A stretch of DNA of 60,192 nucleotides, the filler included. It is 5 parts of 5 records of this genome, joined end to end, with 100 filler letters (N's around TTAATTAATTAA, not from the genome) between each part and the next. Parts side by side here need not be neighbours in the genome. Positions count along the whole stretch, not along the records: positions 47,199 to 60,192 come from SRR31147125_27968; 4 more parts are not named here. The stretch is one strand, 5' to 3'. Shown piece by piece: positions 1 through 60,192 of this stretch. The translations under genes and the position numbers were made by a program. Numbering within the stretch: the first letter of the stretch is position 1; each line of letters opens with the position of its first letter. Under the pieces are notes generated by a model. That model ran no database searches and had not been told where the DNA came from. It was given only the letters and a program-made list of their open reading frames with translations.

Positions 1-27
1 GTGTGGGTTCGATTCCCACTCCGGGTA
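1..27 (+). tRNA. 3' end of a tRNA (probably tRNA-Leu), truncated by the window start
   Basis: T-arm GTGGG-TTCGATT-CCCAC (3-19), then acceptor strand TCCGGGT and discriminator A. The anticodon is not visible, so the isotype is inferred. Confidence 0.8.
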
Positions 28-51
28 CTTGGTGAAATACAAAATAACATT

Positions 52-89
52 AAAAGCGCTTAAAATCAATGATTTAAGCGCTTTTTTTT
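52..89 (+). terminator. Intrinsic terminator-like hairpin after the tRNA
   Basis: AAAAGCGCTTAAA (52-64) / TTTAAGCGCTTTT (73-85) inverted repeat, running into a T-run. Confidence 0.75.
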
Positions 90-142
90 ATAACATAAAT
101 ATCAAAAAAAGTGCTTTAAAAGCATCTAAAACGCGACTAAAT

Positions 143-289
143 CGAGACCTATGGTTAATTAGATTCGTTAGGTCTCGCTAAACTCTGTAACTCACTGATT
201 CATTACATTTTAATTGGTTTAATTTGGTTCGTTTTACTGTTTCAAAAGAGGCATTTATAATGTAATTTTAGACAGTGAGCGAGACCTAA
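143..289. repeat. CGAGACCTA motif x3 (candidate integrase arm-type sites)
   Basis: CGAGACCTA at 143-151; TTAGGTCTCGCT at 168-179; its perfect reverse complement AGCGAGACCTAA at 278-289; located between tRNA and integrase. Confidence 0.6.
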
Positions 290-309
290 ATTGTTAAAAT
301 TTATGGATT

Positions 310-1511
310 ATGAGGATTACAATTGCATTTTTACTTAAGAAATCAAAGAAGCGGGAAGACGGAACTTGCCCTGTTTATGTCAGGTTTACGCTCAATGGAA
401 AACGTGTTGAATTATCGACAAAGATATTTGTTGATCAAGACTCATGGGATCTCGCCAAAGAAAGAATGTCCGGCTCGACAAATAGCGCGAAGATAGTTAA
501 CAATCGATTGGATAAGATAGCTTCTAATATTCTTGATACTTATAATCAGTTTGAAGCCGGGAACAAAAAGTTTGATGTAGTTGATATTAAAAACAAACTT
601 TGCGGCATAAAAGAAGAGCATGGAATAGTTGAAATGTTTGGTGTTTATATGAACACAATAGAATCCAATATTGGCAAAGGTTTTTCAGCAACTACATTAA
701 AACACTATAAAACCTCTAAAACACGTCTTTTAAACTTTTTATCTGACGTTTATGGGAAGAAGGAGTGGAACCTTAGCAACATAGGTTATAAGTTTATTAA
801 TGATTTTGATGTATACCTAAAAACCAAATACAACAACAGTGTAAATACTGCCTGGTGTTACCATAAACACATGAAGAAAGTATTGAATATTGCAGTTGCA
901 ATGGATTATCTTTCAACGAATCCGTATGTAAAATTTCAAGTAAAAACTGAACGGCCAAAACGTGAATATTTAACTCCAAAAGAATTAAAGAGAATAAGAA
1001 AGAAAAAATTTCCATTGAACGACTCAATATCGTTAGACATGTCTTTCTCTTTGCTTGCTATACTGGATTATCCTATGCTGATATTTCTAAACTGGCTAAA
1101 CATCATATTCGAACTGGTAATGATGGTGAGGAATGGATAATAATTGATCGTACCAAAAATGATTCAAGGTGCAGAGTTCCGTTATTATCGGCAGCAAAAG
1201 ATATTCTCAAATTATACGAAGATTATCCATTTAATTCCTCCAAGGGATTATTGCTGCCAGTTAATTCCAATCAAAAGATGAATGCTTACTTAAAAGAGAT
1301 TGCCGACATGTGTAAAATAAGTAAAAATCTGACTATGCATGTAGCCAGACATACTTTTGCAACTACAGTTACTTTAACCAATGGTGTGCCCATTGAAACA
1401 GTTTCAAAGATACTAGGACATAGTTCTCTTAAAACAACGCAGATTTATGCACGAATTTTAGATGTAAAGATTTCTAAGGATATGAAAATTATAAGTCAAA
1501 AATTCATTTAA
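310..1511 (+). CDS. Tyrosine recombinase/integrase (Bacteroidota type, Arm-DNA-binding + SAM-like + catalytic domains); split by a frameshift at the A6 run 1003-1008
   Basis: N-terminus KKREDGTCPVYVRFT. Restoring one A gives FLFACYTGLSYAD, which joins the downstream ORF carrying HVARHTFATT and LGHSSLKTTQIYA. Confidence 0.9.
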
Positions 1512-1642
1512 CTACAAAGATTGATTTATGGTAAATAATTACAAAGTACTTTAAAATACAATTGTAATATTTTAAACTATTCAAATAAAATTTTAGTGAT
1601 AAGCATTTTATTCTTCTTTATGAATTTACTTATATTTGGAAT

Positions 1643-2761
1643 ATGGATTTATCTTTATATCTCGGATTGTCGCAATCTGCTTTGGCTGTAATTGTAGTGT
1701 TAATGAAACGGCCATTAAGAATTTCCGATGTTATATTAAGTATATTACTTTTTACATTTGTTTTGTTATTTGGTTTAGATGTTCTTCAGGTGCAGGGTAT
1801 TTTGCCTGCGAATCGTTGGGCAATTTCAATAAGTTTATCTTTGCTTTTTGCTCCATTACTGTTTTTATACTCCAAATATGTTACAAAAGAGTTTAAGAGG
1901 TTTAATACATGGGATTTAATGCACGCTCTCCCTTCATTCTTATTGCTTCTTGTTTATTTTATTGTATCTATATTTACGTCAGACAAATCAATTTGGATGT
2001 CAATGCAAAGTCAATGGCTTCGTACAGTCTTTGGGAATATTTTTGTAGTGCTACTTGTGGCTTATGTATTTTTTTCCTTAAGGATTGTTGTGAAGTTTAA
2101 GAAACAGAGTAAAAATTATTATTCTTTTAAATCTGATAAAATAAGCCTTAACTGGTTGATTTTTGTAATTGTTGCATTTTTTCTTGTTTTTGTTGCAATT
2201 ATTATAAGTAGTCTTTTGTTTGAATATCAACTATTCAACAGCGATTTAAGTAGATTCAGGCATTTAATAGAATTATTATTTGTATATATTATTAGCATTT
2301 GGGGATTTAGACAAACTCAGTTAAATCAGGATGCTATAAAAGAAACAAGAATATCAAGGCAGATTAAAACGGAAAAAAATTCACCAGGAAAGTACCAGAA
2401 GTCGGGATTGAAAAAAGAACAAATAGAAGATTATTTACATAAATTGATAGAAACTATTGAACAAGCTGAAGCCTGGAAGGATAATGAACTTTCAATAGAA
2501 AAACTTTCAATACAAACCAATATACCCAAGTATTATATTTCAGAGATCTTAAATGAACATATTGGAAAGAATTTTTATCAGTTTATAAATGAATATAGGT
2601 TAAAACACGCAAAAAAATTGTTAAAATCAACTGAACATTCAACCTGGTCAATAATTGCAATTGCTTTCGAATGTGGTTTTAATTCAAAGACCGCTTTTAA
2701 TAATTTTTTTAGAAAGCAAACAAATATGACCCCCAGCGAATTTAAAAATCTGGAGCAGTAA
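1643..2761 (+). CDS. AraC-family regulator with N-terminal multi-pass membrane domain
   Basis: Hydrophobic N-terminal ~220 aa; C-terminal HTH (FYQFINEYRL, IAFECGFNSKTAFNNFF). Confidence 0.9.
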   Translation: MDLSLYLGLSQSALAVIVVLMKRPLRISDVILSILLFTFVLLFGLDVLQVQGILPANRWAISISLSLLFAPLLFLYSKYVTKEFKRFNTWDLMHALPSFLLLLVYFIVSIFTSDKSIWMSMQSQWLRTVFGNIFVVLLVAYVFFSLRIVVKFKKQSKNYYSFKSDKISLNWLIFVIVAFFLVFVAIIISSLLFEYQLFNSDLSRFRHLIELLFVYIISIWGFRQTQLNQDAIKETRISRQIKTEKNSPGKYQKSGLKKEQIEDYLHKLIETIEQAEAWKDNELSIEKLSIQTNIPKYYISEILNEHIGKNFYQFINEYRLKHAKKLLKSTEHSTWSIIAIAFECGFNSKTAFNNFFRKQTNMTPSEFKNLEQ

Positions 2762-2933
2762 ATTTAATTTTTACATGCAATTTTGTCTTGTAAGTTTTTG
2801 TAATACAGTTTTTCCAAGCTAGAAGTACTTTACCCCCAATTTAAAAGGACGTGCATATTTATTGGAAAATTTATTGGAACATTTCTACATCGCATATATC
2901 ATATTTTTAGGCATCAGATGAAATAATCTATTA

Positions 2934-5900
2934 ATGCTAATAAAACATAAACTTATGCGAAATTTAAAAATGTTACGTCTTTTACTGGTGTTTGTGTCTA
3001 TTTGGTTTTTCACAATTTCATATGGACAGCAATCAACCATTACAGGGAATGTAACCGATTCAAATGGAGAACCACTCCCTGGAGTTACAGTAATTGTAAA
3101 GGGTACAACAGTTGGAATCACAACAGATTTCGATGGAAATTACAGTCTTGTAGTTCCGGCTGATGCAAAAACTCTGTCTTTTTCTTTTGTTGGAATGAAA
3201 ACAACGGAAGTACAATTAAGTGGTCAAAGTGTAGTCAACATTTCGATGGAAGAAGAAACCATTGGCCTTGAAGAAGTTGTTGCAATTGGTTACGGAGTTC
3301 AAAAGAAAAGTAATGTAACTGGATCAATTTCCAGTGTTAAATCGGAAGATTTGGCTAATCGCTCCATCTCGAATGCTGCTACAGCATTACAAGGAAAAGT
3401 ATCCGGAGTTCAGGTAATGAACAATTCGGGCGCACCCGGCTCAGGTTCTACTATCCGCATCCGCGGATTTTCATCTAACGGAATTTCAGACCCTCTTTAT
3501 ATTGTTGATGGTTTGAAAGTACCTAATATTGATTACCTCGATCCGGATAACATCGAAAGCATTGAAATTTTAAAGGATGGTGCATCAGCTGCTATTTATG
3601 GTGCTGAAGCTGGAAATGGTGTTGTACTGATTTCAACAAAATCAGGAAAAAAAGGTGACGGTAAAATATTTATTAATACTCAGAATTCAATTTCACAGGT
3701 TGCAAAAAATATGGATCTTCTAAATGCAGAAGAATACATCAATTTTATGCTCGAAGCTGCCCCAACAAGAGCAGAAGAGCTCGATATGTTTTACTATAAT
3801 GATCCAAGCAGTTATGTAAACAATAAATTAGCTGATACTGATTGGCAGGATGAATTGTTCACAACCGGATATCGTGAGCGTTACAGTATTGGATTTCAAG
3901 GGGGAACTGAAAAAGGTGCTTTATTTGTTTCCTTAAATTATCTCGACCATGATGGAATTATTACCGGTTCGAAAGATTCATACAACAGGTTAACAGGACA
4001 GGTTAATGGAAATTACAAAATAAAAAATTGGTTAGAAGTTGGTATTACAAATTCCATAGAATCGTCAAAAACAAAAAGCATTTCGGAAAGTAATGTTTTA
4101 ATGGGATCCATTACAAGTTTGGCTTATACATTAGATCCTTTAACTCCGGTTCTTTATTCTGATGGAATAACTGGAGCATCTGGTTTGGTGCAGGATGCAA
4201 TTGCTCAAGGTTACTCACCTATAAAAAATAACGAAACAGGCAACTATTATGGAATTTCCCGCTGGACTGACGATAATCCTTTGGCTACTCTTAACAAGGA
4301 CAAAAGTTACAGTGATAATTTTCAGGTAAACGGAACATTATATACAAATCTTACGCCGATAAAGAATCTGGTTTATACCTCAAGGTTAGGTTACAGATTA
4401 AGCAACAACTACACTTATTTGTACAGTCCACCAAATTATATGGGAGTTACGGCTTATACAACAGATGTTAACTTAGAGGCAACTCAGATGGGTTCAAAAT
4501 ATTATCAGTGGGAAAATTTTGCCAATTATAATTTCGATATTGGTAAATCCAATATTGCTATGCTGGGGGGATGTCATACATAAAATCAACCATCAATTCC
4601 ATGAGTTCATCCACAAACATGCTGGAAAATCTGAGGGAGAATTACCATTATCTCGATTATTCTTCTTCCACTGCAAATGATGAAATTAGCGGAAACACCA
4701 GAGAAAGATCACAAATTGCCTATTACGGACGATTATCCTGGAACTACGATAATAAGTATAATGTGCAGGTAAATTTCAGAGCCGATTCTTATGACGCTGC
4801 ATACCTCGATCTGGAACACAACTGGGGTTACTTCCCTTCGGTATCAGCAGGATGGACTGCCACAAATGAAAGTTTTATGCAAAACATCAATAAGGATTTT
4901 CTATCATTCCTGAAATTTCGTGTTGCATACGGGAAAAACGGAAGTATAAGTAACCTTGGAGGTTATATGTATGCATCGAGTTTAAACGCCGGTGGTACTG
5001 ATTATTACATGAATAATAAACTTTATACCGGAATTTTCCCTAGCAGCTTTCTGGCTAACCCGAAACTTAGATGGGAAGAATCGGTACAATTTGATGCTGG
5101 TATTGATCTTCGGTTATTTAAAGACCGATTAAACCTTAACGTTGATTATTACAATAAAAATACCGATGGGCTTTTAATAAACTCTACTTCAGCCCAAACT
5201 ACAGGAACAACCTCTGTTTTTCAAAATGTTGGTATTATAAATAACCATGGTTTTGAATTTGACCTGGAATGGAAGGATAACATTAAAAATGATTTTAATT
5301 ATAGCTTAAAAGCAAACTTGTCCACTTTATCTAATAATGTTGATGAATACAAAGGAGAAGGTGTTCGTATTGGAGGAAGTGAAATTGCTCACAGTAAAAT
5401 AACATCAACTTATTTTGAGGAGGGCTACCCCATATGGTATATTCGTGGGTACAAAGTAGCTGGAATCGATTCAGAGAATGGAAAGCCAATTTATAAGGAT
5501 TTAGACTCTGATGGCAACATTACTGATTCCGACAGAACTTATTTAGGTTCGGGAATACCCGATTTTACCTTTGGTGCAACATTGTCACTTTCTTATAAGA
5601 ATTTTGATTTCTTAATGTATGGAACAGGTGCTTATGGTAATGAAATACTTTATGGTGTTTCCAGGGCTCTTTCATTTATTGTTTATAACAAACCGCAATT
5701 TGTTTACGACCAAAGATGGACAGCTAATAATACAAATGCATTACGTGCCGCACCGTTTTACAATACCGATCCTATTTATCTGAATTCCGATGCCTGGGTT
5801 TTTGATGGTTCTTATTTCAAGATTAAACAAATTCAATTGGGGTATAATATTCCAACCTCAGTTCTTAAATACATCGATGCTTCAGCCATGAAGATATATG

Positions 5901-6046
5901 TTTCACTCAATGATTTCTTCACGTTTACTTCATATCCGGGATTGGATCCTGAAGTACGTCCGAATTCTACAACCTCCATGGCAATTGATTTTGGTGGCTA
6001 TCCGGTGGCCAAATCGGTTATGTTTGGAGTTAATTTAACATTTTAA
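2934..6046 (+). CDS. susC: SusC/RagA TonB-dependent transporter; split at the G6 run 4565-4570 (start may be 2955)
   Basis: GEPLPGVTVIVKGT, LEEVVAIGYG, plug motif IEILKDGASAAIYG, NPKLRWEE, C-terminal GVNLTF. Confidence 0.93.
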
Positions 6047-6063
6047 CCTATAAGCTGAATAAA

Positions 6064-7707
6064 ATGAAAAGAAATATAATTACACTACTCGTTATATTGA
6101 TAGGTTTTATAGCCTGTGTAGAAGAAGATCATCTTGTAATCCCTCAACAGGGTGTATTACCGGTAGATATGTATAAAACAGCCACTGATGAAGAAGCAAA
6201 TGCTTTTATTGCAGCAATTTACGCCAAAATTCATGGTGATGTTAGTTCCGACCGTTTTGGGAACTCAACTTCAAGTATGATGGCTGTTAGATTTCATTTA
6301 GGAAGAATGGGTGGCGAATTTGCCAGTTATTATCCGTATACCGAAACTGCAGAATCTCCAACATATAAGAAAATGTGGTCGTACTATTACAGCACAATTT
6401 ATTGGTGTAATATGATTATTGAAAACTTGCCTGAAAACAATATTGCAAGCGATGCAATTAAAACCCGTGTAGTTGCTGAAGCCAGAGCAATACGCTCAAT
6501 TTCAATGATGCAGTTGGTGCAATTATGGGGAAATCCTCCATTGGCAGACCATGTTATGACCGGAGAAGAAGGAAATACTCCGGCAGCAGAATCGTGGAGT
6601 TTTATAGAAACTGATTTGATGGAGGCTGCAGAAGGACTTCCTTCAAAAAGTGGAATTGATGAACAAGCAGCAATTGGAGGAAGATTAACCAGGGAAGCAG
6701 CTTATGCTTATTTGGGAAAAGCATATTTGTGGCAGGGAAAATATACTGAGGCAGCCAGCACATTATATAACAAAGTAATTGCTACAGGCCTGTACGAATT
6801 GGTTGATGATTATTCTGCAATGAACAGTTTTGGTTCAGATTTCTGCTCTGAATACATTTGGGAAAGTGAAATTACTGAACAGGGCGATTATTCTCTGTCT
6901 CAGGCTGGTTTTATGGATTTGGTATATAACTGGTCTAGCAGTGGAATGAATTTTCCTGAGGGATATTATGATGCTGTAGGATGGGCGAGTGTTTCCTGTG
7001 CTTCTGAATCGTTCGGAAGTTTCATGGAAAATCATGATAAAGTTAATGGAAACTTGTCTGACAGGTATATTGGCACACTTGCCTCATACGAAGAATTACT
7101 TGACGAAACATTGTTTTCATACCCAAGTGGAGAAAAAGGAGTGAAGGATGTAGGTGTTGTTGAATGTGAAGGATATTTCCGCATTAAATTAATTCCAAGA
7201 TGGGAAAATATTATGGGAGGTTCTGATTGGACAAGTCAGTATTTACATAATAATATTCCATTTATGCGATATTCAGAAGTAATATTAAACTATGCAGAGG
7301 CAGTTGCCATGGGTGGAGCTCCCGGTGCATTAAGTGGTTTAGATGCATTAAATATGGTTAGAAACAGGGCGGGTTTGGCAAATGCCCCCTCTCTTGAAAT
7401 GGATAATGAAGAGCATGGAATTAAAGCTGAACGCAGAGCCGAATTATTTTTTGAAGGTACCCGTTTTATTGATCTTATTCGTTGGGGAGATGCCGAATCA
7501 GAATTAGCCGGAATGGGCGATTATGTGCCTACTTTTTATGGTTATAACGATGGCAACAATACAACTCCTCAAAGTAAAGTTAATTGGAAAGTTATTAAAA
7601 ATTCTGTGCTGACAGAAAAGTTTAAAGCCGGGAAAAATGATTTGTTTCCAATTCCGGCGGTTGATGTTAATAATAACTCCAATCTTACCCAAAATCCAAA
7701 TTGGTAG
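6064..7707 (+). CDS. susD: SusD/RagB glycan-binding lipoprotein
   Basis: Lipobox FIAC; MRYSEVILNYAEA; ERRAELFFEGTRFIDLIRWG; QNPNW C-terminus; directly follows susC. Confidence 0.93.
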   Translation: MKRNIITLLVILIGFIACVEEDHLVIPQQGVLPVDMYKTATDEEANAFIAAIYAKIHGDVSSDRFGNSTSSMMAVRFHLGRMGGEFASYYPYTETAESPTYKKMWSYYYSTIYWCNMIIENLPENNIASDAIKTRVVAEARAIRSISMMQLVQLWGNPPLADHVMTGEEGNTPAAESWSFIETDLMEAAEGLPSKSGIDEQAAIGGRLTREAAYAYLGKAYLWQGKYTEAASTLYNKVIATGLYELVDDYSAMNSFGSDFCSEYIWESEITEQGDYSLSQAGFMDLVYNWSSSGMNFPEGYYDAVGWASVSCASESFGSFMENHDKVNGNLSDRYIGTLASYEELLDETLFSYPSGEKGVKDVGVVECEGYFRIKLIPRWENIMGGSDWTSQYLHNNIPFMRYSEVILNYAEAVAMGGAPGALSGLDALNMVRNRAGLANAPSLEMDNEEHGIKAERRAELFFEGTRFIDLIRWGDAESELAGMGDYVPTFYGYNDGNNTTPQSKVNWKVIKNSVLTEKFKAGKNDLFPIPAVDVNNNSNLTQNPNW

Positions 7708-7727
7708 AAATAAAAAGAATTCAAATC

Positions 7728-9011
7728 ATGAAAAAAATATTGTTTTTTACTAAAATATTGGCAGCATTTATAAGTGTAGTCTTAATTACTTCCTGTAAAG
7801 AAGATATAGAAGAGTTTATTGTTCCTGTTATTGAAGTATCTGATTCAGAATTTCTTGTAGGATATTCTATGGGTGATACCGTTGTGGAGTTTTCATCAAA
7901 TGTAATACTTTATGCTACAGTTGATGAGGCCGATAAAAACTGGTTGTCATACCATTTCGAAGACAACTGTAAAACTCTGGTAGTGGAATATCTTGAAAAC
8001 GATACCACAATTGAACGAGTTGGACACATAACCTTATCAAAAAGTGATGTTGAACAAAGGTTAACAATCAAACAAGAGGGTAACCCTAATGTTAATACGG
8101 GTGGATTACAAAAAGTAGATCTTAGTTTTGCTGTGGATAATTCCAGTGGCTATACAATTTTATCAGTTCCTGCTGATGATGTAGCAAAAATTCCTATCGG
8201 AGCTACTATTGTTATTGAATGTTCAACTGATGACGGAACTGTTTCGTTTCTTAATCCTGCCACTTATGCTGAATATGCAGGAGGCGGACCGGTAAATGGT
8301 GAGTTTAAATTTGTCTGGACTCTTGATATGTACGACATTGCAGCTACTTCAGGAATGATGGGAATTGTTCGCGATGGTTTTGAAGCAACCGCAATGTATT
8401 GTTTGTACGAAAAAACCACGGGAGAATTTACCGTAGATAACTCAAGCGGATATACCCTTTTATCGGTTCCTGCTGAATTCTCTGAAACTATACCTCTTGG
8501 GGCAACAGTGGTTATAGAATGTTCAAGTAATACTGGTACGGTTTCATTTCTCAATCCTGCAACTTATGCCGAATATGCCGGTGGAAGTCCTGTAAACGGA
8601 TTATTTGCTTTTAAATGGACAGCAGAAATTGCCGGTATTACAAAAGGTGCAGGAATGATGGGAATTCTTAGAGATGGATTTGAAGTTTCTGGTGTTTCTG
8701 TTATTCATGTTCAAACCGATCTTGAATTTGCAGTAGATAATTCAAGTGGTTACACCATTTTAAGTGTTGCTGCTGATCAGGCTGCAAAAATTCCAATGGG
8801 CGCAACTGTGGTGGTTGAATGTTCGGGAGACAACGGTTCAGCATCTTTTATAAATCCGGCAACTTATGCTGAATATGCTGGCGGTAGTCCGGTAAATGGA
8901 ATGTTCTCATTTGTCTGGACTAAAGAAATAATTGAGATAACAAAAAATTCGGGAATGATGGCAATTTTGCGCGATGGTTTTGATGTTTCTGCCATGTATT
9001 GTCACAATTAA
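7728..9011 (+). CDS. Surface lipoprotein (SGBP-like): BACON-like domain plus three tandem 100-aa repeats
   Basis: Lipobox LITSC followed by KEDIEE; BACON-like W..N...R...Q pattern (NWLSY..ENDTTIERVGHITL..TIKQEG); three VDNSSGYT..NPATYAEYAGG repeats. Confidence 0.8.
   Translation: MKKILFFTKILAAFISVVLITSCKEDIEEFIVPVIEVSDSEFLVGYSMGDTVVEFSSNVILYATVDEADKNWLSYHFEDNCKTLVVEYLENDTTIERVGHITLSKSDVEQRLTIKQEGNPNVNTGGLQKVDLSFAVDNSSGYTILSVPADDVAKIPIGATIVIECSTDDGTVSFLNPATYAEYAGGGPVNGEFKFVWTLDMYDIAATSGMMGIVRDGFEATAMYCLYEKTTGEFTVDNSSGYTLLSVPAEFSETIPLGATVVIECSSNTGTVSFLNPATYAEYAGGSPVNGLFAFKWTAEIAGITKGAGMMGILRDGFEVSGVSVIHVQTDLEFAVDNSSGYTILSVAADQAAKIPMGATVVVECSGDNGSASFINPATYAEYAGGSPVNGMFSFVWTKEIIEITKNSGMMAILRDGFDVSAMYCHN
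8118..9002 (+). repeat. Three intragenic ~300-nt repeats
   Basis: The VDNSSG codons start at 8133, 8433 and 8733 (exact 300-nt period). Confidence 0.9.
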
Positions 9012-9256
9012 AAGCCCGTTTTTAATTTGTTGCAGTTACAACAAAATGGGTCTTTTACTTAAAGTCTATTGTGAATAATTATCATCAAACAGATTTAAGT
9101 AAAACGAGAAAGTTCTTTTGATATACACTTTTGAAAATATAGGATTTGATGTTCATCTTTTATTTGCAAAAGTTGATGAAAATAACACTATAAGTGGTTT
9201 AATAAAAATGATTGACGCTAATTGGGCAAGGATTGTTTAATAGTAGTTTAGTTAGT

Positions 9257-9288
9257 GAAAGGTGGTGAACTTACTGCCTTTCTTTTTT
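9257..9288 (+). terminator. Intrinsic terminator-like hairpin between the lipoprotein and GH79
   Basis: GAAAGGTGGT/ACTGCCTTTC stem (two G-U pairs) followed by T6. Confidence 0.55.
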
Positions 9289-9473
9289 ACTTCTGATGGA
9301 AATGGCAAATAAGTTTTTAGTGCTATTTAACTAATCCTTTTGGTTTAGATTAAATAAATGGCATAAAATAATTATGAATTTAATGTTTGAATCCTTTTTC
9401 CATTTTCATCAAATAGATGTTCAATGATAAGTGTAGTTATTGTATTGATAATTAATAAATTAAAATTAATAGA

Positions 9474-10994
9474 ATGAAATTGACAATTGTTATCGTATCA
9501 TTTATCTTTTTTGCAATTGGTTCTGCTTTTGGAAATTCAATTGATAAAGGAAATGAAATTTTGAAGATAAATTTAAGCGGAATAAAACAGGTTGCTCAGG
9601 TTGATGAAAGATATCAATCAGTAAATGTTGAGATGTGTGAAGTAGTTGGTGGCGATTTCTGGATTCCTTATGATTTAATGGAATCGGAAGAAGTGTCTAT
9701 GGCTAATTTAAGTTCATTAAAAAGAACTATACCTCCTGTAAATTTATATGAAAAGAAACTCAGAACACTCGCTTTCGCTTTAGGTCCAATGTATATTAGG
9801 GTGAGCGGAACCTGGGGCAATACAACTTATTTTCAGGATGATGATAAACCAAAATTAGAATCTGCTCCCGAAGGTTTTGAAAATGTGTTAACCAGGGCAG
9901 AATGGAAAGGGGTAATGGACTTTTGTGAAGCAACAGACGGTAAATTAGTTACTTCGTTCGCAATCAGCCAGGGAATAAGGGATGAGCCAGGGAACTGGAC
10001 TCCAGCACAAATTGAGCCACTTCTCAATTACACCAAAGAAATTGGTGGTGAGATTTATGCTGCTGAGATGTTTAATGAACCGTCTCATGCCAGCTATGGT
10101 GGAGCACCACAAGGTTACGATGCTGCTTATTATGCAAAAGATTTCTCTGCCTTTAAGCGATATGTAGATAAGGCAATACCAGAAATGAAGATAATGGGAC
10201 CTGGCTCAACAGGAGAGGGAGGCATAATAGGAGAAGGCGGTGAAATGTCGACGGATAAAATTATGACAGCCAATCCTAATCCTGAATTTGAAATTTTTTC
10301 TTATCACTATTACGGATGGATGTCGAAACGGTGTATGGGTAACCTGACACCCGAGAATGCAACAACAAAAGAATGGCTGAGCAAAACCGAGCTTGGTTTA
10401 AAGTATTACGAAGAGGCACGTGATAAATATGCGCCTGGTGCACCAATTTGGTTAACTGAAACTGCCGAAGCAGCCTGTGGTGGAAATCCCTGGGCTGCTA
10501 CTTATGTTGACTGTTTCCGTTATTTGGAACAACTCGGACGTTTGGCAAAGAAAAACGTCCAAGTAGTAATGCACAATACATTATGTGCCAGCGAGTATGC
10601 TTTGCTAGAACAGGATACGCACGACCCAAGGCCAAACTATTGGGCAGCACTTCTTTGGAATAAATTTATGGGAACTAAAGTATATGATGCCGGTAAACAA
10701 ACGGAAGGACCCGATGTGTTTGTACACAACCTGAAAGGTGCTTCAAAAGGATATGCCGTACTCGTGGTAAATCACGAGGATTCTGAAGCAATAATTGAGA
10801 TTCCGGCAAAGGCTCAACAATATTTACTTACCGCAGCCGAAGATGATTTGCAAACTAAAAAAGTAAACTTGAATGGTAAGTTACTAGAATTAACTGCAGG
10901 TGATAAATTACCTAAAATAAAAGGTGAAAAAATTGATGCAGGGAATATTACACTTCCTCCATATAGCATTATGTTCCTTACTTTTTCAAAATAA
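9474..10994 (+). CDS. Secreted glycoside hydrolase family 79 (beta-glucuronidase/heparanase-like)
   Basis: Signal peptide; LGPMYIRVSGT; acid/base motif FNEP; nucleophile in IWLTETAEA; PRPNYWAALLW. Confidence 0.8.
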   Translation: MKLTIVIVSFIFFAIGSAFGNSIDKGNEILKINLSGIKQVAQVDERYQSVNVEMCEVVGGDFWIPYDLMESEEVSMANLSSLKRTIPPVNLYEKKLRTLAFALGPMYIRVSGTWGNTTYFQDDDKPKLESAPEGFENVLTRAEWKGVMDFCEATDGKLVTSFAISQGIRDEPGNWTPAQIEPLLNYTKEIGGEIYAAEMFNEPSHASYGGAPQGYDAAYYAKDFSAFKRYVDKAIPEMKIMGPGSTGEGGIIGEGGEMSTDKIMTANPNPEFEIFSYHYYGWMSKRCMGNLTPENATTKEWLSKTELGLKYYEEARDKYAPGAPIWLTETAEAACGGNPWAATYVDCFRYLEQLGRLAKKNVQVVMHNTLCASEYALLEQDTHDPRPNYWAALLWNKFMGTKVYDAGKQTEGPDVFVHNLKGASKGYAVLVVNHEDSEAIIEIPAKAQQYLLTAAEDDLQTKKVNLNGKLLELTAGDKLPKIKGEKIDAGNITLPPYSIMFLTFSK

Positions 10995-11006
10995 AAAGCT
11001 GATACA

Positions 11007-11733
11007 ATGAGAATATTCACTCCTATATTGCTGGTATTTCTTATACTCTTTTGTGATGCAAAAGCGCAGGATGCAAACGGTGTGGTTTGCAATCCACTGA
11101 ATTTAAATTACAGGTATCAGTTGGATGAACCATCACGTCGTGAAGCTGCTGATCCCACAGTAATATGGTTTAAAGACCGTTATTTTCTTTTTGCATCAAA
11201 ATCGGGCGGTTATTGGCATTCAACAGATTTAATAAAATGGGAGTTTATTGAAACCAACCAGATTCCAACAGAAGATTATGCACCCACTGCAATTACTATC
11301 GGTGATACCATCTATTTTTTGGCATCTTCTTATATGCAAAGCACCATTTATAAAACGGCTGATCCGCTTTCAGGAAATTGGAGTATTGCTAAAGAAAGGC
11401 TGGAAAAAGCAGTGTGGGATCCCGCTTTCTTTCTTGATGATGATAACAGGCTCTTTTTATACTGGGGAATTATGAAACCCATTTATGGTGTTGAATTGGA
11501 TTATAAAAATAACTTCAGTTTTGTGGGGGAACCTGAAATTCTTATTCAACCAGATATTGAGAAGTATGGTTGGGAAATCAGCGGAGATGATAATAAAATG
11601 ATTGAAAAAGGCTCGTTTATTGAAGGCGCCTGGATGAACAAACACAAAGGGAAATATTACTTGCAATATGCTACTCCGGGCACTCAATTTAAAAGTTATG
11701 CCGATGGCGTTTATGTTTCTGAAAATCCGCTTG
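11007..11733 (+). CDS. Glycoside hydrolase family 43, truncated by contig end
   Basis: Signal peptide; CNPLNLNY..RREAADP; WDPAFFLDDD; IEGAWM..YYLQYA. Confidence 0.85.
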
Positions 11734-11833
11734 NNNNNNNNNNNNNNNNNNNNNNNNNNNNNNNNNNNNNNNNNNNNTTAATTAATTAANNNNNNNNNNN
11801 NNNNNNNNNNNNNNNNNNNNNNNNNNNNNNNNN
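11734..11833. other. Artificial contig spacer
   Basis: 44 N + TTAATTAATTAA (stops in six frames) + 44 N. Confidence 0.98.
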
Positions 11834-12143
11834 TCGTCTCTACATCTAATATTACCTCAGCAACTAATGTGTTTTTTTGCTCTAGTGCAGTAATATCTTG
11901 CGTGTTGGTACTTACTTGAGTGTTTATATCTGTGATATCTTGAGCATTAGTACTTACTTGAGTGTTTATATTGGTGATAGCTTGCGTATTAGTACTCACT
12001 TGACTGTCTGTATTGGCTATATCTTGGGCGTTGGTATGCATACTACTGTCTATTACATCTAGATTAGCATTTTGTACAGCTATGTCATAAAATTCTGTTT
12101 CTTCTGGTTTGGTTAAACTATAATTAGTTGTTGGAGTACTCAA
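11834..12143 (-). CDS. Tail fibre N-terminus with 14-aa coiled-coil repeats (truncated)
   Basis: TTNYSLTKP..FYDI...N.N.D.ID fibre-anchor pattern directly after the baseplate genes; TN(A/T)QDIT.INTQVS repeats. Confidence 0.75.
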
Positions 12144-12688
12144 CTAATCACCTCCTCTTTTAGTTGCTTGTGTGTATAGGCGCTAAGTTGGCTATGGGTT
12201 AGCTCGTTAAGTGCTTCATGCATGTTATAGATTACGCTAATATCAATTAACATATTTGCTGGTAGTTGTCTGTTAAGTAGGTCATTAGCCTCTGCATACT
12301 GTTCTATTTGATGTAATGCGATTCTAGCAATAACTTTATACTGATCATTTTCAACAACAAGACTATATCCATCTTCACCACACAAAACCGCTAGTTGTTC
12401 TTTCAATCCCATTAATGTATAAGGAATTTTACTGTTTATTCGTGACAATACCCTAAACTTCCTATCTGCTAACGTATTAGTGGCTTTAGGATCAATCCCA
12501 AGTAGGGCTTCCCAGCGTTTAACTCCGTTTTCAGTGGCGGTTAATATAAATTGGTCATAAAACACACCCTCAAGGGCTTGTAATGCTAAATCATGTTGGA
12601 TACTAACCGTTGAGCAAATAGCTTGAAATTCTTTGATATCTTTAAAAACTTGGGGTAAATAATCAATCAAATTATCCACTAACATCAC
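12140..12688 (-). CDS. Baseplate wedge protein (XkdU/DUF2313-like)
   Basis: LIDYLP..IKEF; TATENGVKRWE..LGI; DRKFR; LPAN; position after baseplate J. Confidence 0.8.
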   Translation of the reverse strand: MMLVDNLIDYLPQVFKDIKEFQAICSTVSIQHDLALQALEGVFYDQFILTATENGVKRWEALLGIDPKATNTLADRKFRVLSRINSKIPYTLMGLKEQLAVLCGEDGYSLVVENDQYKVIARIALHQIEQYAEANDLLNRQLPANMLIDISVIYNMHEALNELTHSQLSAYTHKQLKEEVIS

Positions 12689-13726
12689 CTCGTATCGGTA
12701 CGCCGTTAACCGTATAATTACTTGCGTTTTCGTTTATGGTAACCTCAGATACATCGATCACCCCTTGGAGTTCCATAACTCTTATGATTAGCTGCGATTT
12801 ATTAACTATCAAACTTTCGCTATCTTCCCATGCTTGCTTAAGCTCTAAAAAGTAATTATCAATTACAGCATAAACATATGACTCTATAGCAGCCCAATCA
12901 TAATTATTTGCAGTGTCATATGTAATTGATAAAACTATGTCTATTGTATCCTCGTTTGCACCAACAACGGTTACAACATGCCCTATTGGAGCTATCCCAA
13001 CCCCTTCACCAGCATTCACTACCGGATCAATAGCGGTTTGCACTTCATCAATTAATGCAGTACTTGGCGAATCATAATCACTGTTAATAAACTCAATCTT
13101 TACCGTTCCGCCACCGTTCCATGCAGGGTGAACTTTAACACCGCCTACGCCTTGTAATGCGTTTACTTTCACCCTATAATCTTCTTTGTTGCCTCCGAAT
13201 GCTTCCGTTGCCAAGCTATCTATATACCTATTCCTAAATACCTCGGTGTCTTCCTCATCCTCCCCCGGAATAATTAACTCTGTTAATTCAGCAGAGGTTA
13301 GCCCTTCTATGTACTCTATCGGTATAATGCTACCAAAATTACCGTTACCTACAGTTCCCACGGTTTCGCATTCCAATTTATACTCATAATCAGCAATTTT
13401 TTCTGTTACTTCGTAATTCAAGCTACCTAGTGAAAATCTTGCACCAATAGGTACGCTAATATTGAATACGCCTTTAAGAATTGCCTTAGTTGCTGGGTAC
13501 GGCTCTAACCCTCTTTCTTCCGCTCTTTTTTTAGGTATTCCCTGCTTGCGCTATTTGCAAAGGTTTCATCTAAAATCACATCCATTTGTATATACATTTC
13601 TTTTATTTTAATGGCTATGGGTGCGACAGCCGTATAGATCAATGACCCTTCACGCTTATCTATGTCATTAGAAACCTCATTAAGCATATCGTCAATAATG
13701 TTTTCAACCGTTATATTCTCATACAT
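12672..13726 (-). CDS. Baseplate J-like protein (XkdT); split at the T7 run 13526-13532
   Basis: DKREGSLIY; FGGNKEDY; PAWNGGGTVK; APIGHVVTV. Adding one A gives YLKKRAEERG and joins both ORFs. Confidence 0.88.
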
Positions 13727-14099
13727 TTATCAAAACCTCGTCTTCAAATCCTCCGTAAATAGTATTAACAGTAAATTTAACTTGTGTTTCACCCCTATTA
13801 CTCGTAAAAGAAAAATCACTTATACTTTTTATACGGTCATCTTGCAAAAGGGCTTCACTTATTCTCCTTTTTAGCTCAGGGTATGCAAAACCTTTATTTT
13901 TGCCTATCAAATCAGATAATTCTATGCCATAATTCCAACTATAAATCACATGCTCATATCGTTCAATATTAAGGATGAAATAAACCGTCTGCTTGACTGC
14001 TTCAAGCTCATCAATCCTAACACTGGTATTATCTTTAGCGTACGTTTTAGATGGTTGGATAGCTGTATCAATCGTGGGGGTATATATATTAGGTATCAT
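13719..14099 (-). CDS. Baseplate gp25-like protein (XkdS/DUF2634)
   Basis: EAVKQ..LNIERY..IYSWNYGIEL; ISEALLQDDRI; VNTIYG. Confidence 0.85.
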   Translation of the reverse strand: MIPNIYTPTIDTAIQPSKTYAKDNTSVRIDELEAVKQTVYFILNIERYEHVIYSWNYGIELSDLIGKNKGFAYPELKRRISEALLQDDRIKSISDFSFTSNRGETQVKFTVNTIYGGFEDEVLINV

Positions 14100-14350
14100 C
14101 TAATCACATCCAATACAATATATTTTTGTCCACCCTGCGCCATTAAAAGAACTACCTTATCATTTAATGCAAGCTGGTCAATTTTTTGGGTATCTATAAT
14201 ATGCTCATTAGTCAATATCAACTTTTGGTTTAGTTTTATACAAATGGGATTTAGGCTTGTGACTTCCCCGTATACGCAATCCGTAGGCTTTGATGCCTCG
14301 AAAGCTTTCAAAGCAGTATGCTTTATTAATCTAATCAAATCAGCTGACAT
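14096..14350 (-). CDS. XkdR/DUF2577-like baseplate spike protein
   Basis: GEVTSLNP; DKVVLL..QGGQKYIVLD; gene order. Confidence 0.75.
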   Translation of the reverse strand: MSADLIRLIKHTALKAFEASKPTDCVYGEVTSLNPICIKLNQKLILTNEHIIDTQKIDQLALNDKVVLLMAQGGQKYIVLDVIR

Positions 14351-15301
14351 TAAATTCACCCCCTACCACGGTTAAGTCCACTGAATGTTCATTGTTTTTA
14401 AAATAATGTTTAGCTTTATCAATTAACATATAACTGCTTATTTTAACATCTTCTAAATCTAATAATATAATGGGAGAAGCTCCCGCCCTTAACCGGATAT
14501 CTCCTAACACTTTTTTAATAGTAAGCTTTTTCTTCTTTTTATTTTTTAGAGAGAGTAATATCTCAGCTTGATTTTTAGGATTTATCCCATCATCGGCTTT
14601 TGTGTAGTGCTGCAACACTCCCCATTTGTTTATATTGACAGAATCCTGCGTAATATAAACTTCTGTATTGCCCGTCTCTTCGTTTTCTTTCACTACTTTA
14701 ATTTTGTTATATGTATCCTCAATAGATGATGTATAATTGTAACTAGTAGCTGTCTCTGCATCTATTAACACATCAAGTTTAAGATTTTCAACATCATTTA
14801 ATACTAATTTCCCGAAATCGTCATACAACTCATAAAGTTTTCCTGTGTTCCTTAAATTCGCATCTAACGCATATAAGATAATATCTATTAGTGTTTTGTC
14901 TTCCTCTATCCTGGACGGTAGTTCAAAACCGGTGCGTTCTAAATCTCCATAGTTCAATCTAAAATCATCAGCTATTAATTTGATTAGAGTGTCCGCCGTT
15001 AGTCCACTATACTGATATGTATCTTTATTCTTTTTCAAGTAAATTAACTGGTCGTAGCAGGTAACTTTTACAGTTCCTTTTTTTGATTAGCTTTCTTCGT
15101 GAATATGAAAGCAAAAACCACCCCAACATCATTATATTTCAGCATCACCGGGTTACCCTCTTCAAAATCTAGTGTTTCATCTTGATAGACTTCAAAAGTA
15201 ATCTTCCCTGGAACGCCTCCCCTTTCTGTTTGCCATGTTACACCATCTACAACAGACGGGATGAAAATTTTATCTCCATTATTAATGTAAATATTAAACA
15301 A
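14340..15301 (-). CDS. Baseplate hub (XkdQ-like); split at the T7 run 15078-15084
   Basis: WQTERGGVPGK; the restored frame reads CYDQLIYLKKNKDTY; LYDDFGKL; WGVLQ. Confidence 0.82.
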
Positions 15302-15947
15302 GCCTTAACACCTGCCCGACTTCAATACTATTTGGACTAGATAGGTTGTTAATCTCCATTAATTCCGTATACTTTTCACCGTCTCCGAATTCCTTTTTTG
15401 CTATTTCATAGATAGATTCATTAGCCAAAACAATATGAAATTCATTCACATCTTTACTACTTCTTTGTTCTATTAATGATGCCGTTTTGCCATCATCACT
15501 AATGTTTAATGTTTTCGTTCCAAATTCTCTATATTGTCTTAACTTAATCTTTACCCCTGTATCTAGTCCGTATTTTTTAGCATCCTCTATAAGGCTATAA
15601 TCTTCAATAGATACTTTCATATTAGTACTATGCAATAGCTCACCAGACGGAGAGATTCGAGAAATAATAAACCTAAATGCTTTTTTGTCAACCTTTAATT
15701 CTTCAAGTTTATTCAAATAGTAATCAACTGCGTTAAACCCGTTTTCATAGTTGGAAAAAGGATAGACTTGACTTAGGAGCAAAAATTCAAATTTAATTTC
15801 TGAAAGCCCCGGAGATTTTAATAAATTAATTTCGCCCTCGTTTAAAAGCGTTACTTTTTTGTTTTTATTTTTTATTTTAATCTCAATTTTAGATGGTGCT
15901 ACAGGTAATAAAACACCATCTAAATAAACCCTATACCCATTAGTCAT
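15294..15947 (-). CDS. XkdP-like tail tube initiator with C-terminal LysM
   Basis: LPVAPSKI; NEGEINLLKSPGL; C-terminal IYEIAKKEFGDG..N.L..PN.I.VGQVL. Confidence 0.85.
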   Translation of the reverse strand: MTNGYRVYLDGVLLPVAPSKIEIKIKNKNKKVTLLNEGEINLLKSPGLSEIKFEFLLLSQVYPFSNYENGFNAVDYYLNKLEELKVDKKAFRFIISRISPSGELLHSTNMKVSIEDYSLIEDAKKYGLDTGVKIKLRQYREFGTKTLNISDDGKTASLIEQRSSKDVNEFHIVLANESIYEIAKKEFGDGEKYTELMEINNLSSPNSIEVGQVLRLV

Positions 15948-17865
15948 AGCTATATTCTCCTTCGGCAACGGTTTCCATAGCTTCTTGTAGCTTTTCTTCT
16001 AATTGTTCCACTATGCCATCTATATCAGTTTCCGTACCGATATCATTATAATTAGTCATATCAATTTTAATTTCTGCTGTAGTAAATCTATTTACGGCTT
16101 CTTGCTCTGCCGCATCTCGTATATATTTTAGTTCTTCTGTAGATTCATCCATAGAGTTCAATAAATCTTCGGTATTAGATGCAGTACCACCGGTGTTAAA
16201 TGCGATATCGCCAATAGCTGCACTTTGTATAGCTCCGCCCCCGCCGCCTCCATTTTGTGCAGCTGTTATCTCATTTTGTCTATCTTGATGTGCAGCATCT
16301 TCGCTAAGCACCATGTTTATTAGCTCAGTTTCTTTTAATGCTTCCCAATCCGCCATAATGTCGGACTTATTAGCTAGATCGCTCGCCATTGATTGCTTAT
16401 ACGCCGCCGCCGCTAAATCCATCCCTGTCGCAAAGGTAACCTCGTCTATAGCGTTTATAGATACGCCTTCGATTTTGTTGAGAGTGTTTATAAAAGCGTT
16501 TAATATTCCTATAGCCCCATTTACCATGTCTTGCATGCTCGTAAGAACATTAACGCCCATGTCTATAACGTACCCAACTACCGCATTTCTTACGCCTAAC
16601 CACACTATTGTCATCTTGTTAATGAATTTTTGTACTGCGAATATGCCTGACGCTATGGCTATAACAAAGGTACTCCATGATGTTTTCATCGCATCAACGA
16701 ACTCTAACCATGTAGCCTTTATCCCTATCGTAGTTGCCCCAAATGCAAACAACGCCCCAATCACCAAGGCTATTACGGCAACTATCCAAAACCACGGATT
16801 AGCCGTCATTGCCGCATTTAACGCCCATTGTGCGTATGTTGCCGCATGTGTAGCAACGGTATATATCCCAAATGCTGCCGCTCCTATTATTAGTGCAGTT
16901 GCTATCCCGGTTAGGATTGGTTCTAATGTATCCCAATTTTCGCCAATCCATGAGGCTGCGCCCCCTAGAAATTCTAAGAATGGGTTAAAATAATCCTGCA
17001 ATGTATTCAAAACTACGTTCCATACCTCTGCCCACGTCCAGGGCATTTGTTCAAACATAGCATTGGTTTCATCCGCTGCATTAAACATAGCATTTTTGAT
17101 GATATTTGATGTTATCCGCCCTTCGCTACTCATTTCCCGCAGCTCTCCAACTGATACACCGAATTCATCGGCTATCGCCCTTGCTAACATTGGTGCATTT
17201 TCCATTATGGAGCGGAATTCATCACCCTGTAATCGTCCGGCGGACATAGCCTGGGTTAACTGATACATCGCCGCCGATTGTTCCTGTACGCTTGCACCGC
17301 CTATTTTGAATTGTTTATTTAACAGTTCGGCAAAATGTATTATTTCATCATTGCCAGAAAACGCCTCTGAGGCTAATAATCCCAATTTTCCAACGGATTT
17401 TGCAATATCATTATATACACCTCTGGAACTTTGGGCTGATACAAAAATCGATCGTTGTAGCTCTTCATTGGTTCTTAGCCCGTCATTCATCAAATTAAGA
17501 CGTGCGTTATTTTGTGTTATGGTATCGGATAAATCCAAGGCTTTTTTCAATCCCATAGCACCGGCAACGCCAACAACAGCACTTTTCAAGTTATTCATAA
17601 GGTTTGTTGATTTTCGAGTTTCGTTATTAAACTTTTCCTCTTCTTGCCTTGCCCTTTCAATGTTTTCTTCAATACTATTAATGCTAACGTTCGCTTGGTC
17701 GAGTTCTTCCTTAGCTGCTCGTAGTCCTGAAACGTCAATAGGGTTACTACTCGCTGATTGCATGGATTCCAAATTCGTTATAACAATTCGTAGTGCATTA
17801 TTAATAGATTTCAGGGCGGGAGACATTCCATCATATAATCTAAATGCTGATTTTATAGTAGCCAT
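15940..17865 (-). CDS. Tape measure protein (641 aa)
   Basis: AMYQLTQAMSAGRLQGDEFRSIMENAP tape-measure motif; Ala-rich, with hydrophobic ANPWFWI segment. Confidence 0.92.
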   Translation of the reverse strand: MATIKSAFRLYDGMSPALKSINNALRIVITNLESMQSASSNPIDVSGLRAAKEELDQANVSINSIEENIERARQEEEKFNNETRKSTNLMNNLKSAVVGVAGAMGLKKALDLSDTITQNNARLNLMNDGLRTNEELQRSIFVSAQSSRGVYNDIAKSVGKLGLLASEAFSGNDEIIHFAELLNKQFKIGGASVQEQSAAMYQLTQAMSAGRLQGDEFRSIMENAPMLARAIADEFGVSVGELREMSSEGRITSNIIKNAMFNAADETNAMFEQMPWTWAEVWNVVLNTLQDYFNPFLEFLGGAASWIGENWDTLEPILTGIATALIIGAAAFGIYTVATHAATYAQWALNAAMTANPWFWIVAVIALVIGALFAFGATTIGIKATWLEFVDAMKTSWSTFVIAIASGIFAVQKFINKMTIVWLGVRNAVVGYVIDMGVNVLTSMQDMVNGAIGILNAFINTLNKIEGVSINAIDEVTFATGMDLAAAAYKQSMASDLANKSDIMADWEALKETELINMVLSEDAAHQDRQNEITAAQNGGGGGGAIQSAAIGDIAFNTGGTASNTEDLLNSMDESTEELKYIRDAAEQEAVNRFTTAEIKIDMTNYNDIGTETDIDGIVEQLEEKLQEAMETVAEGEYSYD

Positions 17866-17873
17866 TATTTTAT

Positions 17874-18053
17874 TTACCGCCCTCTCTTCACTTTTCGGCT
17901 TTCTTTTTTATCGTTTTCCACTTTTATGTCTATTGCTGCTTTTATAAAAGCTCTTTCCTCTCTTGGCAACGCTAGATATTGACTGGGAAGTAATTTAAAT
18001 TTATGAAGGCAATAATAAGCCTGTGTAGCTTCAAAATCGCCTTCATTTATTAG
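17874..18053 (-). CDS. Tail assembly chaperone -1 frame extension (gpGT-like); not in the ORF track
   Basis: Open -1 frame LINEGDFEATQAYYCLHKFKLLPSQYLALPREERAFIKAAIDIKVE...GR*, beginning at slippery A AAA AAC (18059-18053). Confidence 0.8.
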   Translation of the reverse strand, partial: LINEGDFEATQAYYCLHKFKLLPSQYLALPREERAFIKAAIDIKVENDKKESRKVKRGR

Positions 18054-18475
18054 TTTTTTGCCTCTTCCACCAAATCTTCCATAGTAACATCATAGCCGTT
18101 TATTTCTTGAACTTTGTTAGCCAAGTCAGCATGTTCACCGGGCACAAGCATCTTTTTGAGTAAATCGCTTTCCCCCATAACCCCCCAAGCGTTTTGTAGT
18201 TCTGAATCTTTTAAATTCGGCTCTATAACGCAGGCTGCAATCATCATCCCCATGTATTTATCCGTGTCAAAGTCCGGTATCCTTATACCGTTTTTCCCTT
18301 TGACTTTTTTAGTGCATTCCCTTCTTATTCTGCCGTCTTCCATAGCGGTTAAAGGCATTAATAACCATTCTATAGGTTTGCCGTCCTTGCTTTTAAATCT
18401 TTTGGAGACAACAAAACTAATAGGTTTTATTTCCTCAACTTTATCGGGCATAAACGCCCGTAAATTATTAGCCAT
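18050..18475 (-). CDS. Tail assembly chaperone (XkdN-like)
   Basis: VSKRFK..DGKPIEW; PNLKDSELQ..WGV; ends EEAKN*; lies between tube and tape measure. Confidence 0.88.
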   Translation of the reverse strand: MANNLRAFMPDKVEEIKPISFVVSKRFKSKDGKPIEWLLMPLTAMEDGRIRRECTKKVKGKNGIRIPDFDTDKYMGMMIAACVIEPNLKDSELQNAWGVMGESDLLKKMLVPGEHADLANKVQEINGYDVTMEDLVEEAKN

Positions 18476-18948
18476 TAACTCATCCCTTTCAATTCAGTAA
18501 ATTGTTCTGGAAAATCAAAATCTTCAAAGGTAAAATCGAAATCTTCCTCGAGTATTTCTGCATCCGCATCTATTTTCGCCAATACCACTTTATCCATACT
18601 ACAGTCCCGTAAAATTACCGTTTGTCGTCCAACGGATGCCGTTGGATCTTCGTTGGTCAGTTGCATATCAAAATAGAATGACTCCCCGGTTTCTTTATAT
18701 CGGTGCGCAAGTTTTCTGAAAACGCTCGTGTTTAAATATAAAGTAGCACTGCCTTTACCATCCCACCCAACAAGTTTATGCCCCATTCCTGTTTTTCCCA
18801 ATATCGGAACGTCAGCTTTTTTCAATTCCATAGTGGCTTCGATATTCTTCAACTGCATCAAATGAAATCTGTCGTTCTCAATCGTGACATAGCATTCACC
18901 AAGTTTCGCAGATACCGCATCCTTGGCGAGCATTTTTTTATTATTCAT
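18475..18948 (-). CDS. Tail tube protein (XkdM-like)
   Basis: GWDGKGSATLY; YFDMQLTNEDPT; EEDFDFTFEDFD. Confidence 0.9.
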   Translation of the reverse strand: MNNKKMLAKDAVSAKLGECYVTIENDRFHLMQLKNIEATMELKKADVPILGKTGMGHKLVGWDGKGSATLYLNTSVFRKLAHRYKETGESFYFDMQLTNEDPTASVGRQTVILRDCSMDKVVLAKIDADAEILEEDFDFTFEDFDFPEQFTELKGMS

Positions 18949-18960
18949 TTCTTATCCTTT

Positions 18961-20274
18961 CTACTGCACAACTACAGTCATATATAATTGATTCATGGCA
19001 TATAGTGGTGTGATATAATCCGTTACAACAACAGATTTCTTATCATCGCCTTGCTCAACTAGCACATCAGACGAGCTAAAGTTTTCAATAGCTCCCGTTG
19101 CTTCCAACTCATTGTGATGTTTTACAATATCGCCCCAAAGCCCAATACGACTAGCAGCATCGTTCGGTTTCAATCCTAAATACTTAGTATTAAACAGAGT
19201 TGCTATATCGTTAGCAACTTGATCAACAACTCGTATTGTCTGATTGTTAGAAAAATCGGATGTTTTTTCAGTCGAAAAAGTGATGAGTGTATTGATATCA
19301 CTCAATAGTCTTATCGTATCTCCGACACTATGAAACATAAGCTTGCCTGCATTTATAGCGGTTTCTAATGCCGATTGTGTGTAGTTTACATCTGGTGTAA
19401 ACTCACCGCTATACAACCTGTTTGTTATGCTTTCATGAATCGCCACGCTAGCACTTACGCCGCACACCCAATAAACAAGTGATGCTGCTAATTCTTCACT
19501 GTCTGAAACAGTATTCTCGACAGAAATAACGCCCTCGTAATCGGCTGTTTCTCGTCTGTATAGTACCGTTTGGAACTTAACGCCGTTTTCGTCTCGTAGC
19601 CTTTTAGTGTACTCTACAAATACATCTTTAATGGTGTCGGTTACAGATAAGCACCCCAACACATCAAAAGACACTGATTCAAATGCATCTAGCGCCGCTT
19701 GATATTCTGTTCCAGTTACATCATCTCCGTTTGTACCGCCTGTTAATGATATTCCCGCTGTAGCTAATAAGGTTGCACCGTTATTGAAATCCACAAAATC
19801 ATTGTCAAGTAACTCTGTGGCATTTGCAACCGTTTGAGTTTCAATCTCTAGGGTACTGAGCATGGTCGTAACATCAAATTTAGTTGGATCGTCAACATTT
19901 ACGGCAATGACTAATTGTAAGTCGTTACCTCTAGTACCTTTGTGCTTTGCCGTGCCAAAATCACATGTTGCTTTCACGCCGCCATTAATCAGCCTGAAAA
20001 AGTGTACTTTTGTAGCATTTAAAAACAAATCTCTTATCCCCTTTAATTTTGAATCTTCATATTGATAACCGAATGTTTTTAATGCAACAGTAGCAAAATC
20101 TTCATTCTCCACCGTGAAAACACTGCCCTCTTGCCCCCATGAAAACTCAATGGGTATCGCCACAATGCCCCTAGTACCTACCGCTTTAGCTGCGTTAGTT
20201 GAACTTACTACATTGATATACGACCCGGGTAAACTTTTATTTTCATTGCCAAATATTCCGCCGCCTAGTGCCAT
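18961..20274 (-). CDS. Contractile tail sheath protein (XkdK-like)
   Basis: MALGGG..NK.LPGSYIN; GTRGNDL; DINT; NQTIRVVDQ; LYMTV. Confidence 0.92.
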   Translation of the reverse strand: MALGGGIFGNENKSLPGSYINVVSSTNAAKAVGTRGIVAIPIEFSWGQEGSVFTVENEDFATVALKTFGYQYEDSKLKGIRDLFLNATKVHFFRLINGGVKATCDFGTAKHKGTRGNDLQLVIAVNVDDPTKFDVTTMLSTLEIETQTVANATELLDNDFVDFNNGATLLATAGISLTGGTNGDDVTGTEYQAALDAFESVSFDVLGCLSVTDTIKDVFVEYTKRLRDENGVKFQTVLYRRETADYEGVISVENTVSDSEELAASLVYWVCGVSASVAIHESITNRLYSGEFTPDVNYTQSALETAINAGKLMFHSVGDTIRLLSDINTLITFSTEKTSDFSNNQTIRVVDQVANDIATLFNTKYLGLKPNDAASRIGLWGDIVKHHNELEATGAIENFSSSDVLVEQGDDKKSVVVTDYITPLYAMNQLYMTVVVQ

Positions 20275-20275
20275 A

Positions 20276-20455
20276 TTATTTCACCCCTTTTTTGTCAAAT
20301 TGGTCTAATATTTCTTTAACCTGTTTATGCGAATATCGCCTGTTGTCATCAAGCAGAGCTGATAATACATCCCTGCGCCCCCTATACTTTGCACTTTTTA
20401 CAATGCTTTCTTTCGTAAAGCCAATGATCGGTTTTTTTTCTTTAATATTTTCCAC
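20276..20455 (-). CDS. Small 59-aa phage protein upstream of the sheath; not in the ORF track
   Basis: GTG start after AGGAG; FTKESIVKSAKY..RDVLSALL..YS..V; fills the gap in the operon. Confidence 0.65.
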   Translation of the reverse strand: MENIKEKKPIIGFTKESIVKSAKYRGRRDVLSALLDDNRRYSHKQVKEILDQFDKKGVK

Positions 20456-20460
20456 TTAAA

Positions 20461-20921
20461 TTACTCCTTAAACTCTAGTGTCATAGATTCCATTAAATCC
20501 TGTTCTTCCTCAACTTCTTTCAATGTGGTATTGAAATTAACGAAAAAATGCAGAACACCGTCTATAATTTCATAGTGCATAGAAGAACCTAGTATTTTGC
20601 CCGCTTCTTGATATGTTCCATCCTCTTTTTTTCGTGAAGAGTTAACAACTCAAACATATCCATAAGACTATCGCCTATGCTGTAGCATTCCTCATAATTA
20701 TTCTGTTCCTTTGGGAAATAGTGAATATCAAAATTATTTTCGTTGTTCCACATCTCAATAGCTGTCTTGCTTCTTTCAGGCGATAAACATTTAATAAAAA
20801 AACAAGGTTCTTTAAAACCCTGCTCAATCTGTTTAGTGTAAATTTTATAACTTTCTTGGTTATCATCCATGAAATTATTTTTCAACACAATTGATATGCT
20901 GTCGATAATATTATTTACCAT
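20461..20921 (-). CDS. Tail terminator-like protein; split at the T7 run 20626-20632
   Basis: IEQGFKEPCFFI; FDIHYFP; the shifted frame continues IIDGVLHFFVNF. Confidence 0.72.
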
Positions 20922-21354
20922 CGAAAACACCTCCTAAGAGTTTAGCGTATTCTTTTTCTATTATTTTAGGTGCAATCTTCCTTATTTCTGCCTCTGAGAT
21001 AGTCATCATAAAACGCCCTTCAACCCAGCCCTTAACCAGTCTTTTCCCAATAGCCGGAACAAATCTCCCAATGTGTTGCCTATGTCCAAACTCAACATAA
21101 GAGGCATAGGTTTTTTTATTGATAATCTCAATTTCGTAGTTATGCCCTTTTTTTGACACCTTACCAACAGTCCAGCCGTTTTTAAGCTGCCCTTTGTCTA
21201 CGGGCGTTCTTTTTATTACTCTTCTCAAGAATCGTAGGGCAATGTTTTTAGTCATCCTTTTAAGAAAGGCATCATAATCAACTTTTTCAAGTTTCCATAG
21301 CTTTTTTTGTAACTTTTGTAGTTCCTTGATGTCTACAGAACCCCATTTAGCCAT
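20911..21354 (-). CDS. HK97 gp10-family tail completion protein
   Basis: RTPVDKGQLKNGW; YASYVEFGHR; WVEGRFM. Confidence 0.88.
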   Translation of the reverse strand: MAKWGSVDIKELQKLQKKLWKLEKVDYDAFLKRMTKNIALRFLRRVIKRTPVDKGQLKNGWTVGKVSKKGHNYEIEIINKKTYASYVEFGHRQHIGRFVPAIGKRLVKGWVEGRFMMTISEAEIRKIAPKIIEKEYAKLLGGVFDGK

Positions 21355-21719
21355 TATGCGCTTTCTCCTTCAACTTCTAGAGCTACCTCTTGATGATTTG
21401 TATACACGGCTGGTTTACCACTATTTCTATAAATTTCCGTTCTGTCATTATGTGTAACCTCAATTCTGGAACCAGGCTTAATAATTAATTCAGGTGCTAT
21501 AAATAACTTAACCACTTTAATTACTTTCGCTTGAACCTCTGTTGAATCTACTTGGTTAACTCCTTTAGATGACAGCTTACAGGCTATATCAATATGTACT
21601 GGTTCCCATTCTGCGCCTTCTTCTTTGCCGGTTACTTCATTCACTTTGCTTTCTAGCTCGTATATCGTACAAATATCTTGGTGTTGGCTATCTAATGCTT
21701 TTCTTATTGCGTTTACCAT
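21354..21719 (-). CDS. Head-tail adaptor/closure protein
   Basis: CKLS; KLFIAPE..IKPGS.IEVT; HQEV; gene order. Confidence 0.7.
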   Translation of the reverse strand: MVNAIRKALDSQHQDICTIYELESKVNEVTGKEEGAEWEPVHIDIACKLSSKGVNQVDSTEVQAKVIKVVKLFIAPELIIKPGSRIEVTHNDRTEIYRNSGKPAVYTNHQEVALEVEGESA

Positions 21720-22093
21720 CTTATTTTCCTAAACGAAATGAGCGTACTTTCATCTTTTAAAAATGCTATTAGCTCATCTAGTCGCTGCTCTGCTGTCTTG
21801 TCACCTTTTCCCAACGCCATGTCTACAGAGGTATCCCCCTCACTTATAGAGGAAACAGCAGCCTCGATATTAATTCCGATATCTCCGCCGCTGTTCTTTT
21901 TGGTTTCTATAAACTCACCGCACACTAAATCAATTGCTTTACTCCCTAGTTCAGCCGGAAGGCTTGCCAGATTGCAAGTATTGAGTATGTATTGATGCTT
22001 TGCCGTTGCTATGTAATTTAGTAAATTATCCTCAGTCTCGTAAGTTACTCCTAAAGTGGCTAGCCGTGCCTTTACAGTTTCAACAGAAATCAT
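21713..22093 (-). CDS. Head-tail connector protein
   Basis: ILNTCN..LPAEL; VSSISEGDTSV; FRKIRW; gene order. Confidence 0.72.
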   Translation of the reverse strand: MISVETVKARLATLGVTYETEDNLLNYIATAKHQYILNTCNLASLPAELGSKAIDLVCGEFIETKKNSGGDIGINIEAAVSSISEGDTSVDMALGKGDKTAEQRLDELIAFLKDESTLISFRKIRW

Positions 22094-22470
22094 TATTTAT
22101 TTTTCCCCGTTAACACATCTAAAAGACCTTTTTTGTCTTGTCCGCCATCTTGGCTTTCTCCCTGGTCGCCACCTTCAAGATCCTCAAGATTCTTAATCAA
22201 TTCGGTTAGTTCTTCAACGCTTTTACCTTTAGTGTCTTTGGCTTTTATGCCTAGTTCCTTAGCCCTGGTTTGCAACTGCGCTATTTTATTATCTGGGCTT
22301 GAGAACCCCTTCTCGCCTGGTGTGTCGCCGAAAGGCTTGTTTATGCTATATCCTTTCGCTTTAAACCAGGCTATAAGATGCTTATCATTAGTTTCCCCAA
22401 CCCCATTAGCAAAAGAAACACTGGCGGATATACCAGTGTACTTACTATTCGGTGAATATATTTTAGCCAT
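22093..22470 (-). CDS. Phage protein following the capsid gene, with possible HeH/Rho_N-like C-terminal helices
   Basis: IYSPN..YTG..V.F.NGVGET; LQTRAKELGI..K..EL. Confidence 0.6.
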   Translation of the reverse strand: MAKIYSPNSKYTGISASVSFANGVGETNDKHLIAWFKAKGYSINKPFGDTPGEKGFSSPDNKIAQLQTRAKELGIKAKDTKGKSVEELTELIKNLEDLEGGDQGESQDGGQDKKGLLDVLTGKNK

Positions 22471-22482
22471 TTAGTTATCTCC

Positions 22483-23439
22483 TTACTGCACCTTAATGCT
22501 ACGTAGTATGCCTGCTGCTTTTGTAGCTTTAAGCGCCACAGCTGCAACTATTTCTACTTCGCCCTTTTTAACTGCTCCGGCGGTTTTGAAATCAGGTAGC
22601 CATGTTTTTACAGGAGGGACACCCGCCATTGAGATACCATGAAAACCGGTCATGCCCAGCCTTGCAGCAAATAAAGAAGTTTCGCCTGTTCCCCCGTCTA
22701 TGCTAACAACTGGATCGTTTGATCCTGCTTTAGTCTTAAAGTCTACTAGAGGTATCACGCCATACTTTTCTACTTGTTGCCCAAAATCATTTTTAGTAAC
22801 AGTGTGCAGTCCTGCCCGTCTTGCACAGGCTCTTATTTTTGCAATCAGCTTCGTATTGCCTCCGATAAATGAGGGCGTGCCATCTAATCCCATTAGAAAT
22901 TCGTCCAATACATCTAAAAACGCCGCCCAGTTAGTATCCAATAAGGCGGAGGTTGATACGTCTATAGCTGCCGACGGAATAAACTCCGTAGAGGATCCGG
23001 TAATGGCTTTTTCTAGTCCATCAAAAGCACTTATATCCGTACCGCTGTCCCCATTAATAACCGTGTCGTTAAAAAGTGCTGCCGCCGCTTTAATTTTTTG
23101 CTTCATTTGTAATTCGGTTTCGCTTACAATTCCTCCAAAACCATCTATTATTCTATCAATTTCAAAAGAACCACCGAATATTTTTAAATCTGCGTTAAAG
23201 CGTTCTTTTTCAACCGTTCCAGGCGTATACTCAGAGTTTACTTCCCTGAATGCTGCTGTCGGTTGTGTTTTCAATCGTGTATACCCATAGGTCATAGTCG
23301 CCCCGGCGCCTACAGGTGAGATAACATCATGAAATTCTAGGTTATTAAATAAAAAGCTTGATTTTGCAAACTCGTCTATTACCCCTTTTTGTAAATCGTC
23401 TTGTACATTTTTACTAGCTTCTGCTAATGTAACAGCCAT
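22483..23439 (-). CDS. Major capsid protein (HK97 fold; resembles the epsilon15 gp7/BPP-1 type)
   Basis: 318 aa; AAFREVN; LKIFGGSFEIDR; INGD..FDGL; strong RBS; position after scaffold. Confidence 0.85.
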   Translation of the reverse strand: MAVTLAEASKNVQDDLQKGVIDEFAKSSFLFNNLEFHDVISPVGAGATMTYGYTRLKTQPTAAFREVNSEYTPGTVEKERFNADLKIFGGSFEIDRIIDGFGGIVSETELQMKQKIKAAAALFNDTVINGDSGTDISAFDGLEKAITGSSTEFIPSAAIDVSTSALLDTNWAAFLDVLDEFLMGLDGTPSFIGGNTKLIAKIRACARRAGLHTVTKNDFGQQVEKYGVIPLVDFKTKAGSNDPVVSIDGGTGETSLFAARLGMTGFHGISMAGVPPVKTWLPDFKTAGAVKKGEVEIVAAVALKATKAAGILRSIKVQ

Positions 23440-23441
23440 TG

Positions 23442-23522
23442 CTATTCTCCTTTACTCTCTTTATAGTGATTGTGTATCGCATCACCAAGGCTGGATGCTG
23501 TAACCTTATCGCCCCCCGGTGG
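23442..23522 (-). CDS. C-terminus of a probable capsid scaffold protein (truncated)
   Basis: PPGGDKVTASSLGDAIHNHYKESKGE* immediately upstream of the capsid gene. Confidence 0.5.
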   Translation of the reverse strand, partial: PPGGDKVTASSLGDAIHNHYKESKGE

Positions 23523-23523
23523 T

Positions 23524-23623
23524 NNNNNNNNNNNNNNNNNNNNNNNNNNNNNNNNNNNNNNNNNNNNTTAATTAATTAANNNNNNNNNNNNNNNNNNNNN
23601 NNNNNNNNNNNNNNNNNNNNNNN
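23524..23623. other. Artificial contig spacer
   Basis: 44 N + TTAATTAATTAA + 44 N. Confidence 0.98.
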
Positions 23624-23995
23624 AAAGCATTCTCATACTGGCGAGCATAATCATGACATCTCGTCCAATGACACTGAGGACATACCAGTATGGAAGCCCT
23701 TTATATGCTGCCAGGTAGAGCATTATGGTGCCAACATTTATTTTATCGACTACAGGATCGAGAATTTTCCTAACTGAGTGTTTTGGTTTAGTTTCCGAGC
23801 AAAATATCCGTCAAAATAATCCGTCATTCCGGATAAAACGCAGAGAAAAAACGCTATTAGATCCGCACGCTGAGTTCCTTTGGTCAGGAAATAGGCGATA
23901 AAGGGTAAAATTACCAGTCGAGAGAGTGTCAACAAGTTGGCAACACCAAAATAGTGTTGGTCTTCTTTGAGTAGCTTTGTTAAGCCAGATTTCAT
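23624..23995 (-). CDS. CDP-alcohol phosphatidyltransferase (PgsA-like); frameshift at 23765-23768; truncated
   Basis: ANLLTLSR; TDYFDGYFARK; restoring one A gives GKILDPVVDK, completing the DxxDGxxAR..G..LDxxxD motif. Confidence 0.85.
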
Positions 23996-24004
23996 TCAAT
24001 TCAC

Positions 24005-25174
24005 CTATGTGAAAACTTTAATAGCATCTAAAATCAGAGTTGGTTTACTAATGAGCGCTTTTTTGAAAACGGTTAAAACGCTCAATTTGTCTTCAGGCGT
24101 TCCCTCTAACATTTGGGCAATTTTTTCAAATTCCTGATCTGTCAGATTGTATACATAATCCTTAAGTTTATAAAAGAGTTTATGTTTCTTACCCTCAGAT
24201 TTGTTCCAGAGATCAATATATTTAGATAGTCTTTTTGCGGACACATTGTTTTCGGCAATCGCTTTTCCAGCCACCTGGCCTGCGAGTTTACCTGCTATCA
24301 TGGCATTGACAATACCACCACCGGTTAAAGGATTTACCTGATGTGCCGCATCGCCTGCCAGCATAAGTCCATCACTTACTATCTGCTTTAAGGGCATGGT
24401 ACTGGGGACACCACCCATCACTGTGGTCAGGATTGCGGCGTTTGGAAAGTTTTTATTTAAAAATTGATACAGATACTCTGTAACGGGTTTGTGTTTTGAA
24501 AATTCGCCAGAAATTCCCAAACCAACATTAGCCAGGCCGTTACCTTTTGGGAAAATCCATAAATAGCCAGCCGGAGCGACATCCTGGCCAAAATAGAGGT
24601 GAATATAATCATCAGGTACATCGATATTGCTGGCAGTGACTTGAACGCACGATTCCATTTCTGTTATCGCTGTCCTGGTTAAAAGACCGGCCCAACGGCC
24701 AACACGAGATTCAATTCCATCTGTTCCGATGACGAGTTTGGCTTCAATGTCATAATTTTTTCCCAGATGGTTAACCGAGACACCGGCAATATGGCCGTTA
24801 TTATGGATAAGATTATGGACGTATGCTTTGGTCATCACATCTGCACCCTCATCAGCTGCCATTCGTGCCAAATCATAGTCAAATATTTTTCTGTTTAATA
24901 CATAGCCAACGGCATCGTTTTTGGTTGCCACTATTCGTCCGGACGGGGAATGGAACATAGCACCGCTAATCGTTTTAGCAATCCATTTTGGATTAACGTC
25001 GATAACATAAGCTAAACCAACAGAACCAACACCCTCAGCGCATCGGACCGGGATGCCGATTTCTCTGTCTTTTTCGAGCAAAAGCACGGATGCGCCTTCT
25101 TTTGCGGCATGAAGTGCTGCAAGAGAACCAGCAGGTCCTGCGCCGACAACAACGATATCATATCTGTTTTTCAT
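24005..25174 (-). CDS. Geranylgeranyl reductase family FAD oxidoreductase (DGGGPL reductase-like)
   Basis: GAGPAG; VRCAEG; PAGYLWIFPKG (PxxYxWxFP); GDAAHQVNPLTGGGI. Confidence 0.88.
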   Translation of the reverse strand: MKNRYDIVVVGAGPAGSLAALHAAKEGASVLLLEKDREIGIPVRCAEGVGSVGLAYVIDVNPKWIAKTISGAMFHSPSGRIVATKNDAVGYVLNRKIFDYDLARMAADEGADVMTKAYVHNLIHNNGHIAGVSVNHLGKNYDIEAKLVIGTDGIESRVGRWAGLLTRTAITEMESCVQVTASNIDVPDDYIHLYFGQDVAPAGYLWIFPKGNGLANVGLGISGEFSKHKPVTEYLYQFLNKNFPNAAILTTVMGGVPSTMPLKQIVSDGLMLAGDAAHQVNPLTGGGIVNAMIAGKLAGQVAGKAIAENNVSAKRLSKYIDLWNKSEGKKHKLFYKLKDYVYNLTDQEFEKIAQMLEGTPEDKLSVLTVFKKALISKPTLILDAIKVFT

Positions 25175-25349
25175 TGTTTCCTTTCAAGGCTTTCACAGGA
25201 CAAATGTGAACACAGTTTAGACACAATGTACACTTTTCAGTAACGATTTCCAAATCCGATTCTGAAAGTTCAATTGCATCATGCGGACAAACAGCAACAC
25301 ATGTACCACAAAAATCACAAAGAGCTCTCGTATATTCAATTCTCAACAT
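25158..25349 (-). CDS. 2[4Fe-4S] ferredoxin
   Basis: CDFCGTCVAVCP and CTLCLNCVHICP; overlaps the GGR start. Confidence 0.9.
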   Translation of the reverse strand: MLRIEYTRALCDFCGTCVAVCPHDAIELSESDLEIVTEKCTLCLNCVHICPVKALKGNNEKQI

Positions 25350-25571
25350 ATCTTTTCACCATAATTAGAAATATGATTCGTTATCAGGATTTTCATTGAA
25401 ATCGATATCATTATTACCGAATCGAGGGATATCCGGAATGTCACAGATGATATTTCCCAGACTGACATCCCTGCTTTGCTGTATATGTATCAGACAAAAA
25501 TAAATTTCTTTTATTTCGCCCCGGTAAAGCTCGCTTTTATTAAAGCTGAATGATCTAGAAAAGTATGGTTT

Positions 25572-26998
25572 TTAATCTTCCTCTTCGTGCTGAAATTTAC
25601 CAATATTTTCCTCGATCGGTATTGGATATTTTGCCGTGAAACAGGCTGTGCAATAACCATTGTCCTGACTCACCGATTTTAAAAGTCCTTCTACGGAGAG
25701 ATAGGCGAGACTATCACAACCCAGATATTCTTTAATCTCATCAACTGTCATATTATTGGCAATAAGTTCTTCTTTACTCGGGAAATCCATACCATAATAA
25801 CAAGGAGATATGATAGGCGGGGAACTAACACGTACATGAACCTCTTTAGCTCCTGCCTGGCGAATAAGAACTACCAATTGCCGCAAGGTGGTTCCCCGTA
25901 CAATCGAGTCTTCAACGACGACTACCCGGCGACCATCAAGCACACCTTTGACGGTATTAAATTTAACCCGTACACCAAAATCCCGCATGTTTTGTTGCGG
26001 ATTGATAAACGTCCTGCCAACATAATGATTTCTGATCAAACCTAATTCGAATTTCGTATTTGTTCTTCTTGAATATCCAACGGCAGCAGTATTACTGGAG
26101 TCCGGTACGGAGATAACAATATCTGCATCTACACCGCTTTCGAGAGCTAATGTTTTACCTAGTTTTCGTCTGACTTTGTCGACATTTTCATCAAATATTC
26201 TGCTGTCCGGTCGGGCAAAATAGATGTATTCAAAAATACAAGAATGTTTTTTCGCGGAATCGGCAAAAGTAAAGCTTTTAATGCCTTTTTCACTGATTTC
26301 AATGAGCTCTCCGGGTTTGACATCCCGAACGATATTCGCACGAACAAGGTCCAGAGCACATGTTTCTGAAACAACATAATAAACGCCGTCTTTTTCACCA
26401 ATACAGAGGGGGCGCACGCCATGCCGGTCACGGGCTGCATAGATACGATCATTTGTCATCATGATAAGAGAAAAGGCACCCTGCAGTTTTTCCAAAGCCT
26501 GAACCAGTTTCTCGGCCATGGTGGTTTTTTTGATCGTGCGACGAGATGAGCAACGACTTCGGTATCTGTTGTTGTTTGAAAAAGGGAACCTTTTTCTTCC
26601 AGTTGATATCGTAATAATCCGGAATTCGTGAAATTCCCATTGTGACTAATAGCTAAATGTCCATTTTTGCTGGCAACCAGAAGTGGTTGGGCATTGATTA
26701 AATGGGTTGAACCTGTAGTGGAATATCGATTATGGCCAATAGCTAGATGACCATCAAGATAGTTGAATTTTTCCGGATCTGAAAACACATCAGCCACAAG
26801 ACCTTGTCCAACGTGGCGATAAACATGTTGCCCGTTACTACTGACGATTCCAGCACTTTCCTGGCCGCGATGTTGAAGAGCATATAAAGCTAAATAAACA
26901 AGTCTTGAGGCTTCCGGCGTGCCAAAAACGGCAGCCACACCACAATTTGATTCTGGTTTGTCGATAATATTTTTGTTCTTTGTATCCATATCTTTCAA
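25572..26998 (-). CDS. purF: Amidophosphoribosyltransferase; split at the T7 run 26525-26531
   Basis: Propeptide then CG; LQHRGQESAG; CIFEYIYFARPDS; EDSIVRGTT; PCYYGMD. Confidence 0.95.
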
Positions 26999-27014
26999 AA
27001 CATCATATTAATGG

Positions 27015-27398
27015 TTATGTTCCAACACTTATTATAAATATACCAAGGCCAACGCCCAGTATGTCTGCTAAAATATCTTTAAAACTTGATTTTCCGTTTT
27101 CATGGAAGTGATCGGCAATTTCTTTTGAAATGCCAAGAGAAAATGAAAATCCAGCCGCAATATATTTTGATGATTTTTCTGAACTTTTTAATTCCTCATT
27201 TGCCAGGTAATAGCCTATACCTGTTAAAAAAGCACTTGTTATAAAATGATCTGCCTTGTCTTTGCCAAACCAGGAATCTGATTGAAAAAGATGTTTCTTT
27301 GACAATGTTAAAGAGTCTGTTTTGGCCAGGGAGTTATCACCTGGATATAGTGGAATTGAAAAAGAACATAAAAAGAAAAAGGATAGTAAAAAACGCAT
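27015..27398 (-). CDS. YfiM/DUF2279-like membrane protein
   Basis: DSWFGKDKADHF; KE..D; SFKDILAD. Confidence 0.65.
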   Translation of the reverse strand: MRFLLSFFFLCSFSIPLYPGDNSLAKTDSLTLSKKHLFQSDSWFGKDKADHFITSAFLTGIGYYLANEELKSSEKSSKYIAAGFSFSLGISKEIADHFHENGKSSFKDILADILGVGLGIFIISVGT

Positions 27399-27399
27399 T

Positions 27400-27944
27400 T
27401 TACAATCCCAGGTCACTGCTAATTTTTTTCATAGCGTCCAGGGCGATTTCGATAAATGACTCGAGAGTCAAACCCAGGTCCTCACAGGATTTTATTTGAT
27501 CCCTATCCGCGCCTCGAGCAAAGCTTTTTCTTTAAATCGACGAAGACAAAAGTCCACATCCAGAGCATTCAACTTTTTATCCGGATGCATAAGCGCAGCT
27601 GCAACAATAAGACCTGTGATGGGATCTGCAGCGTAAATGGCCTTATCCAGCAGGCTGATTCTCGGAGCCAGATTATTATGACATTTGATGGCATGAATGA
27701 TATGAGGAGGCAGATTATAATCTTTTAACAAATCCTCAGTAACCAGTGTATGGTTTTCCGGCGTGTTGACAGTTTCTTCATAATCAAGATCATGTAATAA
27801 TCCAACCAACCCCCACTCTTCAGAGGATTGGCTAAAAAAATCAGCTAATTCACGCATGACCGCTTCAACAGCCAAAACATGTTTGAAAAGGTTTTTATTT
27901 TTAAACCGTGGTTTTGCTAGGTTATAAGCCTCCAGTCGAGTCAT
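27400..27944 (-). CDS. HD-domain (HDIG-type) metal-dependent hydrolase; frameshift near 27520-27522
   Basis: KHVLAVEAVM; GLLHDLDYE; the restored C-terminus reads FARGADRDQIKSCEDLG. Confidence 0.85.
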
Positions 27945-28030
27945 CAGGAATGCCTTTCAAATGAATATTAATTAATCCTGATAGAAATTAAAATACCATC
28001 AATGTTGATATTTATATGTAATCCATGCAA

Positions 28031-29404
28031 TTAGAAATAATTACCAGTAATAATAATATAAACAAAAATTAGCAGAATAGCAAATGGACATAAATAATGG
28101 ATTAAAAAAGACCATAACGTTTTAAAGTAAAAAATATTTCCTTCTTTTTCGATTTCCCGGATCGCATTTTTAATTCCCCATTTATATACTATAAATAGAG
28201 CAATCATGAGGCTGCCGATAGTCAGGAAGTAATTTCCTAAAACGATGTTGGCCATATCTAAAAAGCCAATTCCTATGACGGGTAATTTGGATAGCCAATC
28301 CACGCCACCAAAGGACAGGGCAGAAGGAATACCCAAAATGCAGGCCAGACCTGCCATTAAAAAGACGGCTTTTTTTCTCTTCCACTTAAATTCGTCAACC
28401 AGATAAGCTGTGGCGACTTCTAAAAGTGAGATCGTGGACGTAAGTGCTGCGACAGTCAGGAGCAAGAAAAAGCCTGCTCCAAAAAAGTAACCGCCTGGCA
28501 TTTTTGCGAATATGGTAGGCAGGACGATGAAAACCAACCCTGGTCCACCGGCCGGATCCAAATTCATTGCAAAAAGAGCCGGGAATATCATAATACCTGA
28601 AATAATAGCAATCATGGTATCAAAGAGACATACATAGCCTGCTGAAATGACGACATTATCTTTTTTGGATATATAGCTTCCATAGGTGATCATGGCACCC
28701 ATACCGAGGCTCAGAGAAAAAAGCGCCTGACCAAGAGCTTTTCCGATTGTGCCAGCTCCAATTCTGGAAAAATCCGGATTCAGGTAAAATGATAAACCGG
28801 CAGAAGCACCTGGAAGGGTTATGGATCGTATAGATAAAAGCACTAAAAGTATTAACAGAATTGGCATGAGGATTTTTGACCAACGTTCAATGCCGCTTGA
28901 TACACCGCCCATGACTACTAGTGATGAGAGTAAAATAAAAAGGAATAAAAGGAAAACAGCCAGTGTGGGATCACTGACAAAATTGGTAAAAATGATTTCA
29001 GATTGCGCTGGCGAGGTCATCTGTGTGAAGGAACCTGCGAGGGTTTTAATGAAATACCCCAATGTCCATCCGGCAATGACAGAATAATAGGATAAAATTC
29101 CGATACCTGTCAGAACACCCAGAATACCGATAATTGGCCAAATAGATTTTGGTGCCAGTTTGATAAAAGCTCCTACCGGATTTCGTTCAGTAGCCCGGCC
29201 GATTGAGATTTCAGCGATCATCACTGGAGCACCAATTAATATAACAAACATAAAGTACAGCAGAACAAATGCAGCACCACCGCTTTCTCCGGTTACATAG
29301 GGAAATCTCCAAATGTTACCTAAGCCTATAGCAGAGCCGGCTGCCGCGAGTACAAAGCCCATTCTCGATCCCCAGCCACCGCGTTCTGTTTTCCCTGTTT
29401 TCAC
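28031..29404 (-). CDS. Sodium-dependent transporter, NSS/SNF (LeuT-like) family
   Basis: GSAIGLGNIWRFPY; GQALFSLSLGMG; GPGLVF. Confidence 0.93.
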   Translation of the reverse strand: MKTGKTERGGWGSRMGFVLAAAGSAIGLGNIWRFPYVTGESGGAAFVLLYFMFVILIGAPVMIAEISIGRATERNPVGAFIKLAPKSIWPIIGILGVLTGIGILSYYSVIAGWTLGYFIKTLAGSFTQMTSPAQSEIIFTNFVSDPTLAVFLLFLFILLSSLVVMGGVSSGIERWSKILMPILLILLVLLSIRSITLPGASAGLSFYLNPDFSRIGAGTIGKALGQALFSLSLGMGAMITYGSYISKKDNVVISAGYVCLFDTMIAIISGIMIFPALFAMNLDPAGGPGLVFIVLPTIFAKMPGGYFFGAGFFLLLTVAALTSTISLLEVATAYLVDEFKWKRKKAVFLMAGLACILGIPSALSFGGVDWLSKLPVIGIGFLDMANIVLGNYFLTIGSLMIALFIVYKWGIKNAIREIEKEGNIFYFKTLWSFLIHYLCPFAILLIFVYIIITGNYF

Positions 29405-29502
29405 TCAATCCTCCGGTTTATTGATTCCTGTTTCTTAACTTAAAATGGGTAGAATTTGCTAATTATAAATTTGTTAAAAGGGTTGATTAACAACACAACA
29501 AT

Positions 29503-30036
29503 TTAAAAGTCATATTTTAAGGAGAATGCCAGCGTTGATTGGGGTTCTGACCACTGTTTTTTTGGCAAAATATCCAGTGTCAGGCTGAGGTTTGGATCCT
29601 CATCGAATTTGTACAGATGAGCGTCTACATACGCATCAACCATGCTGTACAATATTGTGGCCGCAAGCCACCAGAACGAGAGATTGCGATTGTCTTTGTA
29701 AAACTCTTTTTCCAGTAAATCATCTGCCTTGACGGCTAACTGGTTTTGAATGATAGCGTTTGTTACCAAACCGACTTCCGTGCCTGCAATAATGATCATT
29801 TTGAACCATTTTTCGTTATACAGTTGCCCCCAACCAGGCAGAGCAAGAGAACGGAGCATAGCTCCTCTGGGAGATTTAATAAGAGTTTTGCTATTATTTA
29901 AAGAATCAACAAATGCGTTTCCGTTTTCCTGTTGACTTGTTGTTGTATCAGGCAAAGATTGAGCTGGCAAATATGCAAAATTGAGAAGGAAAAATAGTGA
30001 CAGGCCTGAAAATATGTGCGCGAATTTTGAAATCAT
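29503..30036 (-). CDS. DUF5683-like membrane protein
   Basis: SP..A..SL.LPGWGQLYN; DAYVDAHL. Confidence 0.7.
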   Translation of the reverse strand: MISKFAHIFSGLSLFFLLNFAYLPAQSLPDTTTSQQENGNAFVDSLNNSKTLIKSPRGAMLRSLALPGWGQLYNEKWFKMIIIAGTEVGLVTNAIIQNQLAVKADDLLEKEFYKDNRNLSFWWLAATILYSMVDAYVDAHLYKFDEDPNLSLTLDILPKKQWSEPQSTLAFSLKYDF

Positions 30037-30037
30037 A

Positions 30038-30430
30038 TTACTTCTTTTTAATAATAGCGATAGCCTCTATTTCAACCAGACCATCTTTGGGTAAACGAGC
30101 GACTTGTACGGCGGAACGGGCAGGAGGATTCTCATCGAAATAGGATGCAAAAACATCATTTACAATAGCGAAATCGTCCAGGTTTTGCAAAAAAACAGTT
30201 GTTTTTACCACATTTTGCATGTTTGTTCCGGCTTTTTGAATAATAGCTTTAATATTCTCCAGTGCTTGTTTTGTTTGGTTTTTTATGCCCCCGGGAACAA
30301 AGTCACCGGTTTTGGGATCCAGGCCGAGCTGGCCGGCTGTAAAAACAAGTTCACCTGCCTCAATAGCTATCGCCTGGCTGTATGGGCCAATAGCGCCCGG
30401 GGCCAGGTCCGTTTCAATTATTTTCTTCAT
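30038..30430 (-). CDS. ridA: RidA/YjgF-family enamine deaminase
   Basis: [35 protein letters not shown]. Confidence 0.92.
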
Positions 30431-31742
30431 GGGTATCACCTTTTAAATGTGTGCGGGAATAATAAAGCAAGAATATATCTCGTAATTTTTTTTGATTTTT
30501 ATCCGGTTCACTTGTGTTCATGACTTTTAGTAATTCGCCGACATCATGTTTTAAGAAATAATCAAGATCTGTTTTTTTGATTTGTCCCTTATTTTCATCT
30601 TCAAGAATAAGAATGAGTTTATCTAATTTGATTTTCTTGAAAGCAGCCACAATAAATTCATCGAAATGAGATCCGGATTTTTCGATCAGGATTTTCATGA
30701 CTTGCTGAAAATTCATTCGATCACGGTAATGCCGTTTTGACGTCAAAGCGTCAAAAACATCCACCACAGCTAAGATCTTGCCCAGGTGAGGAATCTGGTC
30801 ATCAATCAAACCACCAGGATAACCGGAGCCATCTATTTTTTCATGATGAGAAGCAGCAATAAGAGGGACATCCCGAAATTCACGGGAAAAATTTATTTTT
30901 TCAAGGATGTTTTTGGTATACCAGGGGTGGCTTTTGATATGTTCAAATTCTTCGGTGCTCAAACGGCCATCTTTTGTGAGGATCGCTTCACGCACAGCAA
31001 TTTTACCATAGTCATGCAAAAGGGCTGCCATACGTAATTTTTCACGATCCTGTGATGATAAATTCAGGATTTTGGAGATCTCGTCCGCATAAAGGGAGAT
31101 CCTTTTGGAATGACCAGCTGTCATAGGATCCCGTGCATCGATGGTGCTGGCAAGCGTTTCAATAAAACTGTCAAACGTCTTTTTTTGATCGGCATATAAC
31201 TGAGCATTTTCAATTTGCGCCGCCGCAATAACCGAGATGGCATCCAGTAATTCTTCATCATCTCTTGAAAAGGAGCTACCAAATTTATTAAGTGATTGGA
31301 AAACGCCAATTATGTCGCCAAGATTATTACGCATGGGGGTGGCGAGAATACTTCTTGTTCGGTAGCCGGTTTTTTTGTCAATATTTCGATTAAACCTGTC
31401 ATCCATATAGGCATCTGGAATATTTAACACATCACCGGTTGAGGCAACGTGGCCGGCAATCCCCATATGGCTTGGAAAACGAATTTCTTTTTCGCCATGA
31501 GCGACCCGCGACCATAATTCTGATTTATCCTTATCCAGCATAAAAACCGTACAACGATCGCAGTTTAACACATTTATGACTTCGTCCATAATGAGCATGA
31601 GAAGTCGGTCAAGTTGGAGCTCACGGGCTATGTTACGAGTGACATTTAAAAGTAATTTTAATCTTTCGTGTTCCCGGCGATAATGATCTACGTCATGAGA
31701 GTGTAAATTATTTGCTGGTTGCCCTGATTCCATCTCACTCAT
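30414..31742 (-). CDS. GAF + HD-GYP c-di-GMP phosphodiesterase
   Basis: GAF ([18 protein letters not shown]); [17 protein letters not shown]. Confidence 0.9.
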
Positions 31743-32928
31743 GTTTTATACCTATCGTATTGTGTTTAGGTGAAAAGTTCCATAAGGCAATAGATAGTCC
31801 GGTGGTAAACCAAATCAACATTATCACTTCAGCGTCGCCAAAATTCCATTCAAAAAATCCATTAATATGAAATGCCAGGAAAATGGATAAAGCCGCTAAA
31901 GCCCAGGCAGCGCTTAGATCATTAAGAGGTGACAATGAGTTTCGTATTCGTAGTAATACTTTGAAAATAATGATTATCATGTATAGAAATGCTATAAAAC
32001 CAATCGAGCCAAGGGTAACGGCAATATGCACATAGTTACTGTGAAAGTGTCCGATTAATTCTTTAACATCCGCAGGAGCATATTTTTTATACATTTTTTG
32101 TGTACTTACATCGCCAATCCCAACAATTGGGTGGTCTTTAAAAATTTCCCATCCTGTGTGCCACCATGCCAGTCTTTTAGCATTGGTTGACATGTGCGGA
32201 TCGAACATATGTTTAACGCGATATTGAAAAGCACCAGGTGCTAAAAAATAGAACGAGATAGTGAGTACAGGCACGAGCAATAGTTTTCGGTTGGTAAAGA
32301 AAAAGATGAGTATCATACCAGCGAGAAATCCCAGCCAGGACCCGCGCGTATTCGTGAGGAAAAGGCATAGAATGTTAATGGCCGATAGAAAAAGTGCTGT
32401 GTATCGCCATTTCGGTTTTTTAACAACTGCAAATATGGCTAAACTTACGAGAGATCCTACCATGGTGATGCCACCAGCTGTCATGGAGTTTTGTATGTGT
32501 CGGACCCGAAGTGACGGATTTTGGAAAAAAGAAAGAATTCCTGAAAATGAATATAGAGTGATTGATATAAGGAAGAGGATCACGATGTGTTTAAATTGTT
32601 TCTCGTTTATCGTATTGTGCGCAATCAGATAAACAATAGGTATCAAAAGGAGTCGTTTCAGGAAAATAAATGATTGGGTGAAATTAGTGGAAAAAAACAG
32701 GGACAGGAGTGCTGCTGCGATAAATGCCAGAAAACCCCATTCTAAAGAGATTCGGCTTATTGTTGCACCTTTTGTGAAAGAAACGCGTGCAAGCCAGAAC
32801 ACAAGTGCTATTGTAAAGCTAATTTGAGTCACTGCGATCGAGAATGGCAATGCCGCTACAAACACGTATAAAAATCCAATTATGATTTTTTGAAAATAAA
32901 GGTCTGTTTTTGAATGTGTATTTTTCAT
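31735..32928 (-). CDS. O-antigen ligase (Wzy_C/WaaL) family protein
   Basis: Multi-pass membrane protein; TNTRGSWL; R..WW..G..IF.DHP..GIG; HFHSNY. Confidence 0.82.
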   Translation of the reverse strand: MKNTHSKTDLYFQKIIIGFLYVFVAALPFSIAVTQISFTIALVFWLARVSFTKGATISRISLEWGFLAFIAAALLSLFFSTNFTQSFIFLKRLLLIPIVYLIAHNTINEKQFKHIVILFLISITLYSFSGILSFFQNPSLRVRHIQNSMTAGGITMVGSLVSLAIFAVVKKPKWRYTALFLSAINILCLFLTNTRGSWLGFLAGMILIFFFTNRKLLLVPVLTISFYFLAPGAFQYRVKHMFDPHMSTNAKRLAWWHTGWEIFKDHPIVGIGDVSTQKMYKKYAPADVKELIGHFHSNYVHIAVTLGSIGFIAFLYMIIIIFKVLLRIRNSLSPLNDLSAAWALAALSIFLAFHINGFFEWNFGDAEVIMLIWFTTGLSIALWNFSPKHNTIGIKHE

Positions 32929-33145
32929 TTATAATATTGTCGTATTTTTTTAATAGTAAAAGTACAATGCTATTACACGATTTCGGGTAAAGCCAATAAT
33001 AAGACTCGAGATGATTTTTTTCCCGGCATTTTTTATCCTATTCAGGGATGCTGTTAATCCCTGGCAGAATTTTTGTTTATGTCGAATAAATTTGTCTTTC
33101 TCCAAAACACAATCTGATTATTATTATGGAACAATATAATGTCAA

Positions 33146-35056
33146 CTAAATTTCAAATGCATAGTCTCTTTTGAATTGCATATCATATAGCATCTTGTAG
33201 ACGCCTTTTTCATCCTTTAATTCCTCATGAGAACCGGATTGAACGATTTCACCATTTTTAATAACCAGGATTCGATCGGCATGGATGATCGTGGATAATC
33301 TGTGAGCGATCACAAATGATGTGCGCCCCATAAATAATCGATCGATTGCTTCCTGAACCAGCATTTCTGATTCGGTATCCAGGGCAGATGTGGCCTCATC
33401 AAAGATCAGGATGGGTGGATTTCTAAGAATTGCTCGCGCGATAGCTAACCGTTGCCTTTGGCCACCGGATAATTTAAATCCCCTGTCACCAATGACTGCT
33501 GCATAGCTGTCAGGCATTTCCGTAATGAACTGATGCGCGTTGGCTGCTTTGGCTGCCTGGATGATTTGTTCCTCTGTTGCTCCTTCTGATCCGTAAGCAA
33601 TATTGTTTTTTATCGTGTCGTGAAATAATATTGTCTCCTGAGTAACAATACCCAATTTTTTTCGAAATGAATCGATTGATAAATTTTTTAAATCAACTCC
33701 ATCGATTTCAATGCTTCCCTTTGTTGGGTCATAGAATCTGGCTAACAGATCTACCAGAGTCGATTTTCCGCCACCACTGGGTCCGACAATAGCAATGATT
33801 TGGCCGCTATTTACCTTAAAATTTATCTCTTTCAGGACATCTGTTTTTTTATCATATGAAAACCAGACGTTTTTATATTCAACTGTGTTTTGGAAATTTT
33901 CCATAATGATCGGATCAGGGATATCCACAATTTCAGGTATTGTGTCAATGATCTGGAATACACGATCTGCCGCCACCATGCCCTCTTTGAGATGATTATA
34001 TACCTGTCCAAGCAGCTTTAAAGGGTGAAACATGGAAAATAAAGCGCCAAGATAGAGAATAAATCCTCCGGGGCTCAGGGAGGTGGTGTGATCTATGACT
34101 TCGGAACCTCCGATAAATAAAACGATGGCACCAGCAATGACTCCGACATATTCATTTAACGCCGGGCTTAATTTTCTAATGCGTGTCATCCGGATTATTG
34201 TGCGGCAATAACCATCGTTTTCTCTCTTGAAATTCTCTATTTCTTTTTTATTCATTGTAAAAGCTTTGATGACTCTCATGCCATACAATGTTTCCTGAAT
34301 TATCGTAGTCAAATCAGCCATTCGTTGTTGACCAATCAGGCTGTCATGTTTGAGTTTGTTGCCCATTTTAGAAATTATGATGGCGATAACAGGGATAAGA
34401 AAGATAATAACAAGAGTGAGTTTCCAGCTCAGGATAATCAGGATGGCCAAATAAATGAGAATCATTGGGGGATCGCGAAACAGGCTGTTTGATGCGGCTG
34501 TAATTGAGGCATTTATCACGGTTACATCATTTGTGATTCTGGAAATGAGCTGACCGGCACGTTCGCCATGAAAAAAACGCAATGACAAACGATGAAAATG
34601 GGTATAAATCTCCTCGCGAAGATCGCGCATAACGCCCTGTTCAACAACAGAGATAAAAAAAGTTTGCATCACAGATGCCAGATTTTTAAGAAAAAATCCG
34701 ATAAGGATGACAATACACAATATCCGTAGAGCTGTCTGGCGGGGATAACGGTTTATCCATTCGTTCATTTTATATTCGAGTTGAGCCCGAATGTCCGGAA
34801 CAGCAGACATGAGTTCCTCAACATTCTTTTCTTTTTCAGTATTATTACTGGTGGTATCATCCGTAGTGATTGCAGGTCTGGCGGTTTCGACTATTTCCGT
34901 TTTTTCAAAACTGAAAAGAACGTTTATAAAAGGCATTATTAGACCTAAAGAAAACGTGCTGAAAATAACGAATAACAGCATAAATGTTATAGAACCAGCA
35001 AGATGAGCTTTATATCTAAAGACGTATTTGAGAATTCTTTTATAGCATTTAATCAT
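33146..35056 (-). CDS. MsbA-like ABC exporter (membrane domain + NBD)
   Basis: GPSGGGKST; LSGGQRQR; FDEATSALD. Confidence 0.9.
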   Translation of the reverse strand: MIKCYKRILKYVFRYKAHLAGSITFMLLFVIFSTFSLGLIMPFINVLFSFEKTEIVETARPAITTDDTTSNNTEKEKNVEELMSAVPDIRAQLEYKMNEWINRYPRQTALRILCIVILIGFFLKNLASVMQTFFISVVEQGVMRDLREEIYTHFHRLSLRFFHGERAGQLISRITNDVTVINASITAASNSLFRDPPMILIYLAILIILSWKLTLVIIFLIPVIAIIISKMGNKLKHDSLIGQQRMADLTTIIQETLYGMRVIKAFTMNKKEIENFKRENDGYCRTIIRMTRIRKLSPALNEYVGVIAGAIVLFIGGSEVIDHTTSLSPGGFILYLGALFSMFHPLKLLGQVYNHLKEGMVAADRVFQIIDTIPEIVDIPDPIIMENFQNTVEYKNVWFSYDKKTDVLKEINFKVNSGQIIAIVGPSGGGKSTLVDLLARFYDPTKGSIEIDGVDLKNLSIDSFRKKLGIVTQETILFHDTIKNNIAYGSEGATEEQIIQAAKAANAHQFITEMPDSYAAVIGDRGFKLSGGQRQRLAIARAILRNPPILIFDEATSALDTESEMLVQEAIDRLFMGRTSFVIAHRLSTIIHADRILVIKNGEIVQSGSHEELKDEKGVYKMLYDMQFKRDYAFEI

Positions 35057-35321
35057 AGAGTTCTTTAAAAAAAGTGAAAAAAATAATTTAAATTTGCTTT
35101 ATAACGATTTTAGTATATCAAACAAGATTATAAAGACCTGATTTTATATAATAAAACAGGAATGGTCATTATGAATCAGGTCGTTAAAATACACAAAATA
35201 TTATTTCTCTGGAACTTTAAAGGCAAGAAATAATGAGAAATATACGGCACTCCATTTATCGCTTGCAAGCTCAAAAGCCTGACTATCGATGTTGAGGGTG
35301 AGAAAAAAAGCGATTCGTTTT

Positions 35322-35498
35322 TTAATCTTCGGTCTCCTTAAAATCTACATCTTCGATATCCTCATTCGTAAGATCAAGAGGTTTTGATTGGGAATCACCT
35401 CGAACTTCTGATTGAGATTTTCCTGAATGTAGCAGTGTGCTCAGGAGTTTTACAGCCCAGAAAATTAATAAAACAAATATTAATAATCTAAAAAACAT
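35322..35498 (-). CDS. 58-aa single-pass membrane protein with acidic tail; not in the ORF track
   Basis: MFFRLLIFVLLIFWAVKLL...DIEDVDFKETED*. Confidence 0.65.
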   Translation of the reverse strand: MFFRLLIFVLLIFWAVKLLSTLLHSGKSQSEVRGDSQSKPLDLTNEDIEDVDFKETED

Positions 35499-35527
35499 TT
35501 TACAAATGTTTCCTTTACCTAAAATAC

Positions 35528-35555
35528 TACAAGAGGGTTTGTAAGCCCTCTTGTA
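35528..35555. terminator. Hairpin downstream of the folB-folK-dNK operon
   Basis: TACAAGAGGG/CCCTCTTGTA perfect 10-bp stem; weak U-tract. Confidence 0.45.
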
Positions 35556-35646
35556 TTCTAAAAAAGTGAAATTTTATGACTCACTGGCTCAGCAAAAAGT
35601 ATATAAATAGTGACCGAACCTGGGGAATCGTTTTTACATGCTTTAC

Positions 35647-36279
35647 CTATCCGGGAGAATAATACTCTATACCTGAATGGGGGCGCATGATTTGATTGAC
35701 AAGTTCTTCAAAGTCCTCCTTGATATTGACAAAATCCAGGAGAGAGCTGTTAACAACCAAAAGCGGTGTATTATTGTAATGAAAAAAGAACCGGTTATAA
35801 GCTTCATTTAAGGAGCGAATATAATCCTCAGAGAGTTCTTTTTCGTAGTTTCTGCCTCGTTTTTTAATATTAGCCATCAATCTTTCATGCTTTGATTGCA
35901 AGTATACAACCAGATCGGGTTTAAGGATATCTTTTTCCAATAAGGAGGCGACCCGATCATACAGAAAGAGTTCGCGGTCCTCCAGATTTAAATGAGCGAA
36001 GATTCGATCCTTAGCGAACAGATAATCTGAAATCATCGTTTGATGAAATAAATCTGGTTGAACATTATCCTGTTGTTGCCGGTAACGGCTTAATAGGAAA
36101 AATAACTGAGTTTGAAAAGCGTATCGTTGAGGATCGCGATAAAAATCCTCGAGAAATGGATTTTCTTCCGGCTTTTCATATATTACTCGCGCATTAAGCC
36201 ATTCACCCAGCATTTTCGCCAGGCTTGTTTTCCCCGCCCCAATGACGCCTTCGATACAAATGTAATTAGGTATACTCAC
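35647..36279 (-). CDS. Deoxynucleoside kinase
   Basis: IEGVIGAGKTSL; QLFFLLSRY; KRGR.YE. Confidence 0.9.
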   Translation of the reverse strand: MSIPNYICIEGVIGAGKTSLAKMLGEWLNARVIYEKPEENPFLEDFYRDPQRYAFQTQLFFLLSRYRQQQDNVQPDLFHQTMISDYLFAKDRIFAHLNLEDRELFLYDRVASLLEKDILKPDLVVYLQSKHERLMANIKKRGRNYEKELSEDYIRSLNEAYNRFFFHYNNTPLLVVNSSLLDFVNIKEDFEELVNQIMRPHSGIEYYSPG

Positions 36280-36803
36280 GATTGGACCTCTTTGAGCTTT
36301 TTTTGTAGAGCATGAGAGGCTTTATAAAAAGTTACTTTGTTTTGATCCGGGCATTCTTTCAGTAATTGATGAACAGTTTTGTTTAATCCTTTAACCGTAT
36401 AATTCGGCGCAATTTCATCAAACGGAACCAGCACAAAACGACGTGCGTGTAGCTCAGCGTGAGGGATCACCAAATTCGGATTGTTTAAAACGACATTGTC
36501 CATAGCTAATATATCAAGATCAATAGTTCTTGGTCCCCATTTTAAGTCACGAGTTCTACCCAAATCTTTTTCTATTTTATGGAGATCCTTGAGAATTTGT
36601 TCCGGATTTAGATTTGTTTGCACGTTAAAAGCGGCATTCAAAAAATAGTCCTGATCCGGTTCGCCAACAGGCTCTGTTTCATAGACACTGGAGATGTTAT
36701 TTATGGAGTAATGCTGCAACTTACTCATGTTGACAACGGCTTTATTCAGATTTAAAAGCCGATCACCCATATTTGAACCAATCCCTATGAAAACGCGAGG
36801 CAT
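36276..36803 (-). CDS. folK: HPPK (6-hydroxymethyl-dihydropterin pyrophosphokinase)
   Basis: GIGSNMGDR; YETEP; WGPRTIDLDIL; RRFVLVP. Confidence 0.95.
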   Translation of the reverse strand: MPRVFIGIGSNMGDRLLNLNKAVVNMSKLQHYSINNISSVYETEPVGEPDQDYFLNAAFNVQTNLNPEQILKDLHKIEKDLGRTRDLKWGPRTIDLDILAMDNVVLNNPNLVIPHAELHARRFVLVPFDEIAPNYTVKGLNKTVHQLLKECPDQNKVTFYKASHALQKKLKEVQS

Positions 36804-36809
36804 AACATC

Positions 36810-37175
36810 TTAACTTTTTTTACGTGAAATCACAATTTCTGTTCCATTCGCCAGGCCACCCAGAGGAGCAAAGGGCTTTTTTACGCGAACATTGACTTCA
36901 TCGACATTAAAATTTTGCAAAATGACGTTTGCAATTCGTTGGCTGACGGATTCTATCAGATAAAAACGTTTATTAACAACAACGTTATGGACTTGTTTGT
37001 ATATTTCACGTACATCAATGGTGTCTTTAATACGATCCGATTCTGCCGCAACAGATGCATCAAAAGTCATTTCTACATCGATTTCAAACCGCTGTCCATT
37101 TTCCATCTCATGGTGTTCGAGTCCGTGGTAGGCATGAAATATCATGCCCATTACTTTAAGCGTATCTTTTGCCAT
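36810..37175 (-). CDS. folB: Dihydroneopterin aldolase
   Basis: HAYHG..E...GQRFEID; LIE; VKKP. Confidence 0.9.
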   Translation of the reverse strand: MAKDTLKVMGMIFHAYHGLEHHEMENGQRFEIDVEMTFDASVAAESDRIKDTIDVREIYKQVHNVVVNKRFYLIESVSQRIANVILQNFNVDEVNVRVKKPFAPLGGLANGTEIVISRKKS

Positions 37176-37212
37176 TGATTTTGTAAATTTCCATATAGTC
37201 AAATTAAATTTA

Positions 37213-37241
37213 AATATATTAAAATATGGTTTGATTGTCAA
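37213..37241 (-). promoter_or_regulatory. Sigma70-type promoter for folB-folK-dNK
   Basis: TTGACA - 17 nt - TATATT on the minus strand, ~40 nt upstream of the folB ATG. Confidence 0.65.
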
Positions 37242-37673
37242 GATAAAATAAACGTTGAAAAATTGGTTAACGTTATAAAAAACAATACAATCCTTGAATT
37301 GCAGGCCTGCTCTGGTCCATACGCCGTGTGCTAAATGAAAGCCACCAGGCGATTTTTGTTATTAAAGAGTGTCTTGTGTGCAAAGCAAATTACAAGTACA
37401 TCCTTTATTCTAACATCTTTATTGATAGCAGATTACATAAAGTTCGGACTAGTAATATGATCGTTTTGAGGAATCTTGCCGGCGTTACTCGGGTTGAGTT
37501 TTCCCGTTTTGTGATTTATATACGCAAAGCGTTCAGATATGAACGTTTTAATTGTTTATTAATAGAAATACCTGTAACTCGAAAGAGATGTCAGCAAATT
37601 GAAATCAATCCTTTTTGTGCTCGATAAATTATATTGATGTGCATGCAAAGGGTGCTAATAGAAAAAGACATTT

Positions 37674-38231
37674 TTACTTGTAGATAAAATTTATTTCAGC
37701 GTTATCTATAGTTGGTAATTTGATATCTTTATCAGACAAGATAACGTTAGAGCTGTTTAAAGGCCATTCAATATTAATGGTCGGATCATTCCAAATGAGG
37801 CCTGCTTCAGATTTAGGCGAATAAAATGCTGAACATTTGTAAGAAAATTCAGCCGTATCTGATAAAACATAAAATCCGTGTGCGAATCCAGGGGGGATAT
37901 ACAGGGATTTTTTGTTTTCTGCGGAAAGTTCTTCTCCAACCCATTGTGCAAAAGTTGGAGAACCTTTACGAATATCAACAGCCACATCAAATACAGATCC
38001 TAAAGTGACCCTGATTAATTTACCCTGGGCATGTGGATTCAGCTGATAATGCAGACCTCTCAACGTTCCTTTTACTGAGCGGCTCATATTGTCCTGAACG
38101 AAATTACATGAAATACCATTTTGAGAAAACTTTTTTTGATTATAACTTTCCATAAAGTAACCGCGTTCATCGGTATAGACAATCGGCTCAATGAGAATTA
38201 CATCTTTCAGCTCTGTGGGAATAAAGCGCAT
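37674..38231 (-). CDS. rfbC: dTDP-4-dehydrorhamnose 3,5-epimerase
   Basis: DERGYF; GTLRGLHYQ; DVAVDIR.GSPT; GFAHGF. Confidence 0.95.
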   Translation of the reverse strand: MRFIPTELKDVILIEPIVYTDERGYFMESYNQKKFSQNGISCNFVQDNMSRSVKGTLRGLHYQLNPHAQGKLIRVTLGSVFDVAVDIRKGSPTFAQWVGEELSAENKKSLYIPPGFAHGFYVLSDTAEFSYKCSAFYSPKSEAGLIWNDPTINIEWPLNSSNVILSDKDIKLPTIDNAEINFIYK

Positions 38232-38487
38232 ACGATTTTGCTCCTTGTATTAAATAGAAATAATTCTAAATTTTTATATATATGAATTACTTTGCAAAAA
38301 AGCAACCATTTGGTTCCATATATCTTTATATCTCAGGGAATAGTGTAAATATATGAGTTCATTTTTTTAAAAAGTTCTTATCAGCAGGACATTTTAAGGC
38401 ATTATTTTCCAGCAGATTGGTTGATTTACCTTTATTGAAAATTAGTACTAAATTCCATTCACAAAAGGTGCAAACAGAGGAGAAAAC

Positions 38488-39594
38488 ATGAATTCATTAA
38501 AACGAAGAGACTTTTTTAGAAAAGCATCGATAGGGGCTTCGTCTCTCATGTTGGGATGTCAATCTGAAGAGCCTGGAGAAGCGCCAGCTGTTCATACACG
38601 GAAAAGGTACAAATGGAAAATGGTCACTACCTGGCTTCCACATTTTCCGATTCTTGGTGAAGGAGCTGACAATATCGCCAAATGGATTGAGGACATGTCT
38701 GGTGGTCAGTTGCAAATACAAGTTTACGGTGGCGGTGAACTTGTTCCGGCTCTGGAAGCCTTTGATGCAGTCACAATGGGCGTTGCCGAGATGGGTCATG
38801 GTGCTTCCTATTACTGGGCTGGTAAAGCACCTGTATTGCAATTGTTTGCTTCTGTTCCTTTTGGAATGAATGCACAGCAGATGAATGCCTGGTTATATAA
38901 AGGGGGTGGCCTTGAACTCTGGGAAAAGGTCTATTCTGATTTTAACCTCTTGCCCTTGCCGGTAGGTAATACAGGTGTACAGGTGGGCGGATGGTTTAAT
39001 AAGGAAATCAATTCTGTTTCGGACCTAAAGGGGCTGAAGATGCGCATACCCGGATTGGGGGGAAAGGTTATCGCAAAAGCCGGTGGGTCGGCCATCCTGT
39101 CAGCTGGTGGAGAAATTTATACCAATCTGGAACGTGGAGTCATAGATGCAACCGAATGGATTGGACCCTTTCATGACTATTTGATGGGATTTCACAGAAT
39201 CGCGAAATACTGCTATTATCCTGGCTGGCATGAACCCGGAACAACGATAGAAATGTTTGTGAATAAAGGAGCCTACGAAAAATTACCCGGCGAGTTGCAG
39301 CACATCATCCGGGCTGCCGCGGCAAAGTCGAATTTGTGGGTGCTTTCCGAATTTGAATCAAAAAACAGAGAATATTTGCAAAAGTTACGAGCTGAATCTG
39401 ATGTAAAATTTATTAAATTTCCACATGATGTTCTTTTGGCTTTTAAAAACTATTCCAAACAAGTGCTCGATGAATTGGTGGAAAAGGATGCAATGACAAG
39501 ATCTGTGTTTGAATCTTTTGATACTTTTCACAAGAGTATTTCAGAATGGTCCACGCTATCCGAACAGGCTTATTATCTGGATGTGAGTTCCTGA
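38488..39594 (+). CDS. dctP: TRAP substrate-binding protein DctP (TakP-like) with Tat signal
   Basis: KRRDFF..LGC; YYWAGK; GNTG.Q.GGWF; KMRIPG; YPGWHEP. Confidence 0.9.
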   Translation: MNSLKRRDFFRKASIGASSLMLGCQSEEPGEAPAVHTRKRYKWKMVTTWLPHFPILGEGADNIAKWIEDMSGGQLQIQVYGGGELVPALEAFDAVTMGVAEMGHGASYYWAGKAPVLQLFASVPFGMNAQQMNAWLYKGGGLELWEKVYSDFNLLPLPVGNTGVQVGGWFNKEINSVSDLKGLKMRIPGLGGKVIAKAGGSAILSAGGEIYTNLERGVIDATEWIGPFHDYLMGFHRIAKYCYYPGWHEPGTTIEMFVNKGAYEKLPGELQHIIRAAAAKSNLWVLSEFESKNREYLQKLRAESDVKFIKFPHDVLLAFKNYSKQVLDELVEKDAMTRSVFESFDTFHKSISEWSTLSEQAYYLDVSS

Positions 39595-39662
39595 AATCTT
39601 GTGGTTTGAAATATATTAATCCGTGCCGAGCCGGAATTTATTGTTTTTGTACGTTTTGTTGA

Positions 39663-40985
39663 CTAGTTTGCCATCATAGCTGGAAGCCATGTTGTTAATT
39701 CGGGGACCAAAATCACCAAACTAAGTGCTATGATTTGAATGATTATAAAGGGGATAATTCCCTTATAGATATGGCTGGTATTTATCTCTTTTGTACATAC
39801 GCCTTTGAGATAAAATAAAGAGAATCCGAATGGTGGCGTTAAAAAAGATGTTTGCAGGTTTAAAGCAATGAGAATGCCAATCCAGACAAGGTTAATTTCC
39901 ATTTTAACAAATATGGGGGCAATGACAGGAACAATGATAAAAGTAATTTCGATAAAATCGATAAAAAAGCCTGCGATAAAAATGATAACCATGACGAATG
40001 CAAGGAACGTGTAAGGTCCGAAATGAGAGTCCAGAATAAAATTGGTTAATATCCGATCCCCATTCATTCCTCTAAAAACCAATCCAAAAGCGGTCGCGCC
40101 GACCAGGATAATAAAAACCATGGATGTAAGGTGCGTTGTCTCGGATATGACGGATTTCAGGGTTTTCATTCTGAATTTTCCCTGCAGGATGGTCAAGACT
40201 GTCGCTCCCAAAGCTCCAACAGCCGCCGCTTCTGTGGGAGAGGCAATACCGGCAAAAATAGACCCAAGCACTGCTAAAATGAGTAAGAAGGGTAAAAGAA
40301 AGGCTGTCAGAATTCTTTTTACCATTTTGATGCCTCTGAATTGTTCCAGTTCCTTAGCTGGCATGGATGGAGCATATTCCGGTTTCGTTTTGGACAGGAT
40401 AAAAATCCAGGCAAGATAGAGAACAACCAGGATGAAACCCGGTATAACAGCGGCCATAAAGAGATCTCCTACGGAAATATTTAATACACTGCCAAGTAAA
40501 ACGAGAACAATACTTGGTGGAATAATTTGCCCCAGGGTGCCGGATGCTGCAATGGTTCCGGTTGCTACTTTGGGATCGTAGCCACGTTTCAACATAGTTG
40601 GCAGGCTAAGAAGCCCCATAGTGACAACTGTCGCGCCAACAATCCCTGTTGATGCGGCCAGCATCGCTCCTACCACTACGACAGAGATTGCCAAACCACC
40701 ACGAATTCTTCCAAAAAGTAAAGCCATCGTTTCCAGTAATTGTTCAGCCAGGCCGGATTTTTCGAGCATAACACCCATAAAGATAAACAACGGCACAGCG
40801 ATTAATACATAATTGGTCATGACCCCCCAAATGCGTAAGGGGAGGAGATTGAAAAAGTTAAGGCCAAATGTAGCTATTCCAAAGATGAATGATACTCCCC
40901 CGAGTGTGAACGCAACGGGAAAGCCAAACATTAAAAGAATAAAGAGTGACAGAAAAAGCAAAAATGGCATCAACTCAGCCATCAT
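39663..40985 (-). CDS. dctM: TRAP large permease DctM
   Basis: AVPLFIFMG; GTLGQIIPPS; SFLTPPFG. Confidence 0.92.
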   Translation of the reverse strand: MMAELMPFLLFLSLFILLMFGFPVAFTLGGVSFIFGIATFGLNFFNLLPLRIWGVMTNYVLIAVPLFIFMGVMLEKSGLAEQLLETMALLFGRIRGGLAISVVVVGAMLAASTGIVGATVVTMGLLSLPTMLKRGYDPKVATGTIAASGTLGQIIPPSIVLVLLGSVLNISVGDLFMAAVIPGFILVVLYLAWIFILSKTKPEYAPSMPAKELEQFRGIKMVKRILTAFLLPFLLILAVLGSIFAGIASPTEAAAVGALGATVLTILQGKFRMKTLKSVISETTHLTSMVFIILVGATAFGLVFRGMNGDRILTNFILDSHFGPYTFLAFVMVIIFIAGFFIDFIEITFIIVPVIAPIFVKMEINLVWIGILIALNLQTSFLTPPFGFSLFYLKGVCTKEINTSHIYKGIIPFIIIQIIALSLVILVPELTTWLPAMMAN

Positions 40986-41381
40986 TTAATCTCCTTTGAT
41001 TCAGGATTCGTTTCCATAATAGTCAAGAGTGAGTTAAATGCAAAGGCGAATGCCTGAAAAAGGACCAGTACAAATGCCAATGGAATGGCCATTTTTAAGA
41101 GATAGCGAGCGGGTAGGCCACCCGGATCCGGGGAGGTCTCTTTGATTTTAAGAGAGAGGAGGATAAAATTTTTCGAACTCCAGATCACAAGAAGGGAAAA
41201 AGGAATTAAAAAAAGAATACTTCCTGTCAGGTCGATCCAGGCTTTTTTCTTTTTGAAAAGGCTGAATAGAAAACATCGACCCTGACATGTCTGTCATGTA
41301 ACAGTGTCGAAGCAGCTCCAAGTAGAAAAATAATCGCAAACAAGTGCCATTCCAGTTCCTGAACCGCCACGATACTCTTTT
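40982..41381 (-). CDS. dctQ: TRAP small permease DctQ (partial, several homopolymer indels)
   Basis: Fragments across frames: [29 protein letters not shown]. Confidence 0.75.
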
Positions 41382-41481
41382 NNNNNNNNNNNNNNNNNNN
41401 NNNNNNNNNNNNNNNNNNNNNNNNNTTAATTAATTAANNNNNNNNNNNNNNNNNNNNNNNNNNNNNNNNNNNNNNNNNNNN
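41382..41481. other. Artificial contig spacer
   Basis: 44 N + TTAATTAATTAA + 44 N. Confidence 0.98.
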
Positions 41482-41664
41482 GCAACAGTTAATTATACGC
41501 TACCTAATTTTGAATCCGATCAAATATGCTGTATTGAATTTGTTTTTGCTGAAATTTGAAAGAAGTTAAATAAATAAAGGAAATAAAGTGTTTAAAAATA
41601 GGCTGATAAAATGCTAAAATATTATAAAATGAGATGGTAATAATATTAAACAAGGAGGGTTGTC

Positions 41665-42081
41665 ATGGGTTCACTGTTTGAAGATATTCGGGATGGCATT
41701 CGGGACGGTATCGAATTTGTCGCTGACAAGACAGATGAATATACCAAAATAGGCAAATTAAAAGTAGAAATCCTGGGTGTTAAAAGAAACATAGAGAAAC
41801 TTTTCTCTGAATTAGGTGGAAGGACCTATGAACTGCTCAGTGAAAAAGGTACCAAGAACGTCTCTGGTGATGAAGAGGTTAAACGTCTGGTTGCTGAAAT
41901 AGAAGAGCTGGAAAAAAAACTGGATGGTAAAAAAGACCAGATAAAGGAAATTAGGGAAGAAAAGGACAAACAGCGCAAAGAGCGTGATGAGGCAAAACAA
42001 ACAGAAGCTGAAAAAACGGATGATGTGGAAGATGCACATGTTGTTGATGAAACAGAGGAAGAAGAAAAGGACTCGAAATAG
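41665..42081 (+). CDS. Hypothetical coiled-coil protein
   Basis: AAGGAGG RBS; charged helical sequence (IGKLK...ELGG..Y). Confidence 0.75.
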   Translation: MGSLFEDIRDGIRDGIEFVADKTDEYTKIGKLKVEILGVKRNIEKLFSELGGRTYELLSEKGTKNVSGDEEVKRLVAEIEELEKKLDGKKDQIKEIREEKDKQRKERDEAKQTEAEKTDDVEDAHVVDETEEEEKDSK

Positions 42082-43261
42082 TTTATTTGTCAAAAGTGCA
42101 TGCTATATAGTTTTGCTTTTAACATTATGTATAGAGTGTACATCCCGAACGCCATTAATTATTGAACATGAGATTCCTGAAAAACTATTAATGGAAACAG
42201 CACTGGCAGACAGCCGTAGCAAACGAATGCAAAATATGGACATTCATCCGCTCGCTTTGGTGGATATATCTGCTGTGGGTGATTTAATGATGGGATCATG
42301 GGTTGTTGATCTTGTCACAAAGCATGGCGTGGATTATCCATTTGATAGCACACGCTCGCTGCTTAAAAGCTCTGACATAGCCATTGCAAATCTTGAAGCC
42401 CCATTGACAGCCAGCGGCACAAAGTTTGAGAATAAAACATATACTTTCAAAGTTCCGCCGATGTTTGCTGCAGGTATAAAAAATGCAGGTATCGATATCG
42501 TTACGCTGGCGAACAATCATATCGTTGATTTCGGTTGTGAAGGATTGCGCAATACGATTCATTCGCTCGATTCCGCACAGATTCAGCACTGTGGCGCAGG
42601 CGCAGACAAGTCTGATGCATGTAAGCCAGTCTATGTTGAGCATGCGGGTATTCGTGTTGCATTTGTTGCCTTCTCTATGACCTTTCCGGATGAATTTTGG
42701 GCAAGCAACTCCTCATGTGGTACATGTTATCCGACAGAGTCTTTGCTAAAGCGACTTGTAAAAACGTGCAACGATAGTGCAAGTTTAACAGTTGTCAGTT
42801 TTCATTGGGGTGCTGAGAAAAGGACAACCCCAAAGGATTATCAAATATATTTTGCTCACAAAGCAATCGATTTAGGGGCGGATCTTGTTCTTGGTCATCA
42901 CCCGCATGTATTACAAGGTCTTGAACTTTACAGGGGGAAATTAATTGCCTATAGCCTGGGAAATTTTGTTTTTGGATCCTTCAGTAGATATGCGAAAACA
43001 AGTATTGTGTTGCAGGCTATGATCAGTCCTCATAATTTATTAAATGCTCGTATCTGGCCTATCTCTGTTGATAATTATAAAGTCCAATTTCAACCTCGTC
43101 AATTAAGAAATGAACAAGCTGCAGAGGTTATTGAAAATCTTAATGAGCTATCCAGGCCATTGAATGGAGGACAAGATATTATTGGAAAAGACGGTTATCT
43201 TTTTTTGCCAAAAGTTAAAAATGATTTGACAAAGATAGTTCCGTTTTCACTCAGGCAGTAG
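42047..43261 (+). CDS. CapA family metallophosphatase-like protein (start uncertain)
   Basis: AVGDLM; NLEAP; LANNHIVDFG; FHWG.E; GHHPHV; YSLGNF. Confidence 0.88.
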   Translation: MKQRKKKRTRNSLFVKSACYIVLLLTLCIECTSRTPLIIEHEIPEKLLMETALADSRSKRMQNMDIHPLALVDISAVGDLMMGSWVVDLVTKHGVDYPFDSTRSLLKSSDIAIANLEAPLTASGTKFENKTYTFKVPPMFAAGIKNAGIDIVTLANNHIVDFGCEGLRNTIHSLDSAQIQHCGAGADKSDACKPVYVEHAGIRVAFVAFSMTFPDEFWASNSSCGTCYPTESLLKRLVKTCNDSASLTVVSFHWGAEKRTTPKDYQIYFAHKAIDLGADLVLGHHPHVLQGLELYRGKLIAYSLGNFVFGSFSRYAKTSIVLQAMISPHNLLNARIWPISVDNYKVQFQPRQLRNEQAAEVIENLNELSRPLNGGQDIIGKDGYLFLPKVKNDLTKIVPFSLRQ

Positions 43262-43532
43262 GAACAATGGGAACTGTATCAAAAATATTTTAATGAAACA
43301 GTGCGTTGATGAACTATAGATGAGTCCATTGGGTTATTGAATTGTTTAAGGACCTTGCATTCATTTAAGCATCATTACATTTTTGATGAATTTACCCAAT
43401 GAGTGAATTTTGATACAGCTTCTGTTGTGACGATCTTTTATACAGTGCGATGTGGAAAAAAATAACGTACCTGATGTGATCGGGTCTATTTTACCATTTA
43501 AGCGTGCTTATAATTTTTGTAAAGGGGGATGT

Positions 43533-44941
43533 ATGAAAATTGAAGAACCTGCCAGGGAGGGTTTCCTTTACCAAATTTGGCTGGATAAAGGATTCGGTCA
43601 ATGTAACCTGTTTACCATTGACGGAAAACCAGTCGAAATAAGAGAAAAGGGCGTGTACAATACGGATGCCGGACCTGATTTTAAAAATGCCTTAATTTTA
43701 TTAAATGATTGTCTTGAACGAGGTGATATTGAAATTCATCCTGTAGCCGGAGATTGGTACGCACATGGTCACCATCAGGATCCGCATTATAATAATGTTA
43801 TACTTCATGTTGTTACAATGAACTGTCCTTCCGATTTTCTCACCATCAACAATAATGGAAAAATTGTTCCCACCTTAAATATGGATACATTTCTTTCAAG
43901 ACCCGCTGAAGACCTGGAGCAAAGCACATTGGAACCTTTTAACGAATCGTTTGATGAAAAAACAAGGTGTGCGCTCTCTGGAAAATCCTCTGTTACGATA
44001 CAGCAAATTGTTGAAAAATATGCTGATGAACGGTTTCATAATAAATCAGAGCAGTATTTTGAAAGGAGGTATTTGTTTTCGTGGGATCAAATATTTTATG
44101 AGGCTATGCTGGAAGCTTTTGGTTATTCTAAAAACCAGGTTCCGTTCAGAAATATGGCTCAAAAGTTGCCTGTTGAAACCATATGGAATTATATTTGGAA
44201 AGATAGTGTTGAGGGTGCTTTGCATAAATGTGAAGCTTATTTATTTGGTGTTGCAGGCATGCTTCCTGTTCAGAGTGGTGCTGTTAATACCAGGCTGAGC
44301 CCGGAAGCAGAGAATTATGTTTATCGTCTGGAAAAAACGTGGGATCAATTTCCAGAGAGAAAAAAATAGAATGCCTGAAACCTCAGGATTGGAAATTTTT
44401 CAGAATGCGTCCGCAAAATTTTCCAACCCGTCGAATTGCTGCTACTGCAACTCTTGTGCTTAGATTTATGGATGATGGATTTCTTGGTACTATATTAAAA
44501 ACCATATCATCCTGTGAAGTAAAAGTTAAAAAGATTGCAAAAGAGATTGAACAACTTTTTTTAGTAAAAGCGAATGATTTCTGGCTGCATCATTTCAATT
44601 TTGATGATTCATTGATGGATAAAGTTGCTGGTAATAAAGCGGGTACATATATTATCGGTTTGGAACGGGCACGAGATATTTCTGTGAATATTGTATTACC
44701 TGTTCTGTATGCTTTTGGAAAAGAATCGGATGATGGACGTTTGAAGAATAAAATTAAGGAAATTTATCTGAGTTATCCCAGAAATACCGAAAACGAAATC
44801 ACACGAAAAATGCGAGCCAGAATATTTGGCCATTCTCAGGATGGGAAAGAGTTGATAACCGGCATTCGACAACAGCAGGGATTAATTCAAATTTGCAAGT
44901 TTATGTGTTCACCTGGTGACTGTGTCCGCTGTATCCGCTAA
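43533..44941 (+). CDS. DUF2851 family protein; split at the A7 run 44360-44366
   Basis: N.DAGPDF; GDIEIH..DW..HGH..DP.Y.NVILHV; RPQNFPTRR. Confidence 0.82.
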
Positions 44942-45013
44942 AAAAATCTTGGCATAAAAAATATGCAATTTCCTTGTACGTTTATTTTGTTATTTTACCA
45001 CCAATTGTTACTA

Positions 45014-45042
45014 TTGACTTTTAGGCAATTTATTAGTATAAT
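45014..45042 (+). promoter_or_regulatory. Sigma70-type promoter upstream of rsmI
   Basis: TTGACT - 17 nt - TATAAT. Confidence 0.7.
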
Positions 45043-45255
45043 TACCAGATTTATAATAACTGAAATTGCCCTAAGACAATGAACAGTAAATCGGCTTAGA
45101 GGTGATTTGCTAAAAAACGATGCCTTTATTATTTTGCGCCCAAAATTCAATTTAACATAAAGTAATCAAGTGCAAATAAAAGGTTTCAGATTTATGAGAA
45201 GACAATTCTGTTTTTCAATAAAGCGTATTGTCTATTTCTATAAGGAGAACCTTCA

Positions 45256-45993
45256 ACGTCAGAGGATATTCTTCAACAACTCAAGCCTGGTACCCTCTTT
45301 TTGGTTAGCACACCAATAGGTAACTTGAGAGATATTACACTTCGAGCCCTTGATGTTTTGTCTCATGTAGATTTAATAGCTGCAGAGGATACACGGAAAA
45401 GCAGGGTTCTGCTGAATCATTATCAAATCAAAACACCCTTGAAGAGTTATCATGATTTTAATAAAGAGAGGATCACACCTTTTTTAATCAATGAATTAAA
45501 AGCTGATAAATCTGTGGCCGTGATCACTGATGCTGGAACACCAGGTATTTCTGATCCTGCATTTTATTTTGTTAGACAGGCAATTTCAGAGGGAATTCGG
45601 GTTGAAGCCATTCCCGGGCCAACCGCTTTTGTACCAGCGCTTGTTGTATCCGGACTTGCTACGGACCGATTTGTTTTTGAAGGCTTTTTGCCACCTAAAA
45701 AAGGTCGACTAACAAGGCTTCAGGCTCTTAATGAAGAACCGAGAACAATCATTATATATGAATCCCCCAAACGACTATTGAGAACGCTTAATGATCTGTT
45801 GGTAAATTTAGGAAATCGGGAAGCCGTTGTTGCACGGGAACTATCTAAAAAATTTGAAGAAATTAAACGAGGCTTACTGGCGGACATAATAGAACATTTT
45901 CAAGATTCAACCATCAAGGGTGAGATTGTTATTTTGGTCAGTGGTATGACACGAAAACTAAAAAGAACTAAACGGCAGGAATTTAAAAATTAA
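45256..45993 (+). CDS. rsmI: 16S rRNA C1402 2'-O-methyltransferase (start codon uncertain)
   Basis: GTLFLVSTPIGNL.DIT; AEDTR; DAGTPGISDP; YESP.R; RELSKKFEE. Confidence 0.92.
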   Translation, partial: TSEDILQQLKPGTLFLVSTPIGNLRDITLRALDVLSHVDLIAAEDTRKSRVLLNHYQIKTPLKSYHDFNKERITPFLINELKADKSVAVITDAGTPGISDPAFYFVRQAISEGIRVEAIPGPTAFVPALVVSGLATDRFVFEGFLPPKKGRLTRLQALNEEPRTIIIYESPKRLLRTLNDLLVNLGNREAVVARELSKKFEEIKRGLLADIIEHFQDSTIKGEIVILVSGMTRKLKRTKRQEFKN

Positions 45994-46005
45994 ATTGGTA
46001 GACTA

Positions 46006-46659
46006 ATGGATGCAGAAATAATACCAAAAGTAGTAAAAGAATATTTCAGAAAGTTAATTCAACCCATTATCAAGTTTTTTGTTCGTTACGAGTTGAATCC
46101 AAATTTTTTCACAACCTTTTCTCTGGTTATATCTATTATTTCCGGATATCAATTTGCAAAGGGTTCAATACGGTTTGGAGCCTTTTTGTTATTGTTGGGC
46201 GGCCTGTTTGATATGGTCGATGGCGCTGTCGCTCGGGCATCCAACAGAGTTACCCGATTTGGAGCGCTTTATGATTCAACCCTGGATAGATATGCTGAGA
46301 TAATCGTCTTTTTTGGCATAGCGTATCATTTTGTCTCACATTATTCAACAAATTATAAAGTGGGCTTGTTAATCAGTATGGCTGTGTTTATCGCGGTCTG
46401 TGGTTCCATAATGGTCAGTTATGTTCGGGCTCGTGCAGAAGGATTAGGTTTTCAATGTAAGGTTGGGCTGATGCAACGATCTGAACGATTGGTTATATTA
46501 AGCATTGGTGCTTTGATTTCTGATGTCGCCTTAATTGTTGCCATTATTATTATTGCCATTTTATCCAACTTTACGGCCATACAAAGGATCTATTATGTTT
46601 GGTCTGAGGATAATGCGAATAAATGGAACAAATTACCGTCAGATGTAGATCATGAGTAA
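46006..46659 (+). CDS. CDP-alcohol phosphatidyltransferase (inositol-phospholipid synthase-like subtype)
   Basis: [39 protein letters not shown]. Confidence 0.85.
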
Positions 46660-46724
46660 AATGTACTAATATAACTCTTGATTTGATGATGAATAGAAAT
46701 TTAAATAAAAGTGGAGGTTTTCAG

Positions 46725-47075
46725 GTGCAGCGGATAATGTGCAAATCAAAAATACACCGCGCACGAGTTACAGATGCAAATCTGAATTACGAAGGAAGTT
46801 TGACAATTGATACCGGGCTTATGAGGGCAGCCAATATACTGCCGTTTGAAAAAGTTCAGATTGTAAATATTAATAATGGATCTCGTGCAGAAACTTATGT
46901 AATAGAAGGTAAAGAAGGTTCAGGTGAAATTGTTGCTAACGGAGCGCTGGCTCGGATGACAGAGAAAGATGATTTGGTTATCATTATTTCTTATGCTGTT
47001 ATGGATGATGATGAGGCCTCTAGATTTACTCCAAGCCTGATTCATGTAAACGAGAAAAATGAGATAAATCGCTAA
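46725..47075 (+). CDS. panD: Aspartate 1-decarboxylase
   Basis: [15 protein letters not shown] (Gly-Ser cleavage site); NG.R.ETY; GTG start after GGAGG. Confidence 0.95.
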
Positions 47076-47098
47076 AACCACCTGGCGATTTTCTTTTT

Positions 47099-47198
47099 NN
47101 NNNNNNNNNNNNNNNNNNNNNNNNNNNNNNNNNNNNNNNNNNTTAATTAATTAANNNNNNNNNNNNNNNNNNNNNNNNNNNNNNNNNNNNNNNNNNNN
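47099..47198. other. Artificial contig spacer
   Basis: 44 N + TTAATTAATTAA + 44 N. Confidence 0.98.
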
Positions 47199-47712
47199 AC
47201 ACATTTTTTGTGAGATAGAGGCAACGCTCAGGATCAATCGCCCGGGTATTCGGAACCGCCTGAGGAAACAGAGCATAGATGGCTTTGCGATTGCTGAGCC
47301 CCTGGTTGAACTGGTCCGGTACCCGGGTCGGACACTCGGGCTCACATGCGCCACAGCCAGTGCACCGGTCGGGGTCCACATAGCGCGCCTTTTCCTCGAG
47401 CCTGACCGTGAAGTTACCCTCGGCTCCGTCAACCGAAACCACCCTGGTCTGGGTGTACATTTTGATATTGGGATGACGGCTCGATTCAACCATGCGCGGG
47501 GAGATCATACACATTGCGCAATCCCCGGTCGGAAAGGTTTTGTCAAGACGAGCCATCGTACCGCCGATGGACGGCTCTTCATTGATCATGTGGACCAGCA
47601 GCCCGCTGTCCGCCAGGTCAAGGGATGCCTGCATCCCTCCTACGCCTGAACCGACAACAAGTACCGACCCTACCTTATCCACATCATTTTCCAGGGGAGC
47701 ATTTTTCGTCAA
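47199..47712 (-). CDS. hdrA: HdrA-like flavoprotein, N-terminus (truncated)
   Basis: VVGSGVGG; SIGG.MARLDKTFPTGDCAMC; CTGCGACEPECP; RKAIY..FPQAVP. Confidence 0.88.
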
Positions 47713-48033
47713 AACAACCTCCTCCGGATCAGTCCTGCAAATGGTACCGGCTACTCAAATCTCACCGGCTTTGAACGCGGGGTCTGATCAGAATTATGAG
47801 TAGTCATATCTTTGGTCTGCGAAGCGCAACGATTCTCATTATTGTGGAATTTTGCGGAGTTGACAATCTCTTTTTTATTTTGACTCACCCCGCTGTCGAT
47901 GGTTCGATGTTTTTGTGTAATATTATTAGGCGTTTTGATGTATGGATAGTACGATCATCAATCCATGAAGCAGCGGAATCAGTACAACAGCTACAGGGTG
48001 TCTTAAAAAAAGAAGAAACCTCTGCGGATACAT

Positions 48034-49295
48034 ATGACACAGCAGAACAGATCAACCCGCATCGAGATTTTCAAGAAGGGTTTGAACCACTACCCGAAAG
48101 CGAGCTATCCGACCCGCACGGGAATATTCCATGAAATAGAAACGAAGCGGGCAGTTTTCCATTTCAACCTCAACGGGGAGATCATCCGGCTGATCGGCAA
48201 GGGGCGGGAATGGCCGCACCCCAGGAGTGGCTGAAACGAACAATCGGCAACGACTGGATCTACTATTCCACCGGTGGTTATACGGGTGTGTACGAAACCA
48301 CCGGCGAGTATTACCTCCCCAACCTCCCGTATGCTACCAACAACCACATGGGAGGCACACCGTTCGCCGACAGCAGTATCAGCAGTCTTATCGGAAGCTG
48401 GCCGGATGTCCTGAGTACCCTGGCGCAAGATACTGTCGGCGCGGATTCTGCGACCACCGAGGTCCTGGATAAAATCATGACCAACACGACCGAGGTCCTG
48501 GACCTGAGGCGTGCGCGTCTGTACCGACTCTCGAACGGCCCGGTTTCCGTTCTACCGCCCGATACCCGGCATGTCGATTACCAGGTGATCCCCCTGAACA
48601 TATCCAGGGGATGCCTCTACAAATGCGGGTTCTGCCGGGTAAAGAATGGCAGCCGGTTCACCGAGCTGAGCAGGGACCGGATCGACTCCACGCTAGACGA
48701 ACTCTCCAAGTTCGTCGGGGAGGACCTCTGTAATTTCAACGCGCTGTTTCTCGGGGAGCACGACGCCCTGAACTGCGATCCTTCGATGATCTGCGACGCG
48801 ATAAAACGAGCCCAGGACAGGCTCGCGCTCAACAACTCTTATATCGAGGGCTGCCATACATTCATGTTCGGATCGGTGTCATCGCTCCTGAAGCACGATC
48901 CGCAGTTTTTCACTGCTCTCGACAAGCTGCCCGGCCTGAAATATATCAACATCGGGCTCGAGTCCGCCCACCAGCCGACGCTCGACAGATTGCGCAAACC
49001 AGTCCCGGTAGCAGAAGTGACCGCCGCCTTCGACCGCATGCTGGAGATCAACGACGCCTTCAGGTCCATCGAGCTAACCGCCAACTTCGTCACCAGCCCC
49101 GATCTGGACCAGGATCATTACAACGCGATGCTGTCACTCATCCGCGAGCGGGTACGAACGCCCCGGTCCAAGGGCTGCATCTACCTGTCCCCGCTGCTGT
49201 TCGACTCCCCTTCCAGGGCAAGGCTGTTCGACTTCTACAAACTCAAGCGTCTCAGCCGGCTTCCACTTTTCATGTACACGATCCAGCGATTATGA
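48034..49295 (+). CDS. Radical SAM protein with N-terminal extension; split at the C4 run 48219-48222
   Basis: CLYKCGFC motif; FLGEHDAL; INIGLES; restoring one C joins WPHPQEWLKRT. Confidence 0.85.
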
Positions 49296-49362
49296 AGTAT
49301 TTATAATTCCCTGAAGGGTACGTTGAAGGTTACGGCATAATCAGGCACAGAACGGTGAACAC

Positions 49363-49956
49363 ATGCAGGACTCAAAAAAACTGAGAAAAGATATCCTCGC
49401 CCGGCGCGACCGGATCGCTCCGGAAATCCGGGACCGGAAAAGCCAGAAGATTGGTGACTCACTGCTCGCCCTGTCCGACATTGATGCGGCAGCCACAATC
49501 TTCATCTACGTCAGTTTCAGAAGCGAGGTGGCAACGCTGCCGATCATCGCCGAACTGCTGAAGAGGAAGAAAACGGTAACGGTGCCGCTCACGATGACAT
49601 CTGAGAATCGCCTTGAGATTGTCGAGATCACCGATCCCGCCAGAGAACTGGTTCCGGGATACTGCGACATACCGGAGCCGACACCGGAACATGCCCGCGA
49701 GTTTGCAGTCGATCCCGGCCGGATCGACCTGATTATTCTGCCTGGTTCGGTCTTCGATACGCGCGGCGGGCGCTACGGGTACGGCGGCGGGTATTACGAC
49801 CGGCTCCTTGAGCAGGTCCCGGGGGCCGGAAGGATCGCACTGGCCTACGAGGTGCAGATGGTCGAACGTCTCGAACTGCAGCCCCACGACCAGCTGCTCG
49901 ACCGCATCGTCACCGAGGAGCGCCTCATCACGGTCGACTCGCGAAATGGATATTGA
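49363..49956 (+). CDS. 5-formyltetrahydrofolate cyclo-ligase
   Basis: KKLRK; SEV.T; IPEP; PGSVFD..G.RYGYGGGYYDR; PHD. Confidence 0.92.
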   Translation: MQDSKKLRKDILARRDRIAPEIRDRKSQKIGDSLLALSDIDAAATIFIYVSFRSEVATLPIIAELLKRKKTVTVPLTMTSENRLEIVEITDPARELVPGYCDIPEPTPEHAREFAVDPGRIDLIILPGSVFDTRGGRYGYGGGYYDRLLEQVPGAGRIALAYEVQMVERLELQPHDQLLDRIVTEERLITVDSRNGY

Positions 49957-50016
49957 CCATATGGAGACAGTAGTGCAAACCACTTAATCCCAAAATACCT
50001 TCAGGAGGAGGACAAG

Positions 50017-51147
50017 ATGTCTCAGCATTATGCTTTCGTTGGCTGTTATAGCGGTTATGAGCCGGGGCAGCTTAGCTGGGTCGGTTCCAAACAGGCCGGA
50101 GAAGGAATTCTTTCCTTTTCGTTCAACAATGTGGATGGCTCTCTTTCCCCACTTGGTGCGATCACAAAGCAAGATTCACCGTCGTGGCTGGAAATCCATC
50201 CCAACAAGCGCTTTCTTGTTGCGACTCACGAGCTTTCTCACCACACGGGTGTTTCTGAAGGTACTGGCTTTGTTACTTCGTACAGGATCCTTTCCGATGG
50301 TGGACTCGAGAAAGTCAACACTCAGTCGACTGGCGGCCGAGGCAACACCTGTGCAGCATTTGATCGGACAGGACGTTTTCTGCTCGTAACAAGGTATTGG
50401 GAGGGTGGGATCACCGTATTACCCTTTGCCCCCGATACAGGAGAGATCGGCCCGCTTACCGCGACGCCGGATCACCCTGGTGCGGGTCCACACCCTCTGC
50501 GTCAATCATCGTCTCATCCGCACGGTATCCATGGCGACCCCCAAACGGACATGGTGTATGCGATAGATTTAGGCACGGACAAGGTGTACCAATACATCCT
50601 TGAAACAGAGACGGGGAAACTGACGCTGCATAGTGAAGTTGAGATGGCAGCAGGATCTGGCCCGCGCGGCATCAACTTCCACCCGTCATTGCGAACGGCA
50701 TATGTGAATAACGAACTTGACGGCACCGTCACGGTATGCACCGTTGACGACGATAAGGGGTTAATACCGGTACAAACGTTGTTCTGCTATCCGGAAAGCT
50801 TCGTGGCGCATGGCCACCCGGAAAATCTCGGCAAAGCTGCTTTCTGGGGTGCCGAAGGCTGCTTGTCCGGTAACGCATCACACTACTACTACATCTGTCG
50901 GGTTCACCAGAGCATTGCCGTATACACCGTTGAAGCTGACGGTACATTGGCGTATTCAAGTCGGTGCACGCTTGCGCCGAACTCTAATGCTCGGAACCTC
51001 ACGCTCGACCCGAGCGGCAGGTTTATTCTTGTGGCAAGCCAGGATGCAGATTGTGTTGAATGCTTCCGGATTGACCCGAAAACAGGTGCGCTCGAGCTGG
51101 TGCATACCCAGGGCGCTCCGTGCGCTGCCGACGTCGCGGTCATCTGA
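50017..51147 (+). CDS. Lactonase family beta-propeller (Pgl/YbhE-like)
   Basis: GPHPLRQ..SHPH; DLGTD; GSGPRG; ARN..LDPSG. Confidence 0.85.
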   Translation: MSQHYAFVGCYSGYEPGQLSWVGSKQAGEGILSFSFNNVDGSLSPLGAITKQDSPSWLEIHPNKRFLVATHELSHHTGVSEGTGFVTSYRILSDGGLEKVNTQSTGGRGNTCAAFDRTGRFLLVTRYWEGGITVLPFAPDTGEIGPLTATPDHPGAGPHPLRQSSSHPHGIHGDPQTDMVYAIDLGTDKVYQYILETETGKLTLHSEVEMAAGSGPRGINFHPSLRTAYVNNELDGTVTVCTVDDDKGLIPVQTLFCYPESFVAHGHPENLGKAAFWGAEGCLSGNASHYYYICRVHQSIAVYTVEADGTLAYSSRCTLAPNSNARNLTLDPSGRFILVASQDADCVECFRIDPKTGALELVHTQGAPCAADVAVI

Positions 51148-51372
51148 ACCGAAATCCCGAATTCCCGGTTTAACTGCAAATTGCTCAAGCAGTTTATCCG
51201 GGCCCATGAGAATGCGCAGCGAGGTATCTGGTTATGCGTAGCTGGTTGGACGAATGATCGTCAGACAACATTTTTCTGAATAGCAGTAACGAACTGGAGA
51301 TACGTAGTTTTTATGTAAATTGAGCATTGACGGTATCAGTTCATTCAGTCTTTTACCTGGAGGGGTGCACAC

Positions 51373-52704
51373 ATGACAGTCGAAAAACTGGACAGTTCTT
51401 CTCGTTTAATCCTGCATAGAACCAGCAAGCAAGATGTAAGCAAGGGCATCAGTGTCATTGTCAAGGGAGAAGGGATTCGCGTTTTCGACCAGGATGGCAA
51501 AGCATACATTGATCTGGAAGCAGGCGGGACGCGCCCTGTCCATGTCGGCTATGGCCGCACAGAACTGGCCCGGGCAGGTTATGACCAGATGTGTGAGATG
51601 CCCTATTTCACACCGATGGCGTTCGCCACCGTCCCCGCGATGCAGCTTGCTGAAAAATTGGCGGAAATCACCCCCACCGGAATAGAGCGCTTCATCTTTG
51701 AATGTGACGGGTCTGAGGCGGTGGAAACCTCAATGAAACTGGCAAAGCATTACCATTACTATCGAGGTGACCAGGCACGCTACAAGATAATTTCCCGCAG
51801 AGGAGCATACCACGGAGTTAACGGCATTGGCGTCAGGGCATTGGGCATAGTCATGCCCATGCGGCAACTCATGGAGCCATTGGCCCCGGGAGCAGCCTTT
51901 ATTGAATCCCCGTATTGTTACCGGTGCCCGCACAACCTGGAATATCCTGACTGCGACATGGCGTGTGCACGCGAGCTGACCCGCATCATCGAGTTTGAAG
52001 GCCCCGACCAGATTTCCATGTTTATTGGGGAACCGATTCAACAAGGTTTTGGTGCCTACAGGCCACCCCCTGAATATTGGCCACTGATCAGAGAAATATG
52101 TGATCAGTATGGAATCCTACTGGTAATTGATGAAGTCATATGCGGATTTGGCCGTACCGGGAAGATGTTTGCAACCGATCACTTCGACGTTCAGCCAGAC
52201 ATGATGACAATGGCAAAAGGATTGACCAGTGGTTATGTCCCCCTTGGAGCGGTTGGTTGCTCAGACAAAGTTATCGAAAAGACAGAACTCCTGAATCATT
52301 TGCACACCTACGGCAATCATCCGGTGTCGTGTGCTGTCGGTCTCAAAAACCTCGAGCTGCTGGAGAATGAAAAGCTGGTCGAAAACAGTGAAAAAATTGG
52401 CACCTACTTCCTTGAAGGTCTGAAAACGCTTGAACATCACCCTACCGTGGGTGAAGTACGCGGGACCGGGCTCTGGTTGGGAATGGACTTTACCGTCGAT
52501 AAAAAGACACGCGCCCCTTACCCCATTGAAAATATGATGAGTATTATATCCAGGGCTAAGGAGAAAGGCGTTCTCATCAAAACCATGGGTATGGCACTGG
52601 AGTTTGCACCGCCGCTGATTATCACGAAAGAAGAGGTGGACGAAGTCATCCCCGTTCTTGACGAATGCATCACCGAGGAAGAAAAGGTTTTGGCCCTCTC
52701 ATGA
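51373..52704 (+). CDS. Class III PLP aminotransferase (omega-amine/taurine-type; substrate unknown)
   Basis: GSEAVETSMK; AYHG; DEVICGFGRTG; MAKGLTSGY; HTYGNHP. Confidence 0.9.
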   Translation: MTVEKLDSSSRLILHRTSKQDVSKGISVIVKGEGIRVFDQDGKAYIDLEAGGTRPVHVGYGRTELARAGYDQMCEMPYFTPMAFATVPAMQLAEKLAEITPTGIERFIFECDGSEAVETSMKLAKHYHYYRGDQARYKIISRRGAYHGVNGIGVRALGIVMPMRQLMEPLAPGAAFIESPYCYRCPHNLEYPDCDMACARELTRIIEFEGPDQISMFIGEPIQQGFGAYRPPPEYWPLIREICDQYGILLVIDEVICGFGRTGKMFATDHFDVQPDMMTMAKGLTSGYVPLGAVGCSDKVIEKTELLNHLHTYGNHPVSCAVGLKNLELLENEKLVENSEKIGTYFLEGLKTLEHHPTVGEVRGTGLWLGMDFTVDKKTRAPYPIENMMSIISRAKEKGVLIKTMGMALEFAPPLIITKEEVDEVIPVLDECITEEEKVLALS

Positions 52705-52884
52705 TATCCATTCAATCAGGAGAGAAAAAAACGCAAAAGAGAATACCCAACTGAAAAGAAGCTTGTGTATATACCGTAACTCACCGTATACATAGCGGTG
52801 CATAAAAGCTGATGTACCCTGTCGAAGGATGCAGTGATCAGTTTTCCTCCAGGACATGTCCTGCATCATGCAACATGAGGATCG

Positions 52885-54651
52885 ATGACTTCGAAACAAG
52901 GTGTAGCGGAAACACTGTATCCCCTTCTCATAGCCGTGGCCATTGGTGTTCTTGCAGGTCTGGGTGCCGTGCTCTTCCGCATGCTTATCAGTTTTGAGAT
53001 CGATTTACTGTGGCCGGATGGCGCCAATTTTGTAGAAAGTTACTCGAAAGCCCATTGGGCGTGGCGTCTGGCGGCACCGATGCTCGCCGGTTTGCTCATC
53101 AGCCCCCTGATTTTTCGCGCTGCACCCGAGGTGAGAGGCCCGGGGGTTTCTGAGGTCATCAAGGCTCTCAGCCTTAAGGACGGCGTTATCCGCCGCCGGG
53201 TTACCCTGCTTAAAAGCTTTGCAACCGCGACCTTTATTGCATGCGGGTGTTCCGTTGGCCGTGAAGGGCCAATCGTACACATTGGTGCCTCAATCGGTTC
53301 CTCGGTTACCCAGTTCCTGCGACTGGGGCCGGATAAACGAAAACTGGCTATCGCGTGCGGCGCAGCTGCAGGCATTGCAGCCACATTTCAGGCTCCAATG
53401 ACCGGGACCATGTTTGCGGTCGAAATACTCCTTTTTGACCTGGAAGTCGCATCGCTTTCAAACATCGTCATTGCCTCCGTGACCGGAACCGTTGTGGCCA
53501 CAACGGTGGGGTCGAATGAAGCAATTTTCCACATCCCCTTCTTTACCCTTTCTCATCCCGGTGAGCTGCTCCTCTATGTCCTCCTGGGTCTGACTACCGG
53601 CCTGTTCAGTTTGCTTTTCATGGCGTATATTTTCTCGCTGCCGAGACTGTTCAGCACGCTGCGCATCCCGCAATGGCTTGCGCCTGCAGCAGCAGGGCTG
53701 GCTGTCGGAGGAATCGGCCTCTTCTGCCCTCAGGCTCTGGGCGTGGGTTATGAAACCATCAATGAGGTCCTGAGCAGTCAGAGTGTCCTTGGCGTAGTTG
53801 CGCTGATATTCATAGCCAAGATTGTCACTACCGGCCTCTGTGTCGGCTCAGGCATGAGCGGCGGGGTCTTCGCCCCTTCCCTCTTTATCGGCGCAATGCT
53901 TGGCTGCCTGTTTGGTCATGTCGCTACCCTCTTCTGGCCTGACATGCCCCTTTCTCCAGCACATTACGGCTTGATAGGAATGGGGGCGTTTGTTGCAGGC
54001 ACAACGCTTGCCCCGATAACAGCAATCCTGACTATCTTTGAATTAACCTATAACTACCAGGTTGTATTACCCTTGATGGCGGCCTGCATTCCCAGCCTTG
54101 TTGTCGTTCGCCTGGTCCATGATTTTTCAATCTACGAGACAAAACTTCTCACTCAGGGTATCCGGATCGTACGGGGTCGTGACGCCAATCGACTTCGGTC
54201 ATTAAAAGTGAAAAACACCATGTGTGAAGAGTATGAGTTTCTCAGGACATCGACACCATTTCATGAGTTGGTAAAAATGGTTCTGCATAGTCCGTTTCCT
54301 CATTTCATGGTACTCGACGAAAAAGATTTTCTCGTCGGGGTGCTCAGCCTGCGAGACATTAGAAGCAGGCTGGCAGACCCCGATTACACGGGTGATGAAG
54401 AAGTCGCGGCCGACATCATGACAAAAGATGTTATTACCGTGCGTGAAGACCAGAATCTCGAAAATGCCTTCAAGCTGTTTTCTCAAGGGAACTTTTCATT
54501 TTTACCGGTTTTGAGCAAAACACAATCAAACAAGGTTGTCGGATATCTGAAAAAAGATGATTTGCTGAATTCATATGAACAACATATCTTGAGAGGACAG
54601 GTGCGTCCGGCAAACCCGTGGGTCTCTCCCATCTCCAAATCTCTGAGATAA
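52885..54651 (+). CDS. ClC family anion channel/transporter with CBS pair
   Basis: GPGVSE; GREGP; GGVFAP; SIYE; C-terminal CBS domains. Confidence 0.92.
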   Translation: MTSKQGVAETLYPLLIAVAIGVLAGLGAVLFRMLISFEIDLLWPDGANFVESYSKAHWAWRLAAPMLAGLLISPLIFRAAPEVRGPGVSEVIKALSLKDGVIRRRVTLLKSFATATFIACGCSVGREGPIVHIGASIGSSVTQFLRLGPDKRKLAIACGAAAGIAATFQAPMTGTMFAVEILLFDLEVASLSNIVIASVTGTVVATTVGSNEAIFHIPFFTLSHPGELLLYVLLGLTTGLFSLLFMAYIFSLPRLFSTLRIPQWLAPAAAGLAVGGIGLFCPQALGVGYETINEVLSSQSVLGVVALIFIAKIVTTGLCVGSGMSGGVFAPSLFIGAMLGCLFGHVATLFWPDMPLSPAHYGLIGMGAFVAGTTLAPITAILTIFELTYNYQVVLPLMAACIPSLVVVRLVHDFSIYETKLLTQGIRIVRGRDANRLRSLKVKNTMCEEYEFLRTSTPFHELVKMVLHSPFPHFMVLDEKDFLVGVLSLRDIRSRLADPDYTGDEEVAADIMTKDVITVREDQNLENAFKLFSQGNFSFLPVLSKTQSNKVVGYLKKDDLLNSYEQHILRGQVRPANPWVSPISKSLR

Positions 54652-54722
54652 TGTGCAACACTCACCCGGTCTACTCTTGACTTCATAATCGAGTCTCCGC
54701 TGAATTTCTGGAGCTGAGCTCC

Positions 54723-54772
54723 CAACAAATTGTTGTTCAATAATTGACATTTATCGTAGTGGCCGGTAGATT
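54723..54772 (+). promoter_or_regulatory. Sigma70-type promoter with adjacent palindrome
   Basis: CAACAA-A-TTGTTG (54723-54735); TTGACA (54744) - 17 nt - TAGATT (54767). Confidence 0.55.
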
Positions 54773-54865
54773 CGACAGGAATATCCCTGTCACCGATATG
54801 TCGGGAGGGACCTTCACAATTCTCCTGCCGACCCGGGTACACTAAATCCGAGCTGCGAGATTGTT

Positions 54866-56581
54866 ATGAAATTACTTGTGGGCTTGTCACTCCTTGTTTT
54901 TCTGGCCGGAATCTCCTATAGAATCTACGGCTGGGTTTCGCACACGATCCTCTCTGCACACACGACTGCCGTCTCCAGCCGGCCCGCCGCCGCACTGAAA
55001 GCGTTGTTCGGTACACTCCTGAGTGGGAGGTTGGTCACCGTCGTCAAAACATTTTTTACCGATGTCCTGTTCCAGAAGCGGCTGCTTGCGAAATCCACCC
55101 TGCGCTGGGTCGCTCACTGCCTGATCTTTTTCGGGTTCATTCCGCTGCTCTTGATGCACGGCCTGGGCACCGGCTTCAGCACGTTCCTGTTCGACGGATA
55201 TGAGTCGACGCTGCAACCCTTCCTGAGCCTGCGCAACCTGTTCGGGCTGATGGTCCTGGTCGGCGTCTGTATTGCGCTGTACCGGAGACTGACCGACAAA
55301 CCGCAGAGAGTGAAAAGTTATGCGAGCGACTGGGTTTCGCTGGCGCTGGTAGGGGCGATTGTGCTCACCGGTATGATCCTCGAGAGCTCGAAAATCGCTT
55401 CCTACGATGCATTCGTAACAATGGCGGAGGATTACGGGGATATCACCGAGGCGGAGGAGTTGCTGCCCCTGGAAACCTATTGGGCTGCCGAGCACGGGCT
55501 GAAGTCGCCCAACGCGGTCAAACCGTTTGATCCCGCATTGATAGAGGAGGGGCGCGAGATCAGTGTCGACACCTGCATGGATTGCCATGCGCCGGCGTCT
55601 CAGGCCTTCGTGAGTTTTCCGCTGGCCAGAGTGGTGGGTCCGATTGCGGCGGCTCTTGGCGATGGATCGATCGTCTCACTGCTGTTCTGGATTCATATCC
55701 TCTGCTGTCTTGGCCTGCTGGCCTGGCTGCCGTTTTCGAAGATGTTTCATGTAATCAGCGCCCCGACCTCGCTACTGATCAACGGCGTGATGGGATTCAA
55801 GGAGCCGGGCGGCGACCCTGCCAACGTACTCAACAGGCGCATGATCGGCCTGTCCGCCTGTACTCACTGCGGAGCCTGCAGTGAACTCTGCTCGTCACTG
55901 ATGTTCTACGAATCGTTTCAGAACAACTTCATCCTGCCGTCGGAGAAGGTCCAGATCCTGAAGCAGGCGGCCGCCGGTAAGCAGATCGACCGGGACACAC
56001 TGAGTAATCTGCAGAAAGGACTCTATATCTGTACCAGCTGCGACCGCTGCTCCGAGGTCTGCCCGTCCGGCATCAACCTGCGGGACCTGTTCGTCAGCTC
56101 ACGATATGAGCTGTTGCAGCAGGGGATTCCCGAGACATCGATGTGGAGCCATTTTTCCTTCCCGCTGTCGCTGACCAGGAACTTCATCGACGATCACCGC
56201 AGCGCGTTGAAGAAACTGGAGATCATCTTCAGCGACTCGTTCACGCGACTCAAGGATCTCACGACAATAACCATCGGAGACCCTGCCCGGGTCGGCACCA
56301 ACAGTTACCAGGGCTGCTACTCCTGTCAGCGCTGCACCAATATCTGCCCGGTGGTCCGGCTCTATGATGACCCGGTCGAGAAACTCGACATGCTTCCCCA
56401 CCAGATTATCTTCAGCCTCGGCATCGGCAACAAGGATATCGCGGTGGGCTCGCAGATGATCTGGAGCTGCTCGACCTGCTACCTGTGCCAGGAGCACTGC
56501 CCGAACCAGGTGGAGCTCACCGATATTTTCTACAACCTCAAGAACGAGGCCCTCAAGAAAATAGAAGGAGGTCGCGCATGA
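54866..56581 (+). CDS. Fusion protein: NarI/HdrE-like membrane domain + CxxCH loop + two HdrC-like 2[4Fe-4S] domains
   Basis: His pairs AH..MH and IH..SKMFH; CMDCH; four CxxCxxCxxxC motifs. Confidence 0.82.
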   Translation: MKLLVGLSLLVFLAGISYRIYGWVSHTILSAHTTAVSSRPAAALKALFGTLLSGRLVTVVKTFFTDVLFQKRLLAKSTLRWVAHCLIFFGFIPLLLMHGLGTGFSTFLFDGYESTLQPFLSLRNLFGLMVLVGVCIALYRRLTDKPQRVKSYASDWVSLALVGAIVLTGMILESSKIASYDAFVTMAEDYGDITEAEELLPLETYWAAEHGLKSPNAVKPFDPALIEEGREISVDTCMDCHAPASQAFVSFPLARVVGPIAAALGDGSIVSLLFWIHILCCLGLLAWLPFSKMFHVISAPTSLLINGVMGFKEPGGDPANVLNRRMIGLSACTHCGACSELCSSLMFYESFQNNFILPSEKVQILKQAAAGKQIDRDTLSNLQKGLYICTSCDRCSEVCPSGINLRDLFVSSRYELLQQGIPETSMWSHFSFPLSLTRNFIDDHRSALKKLEIIFSDSFTRLKDLTTITIGDPARVGTNSYQGCYSCQRCTNICPVVRLYDDPVEKLDMLPHQIIFSLGIGNKDIAVGSQMIWSCSTCYLCQEHCPNQVELTDIFYNLKNEALKKIEGGRA

Positions 56582-57522
56582 AACTGGCTTTCTTTCAGGG
56601 GTGTAATATACCGATAAGGATCGAGCAGTACGCGGTATCGGCGACGGCGGTCCTGGACAAGCTGGGAGTGCAGCTCGAGGAAATCGAGACCTTCACCTGC
56701 TGCGGATACCCGGTCAGGAACGTGGACGAGAAGGCGTACATCATCCCGTCGGTAAGAAACCTCGCGATTGCCGAGCAGAAAGGGCTCGACATCATGGTCC
56801 TGTGCAACTGCTGTTTTGCCAGTCTGCAAAAGGCCAAATCCGTCATGCAGGGAAATCCGGCACTGGCCTCGGAGATCAATGAACTGCTCGCGAAAGACGG
56901 TCTGAGCTACAGCGGGAAAACGGAGGTCAAACACTTCCTCACTGTTCTGCACGAAGATATCGGGCTTGAGACGATGAGAAAACAGCTGGTCAAGATGGTC
57001 AGCGACCTCAACCTCTCGGTGATCCACGGCTGCCACGTACTGCGCCCCCGCGAGGTGACCAGGTTCGATGACTCATTCGTACCGAGGATCACCGACGAGC
57101 TGCTCGCGTTAACTGGAGCGACAAGTCTCGACTGGCGCGGCAGACTTGAGTGTTGCGGGGCTGCGCTGGCCGGCATCAACAGCGACCTCGCCGATGCGCT
57201 CCTCAATGAAAAAGTTGACACCGCACTCGCCGCCGGCGCCGAGTTCATCATGCCGGTCTGCTCGTACTGCCACCTGCAGTTTGATACCACTCAGCCGGCG
57301 ATCCGGAAACAGGAAGCAGACCAGCCGGTAATACCGACACTGCTTTTACCGCAGTTGCTCGGTCTCTGCCTCGGAATCGACGAAAAAATCCTCGGACTGG
57401 AACAGAACACGACCATCGAGTCTACCCATGCGGAACAGATTCGTGCGCGACTCGGGCCACCGGTCGAAAAGAAAAAAGGAAGAAAAAACGGACACAGAAG
57501 GCCGCAGCCTGAATCAGGCTGA
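56578..57522 (+). CDS. hdrB: Heterodisulfide reductase subunit B-like protein (two CCG domains)
   Basis: FQGC; TCCG; CNCC; HGCH; ECCG; CSYCHLQFD; ATGA overlap with the upstream gene. Confidence 0.88.
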   Translation: MKLAFFQGCNIPIRIEQYAVSATAVLDKLGVQLEEIETFTCCGYPVRNVDEKAYIIPSVRNLAIAEQKGLDIMVLCNCCFASLQKAKSVMQGNPALASEINELLAKDGLSYSGKTEVKHFLTVLHEDIGLETMRKQLVKMVSDLNLSVIHGCHVLRPREVTRFDDSFVPRITDELLALTGATSLDWRGRLECCGAALAGINSDLADALLNEKVDTALAAGAEFIMPVCSYCHLQFDTTQPAIRKQEADQPVIPTLLLPQLLGLCLGIDEKILGLEQNTTIESTHAEQIRARLGPPVEKKKGRKNGHRRPQPESG

Positions 57523-57542
57523 CACGTTTGCGCAGAAGACAC

Positions 57543-57586
57543 AAGGAAGCAACCTCGGTTCACAGACCGATTGCTTCCTTTTTTTT
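57543..57586 (+). terminator. Intrinsic terminator after hdrB
   Basis: AAGGAAGCAA..TCGGT/ACCGA-TTGCTTCCTT stem followed by a T-run. Confidence 0.8.
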
Positions 57587-57655
57587 CAAACCAGTGCTTA
57601 TACTGATTTGCGGAAGAGATGAGACCCATAAAATCGTAAACATAACAGGAAGATC

Positions 57656-58414
57656 ATGAGTAAAGTAATCGCATTTGCGGGAAAGGGCGGAGTCGGAAAA
57701 ACCACGGTGGCAGCATTGGTCGTTCGCTCACTATCCAAAAACGGCCGAACACCCATTCTCGCCGTCGATGCAGACCCGAACAGCAACCTCGGCGAAACTC
57801 TGGGACTCGATGTGACCTCAACTATCGGCGACATCCGGGAAAATTTCATGCGCGACCCGCAGGGTATACCCTCCGGCATGGACAAGGCCGTCTATCTCGA
57901 AATGCTGGTCGAGCAAGCGCTGATCGAGAAATCCGCTTTCGACCTGCTGGTCATGGGACGCCAGGAAGGCCAGGGGTGTTACTGCATGGTCAACAACATC
58001 CTCCACAACTTCACCGAGAAGCTGTCTCAGGCATACCGCTACATGGTCGTCGACAACGAGGCCGGCATGGAGCACCTGAGCAGGCGCACCAGCGGCAAGG
58101 TAGACACACTCTTCTTAGTGACGGACTACTCCCTGCGCGGGCTCAGGGCATTGAAGCGCATCGGCGAGATGCTTGAAAGCCTCAAACTCGAGGTCGCGGA
58201 CCTGGGGATCGTCGTGACTCGTGCACCGGCTGAGCTCAACGAGAAGTTTCTTGCCGAAGTTGAAGAGATCGGGATACCGATCGTCGGCATCATTCCCGAC
58301 GACCCGGCCCTGCTCGACTTCGATATGGAAAAACGCTCACTGATGGAGTTGAATGACGACTCGCCGGCAGTTGTTGCCGTCGACTCACTGCTCGAAGAAA
58401 AGTGTCCGGCGTAG
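57656..58414 (+). CDS. cooC: CooC/AcsF-family Ni-insertion ATPase
   Basis: GKGGVGKTT; DADPNSNL; GCYC; DNEAGMEHLSR. Confidence 0.88.
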   Translation: MSKVIAFAGKGGVGKTTVAALVVRSLSKNGRTPILAVDADPNSNLGETLGLDVTSTIGDIRENFMRDPQGIPSGMDKAVYLEMLVEQALIEKSAFDLLVMGRQEGQGCYCMVNNILHNFTEKLSQAYRYMVVDNEAGMEHLSRRTSGKVDTLFLVTDYSLRGLRALKRIGEMLESLKLEVADLGIVVTRAPAELNEKFLAEVEEIGIPIVGIIPDDPALLDFDMEKRSLMELNDDSPAVVAVDSLLEEKCPA

Positions 58415-58457
58415 CTGCATTTTACCCGGGCCACAATGAGGAAACCGGAGGCTACCC

Positions 58458-58673
58458 ATGGGCCACGATGTCAGCGTCTTCACCCCTTATCCCTTCAGGG
58501 TCGGCCAGAAGATCCGCATAGAACAGTCTCGACGGGCGGGAGATTGGGAAGTCGCCTCCGTCGGGGAGCATTCCGTCACCCTGCGCTGTCCGATTTCCGG
58601 AAAAGAATTCGAATGGAATACATTCTGCTACCTGGTTGACGAAGAGCGGGACTCGATCTGGCCCCGCGACTGA
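58458..58673 (+). CDS. Small hypothetical protein (71 aa)
   Basis: GGAGG RBS; SH3-like pattern F.VGQKI.I..GDWEV. Confidence 0.6.
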   Translation: MGHDVSVFTPYPFRVGQKIRIEQSRRAGDWEVASVGEHSVTLRCPISGKEFEWNTFCYLVDEERDSIWPRD

Positions 58674-58742
58674 CGGACAGGCGCCGGCTCACATCTCATG
58701 CCGCCACCCTCACGGCAGCGGCTGCTTCCCGAAGGAGCTATC

Positions 58743-60128
58743 TTACATGCACAGCGCCGCATGAAGCGCTTTCTGTGCACCCGCAAACTGCTCCCTGTTG
58801 ACGATGAACTGCATATTGGTCTGACGGCTGGTCTGCGATACGGCGAGGATATTGATGCTGTCCCTGGCCAGTGCCTGAGTGGCTGTGGCCATAATTCCCG
58901 GCTGCCCGATATTGGATCCGATCGCACAGACAATGGCGACCGGGGTAGACGTGATCGTCTCGAACGAATCGCTGAGCTGGGCCAGCAGGTGAGGTGAGCA
59001 GTCACGTTCGAGGATGATCAGGTCGATGGTATTGGCGTTGGTCATCTTACTGATATAGGACACTTCGTGCCGGTCGAACACCGTCATGATCCGGCGGTCG
59101 AACCCGACCTCGCCGACCATCCGCGTGTCGTGAATCTCGAGACAGACGACCTTGTTCGAGCCGGTGACGATCTCCACCTTGGACTCCGGTGCGACGAAAT
59201 CTTTGGTGATCAACGTACCCGGGTGCTCGGGATCGAAAGCGTTCTTTATCCGGATCGGGGTCGAATTGATCTCGAGCGGTTTGGCGGACTTGGGATGAAT
59301 CGCCTCCATGCCGACGTCTGCAAGTTGATCGGCAACGTCGTAGTTCGTGGCGCAGACCGGGTGGGCAATATCCTCCCCCATCAGCAGCGGGTCTCCCGAG
59401 CAGAGGTGATACTCCTTGTGAATGATCGCCTCGCTGGCCCCAAGCATAATCGCTACCTTGGAGAAGGTCACCTCCGAGTATCCGCGGTCGAACTCCCGCA
59501 TGATCCCCTCTGTCCCCTTCGTGTATCCGGTTGCAAAACAGATGGTGGAGAACGGGTCGAGATGGTCGAAGCTGTCTTTGATACGCTGATCGATCGTCAA
59601 CTGCCTGCCGTCATCCCATCCGCTCAGGTCCACGAACGTCGCATCGTATCCCCGCCTCTGGAGAATGTTGGCCGAGTTGAACGCGCTGTGCATCTCGCCA
59701 AGCGATGCGAGCAGTTCGCGGGCGGCGAGCAGCAGTTCCCCACGCGACACGTAGCCGGATGCCAGCACATTTTCCATGGAGCGCAGGATGTTGATGGAAT
59801 GATCGATGCGATCGCCGATAAAGTCATTTGCGACATCGACATCGAGGCCGGCTTCCGCGAGTGTCTCATTGAATTCCACCAGCCGATCCCTGAGCGCCAG
59901 CATCTTACGGGGATAGTTATCCTGATCCTCGAACAGCTGATATATCCCCGCCTGGCCGGTCTTCTTGTGTTCAAGCAGGTCGTTGGTGACCCCGGCGTAG
60001 GCCGACACCACGTACACGCGGCCCAGTACGTCCTCAGGATCCCGCAGGATAATGTTCTCAAGTATTTCCGGAAAACGGGACATGGAGGTCCCGCCGATTT
60101 TCTCAACGCGAAGGTTATGTCGTTTCAT
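58743..60128 (-). CDS. ask: Aspartate kinase, ectoine-associated (Ask_Ect-like) subtype
   Basis: VEKIGGTSMS; VVSAYAGVT..LLEHKKTG; FDRGYSE; IHKEYHL; C-terminal ACT domains. Confidence 0.87.
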   Translation of the reverse strand: MKRHNLRVEKIGGTSMSRFPEILENIILRDPEDVLGRVYVVSAYAGVTNDLLEHKKTGQAGIYQLFEDQDNYPRKMLALRDRLVEFNETLAEAGLDVDVANDFIGDRIDHSINILRSMENVLASGYVSRGELLLAARELLASLGEMHSAFNSANILQRRGYDATFVDLSGWDDGRQLTIDQRIKDSFDHLDPFSTICFATGYTKGTEGIMREFDRGYSEVTFSKVAIMLGASEAIIHKEYHLCSGDPLLMGEDIAHPVCATNYDVADQLADVGMEAIHPKSAKPLEINSTPIRIKNAFDPEHPGTLITKDFVAPESKVEIVTGSNKVVCLEIHDTRMVGEVGFDRRIMTVFDRHEVSYISKMTNANTIDLIILERDCSPHLLAQLSDSFETITSTPVAIVCAIGSNIGQPGIMATATQALARDSINILAVSQTSRQTNMQFIVNREQFAGAQKALHAALCM

Positions 60129-60192
60129 GGCAATTCTGCAGATGTTTCCAAATTATCACGGTGATTCATCACCGTATCTTCCTAATCAGTTT

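Follow-up and report, generated by a model that had tools for sequence, protein, structure and literature searches.

A membrane cytochrome fused to two ferredoxin domains and encoded with an HdrB-type subunit: a candidate membrane module of a methylene-tetrahydrofolate reductase in Desulfobacterota

The window, by which we mean the whole stretch of 60,192 nucleotides analyzed here, is composed of five pieces joined by N44-TTAATTAATTAA-N44 spacers, with one N spacer at 47099-47198, and the genes described below lie on the piece that follows it (table 1). A jump in GC content near 47-48 kb was considered as the mark of a chimeric contig or an island; we rejected this candidate because the window consists of joined pieces.

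Table 1. Features of the locus, with positions counted along the window
Feature	Position	Strand	Remarks
hdrA-like 5' fragment of a large gene	47200..47712	-	Residues 1-171; truncated at the piece boundary
Radical SAM protein	48210..49295	+	Upstream neighbor, conserved in Desulfofustis-type loci
5-Formyltetrahydrofolate cyclo-ligase	49363..49956	+	Pfam 5-FTHF_cyc-lig, E 1.5e-38
Sigma-70-like promoter match	54744..54772	+	TTGACA-17-TAGATT; 10/12 positions match; weak evidence
571-aa membrane protein	54866..56581	+	NarI-type di-heme b domain with a CxxCH-bearing loop predicted to face outward, then two dicluster ferredoxin domains
NarI domain (Nitrate_red_gam, PF02665)			Residues 72-185; Pfam 49.9 bits, cut-off 22.9, plus a second stretch
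Met186 codon	55421..55423	+	Candidate sixth ligand of heme c; putative role
CMDCH	55574..55588	+	Residues 237-241; candidate heme c attachment motif
First 2x[4Fe-4S] ferredoxin domain	55850..56074	+	Residues 329-403, Pfam Fer4_8
Second 2x[4Fe-4S] ferredoxin domain, HdrC-like	56306..56503	+	Residues 481-546, Pfam Fer4_10
HdrB-type subunit	56578..57522	+	Two CCG domains for non-cubane [4Fe-4S] clusters; C-terminal tail uncertain
Intrinsic terminator	57543..57588	+	Hairpin and U-run; -20.6 kcal/mol, z -6.1
CooC-type P-loop ATPase with C-x-C motif	57656..58414	+	Pfam CbiA; downstream neighbor conserved in the clade
71-aa ORF, no known family	58458..58673	+	Conserved in Desulfofustis-type loci

A gene encoding a 571-residue membrane protein is followed by a gene encoding an HdrB-type subunit, and the stop codon of the first shares letters with the ATG of the second at position 56578. 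This ATGA overlap was described in the original prediction, and the two CCG domains of the second product agree with its designation there as a CCG-type HdrB. Independent contigs of run X1 contain the 571-residue gene free of internal indels and have an extra A behind position 57471, within the HdrB-type gene; runs X2 and X4 gave only short contigs of relatives (90-99% likeness). The pair was also thought to have its own promoter and terminator, and the latter is clearly the better supported: a hairpin at 57543-57580 is followed by U8, and none of 200 shuffled sequences folds as well, whereas sigma-70-like promoter matches are not in excess in the region (2 found vs 1.7 expected from shuffles). 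No sigma-54 promoter pattern was found upstream of the 571-residue gene, and the window-wide count of such patterns is below the shuffle mean. Although it has its own terminator, the pair probably does not function on its own.

The neighboring genes recur in related loci. The hdrA-like fragment, read from window position 47712 to 47200, aligns with residues 1-171 of the 1011-residue HdrA-like protein of locus L003 at 90.6% identity (tblastn), and a run X1 contig extends 1813 nt further left of it. The radical SAM protein matches the Pfam Radical_SAM model with an E-value of 1.7e-6 and 28.8 bits, slightly below the cut-off of 29.5 bits, and its cluster (c13) is found in 19 related loci. The cyclo-ligase (cluster c12, 22 loci) is encoded directly upstream of the cytochrome gene in relatives; in the window, a three-gene insert (lactonase, aminotransferase, and CLC channel) and the terminator separate the pair from its neighbors. 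Downstream, the ATPase has a MinD-type P-loop and a C-x-C metal motif, as in CooC, the ATPase for nickel insertion into CO dehydrogenase; CooC1 (3kje) is its best solved match (E 1.3e-17, with CYC aligned to CYC), and the curated CooC model is absent from its NCBIfam matches. Among 79 close loci, this ATPase is encoded after HdrB in 73, and the remaining six run off their contigs; it is found in none of 60 distant loci. The 71-residue ORF has no Pfam match and is matched by tblastn in 21 of the 79 loci at 65-80% identity.

The domains, motifs, conservation, and topology signals of the 571-residue protein, like the gene neighborhoods considered below, are read directly from sequence. An AlphaFold2 model (pLDDT 88.8, pTM 0.82) contains five long membrane helices (residues 2-25, 78-99, 119-143, 153-178, and 266-309) and places the CxxCH in a loop, residues 179-265, between helices 4 and 5, as expected from the five hydrophobic segments and the motif before the last of them noticed earlier. 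Two His pairs, H84-x13-H98 and H277-x17-H295, are located on the helices at 78-99 and 266-309 and are invariant among 66 aligned members of the family. The family profile aligns to helix 5 of NarI (1q16_C residues 170-218, E 1.3e-6), and the H-x17-H spacing matches that of this helix; unlike the 571-residue protein, NarI has a short loop between helices 4 and 5 and neither FeS domains nor heme c. A further candidate ligand, Met186, is kept in 66/66 aligned members, 63/65 representatives, and 129/130 genome-encoded members. Of 65 full-length representatives, with identities as low as approximately 31%, 63 retain the CxxCH, Met186, and the four His, and all eight heme ligand candidates are present in 128 of 130 full-length genome-encoded members, which bears out both the His pairs and CMDCH of the original prediction and their expected conservation across homologs.

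The distribution of charge supports the proposal that the CxxCH loop is periplasmic. The loop has a net charge of -11 and is negative in 66/66 aligned members, whereas the inward loops, 26-77 (net charge +6) and 144-152 (net charge +2), are negative in 0/66 members; the CxxCH loop is thus predicted to face outward, on the side of the membrane opposite from the FeS domains. The motif is directly preceded by a helix (residues 223-236) in the model, and in class I cytochromes c the CxxCH motif likewise follows a helix. Pfam cytochrome c models gave no match to residues 175-270, even at E-values up to 1, and the only hints of a cytochrome c fold are below threshold (3vrd_A, E 0.0069; PF13442, E 0.004 in the relative P0214). 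A protein atlas search with the same residues recovered nothing but pieces of proteins from this family, all scoring below 0.9, and residues 1-320, used as a single-sequence query, had no match among solved structures at E-values up to 1. Cytochrome c assembly genes (PF01578) are present in all five related genomes searched.

The 16 FeS cysteines of the two ferredoxin domains, eight in each, are invariant among the 66 aligned members. The protein had been described as containing two HdrC-like units, a description that fits the second domain, for which profile positions 463-555 match HdrC (8rvu_c) with an E-value of 8.6e-20, but not the first, which resembles the SdhB/FrdB type when the family profile is compared with solved structures. 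Every match of an NCBIfam curated model to the 571-residue protein is far below its cut-off: the HdrC models TIGR03290 and NF041779 score 66.8 bits (cut-off 160) and 29.4 bits (cut-off 350), and the QmoC model NF038018 scores 82.1 bits (cut-off 300). As judged by these profiles, the likeness to HdrC is one of domain level only. The HdrB-type subunit aligns end-to-end with methanogen HdrB (5odc_B, residues 1-275, E 1.4e-54), with 10/10 cluster cysteines aligned, and scores 222.7 bits with TIGR03288, the model of CoB-CoM heterodisulfide reductase proper, below the cut-off of 345.15. HdrB and an HdrC-like domain are a textbook pair.

The NCBIfam model that best matches the membrane domain (residues 53-178) is that of QmoC, which likewise has an HdrC-like FeS domain joined to a NarI/HdrE-like cytochrome b; QmoC works with HdrA-like flavoproteins. 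The order of domains is reversed relative to QmoC, in which the membrane part is C-terminal, because the match covers positions 195-319 of the 360 positions in the model. To our knowledge, Qmo includes neither HdrB nor heme c. HdrDE of Methanosarcina and the DsrMK, TmcBC, and HmcEF proteins of sulfate reducers combine a NarI-family cytochrome b with a CCG-domain FeS protein and link quinone or the periplasm with a cytoplasmic disulfide site. These systems, however, consist of two separate subunits with an HdrD-type FeS-CCG fusion, whereas in the 571-residue protein the FeS domains and the heme c motif are part of the cytochrome b chain; in Tmc, Hmc, and Dsr, hemes c reside on separate subunits.

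The closest solved fold is EtfD of M. smegmatis (PDB 9OJN, E 7.5e-7), in which the NarI domain also precedes the FeS domains. EMO, EtfD, and HdrF share with the 571-residue protein and its partner an N-terminal NarI-type five-helix heme b domain, a dicluster domain on the cytoplasmic side, and non-cubane clusters like those of HdrB. According to a preprint (10.64898/2026.08.18.745454), EMO of S. aciditrophicus and EtfD are ETF:(methyl)menaquinone oxidoreductases with ETF as the donor, and EMO has the N-terminus out and the C-terminus in, a topology shared with the protein described here. EMO and EtfD are single chains composed of NarI, one dicluster domain, and a fused CCG part, whereas the 571-residue chain does not include CCG domains, HdrB being a separate polypeptide, and adds a second dicluster domain and an 87-residue outward loop with the CxxCH; in addition, its gene neighbors encode HdrA, MvhD, and MetFV, not ETF. 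In EMO, a recent study found a stacked twin-heme cofactor at the outer site. The claim that the architecture matches none of the known complexes considered in the original prediction is only partly correct: no curated family fits, but EtfD and EMO have the NarI-before-FeS order, and single-chain relatives with a CxxCH loop and fused CCG domains exist (P0167, P0186, and P0214). In the full-text literature searched, the architecture is not described; PMC7894505, PMC4911364, and PMC6295475 contain nothing on it.

The family of the 571-residue protein is unnamed but common. Matches were found in 76 of 401 sampled Desulfobacterota genomes, at least 14 genomes encode two full-length copies, and the named carriers are almost all Desulfobacterota, with one Casimicrobiaceae MAG. 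HdrB follows the family in 79/79 close loci and in 58/60 phylum-wide distant loci. Upstream sequence of 5.5 kb or more is available for 59 close loci, of which 45 encode MetF, MetV, MvhD, HdrA, or 5-formyl-THF cyclo-ligase and the other 14 have none of these partner genes within reach. MetF is found just past divergent HdrA-MvhD genes in all five genomes nearest to the window. Locus L075 has the order HdrA-MvhD-MetV-MetF-[571-aa-type gene]-HdrB, which is kept in genome G001 with regulator genes in between. The distant loci, an even sample of the phylum (n=60, 35-41% identity), include HdrA in 28, MvhD in 23, and MetF or MetV in 12, with at least one of these in 33 and none within reach in 27; HdrA or MvhD adjoins more often than MetF or MetV (32 vs 12). 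At least five of them (L144, L147, L151, L156, and L162) have the order metF-[571-aa-type gene]-hdrB-hdrA-mvhD-metV, and they lack a separate hdrC because the spacings are too tight to hold one.

A quick tree places the window in a clade dominated by HdrA or MetFV contexts and includes two basal clades that are mostly without HdrA/MetFV partner genes. Sigma-54 regulators are encoded beside the pair in 20 of the 60 distant loci, often where the pair stands alone, and the other neighbors vary (an HdrD-like protein, a NuoE-like protein, and c-type cytochromes). The conserved neighbors are folate, HdrA, and CooC genes, and no dsr, apr, or qmo genes are among the conserved neighbors of the scanned loci; the scanned neighbor proteins likewise include none of GlpAB type. 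An acetyl-CoA synthase gene is present in 5/5 relatives and is located 14.5 kb from the 571-aa-type gene in G001. Given that 322 of the 401 genomes sampled from the phylum encode MetV, genome-level co-occurrence is uninformative, and since relatives have 4 to 9 MTHFR-domain matches per genome, the neighboring MetF may not be the Wood-Ljungdahl one. Of a six-subunit set that is found complete beside the pair in relatives, the window piece contains only the HdrC-like fusion, HdrB, and the cut hdrA; MetF, MetV, and MvhD are absent from it because the piece ends inside hdrA. What is new is this genomic context, with HdrA, MvhD, MetV, and MetF encoded beside the pair in related loci, and it departs from the original prediction of a free-standing quinol:heterodisulfide reductase, pointing instead to HdrA-MvhD-MetVF, a methylene-tetrahydrofolate (THF) reductase.

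The same six gene products, MetFV-HdrABC-MvhD, are known as a soluble six-subunit enzyme from Moorella thermoacetica and Sporomusa ovata, and the HdrA of the related loci is similarly large (1011-1013 residues, compared with 101 kDa in S. ovata; PMC9430772). The HdrC of the acetogens is small and soluble, and none of the reductase subunits has transmembrane helices (PMC9430772; PMC6895022). In contrast, HdrC is replaced in the Desulfobacterota loci by the membrane fusion with its predicted heme b and c sites. We lean, with modest confidence, toward the pair being a membrane-integral electron wire, that is, the membrane-anchored HdrC/HdrB module of an Hdr-type methylene-THF reductase. Here, we infer the partner enzyme, complex formation, cofactor binding, and the direction of electron flow, and derive the role from gene neighborhood only. 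The NarI-type helix bundle would bind two hemes b, one between His84 and His295 near the cytoplasm and one between His98 and His277 near the periplasm. One covalent heme c, bound by Cys237, Cys240, His241, and probably Met186, would be located in the outward loop, and it may substitute for the second heme of EMO's stacked cofactor. Four [4Fe-4S] clusters would be bound in the two cytoplasmic ferredoxin domains, the second of which, HdrC-like, would dock HdrB with its two non-cubane clusters, and the partner reductase would be composed of MetF, MetV, MvhD, and the large HdrA. In this arrangement, the cytoplasmic folate couple would exchange electrons with menaquinone, periplasmic cytochromes c, or both. 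Operating reductively, the wire would take up electrons from outside while protons are consumed inside, so that a membrane potential would be built; in the oxidative direction, the wire would give methyl-THF an acceptor more positive than NAD. We speculate further that this respiratory methylene-THF reductase is the membrane connection so far missing from the Wood-Ljungdahl pathway, with a route from cytochromes c or menaquinol through heme c, the two hemes b, and four FeS clusters to HdrB, HdrA, MvhD, and MetFV, in which the folate step builds or consumes membrane potential; we regard this extended proposal as possible rather than probable.

The variety of neighborhoods raises the question of whether the pair is instead a general membrane anchor and electron hub that serves a Qmo-like HdrA-MvhD module or other dehydrogenases and exchanges electrons with menaquinone, its HdrB having an unknown disulfide as acceptor, or none. 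The excess of HdrA or MvhD over MetF or MetV in the distant loci, the 27 distant loci in which the pair stands alone, the genomes with two copies, and the varying neighbors are all consistent with such a hub, as is the service of a different donor, ETF, by the closest fold. However, where a catalytic partner can be recognized in the loci analyzed it is MetFV, in two distant clades with differing gene orders, and the clade of the window is nested among HdrA- or MetFV-linked members, and we consider the hub unlikely. The near restriction of named carriers to Desulfobacterota and weak matches of DsrK, TmcB, and HmcF, which are CCG-domain proteins, to the FeS part would also accord with a Tmc/Hmc/DsrMK-like conduit, in which cytochromes c or menaquinol deliver electrons to an HdrB site that reduces a DsrC trisulfide or disulfide in sulfate reduction or sulfur disproportionation. 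Desulfobulbales are without Qrc and Rnf according to a figure legend in PMC10553843, an absence that would accommodate a further connection of cytochromes c and quinone with the cytoplasm, and the same paper describes in HotSeep-1 a different complex of heme c, CCG, and HdrA components, which we also count in favor of a conduit. Against this, the second subunit is of the true HdrB type and not DsrK, the DsrK model reaches 22 bits on the first protein, and the conserved neighbors belong to folate, HdrA, and CooC genes rather than dsr, apr, or qmo, which renders a sulfur-related role improbable.

A different objection concerns the CxxCH, which could be free of heme and instead bind metal or form a disulfide within a structural loop; the protein would then be a di-heme b quinol oxidoreductase resembling EMO and HdrDE, with HdrB split off. 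The loop is unmatched by Pfam cytochrome c models, with hints below threshold only, and we know of no polytopic membrane protein that has heme c bound covalently in one of its internal loops. We are nevertheless strongly disinclined to this explanation based on the retention of both cysteines, the histidine, and a distant methionine in divergent members, the invariably acidic loop on the side away from the FeS domains, the helix that precedes the motif as in class I cytochromes c, and the presence of heme c maturation genes in every relative searched.

How methylene-THF reduction in the Wood-Ljungdahl pathway is linked to energy conservation has long been asked. In S. ovata and Thermacetogenium phaeum, membranes couple methylene-THF reductase to quinone analogs, with no transmembrane subunit known (PMC9430772; PMC6895022), and a 2026 model of Moorella has menaquinol feeding the enzyme (PMC13040438). 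For S. ovata, T. phaeum, and M. thermoacetica, these three papers place an Hdr-type enzyme at the membrane and explicitly call the quinone-facing protein unknown. A membrane cytochrome that replaces HdrC in Desulfobacterota is a concrete candidate for the membrane link, and the family occurs in cultured, testable strains. With its predicted internal-loop heme c and doubled ferredoxin module, it also adds a new form to the membrane Hdr-like enzymes of the EMO/HdrDE/Qmo group. The pair may be the wire, long sought, by which folate reduction in CO2 fixation is connected with the membrane.

The cytochrome gene, a 571-residue ORF, combines a NarI-type domain (Pfam: Nitrate_red_gam, 49.9 bits, above the 22.9-bit cut-off), a loop with a CxxCH motif and two dicluster ferredoxin domains, and its TGA shares an ATGA at 56578 with the ATG of the hdrB gene that follows, as the original prediction had stated (see table). 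The HdrB-type product aligns over its full length with methanogen HdrB (5odc_B, E 1.4e-54), and each of the ten cluster cysteines has its counterpart there. The pair is followed by a hairpin and eight U (-20.6 kcal/mol, z -6.1), which upholds the terminator originally assigned to it; the promoter assigned to it was not borne out, the match at 54744-54772 not rising above chance expectation, and no sigma-54 pattern was found upstream of the cytochrome gene. Compared with contigs of the sequencing run X1, from which the DNA may derive, the window has no indel within the cytochrome gene; an indel behind 57471 would alter roughly the last 17 HdrB residues, and one at 57578 makes the T-run of the terminator longer in the contigs.

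Features of the gene pair and of the window that carries it
Feature	Position	Strand	Basis
Cytochrome gene, 571 residues	54866-56581	+	ORF
NarI-type domain	residues 72-185	+	Pfam
Five long helices	residues 2-25, 78-99, 119-143, 153-178, 266-309		AlphaFold2 model
CMDCH motif	residues 237-241, 55574-55588	+	
Two dicluster ferredoxin domains	residues 329-403, 481-546	+	Pfam
HdrB-type gene, two CCG domains	56578-57522	+	Pfam
Terminator hairpin	57543-57580		
CooC-type ATPase and 71-aa ORF region	57656-58673		
Lactonase, aminotransferase and CLC channel genes	50017-54651		
Spacers	11734-11833, 23524-23623, 41382-41481, 47099-47198		
Contractile phage-tail set	12140-23439	-	
Split ORFs in the low-GC pieces	2934-6046, 25572-26998, 43452-44941		

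The His pairs H84-x13-H98 and H277-x17-H295 and the CMDCH motif named in the original prediction are present and highly conserved. Of 65 full-length sequences compared (the window's protein, the representative P0066 and 63 more), which reach down to about 31% identity, 63 retain CxxCH, Met186 and the four histidines; both exceptions lack the CxxCH loop. All eight residues (the two cysteines and the histidine of CxxCH, Met186 and the four histidines) are retained in 128 of 130 full-length members read from genomes, the exceptions being those at loci L122, on a very long branch, and L057; none of the 16 ferredoxin cysteines varies among 66 aligned sequences. A search of a word-indexed collection gives over a thousand same-length relatives (1182 at E <= 0.001), and there are 134 matches at E <= 1e-30 among 50% representatives. 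An even draw of 401 genomes across the phylum Desulfobacterota includes 76 with a match at E <= 1e-30 and 62 with one at E <= 1e-170; at least 14 encode two full-length copies. In public records the proteins go by generic names, for example "4Fe-4S dicluster domain-containing protein" or [quoted passage not shown]

Structurally, EtfD of M. smegmatis comes closest (9OJN, E 7.5e-7), followed by HdrC chains and, weakly, NarI; positions 263-311 of the family profile match NarI helix 5. The second ferredoxin domain of this profile matches HdrC (E 8.6e-20) and the first matches SdhB/FrdB-type proteins, so that of the two HdrC-like units originally claimed, only the second is clearly of that type. 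NCBIfam scores fall far below their cut-offs (QmoC 82/300, HdrC 67/160, HdrB 223/345). Three family members (P0167, P0186, and P0214) are single chains of 711-716 aa that share the CxxCH loop but have a single ferredoxin domain and carry CCG domains in the same polypeptide; they are thus EMO/HdrF-like enzymes with a predicted heme c. Another protein, P0265, is an EMO-like form without the loop. Because EtfD is closest structurally and fused forms exist both with and without the loop, the family represents one branch of the EMO/HdrF/HdrDE type, in which the CCG part stands alone as HdrB, the chain has gained a second ferredoxin domain and a predicted heme-c loop is inserted. A full-text literature search, to which supplements and a 2011 comparative-genomic study of sulfate reducers may add mentions, returned neither a NarI-heme-c-double-ferredoxin protein with HdrB nor a membrane subunit in Hdr-type methylene-THF reductase; what comes closest are HdrF of Desulfobacterium autotrophicum (PMC2702500), a heme-c plus CCG protein with HdrA in HotSeep-1 (PMC10553843) and EMO (preprint 10.64898/2026.08.18.745454).

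An AlphaFold2 model built on the 66-sequence alignment is confident (pLDDT 88.8, pTM 0.82) and separates helices 4 and 5 by a mostly helical loop of 87 residues. This loop (residues 179-265), which holds CxxCH and Met186, has a net charge of -11 and is negative in all 66 members, whereas loops 26-77 (+6) and 144-152 (+2) are negative in none. As the FeS domains must be cytoplasmic, the CxxCH loop is placed on the outer face, the side originally proposed, in agreement with the orientation of the NarI family as stated for EMO, with the N-terminus outside and the C-terminus inside (preprint 10.64898/2026.08.18.745454). We infer that the loop carries heme c; since no cytochrome c profile matched it, this assignment rests on motif, conservation and topology. 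Cytochrome c assembly genes were found in all five related genomes searched.

We compared 79 close loci from genomes labelled Desulfofustis, Desulfopila, Desulforhopalus, Desulfosediminicola, Desulfoprunum, Desulfotalea and other Desulfocapsaceae/Desulfobulbaceae. Cultured carriers among them are Desulfosediminicola flagellatus, Desulfopila aestuarii, Desulfofustis glycolicus and Desulfoprunum benzoelyticum. HdrB directly follows the cytochrome gene in every one, and a CooC-type ATPase (best match CooC1, 3kje, E 1.3e-17, their C-x-C motifs lining up) follows HdrB in 73, the other six loci stopping within hdrB. Clustered neighbor ORFs and Pfam scans revealed two layouts. The first is MvhD-MetV-MetF-regulators-[cytochrome gene]-HdrB-CooC, with a 1013-aa HdrA preceding MvhD in the related genome G001; locus L075 is fully collinear (HdrA-MvhD-MetV-MetF-[cytochrome gene]-HdrB-CooC). 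The second, of Desulfofustis type, places HdrA-MvhD divergently on the opposite strand, ahead of a radical SAM protein, 5-formyl-THF cyclo-ligase, the cytochrome gene, HdrB and CooC. At least one of MetF, MetV, MvhD, HdrA and cyclo-ligase is encoded in 45 of the 59 close loci with at least 5.5 kb upstream, MetF lies just past HdrA-MvhD in all five genomes nearest to the window, and an acetyl-CoA synthase gene is present in 5/5 relatives searched (14.5 kb from the cytochrome gene in G001). In Desulfocapsaceae/Desulfobulbaceae (loci L018, L050 and others) the ATPase gene is followed by a 71-aa ORF in 21 loci or by one for a 228-aa zinc-ribbon protein in 44; distant clades lack all three. Upstream of HdrA-MvhD-MetV-MetF, locus L138 (G001:C1:3203000-3222900) encodes a 633-aa fused homocysteine S-methyltransferase-MTHFR protein, a 256-aa HdrC-like ferredoxin and a further MTHFR-like protein of 290 aa; in related genomes the MTHFR-domain matches number 4 to 9 each.

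The pairing with HdrB extends to 58 of 60 distant loci from the phylum sample (35-41% identity to the window's protein); L142 ends 227 nt past the gene, and L165 has no HdrB match of at least half length. Large HdrA is encoded in 28 of these loci, MvhD in 23, MetF or MetV in 12, any of the four in 33 and the CooC-type ATPase in none. At least five loci (L144, L147, L151, L156, and L162) have the order metF-[cytochrome gene]-hdrB-hdrA-mvhD-metV, with gene spacing too tight for a separate hdrC. A quick maximum-likelihood tree (80 rows, midpoint root, SH-aLRT support) nests the window within one large clade where HdrA or MetFV contexts predominate, and in two basal clades these partner genes are mostly missing; context labels cluster on this tree (18 changes vs 35.4 in shuffles), although kinship alone can yield such clustering. 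In L130 and L131, both distant, a monoheme cytochrome c and an MtrC/MtrF-like multiheme cytochrome are encoded 6-8 kb away from the pair.

The window consists of five pieces joined by four N44-TTAATTAATTAA-N44 spacers, not a single contig, so gene order across spacers means nothing. The gene pair lies on the last piece (47199-60192), which starts within hdrA (residues 1-171, minus strand, 90.6% identity to the L003 protein) and continues with the radical SAM and cyclo-ligase genes, so that its layout is of the Desulfofustis type but breaks off before reaching MvhD and MetVF. X1 contigs span this whole piece, one reaching 1813 nt further left, and show single-base (once two-base) indels at 48005, 48218, 51270, 52735, 57471, and 57578. 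Three genes between the cyclo-ligase and cytochrome genes, encoding a 7-bladed lactonase, a class III aminotransferase and a CLC channel with CBS domains, are absent from the equivalent place in all 79 related loci. GC content is 52-58% in the last piece, which is Desulfofustis-like, and 31-41% in pieces 1-4 (1-47098), which carry Bacteroidota-style genes (a SusC/SusD pair, Arm-DNA-binding integrase, DUF5683, and DUF2851); the record seems to mix two organisms. Pieces 2 and 3 hold a contractile phage-tail set (sheath, tube, tape measure, baseplate J, Gp48-like, tail terminator, and LysM protein). A SusC-like receptor, a glutamine amidotransferase and a DUF2851 protein are each split into two overlapping ORFs, which suggests frameshift errors or pseudogenes.

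Drawing on motifs, conservation, topology signals and neighborhoods, we propose that the 571-aa protein would form an electron wire that links an outside heme c, through distal and proximal hemes b and four [4Fe-4S] clusters, with HdrB. Most likely, judging from gene neighborhoods, this wire would stand in for HdrC of Hdr-type methylene-THF reductase in the window's clade. Acetyl-CoA synthase in five of five relatives and the CooC neighbor fit a Wood-Ljungdahl role. The protein could instead be a general membrane electron hub rather than a folate-reductase subunit, and this is a serious rival given that 14 of 59 close loci and 27 of 60 distant ones have no partner gene within reach, the pair is closed by a terminator of its own, the genomes searched have 3 to 9 MTHFR-domain matches each, and MetV gives no profile signal because it is near-universal (322 of 401 genomes of the phylum). 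A DsrC-linked role is less likely: the second subunit is of the true HdrB type, and the conserved neighbors include no sulfur-metabolism gene.

Menaquinone lies near -74 mV. With the folate couple at -200 mV (PMC6895022, PMC13040438), methyl-THF oxidation to menaquinone would thus be downhill. If methylene-THF were instead reduced from periplasmic low-potential cytochromes c, charge would move inward and energy would be conserved. The methylene-THF reductase reading gains appeal from published work: a membrane-associated, quinone-analogue-dependent activity of this enzyme, without a membrane subunit, is described for T. phaeum (PMC6895022), and a 2026 Moorella model has menaquinol and NADH together reduce methylene-THF (PMC13040438). 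The cytochrome family is common in genomes and unnamed, and its gene context makes an old bioenergetic question testable.
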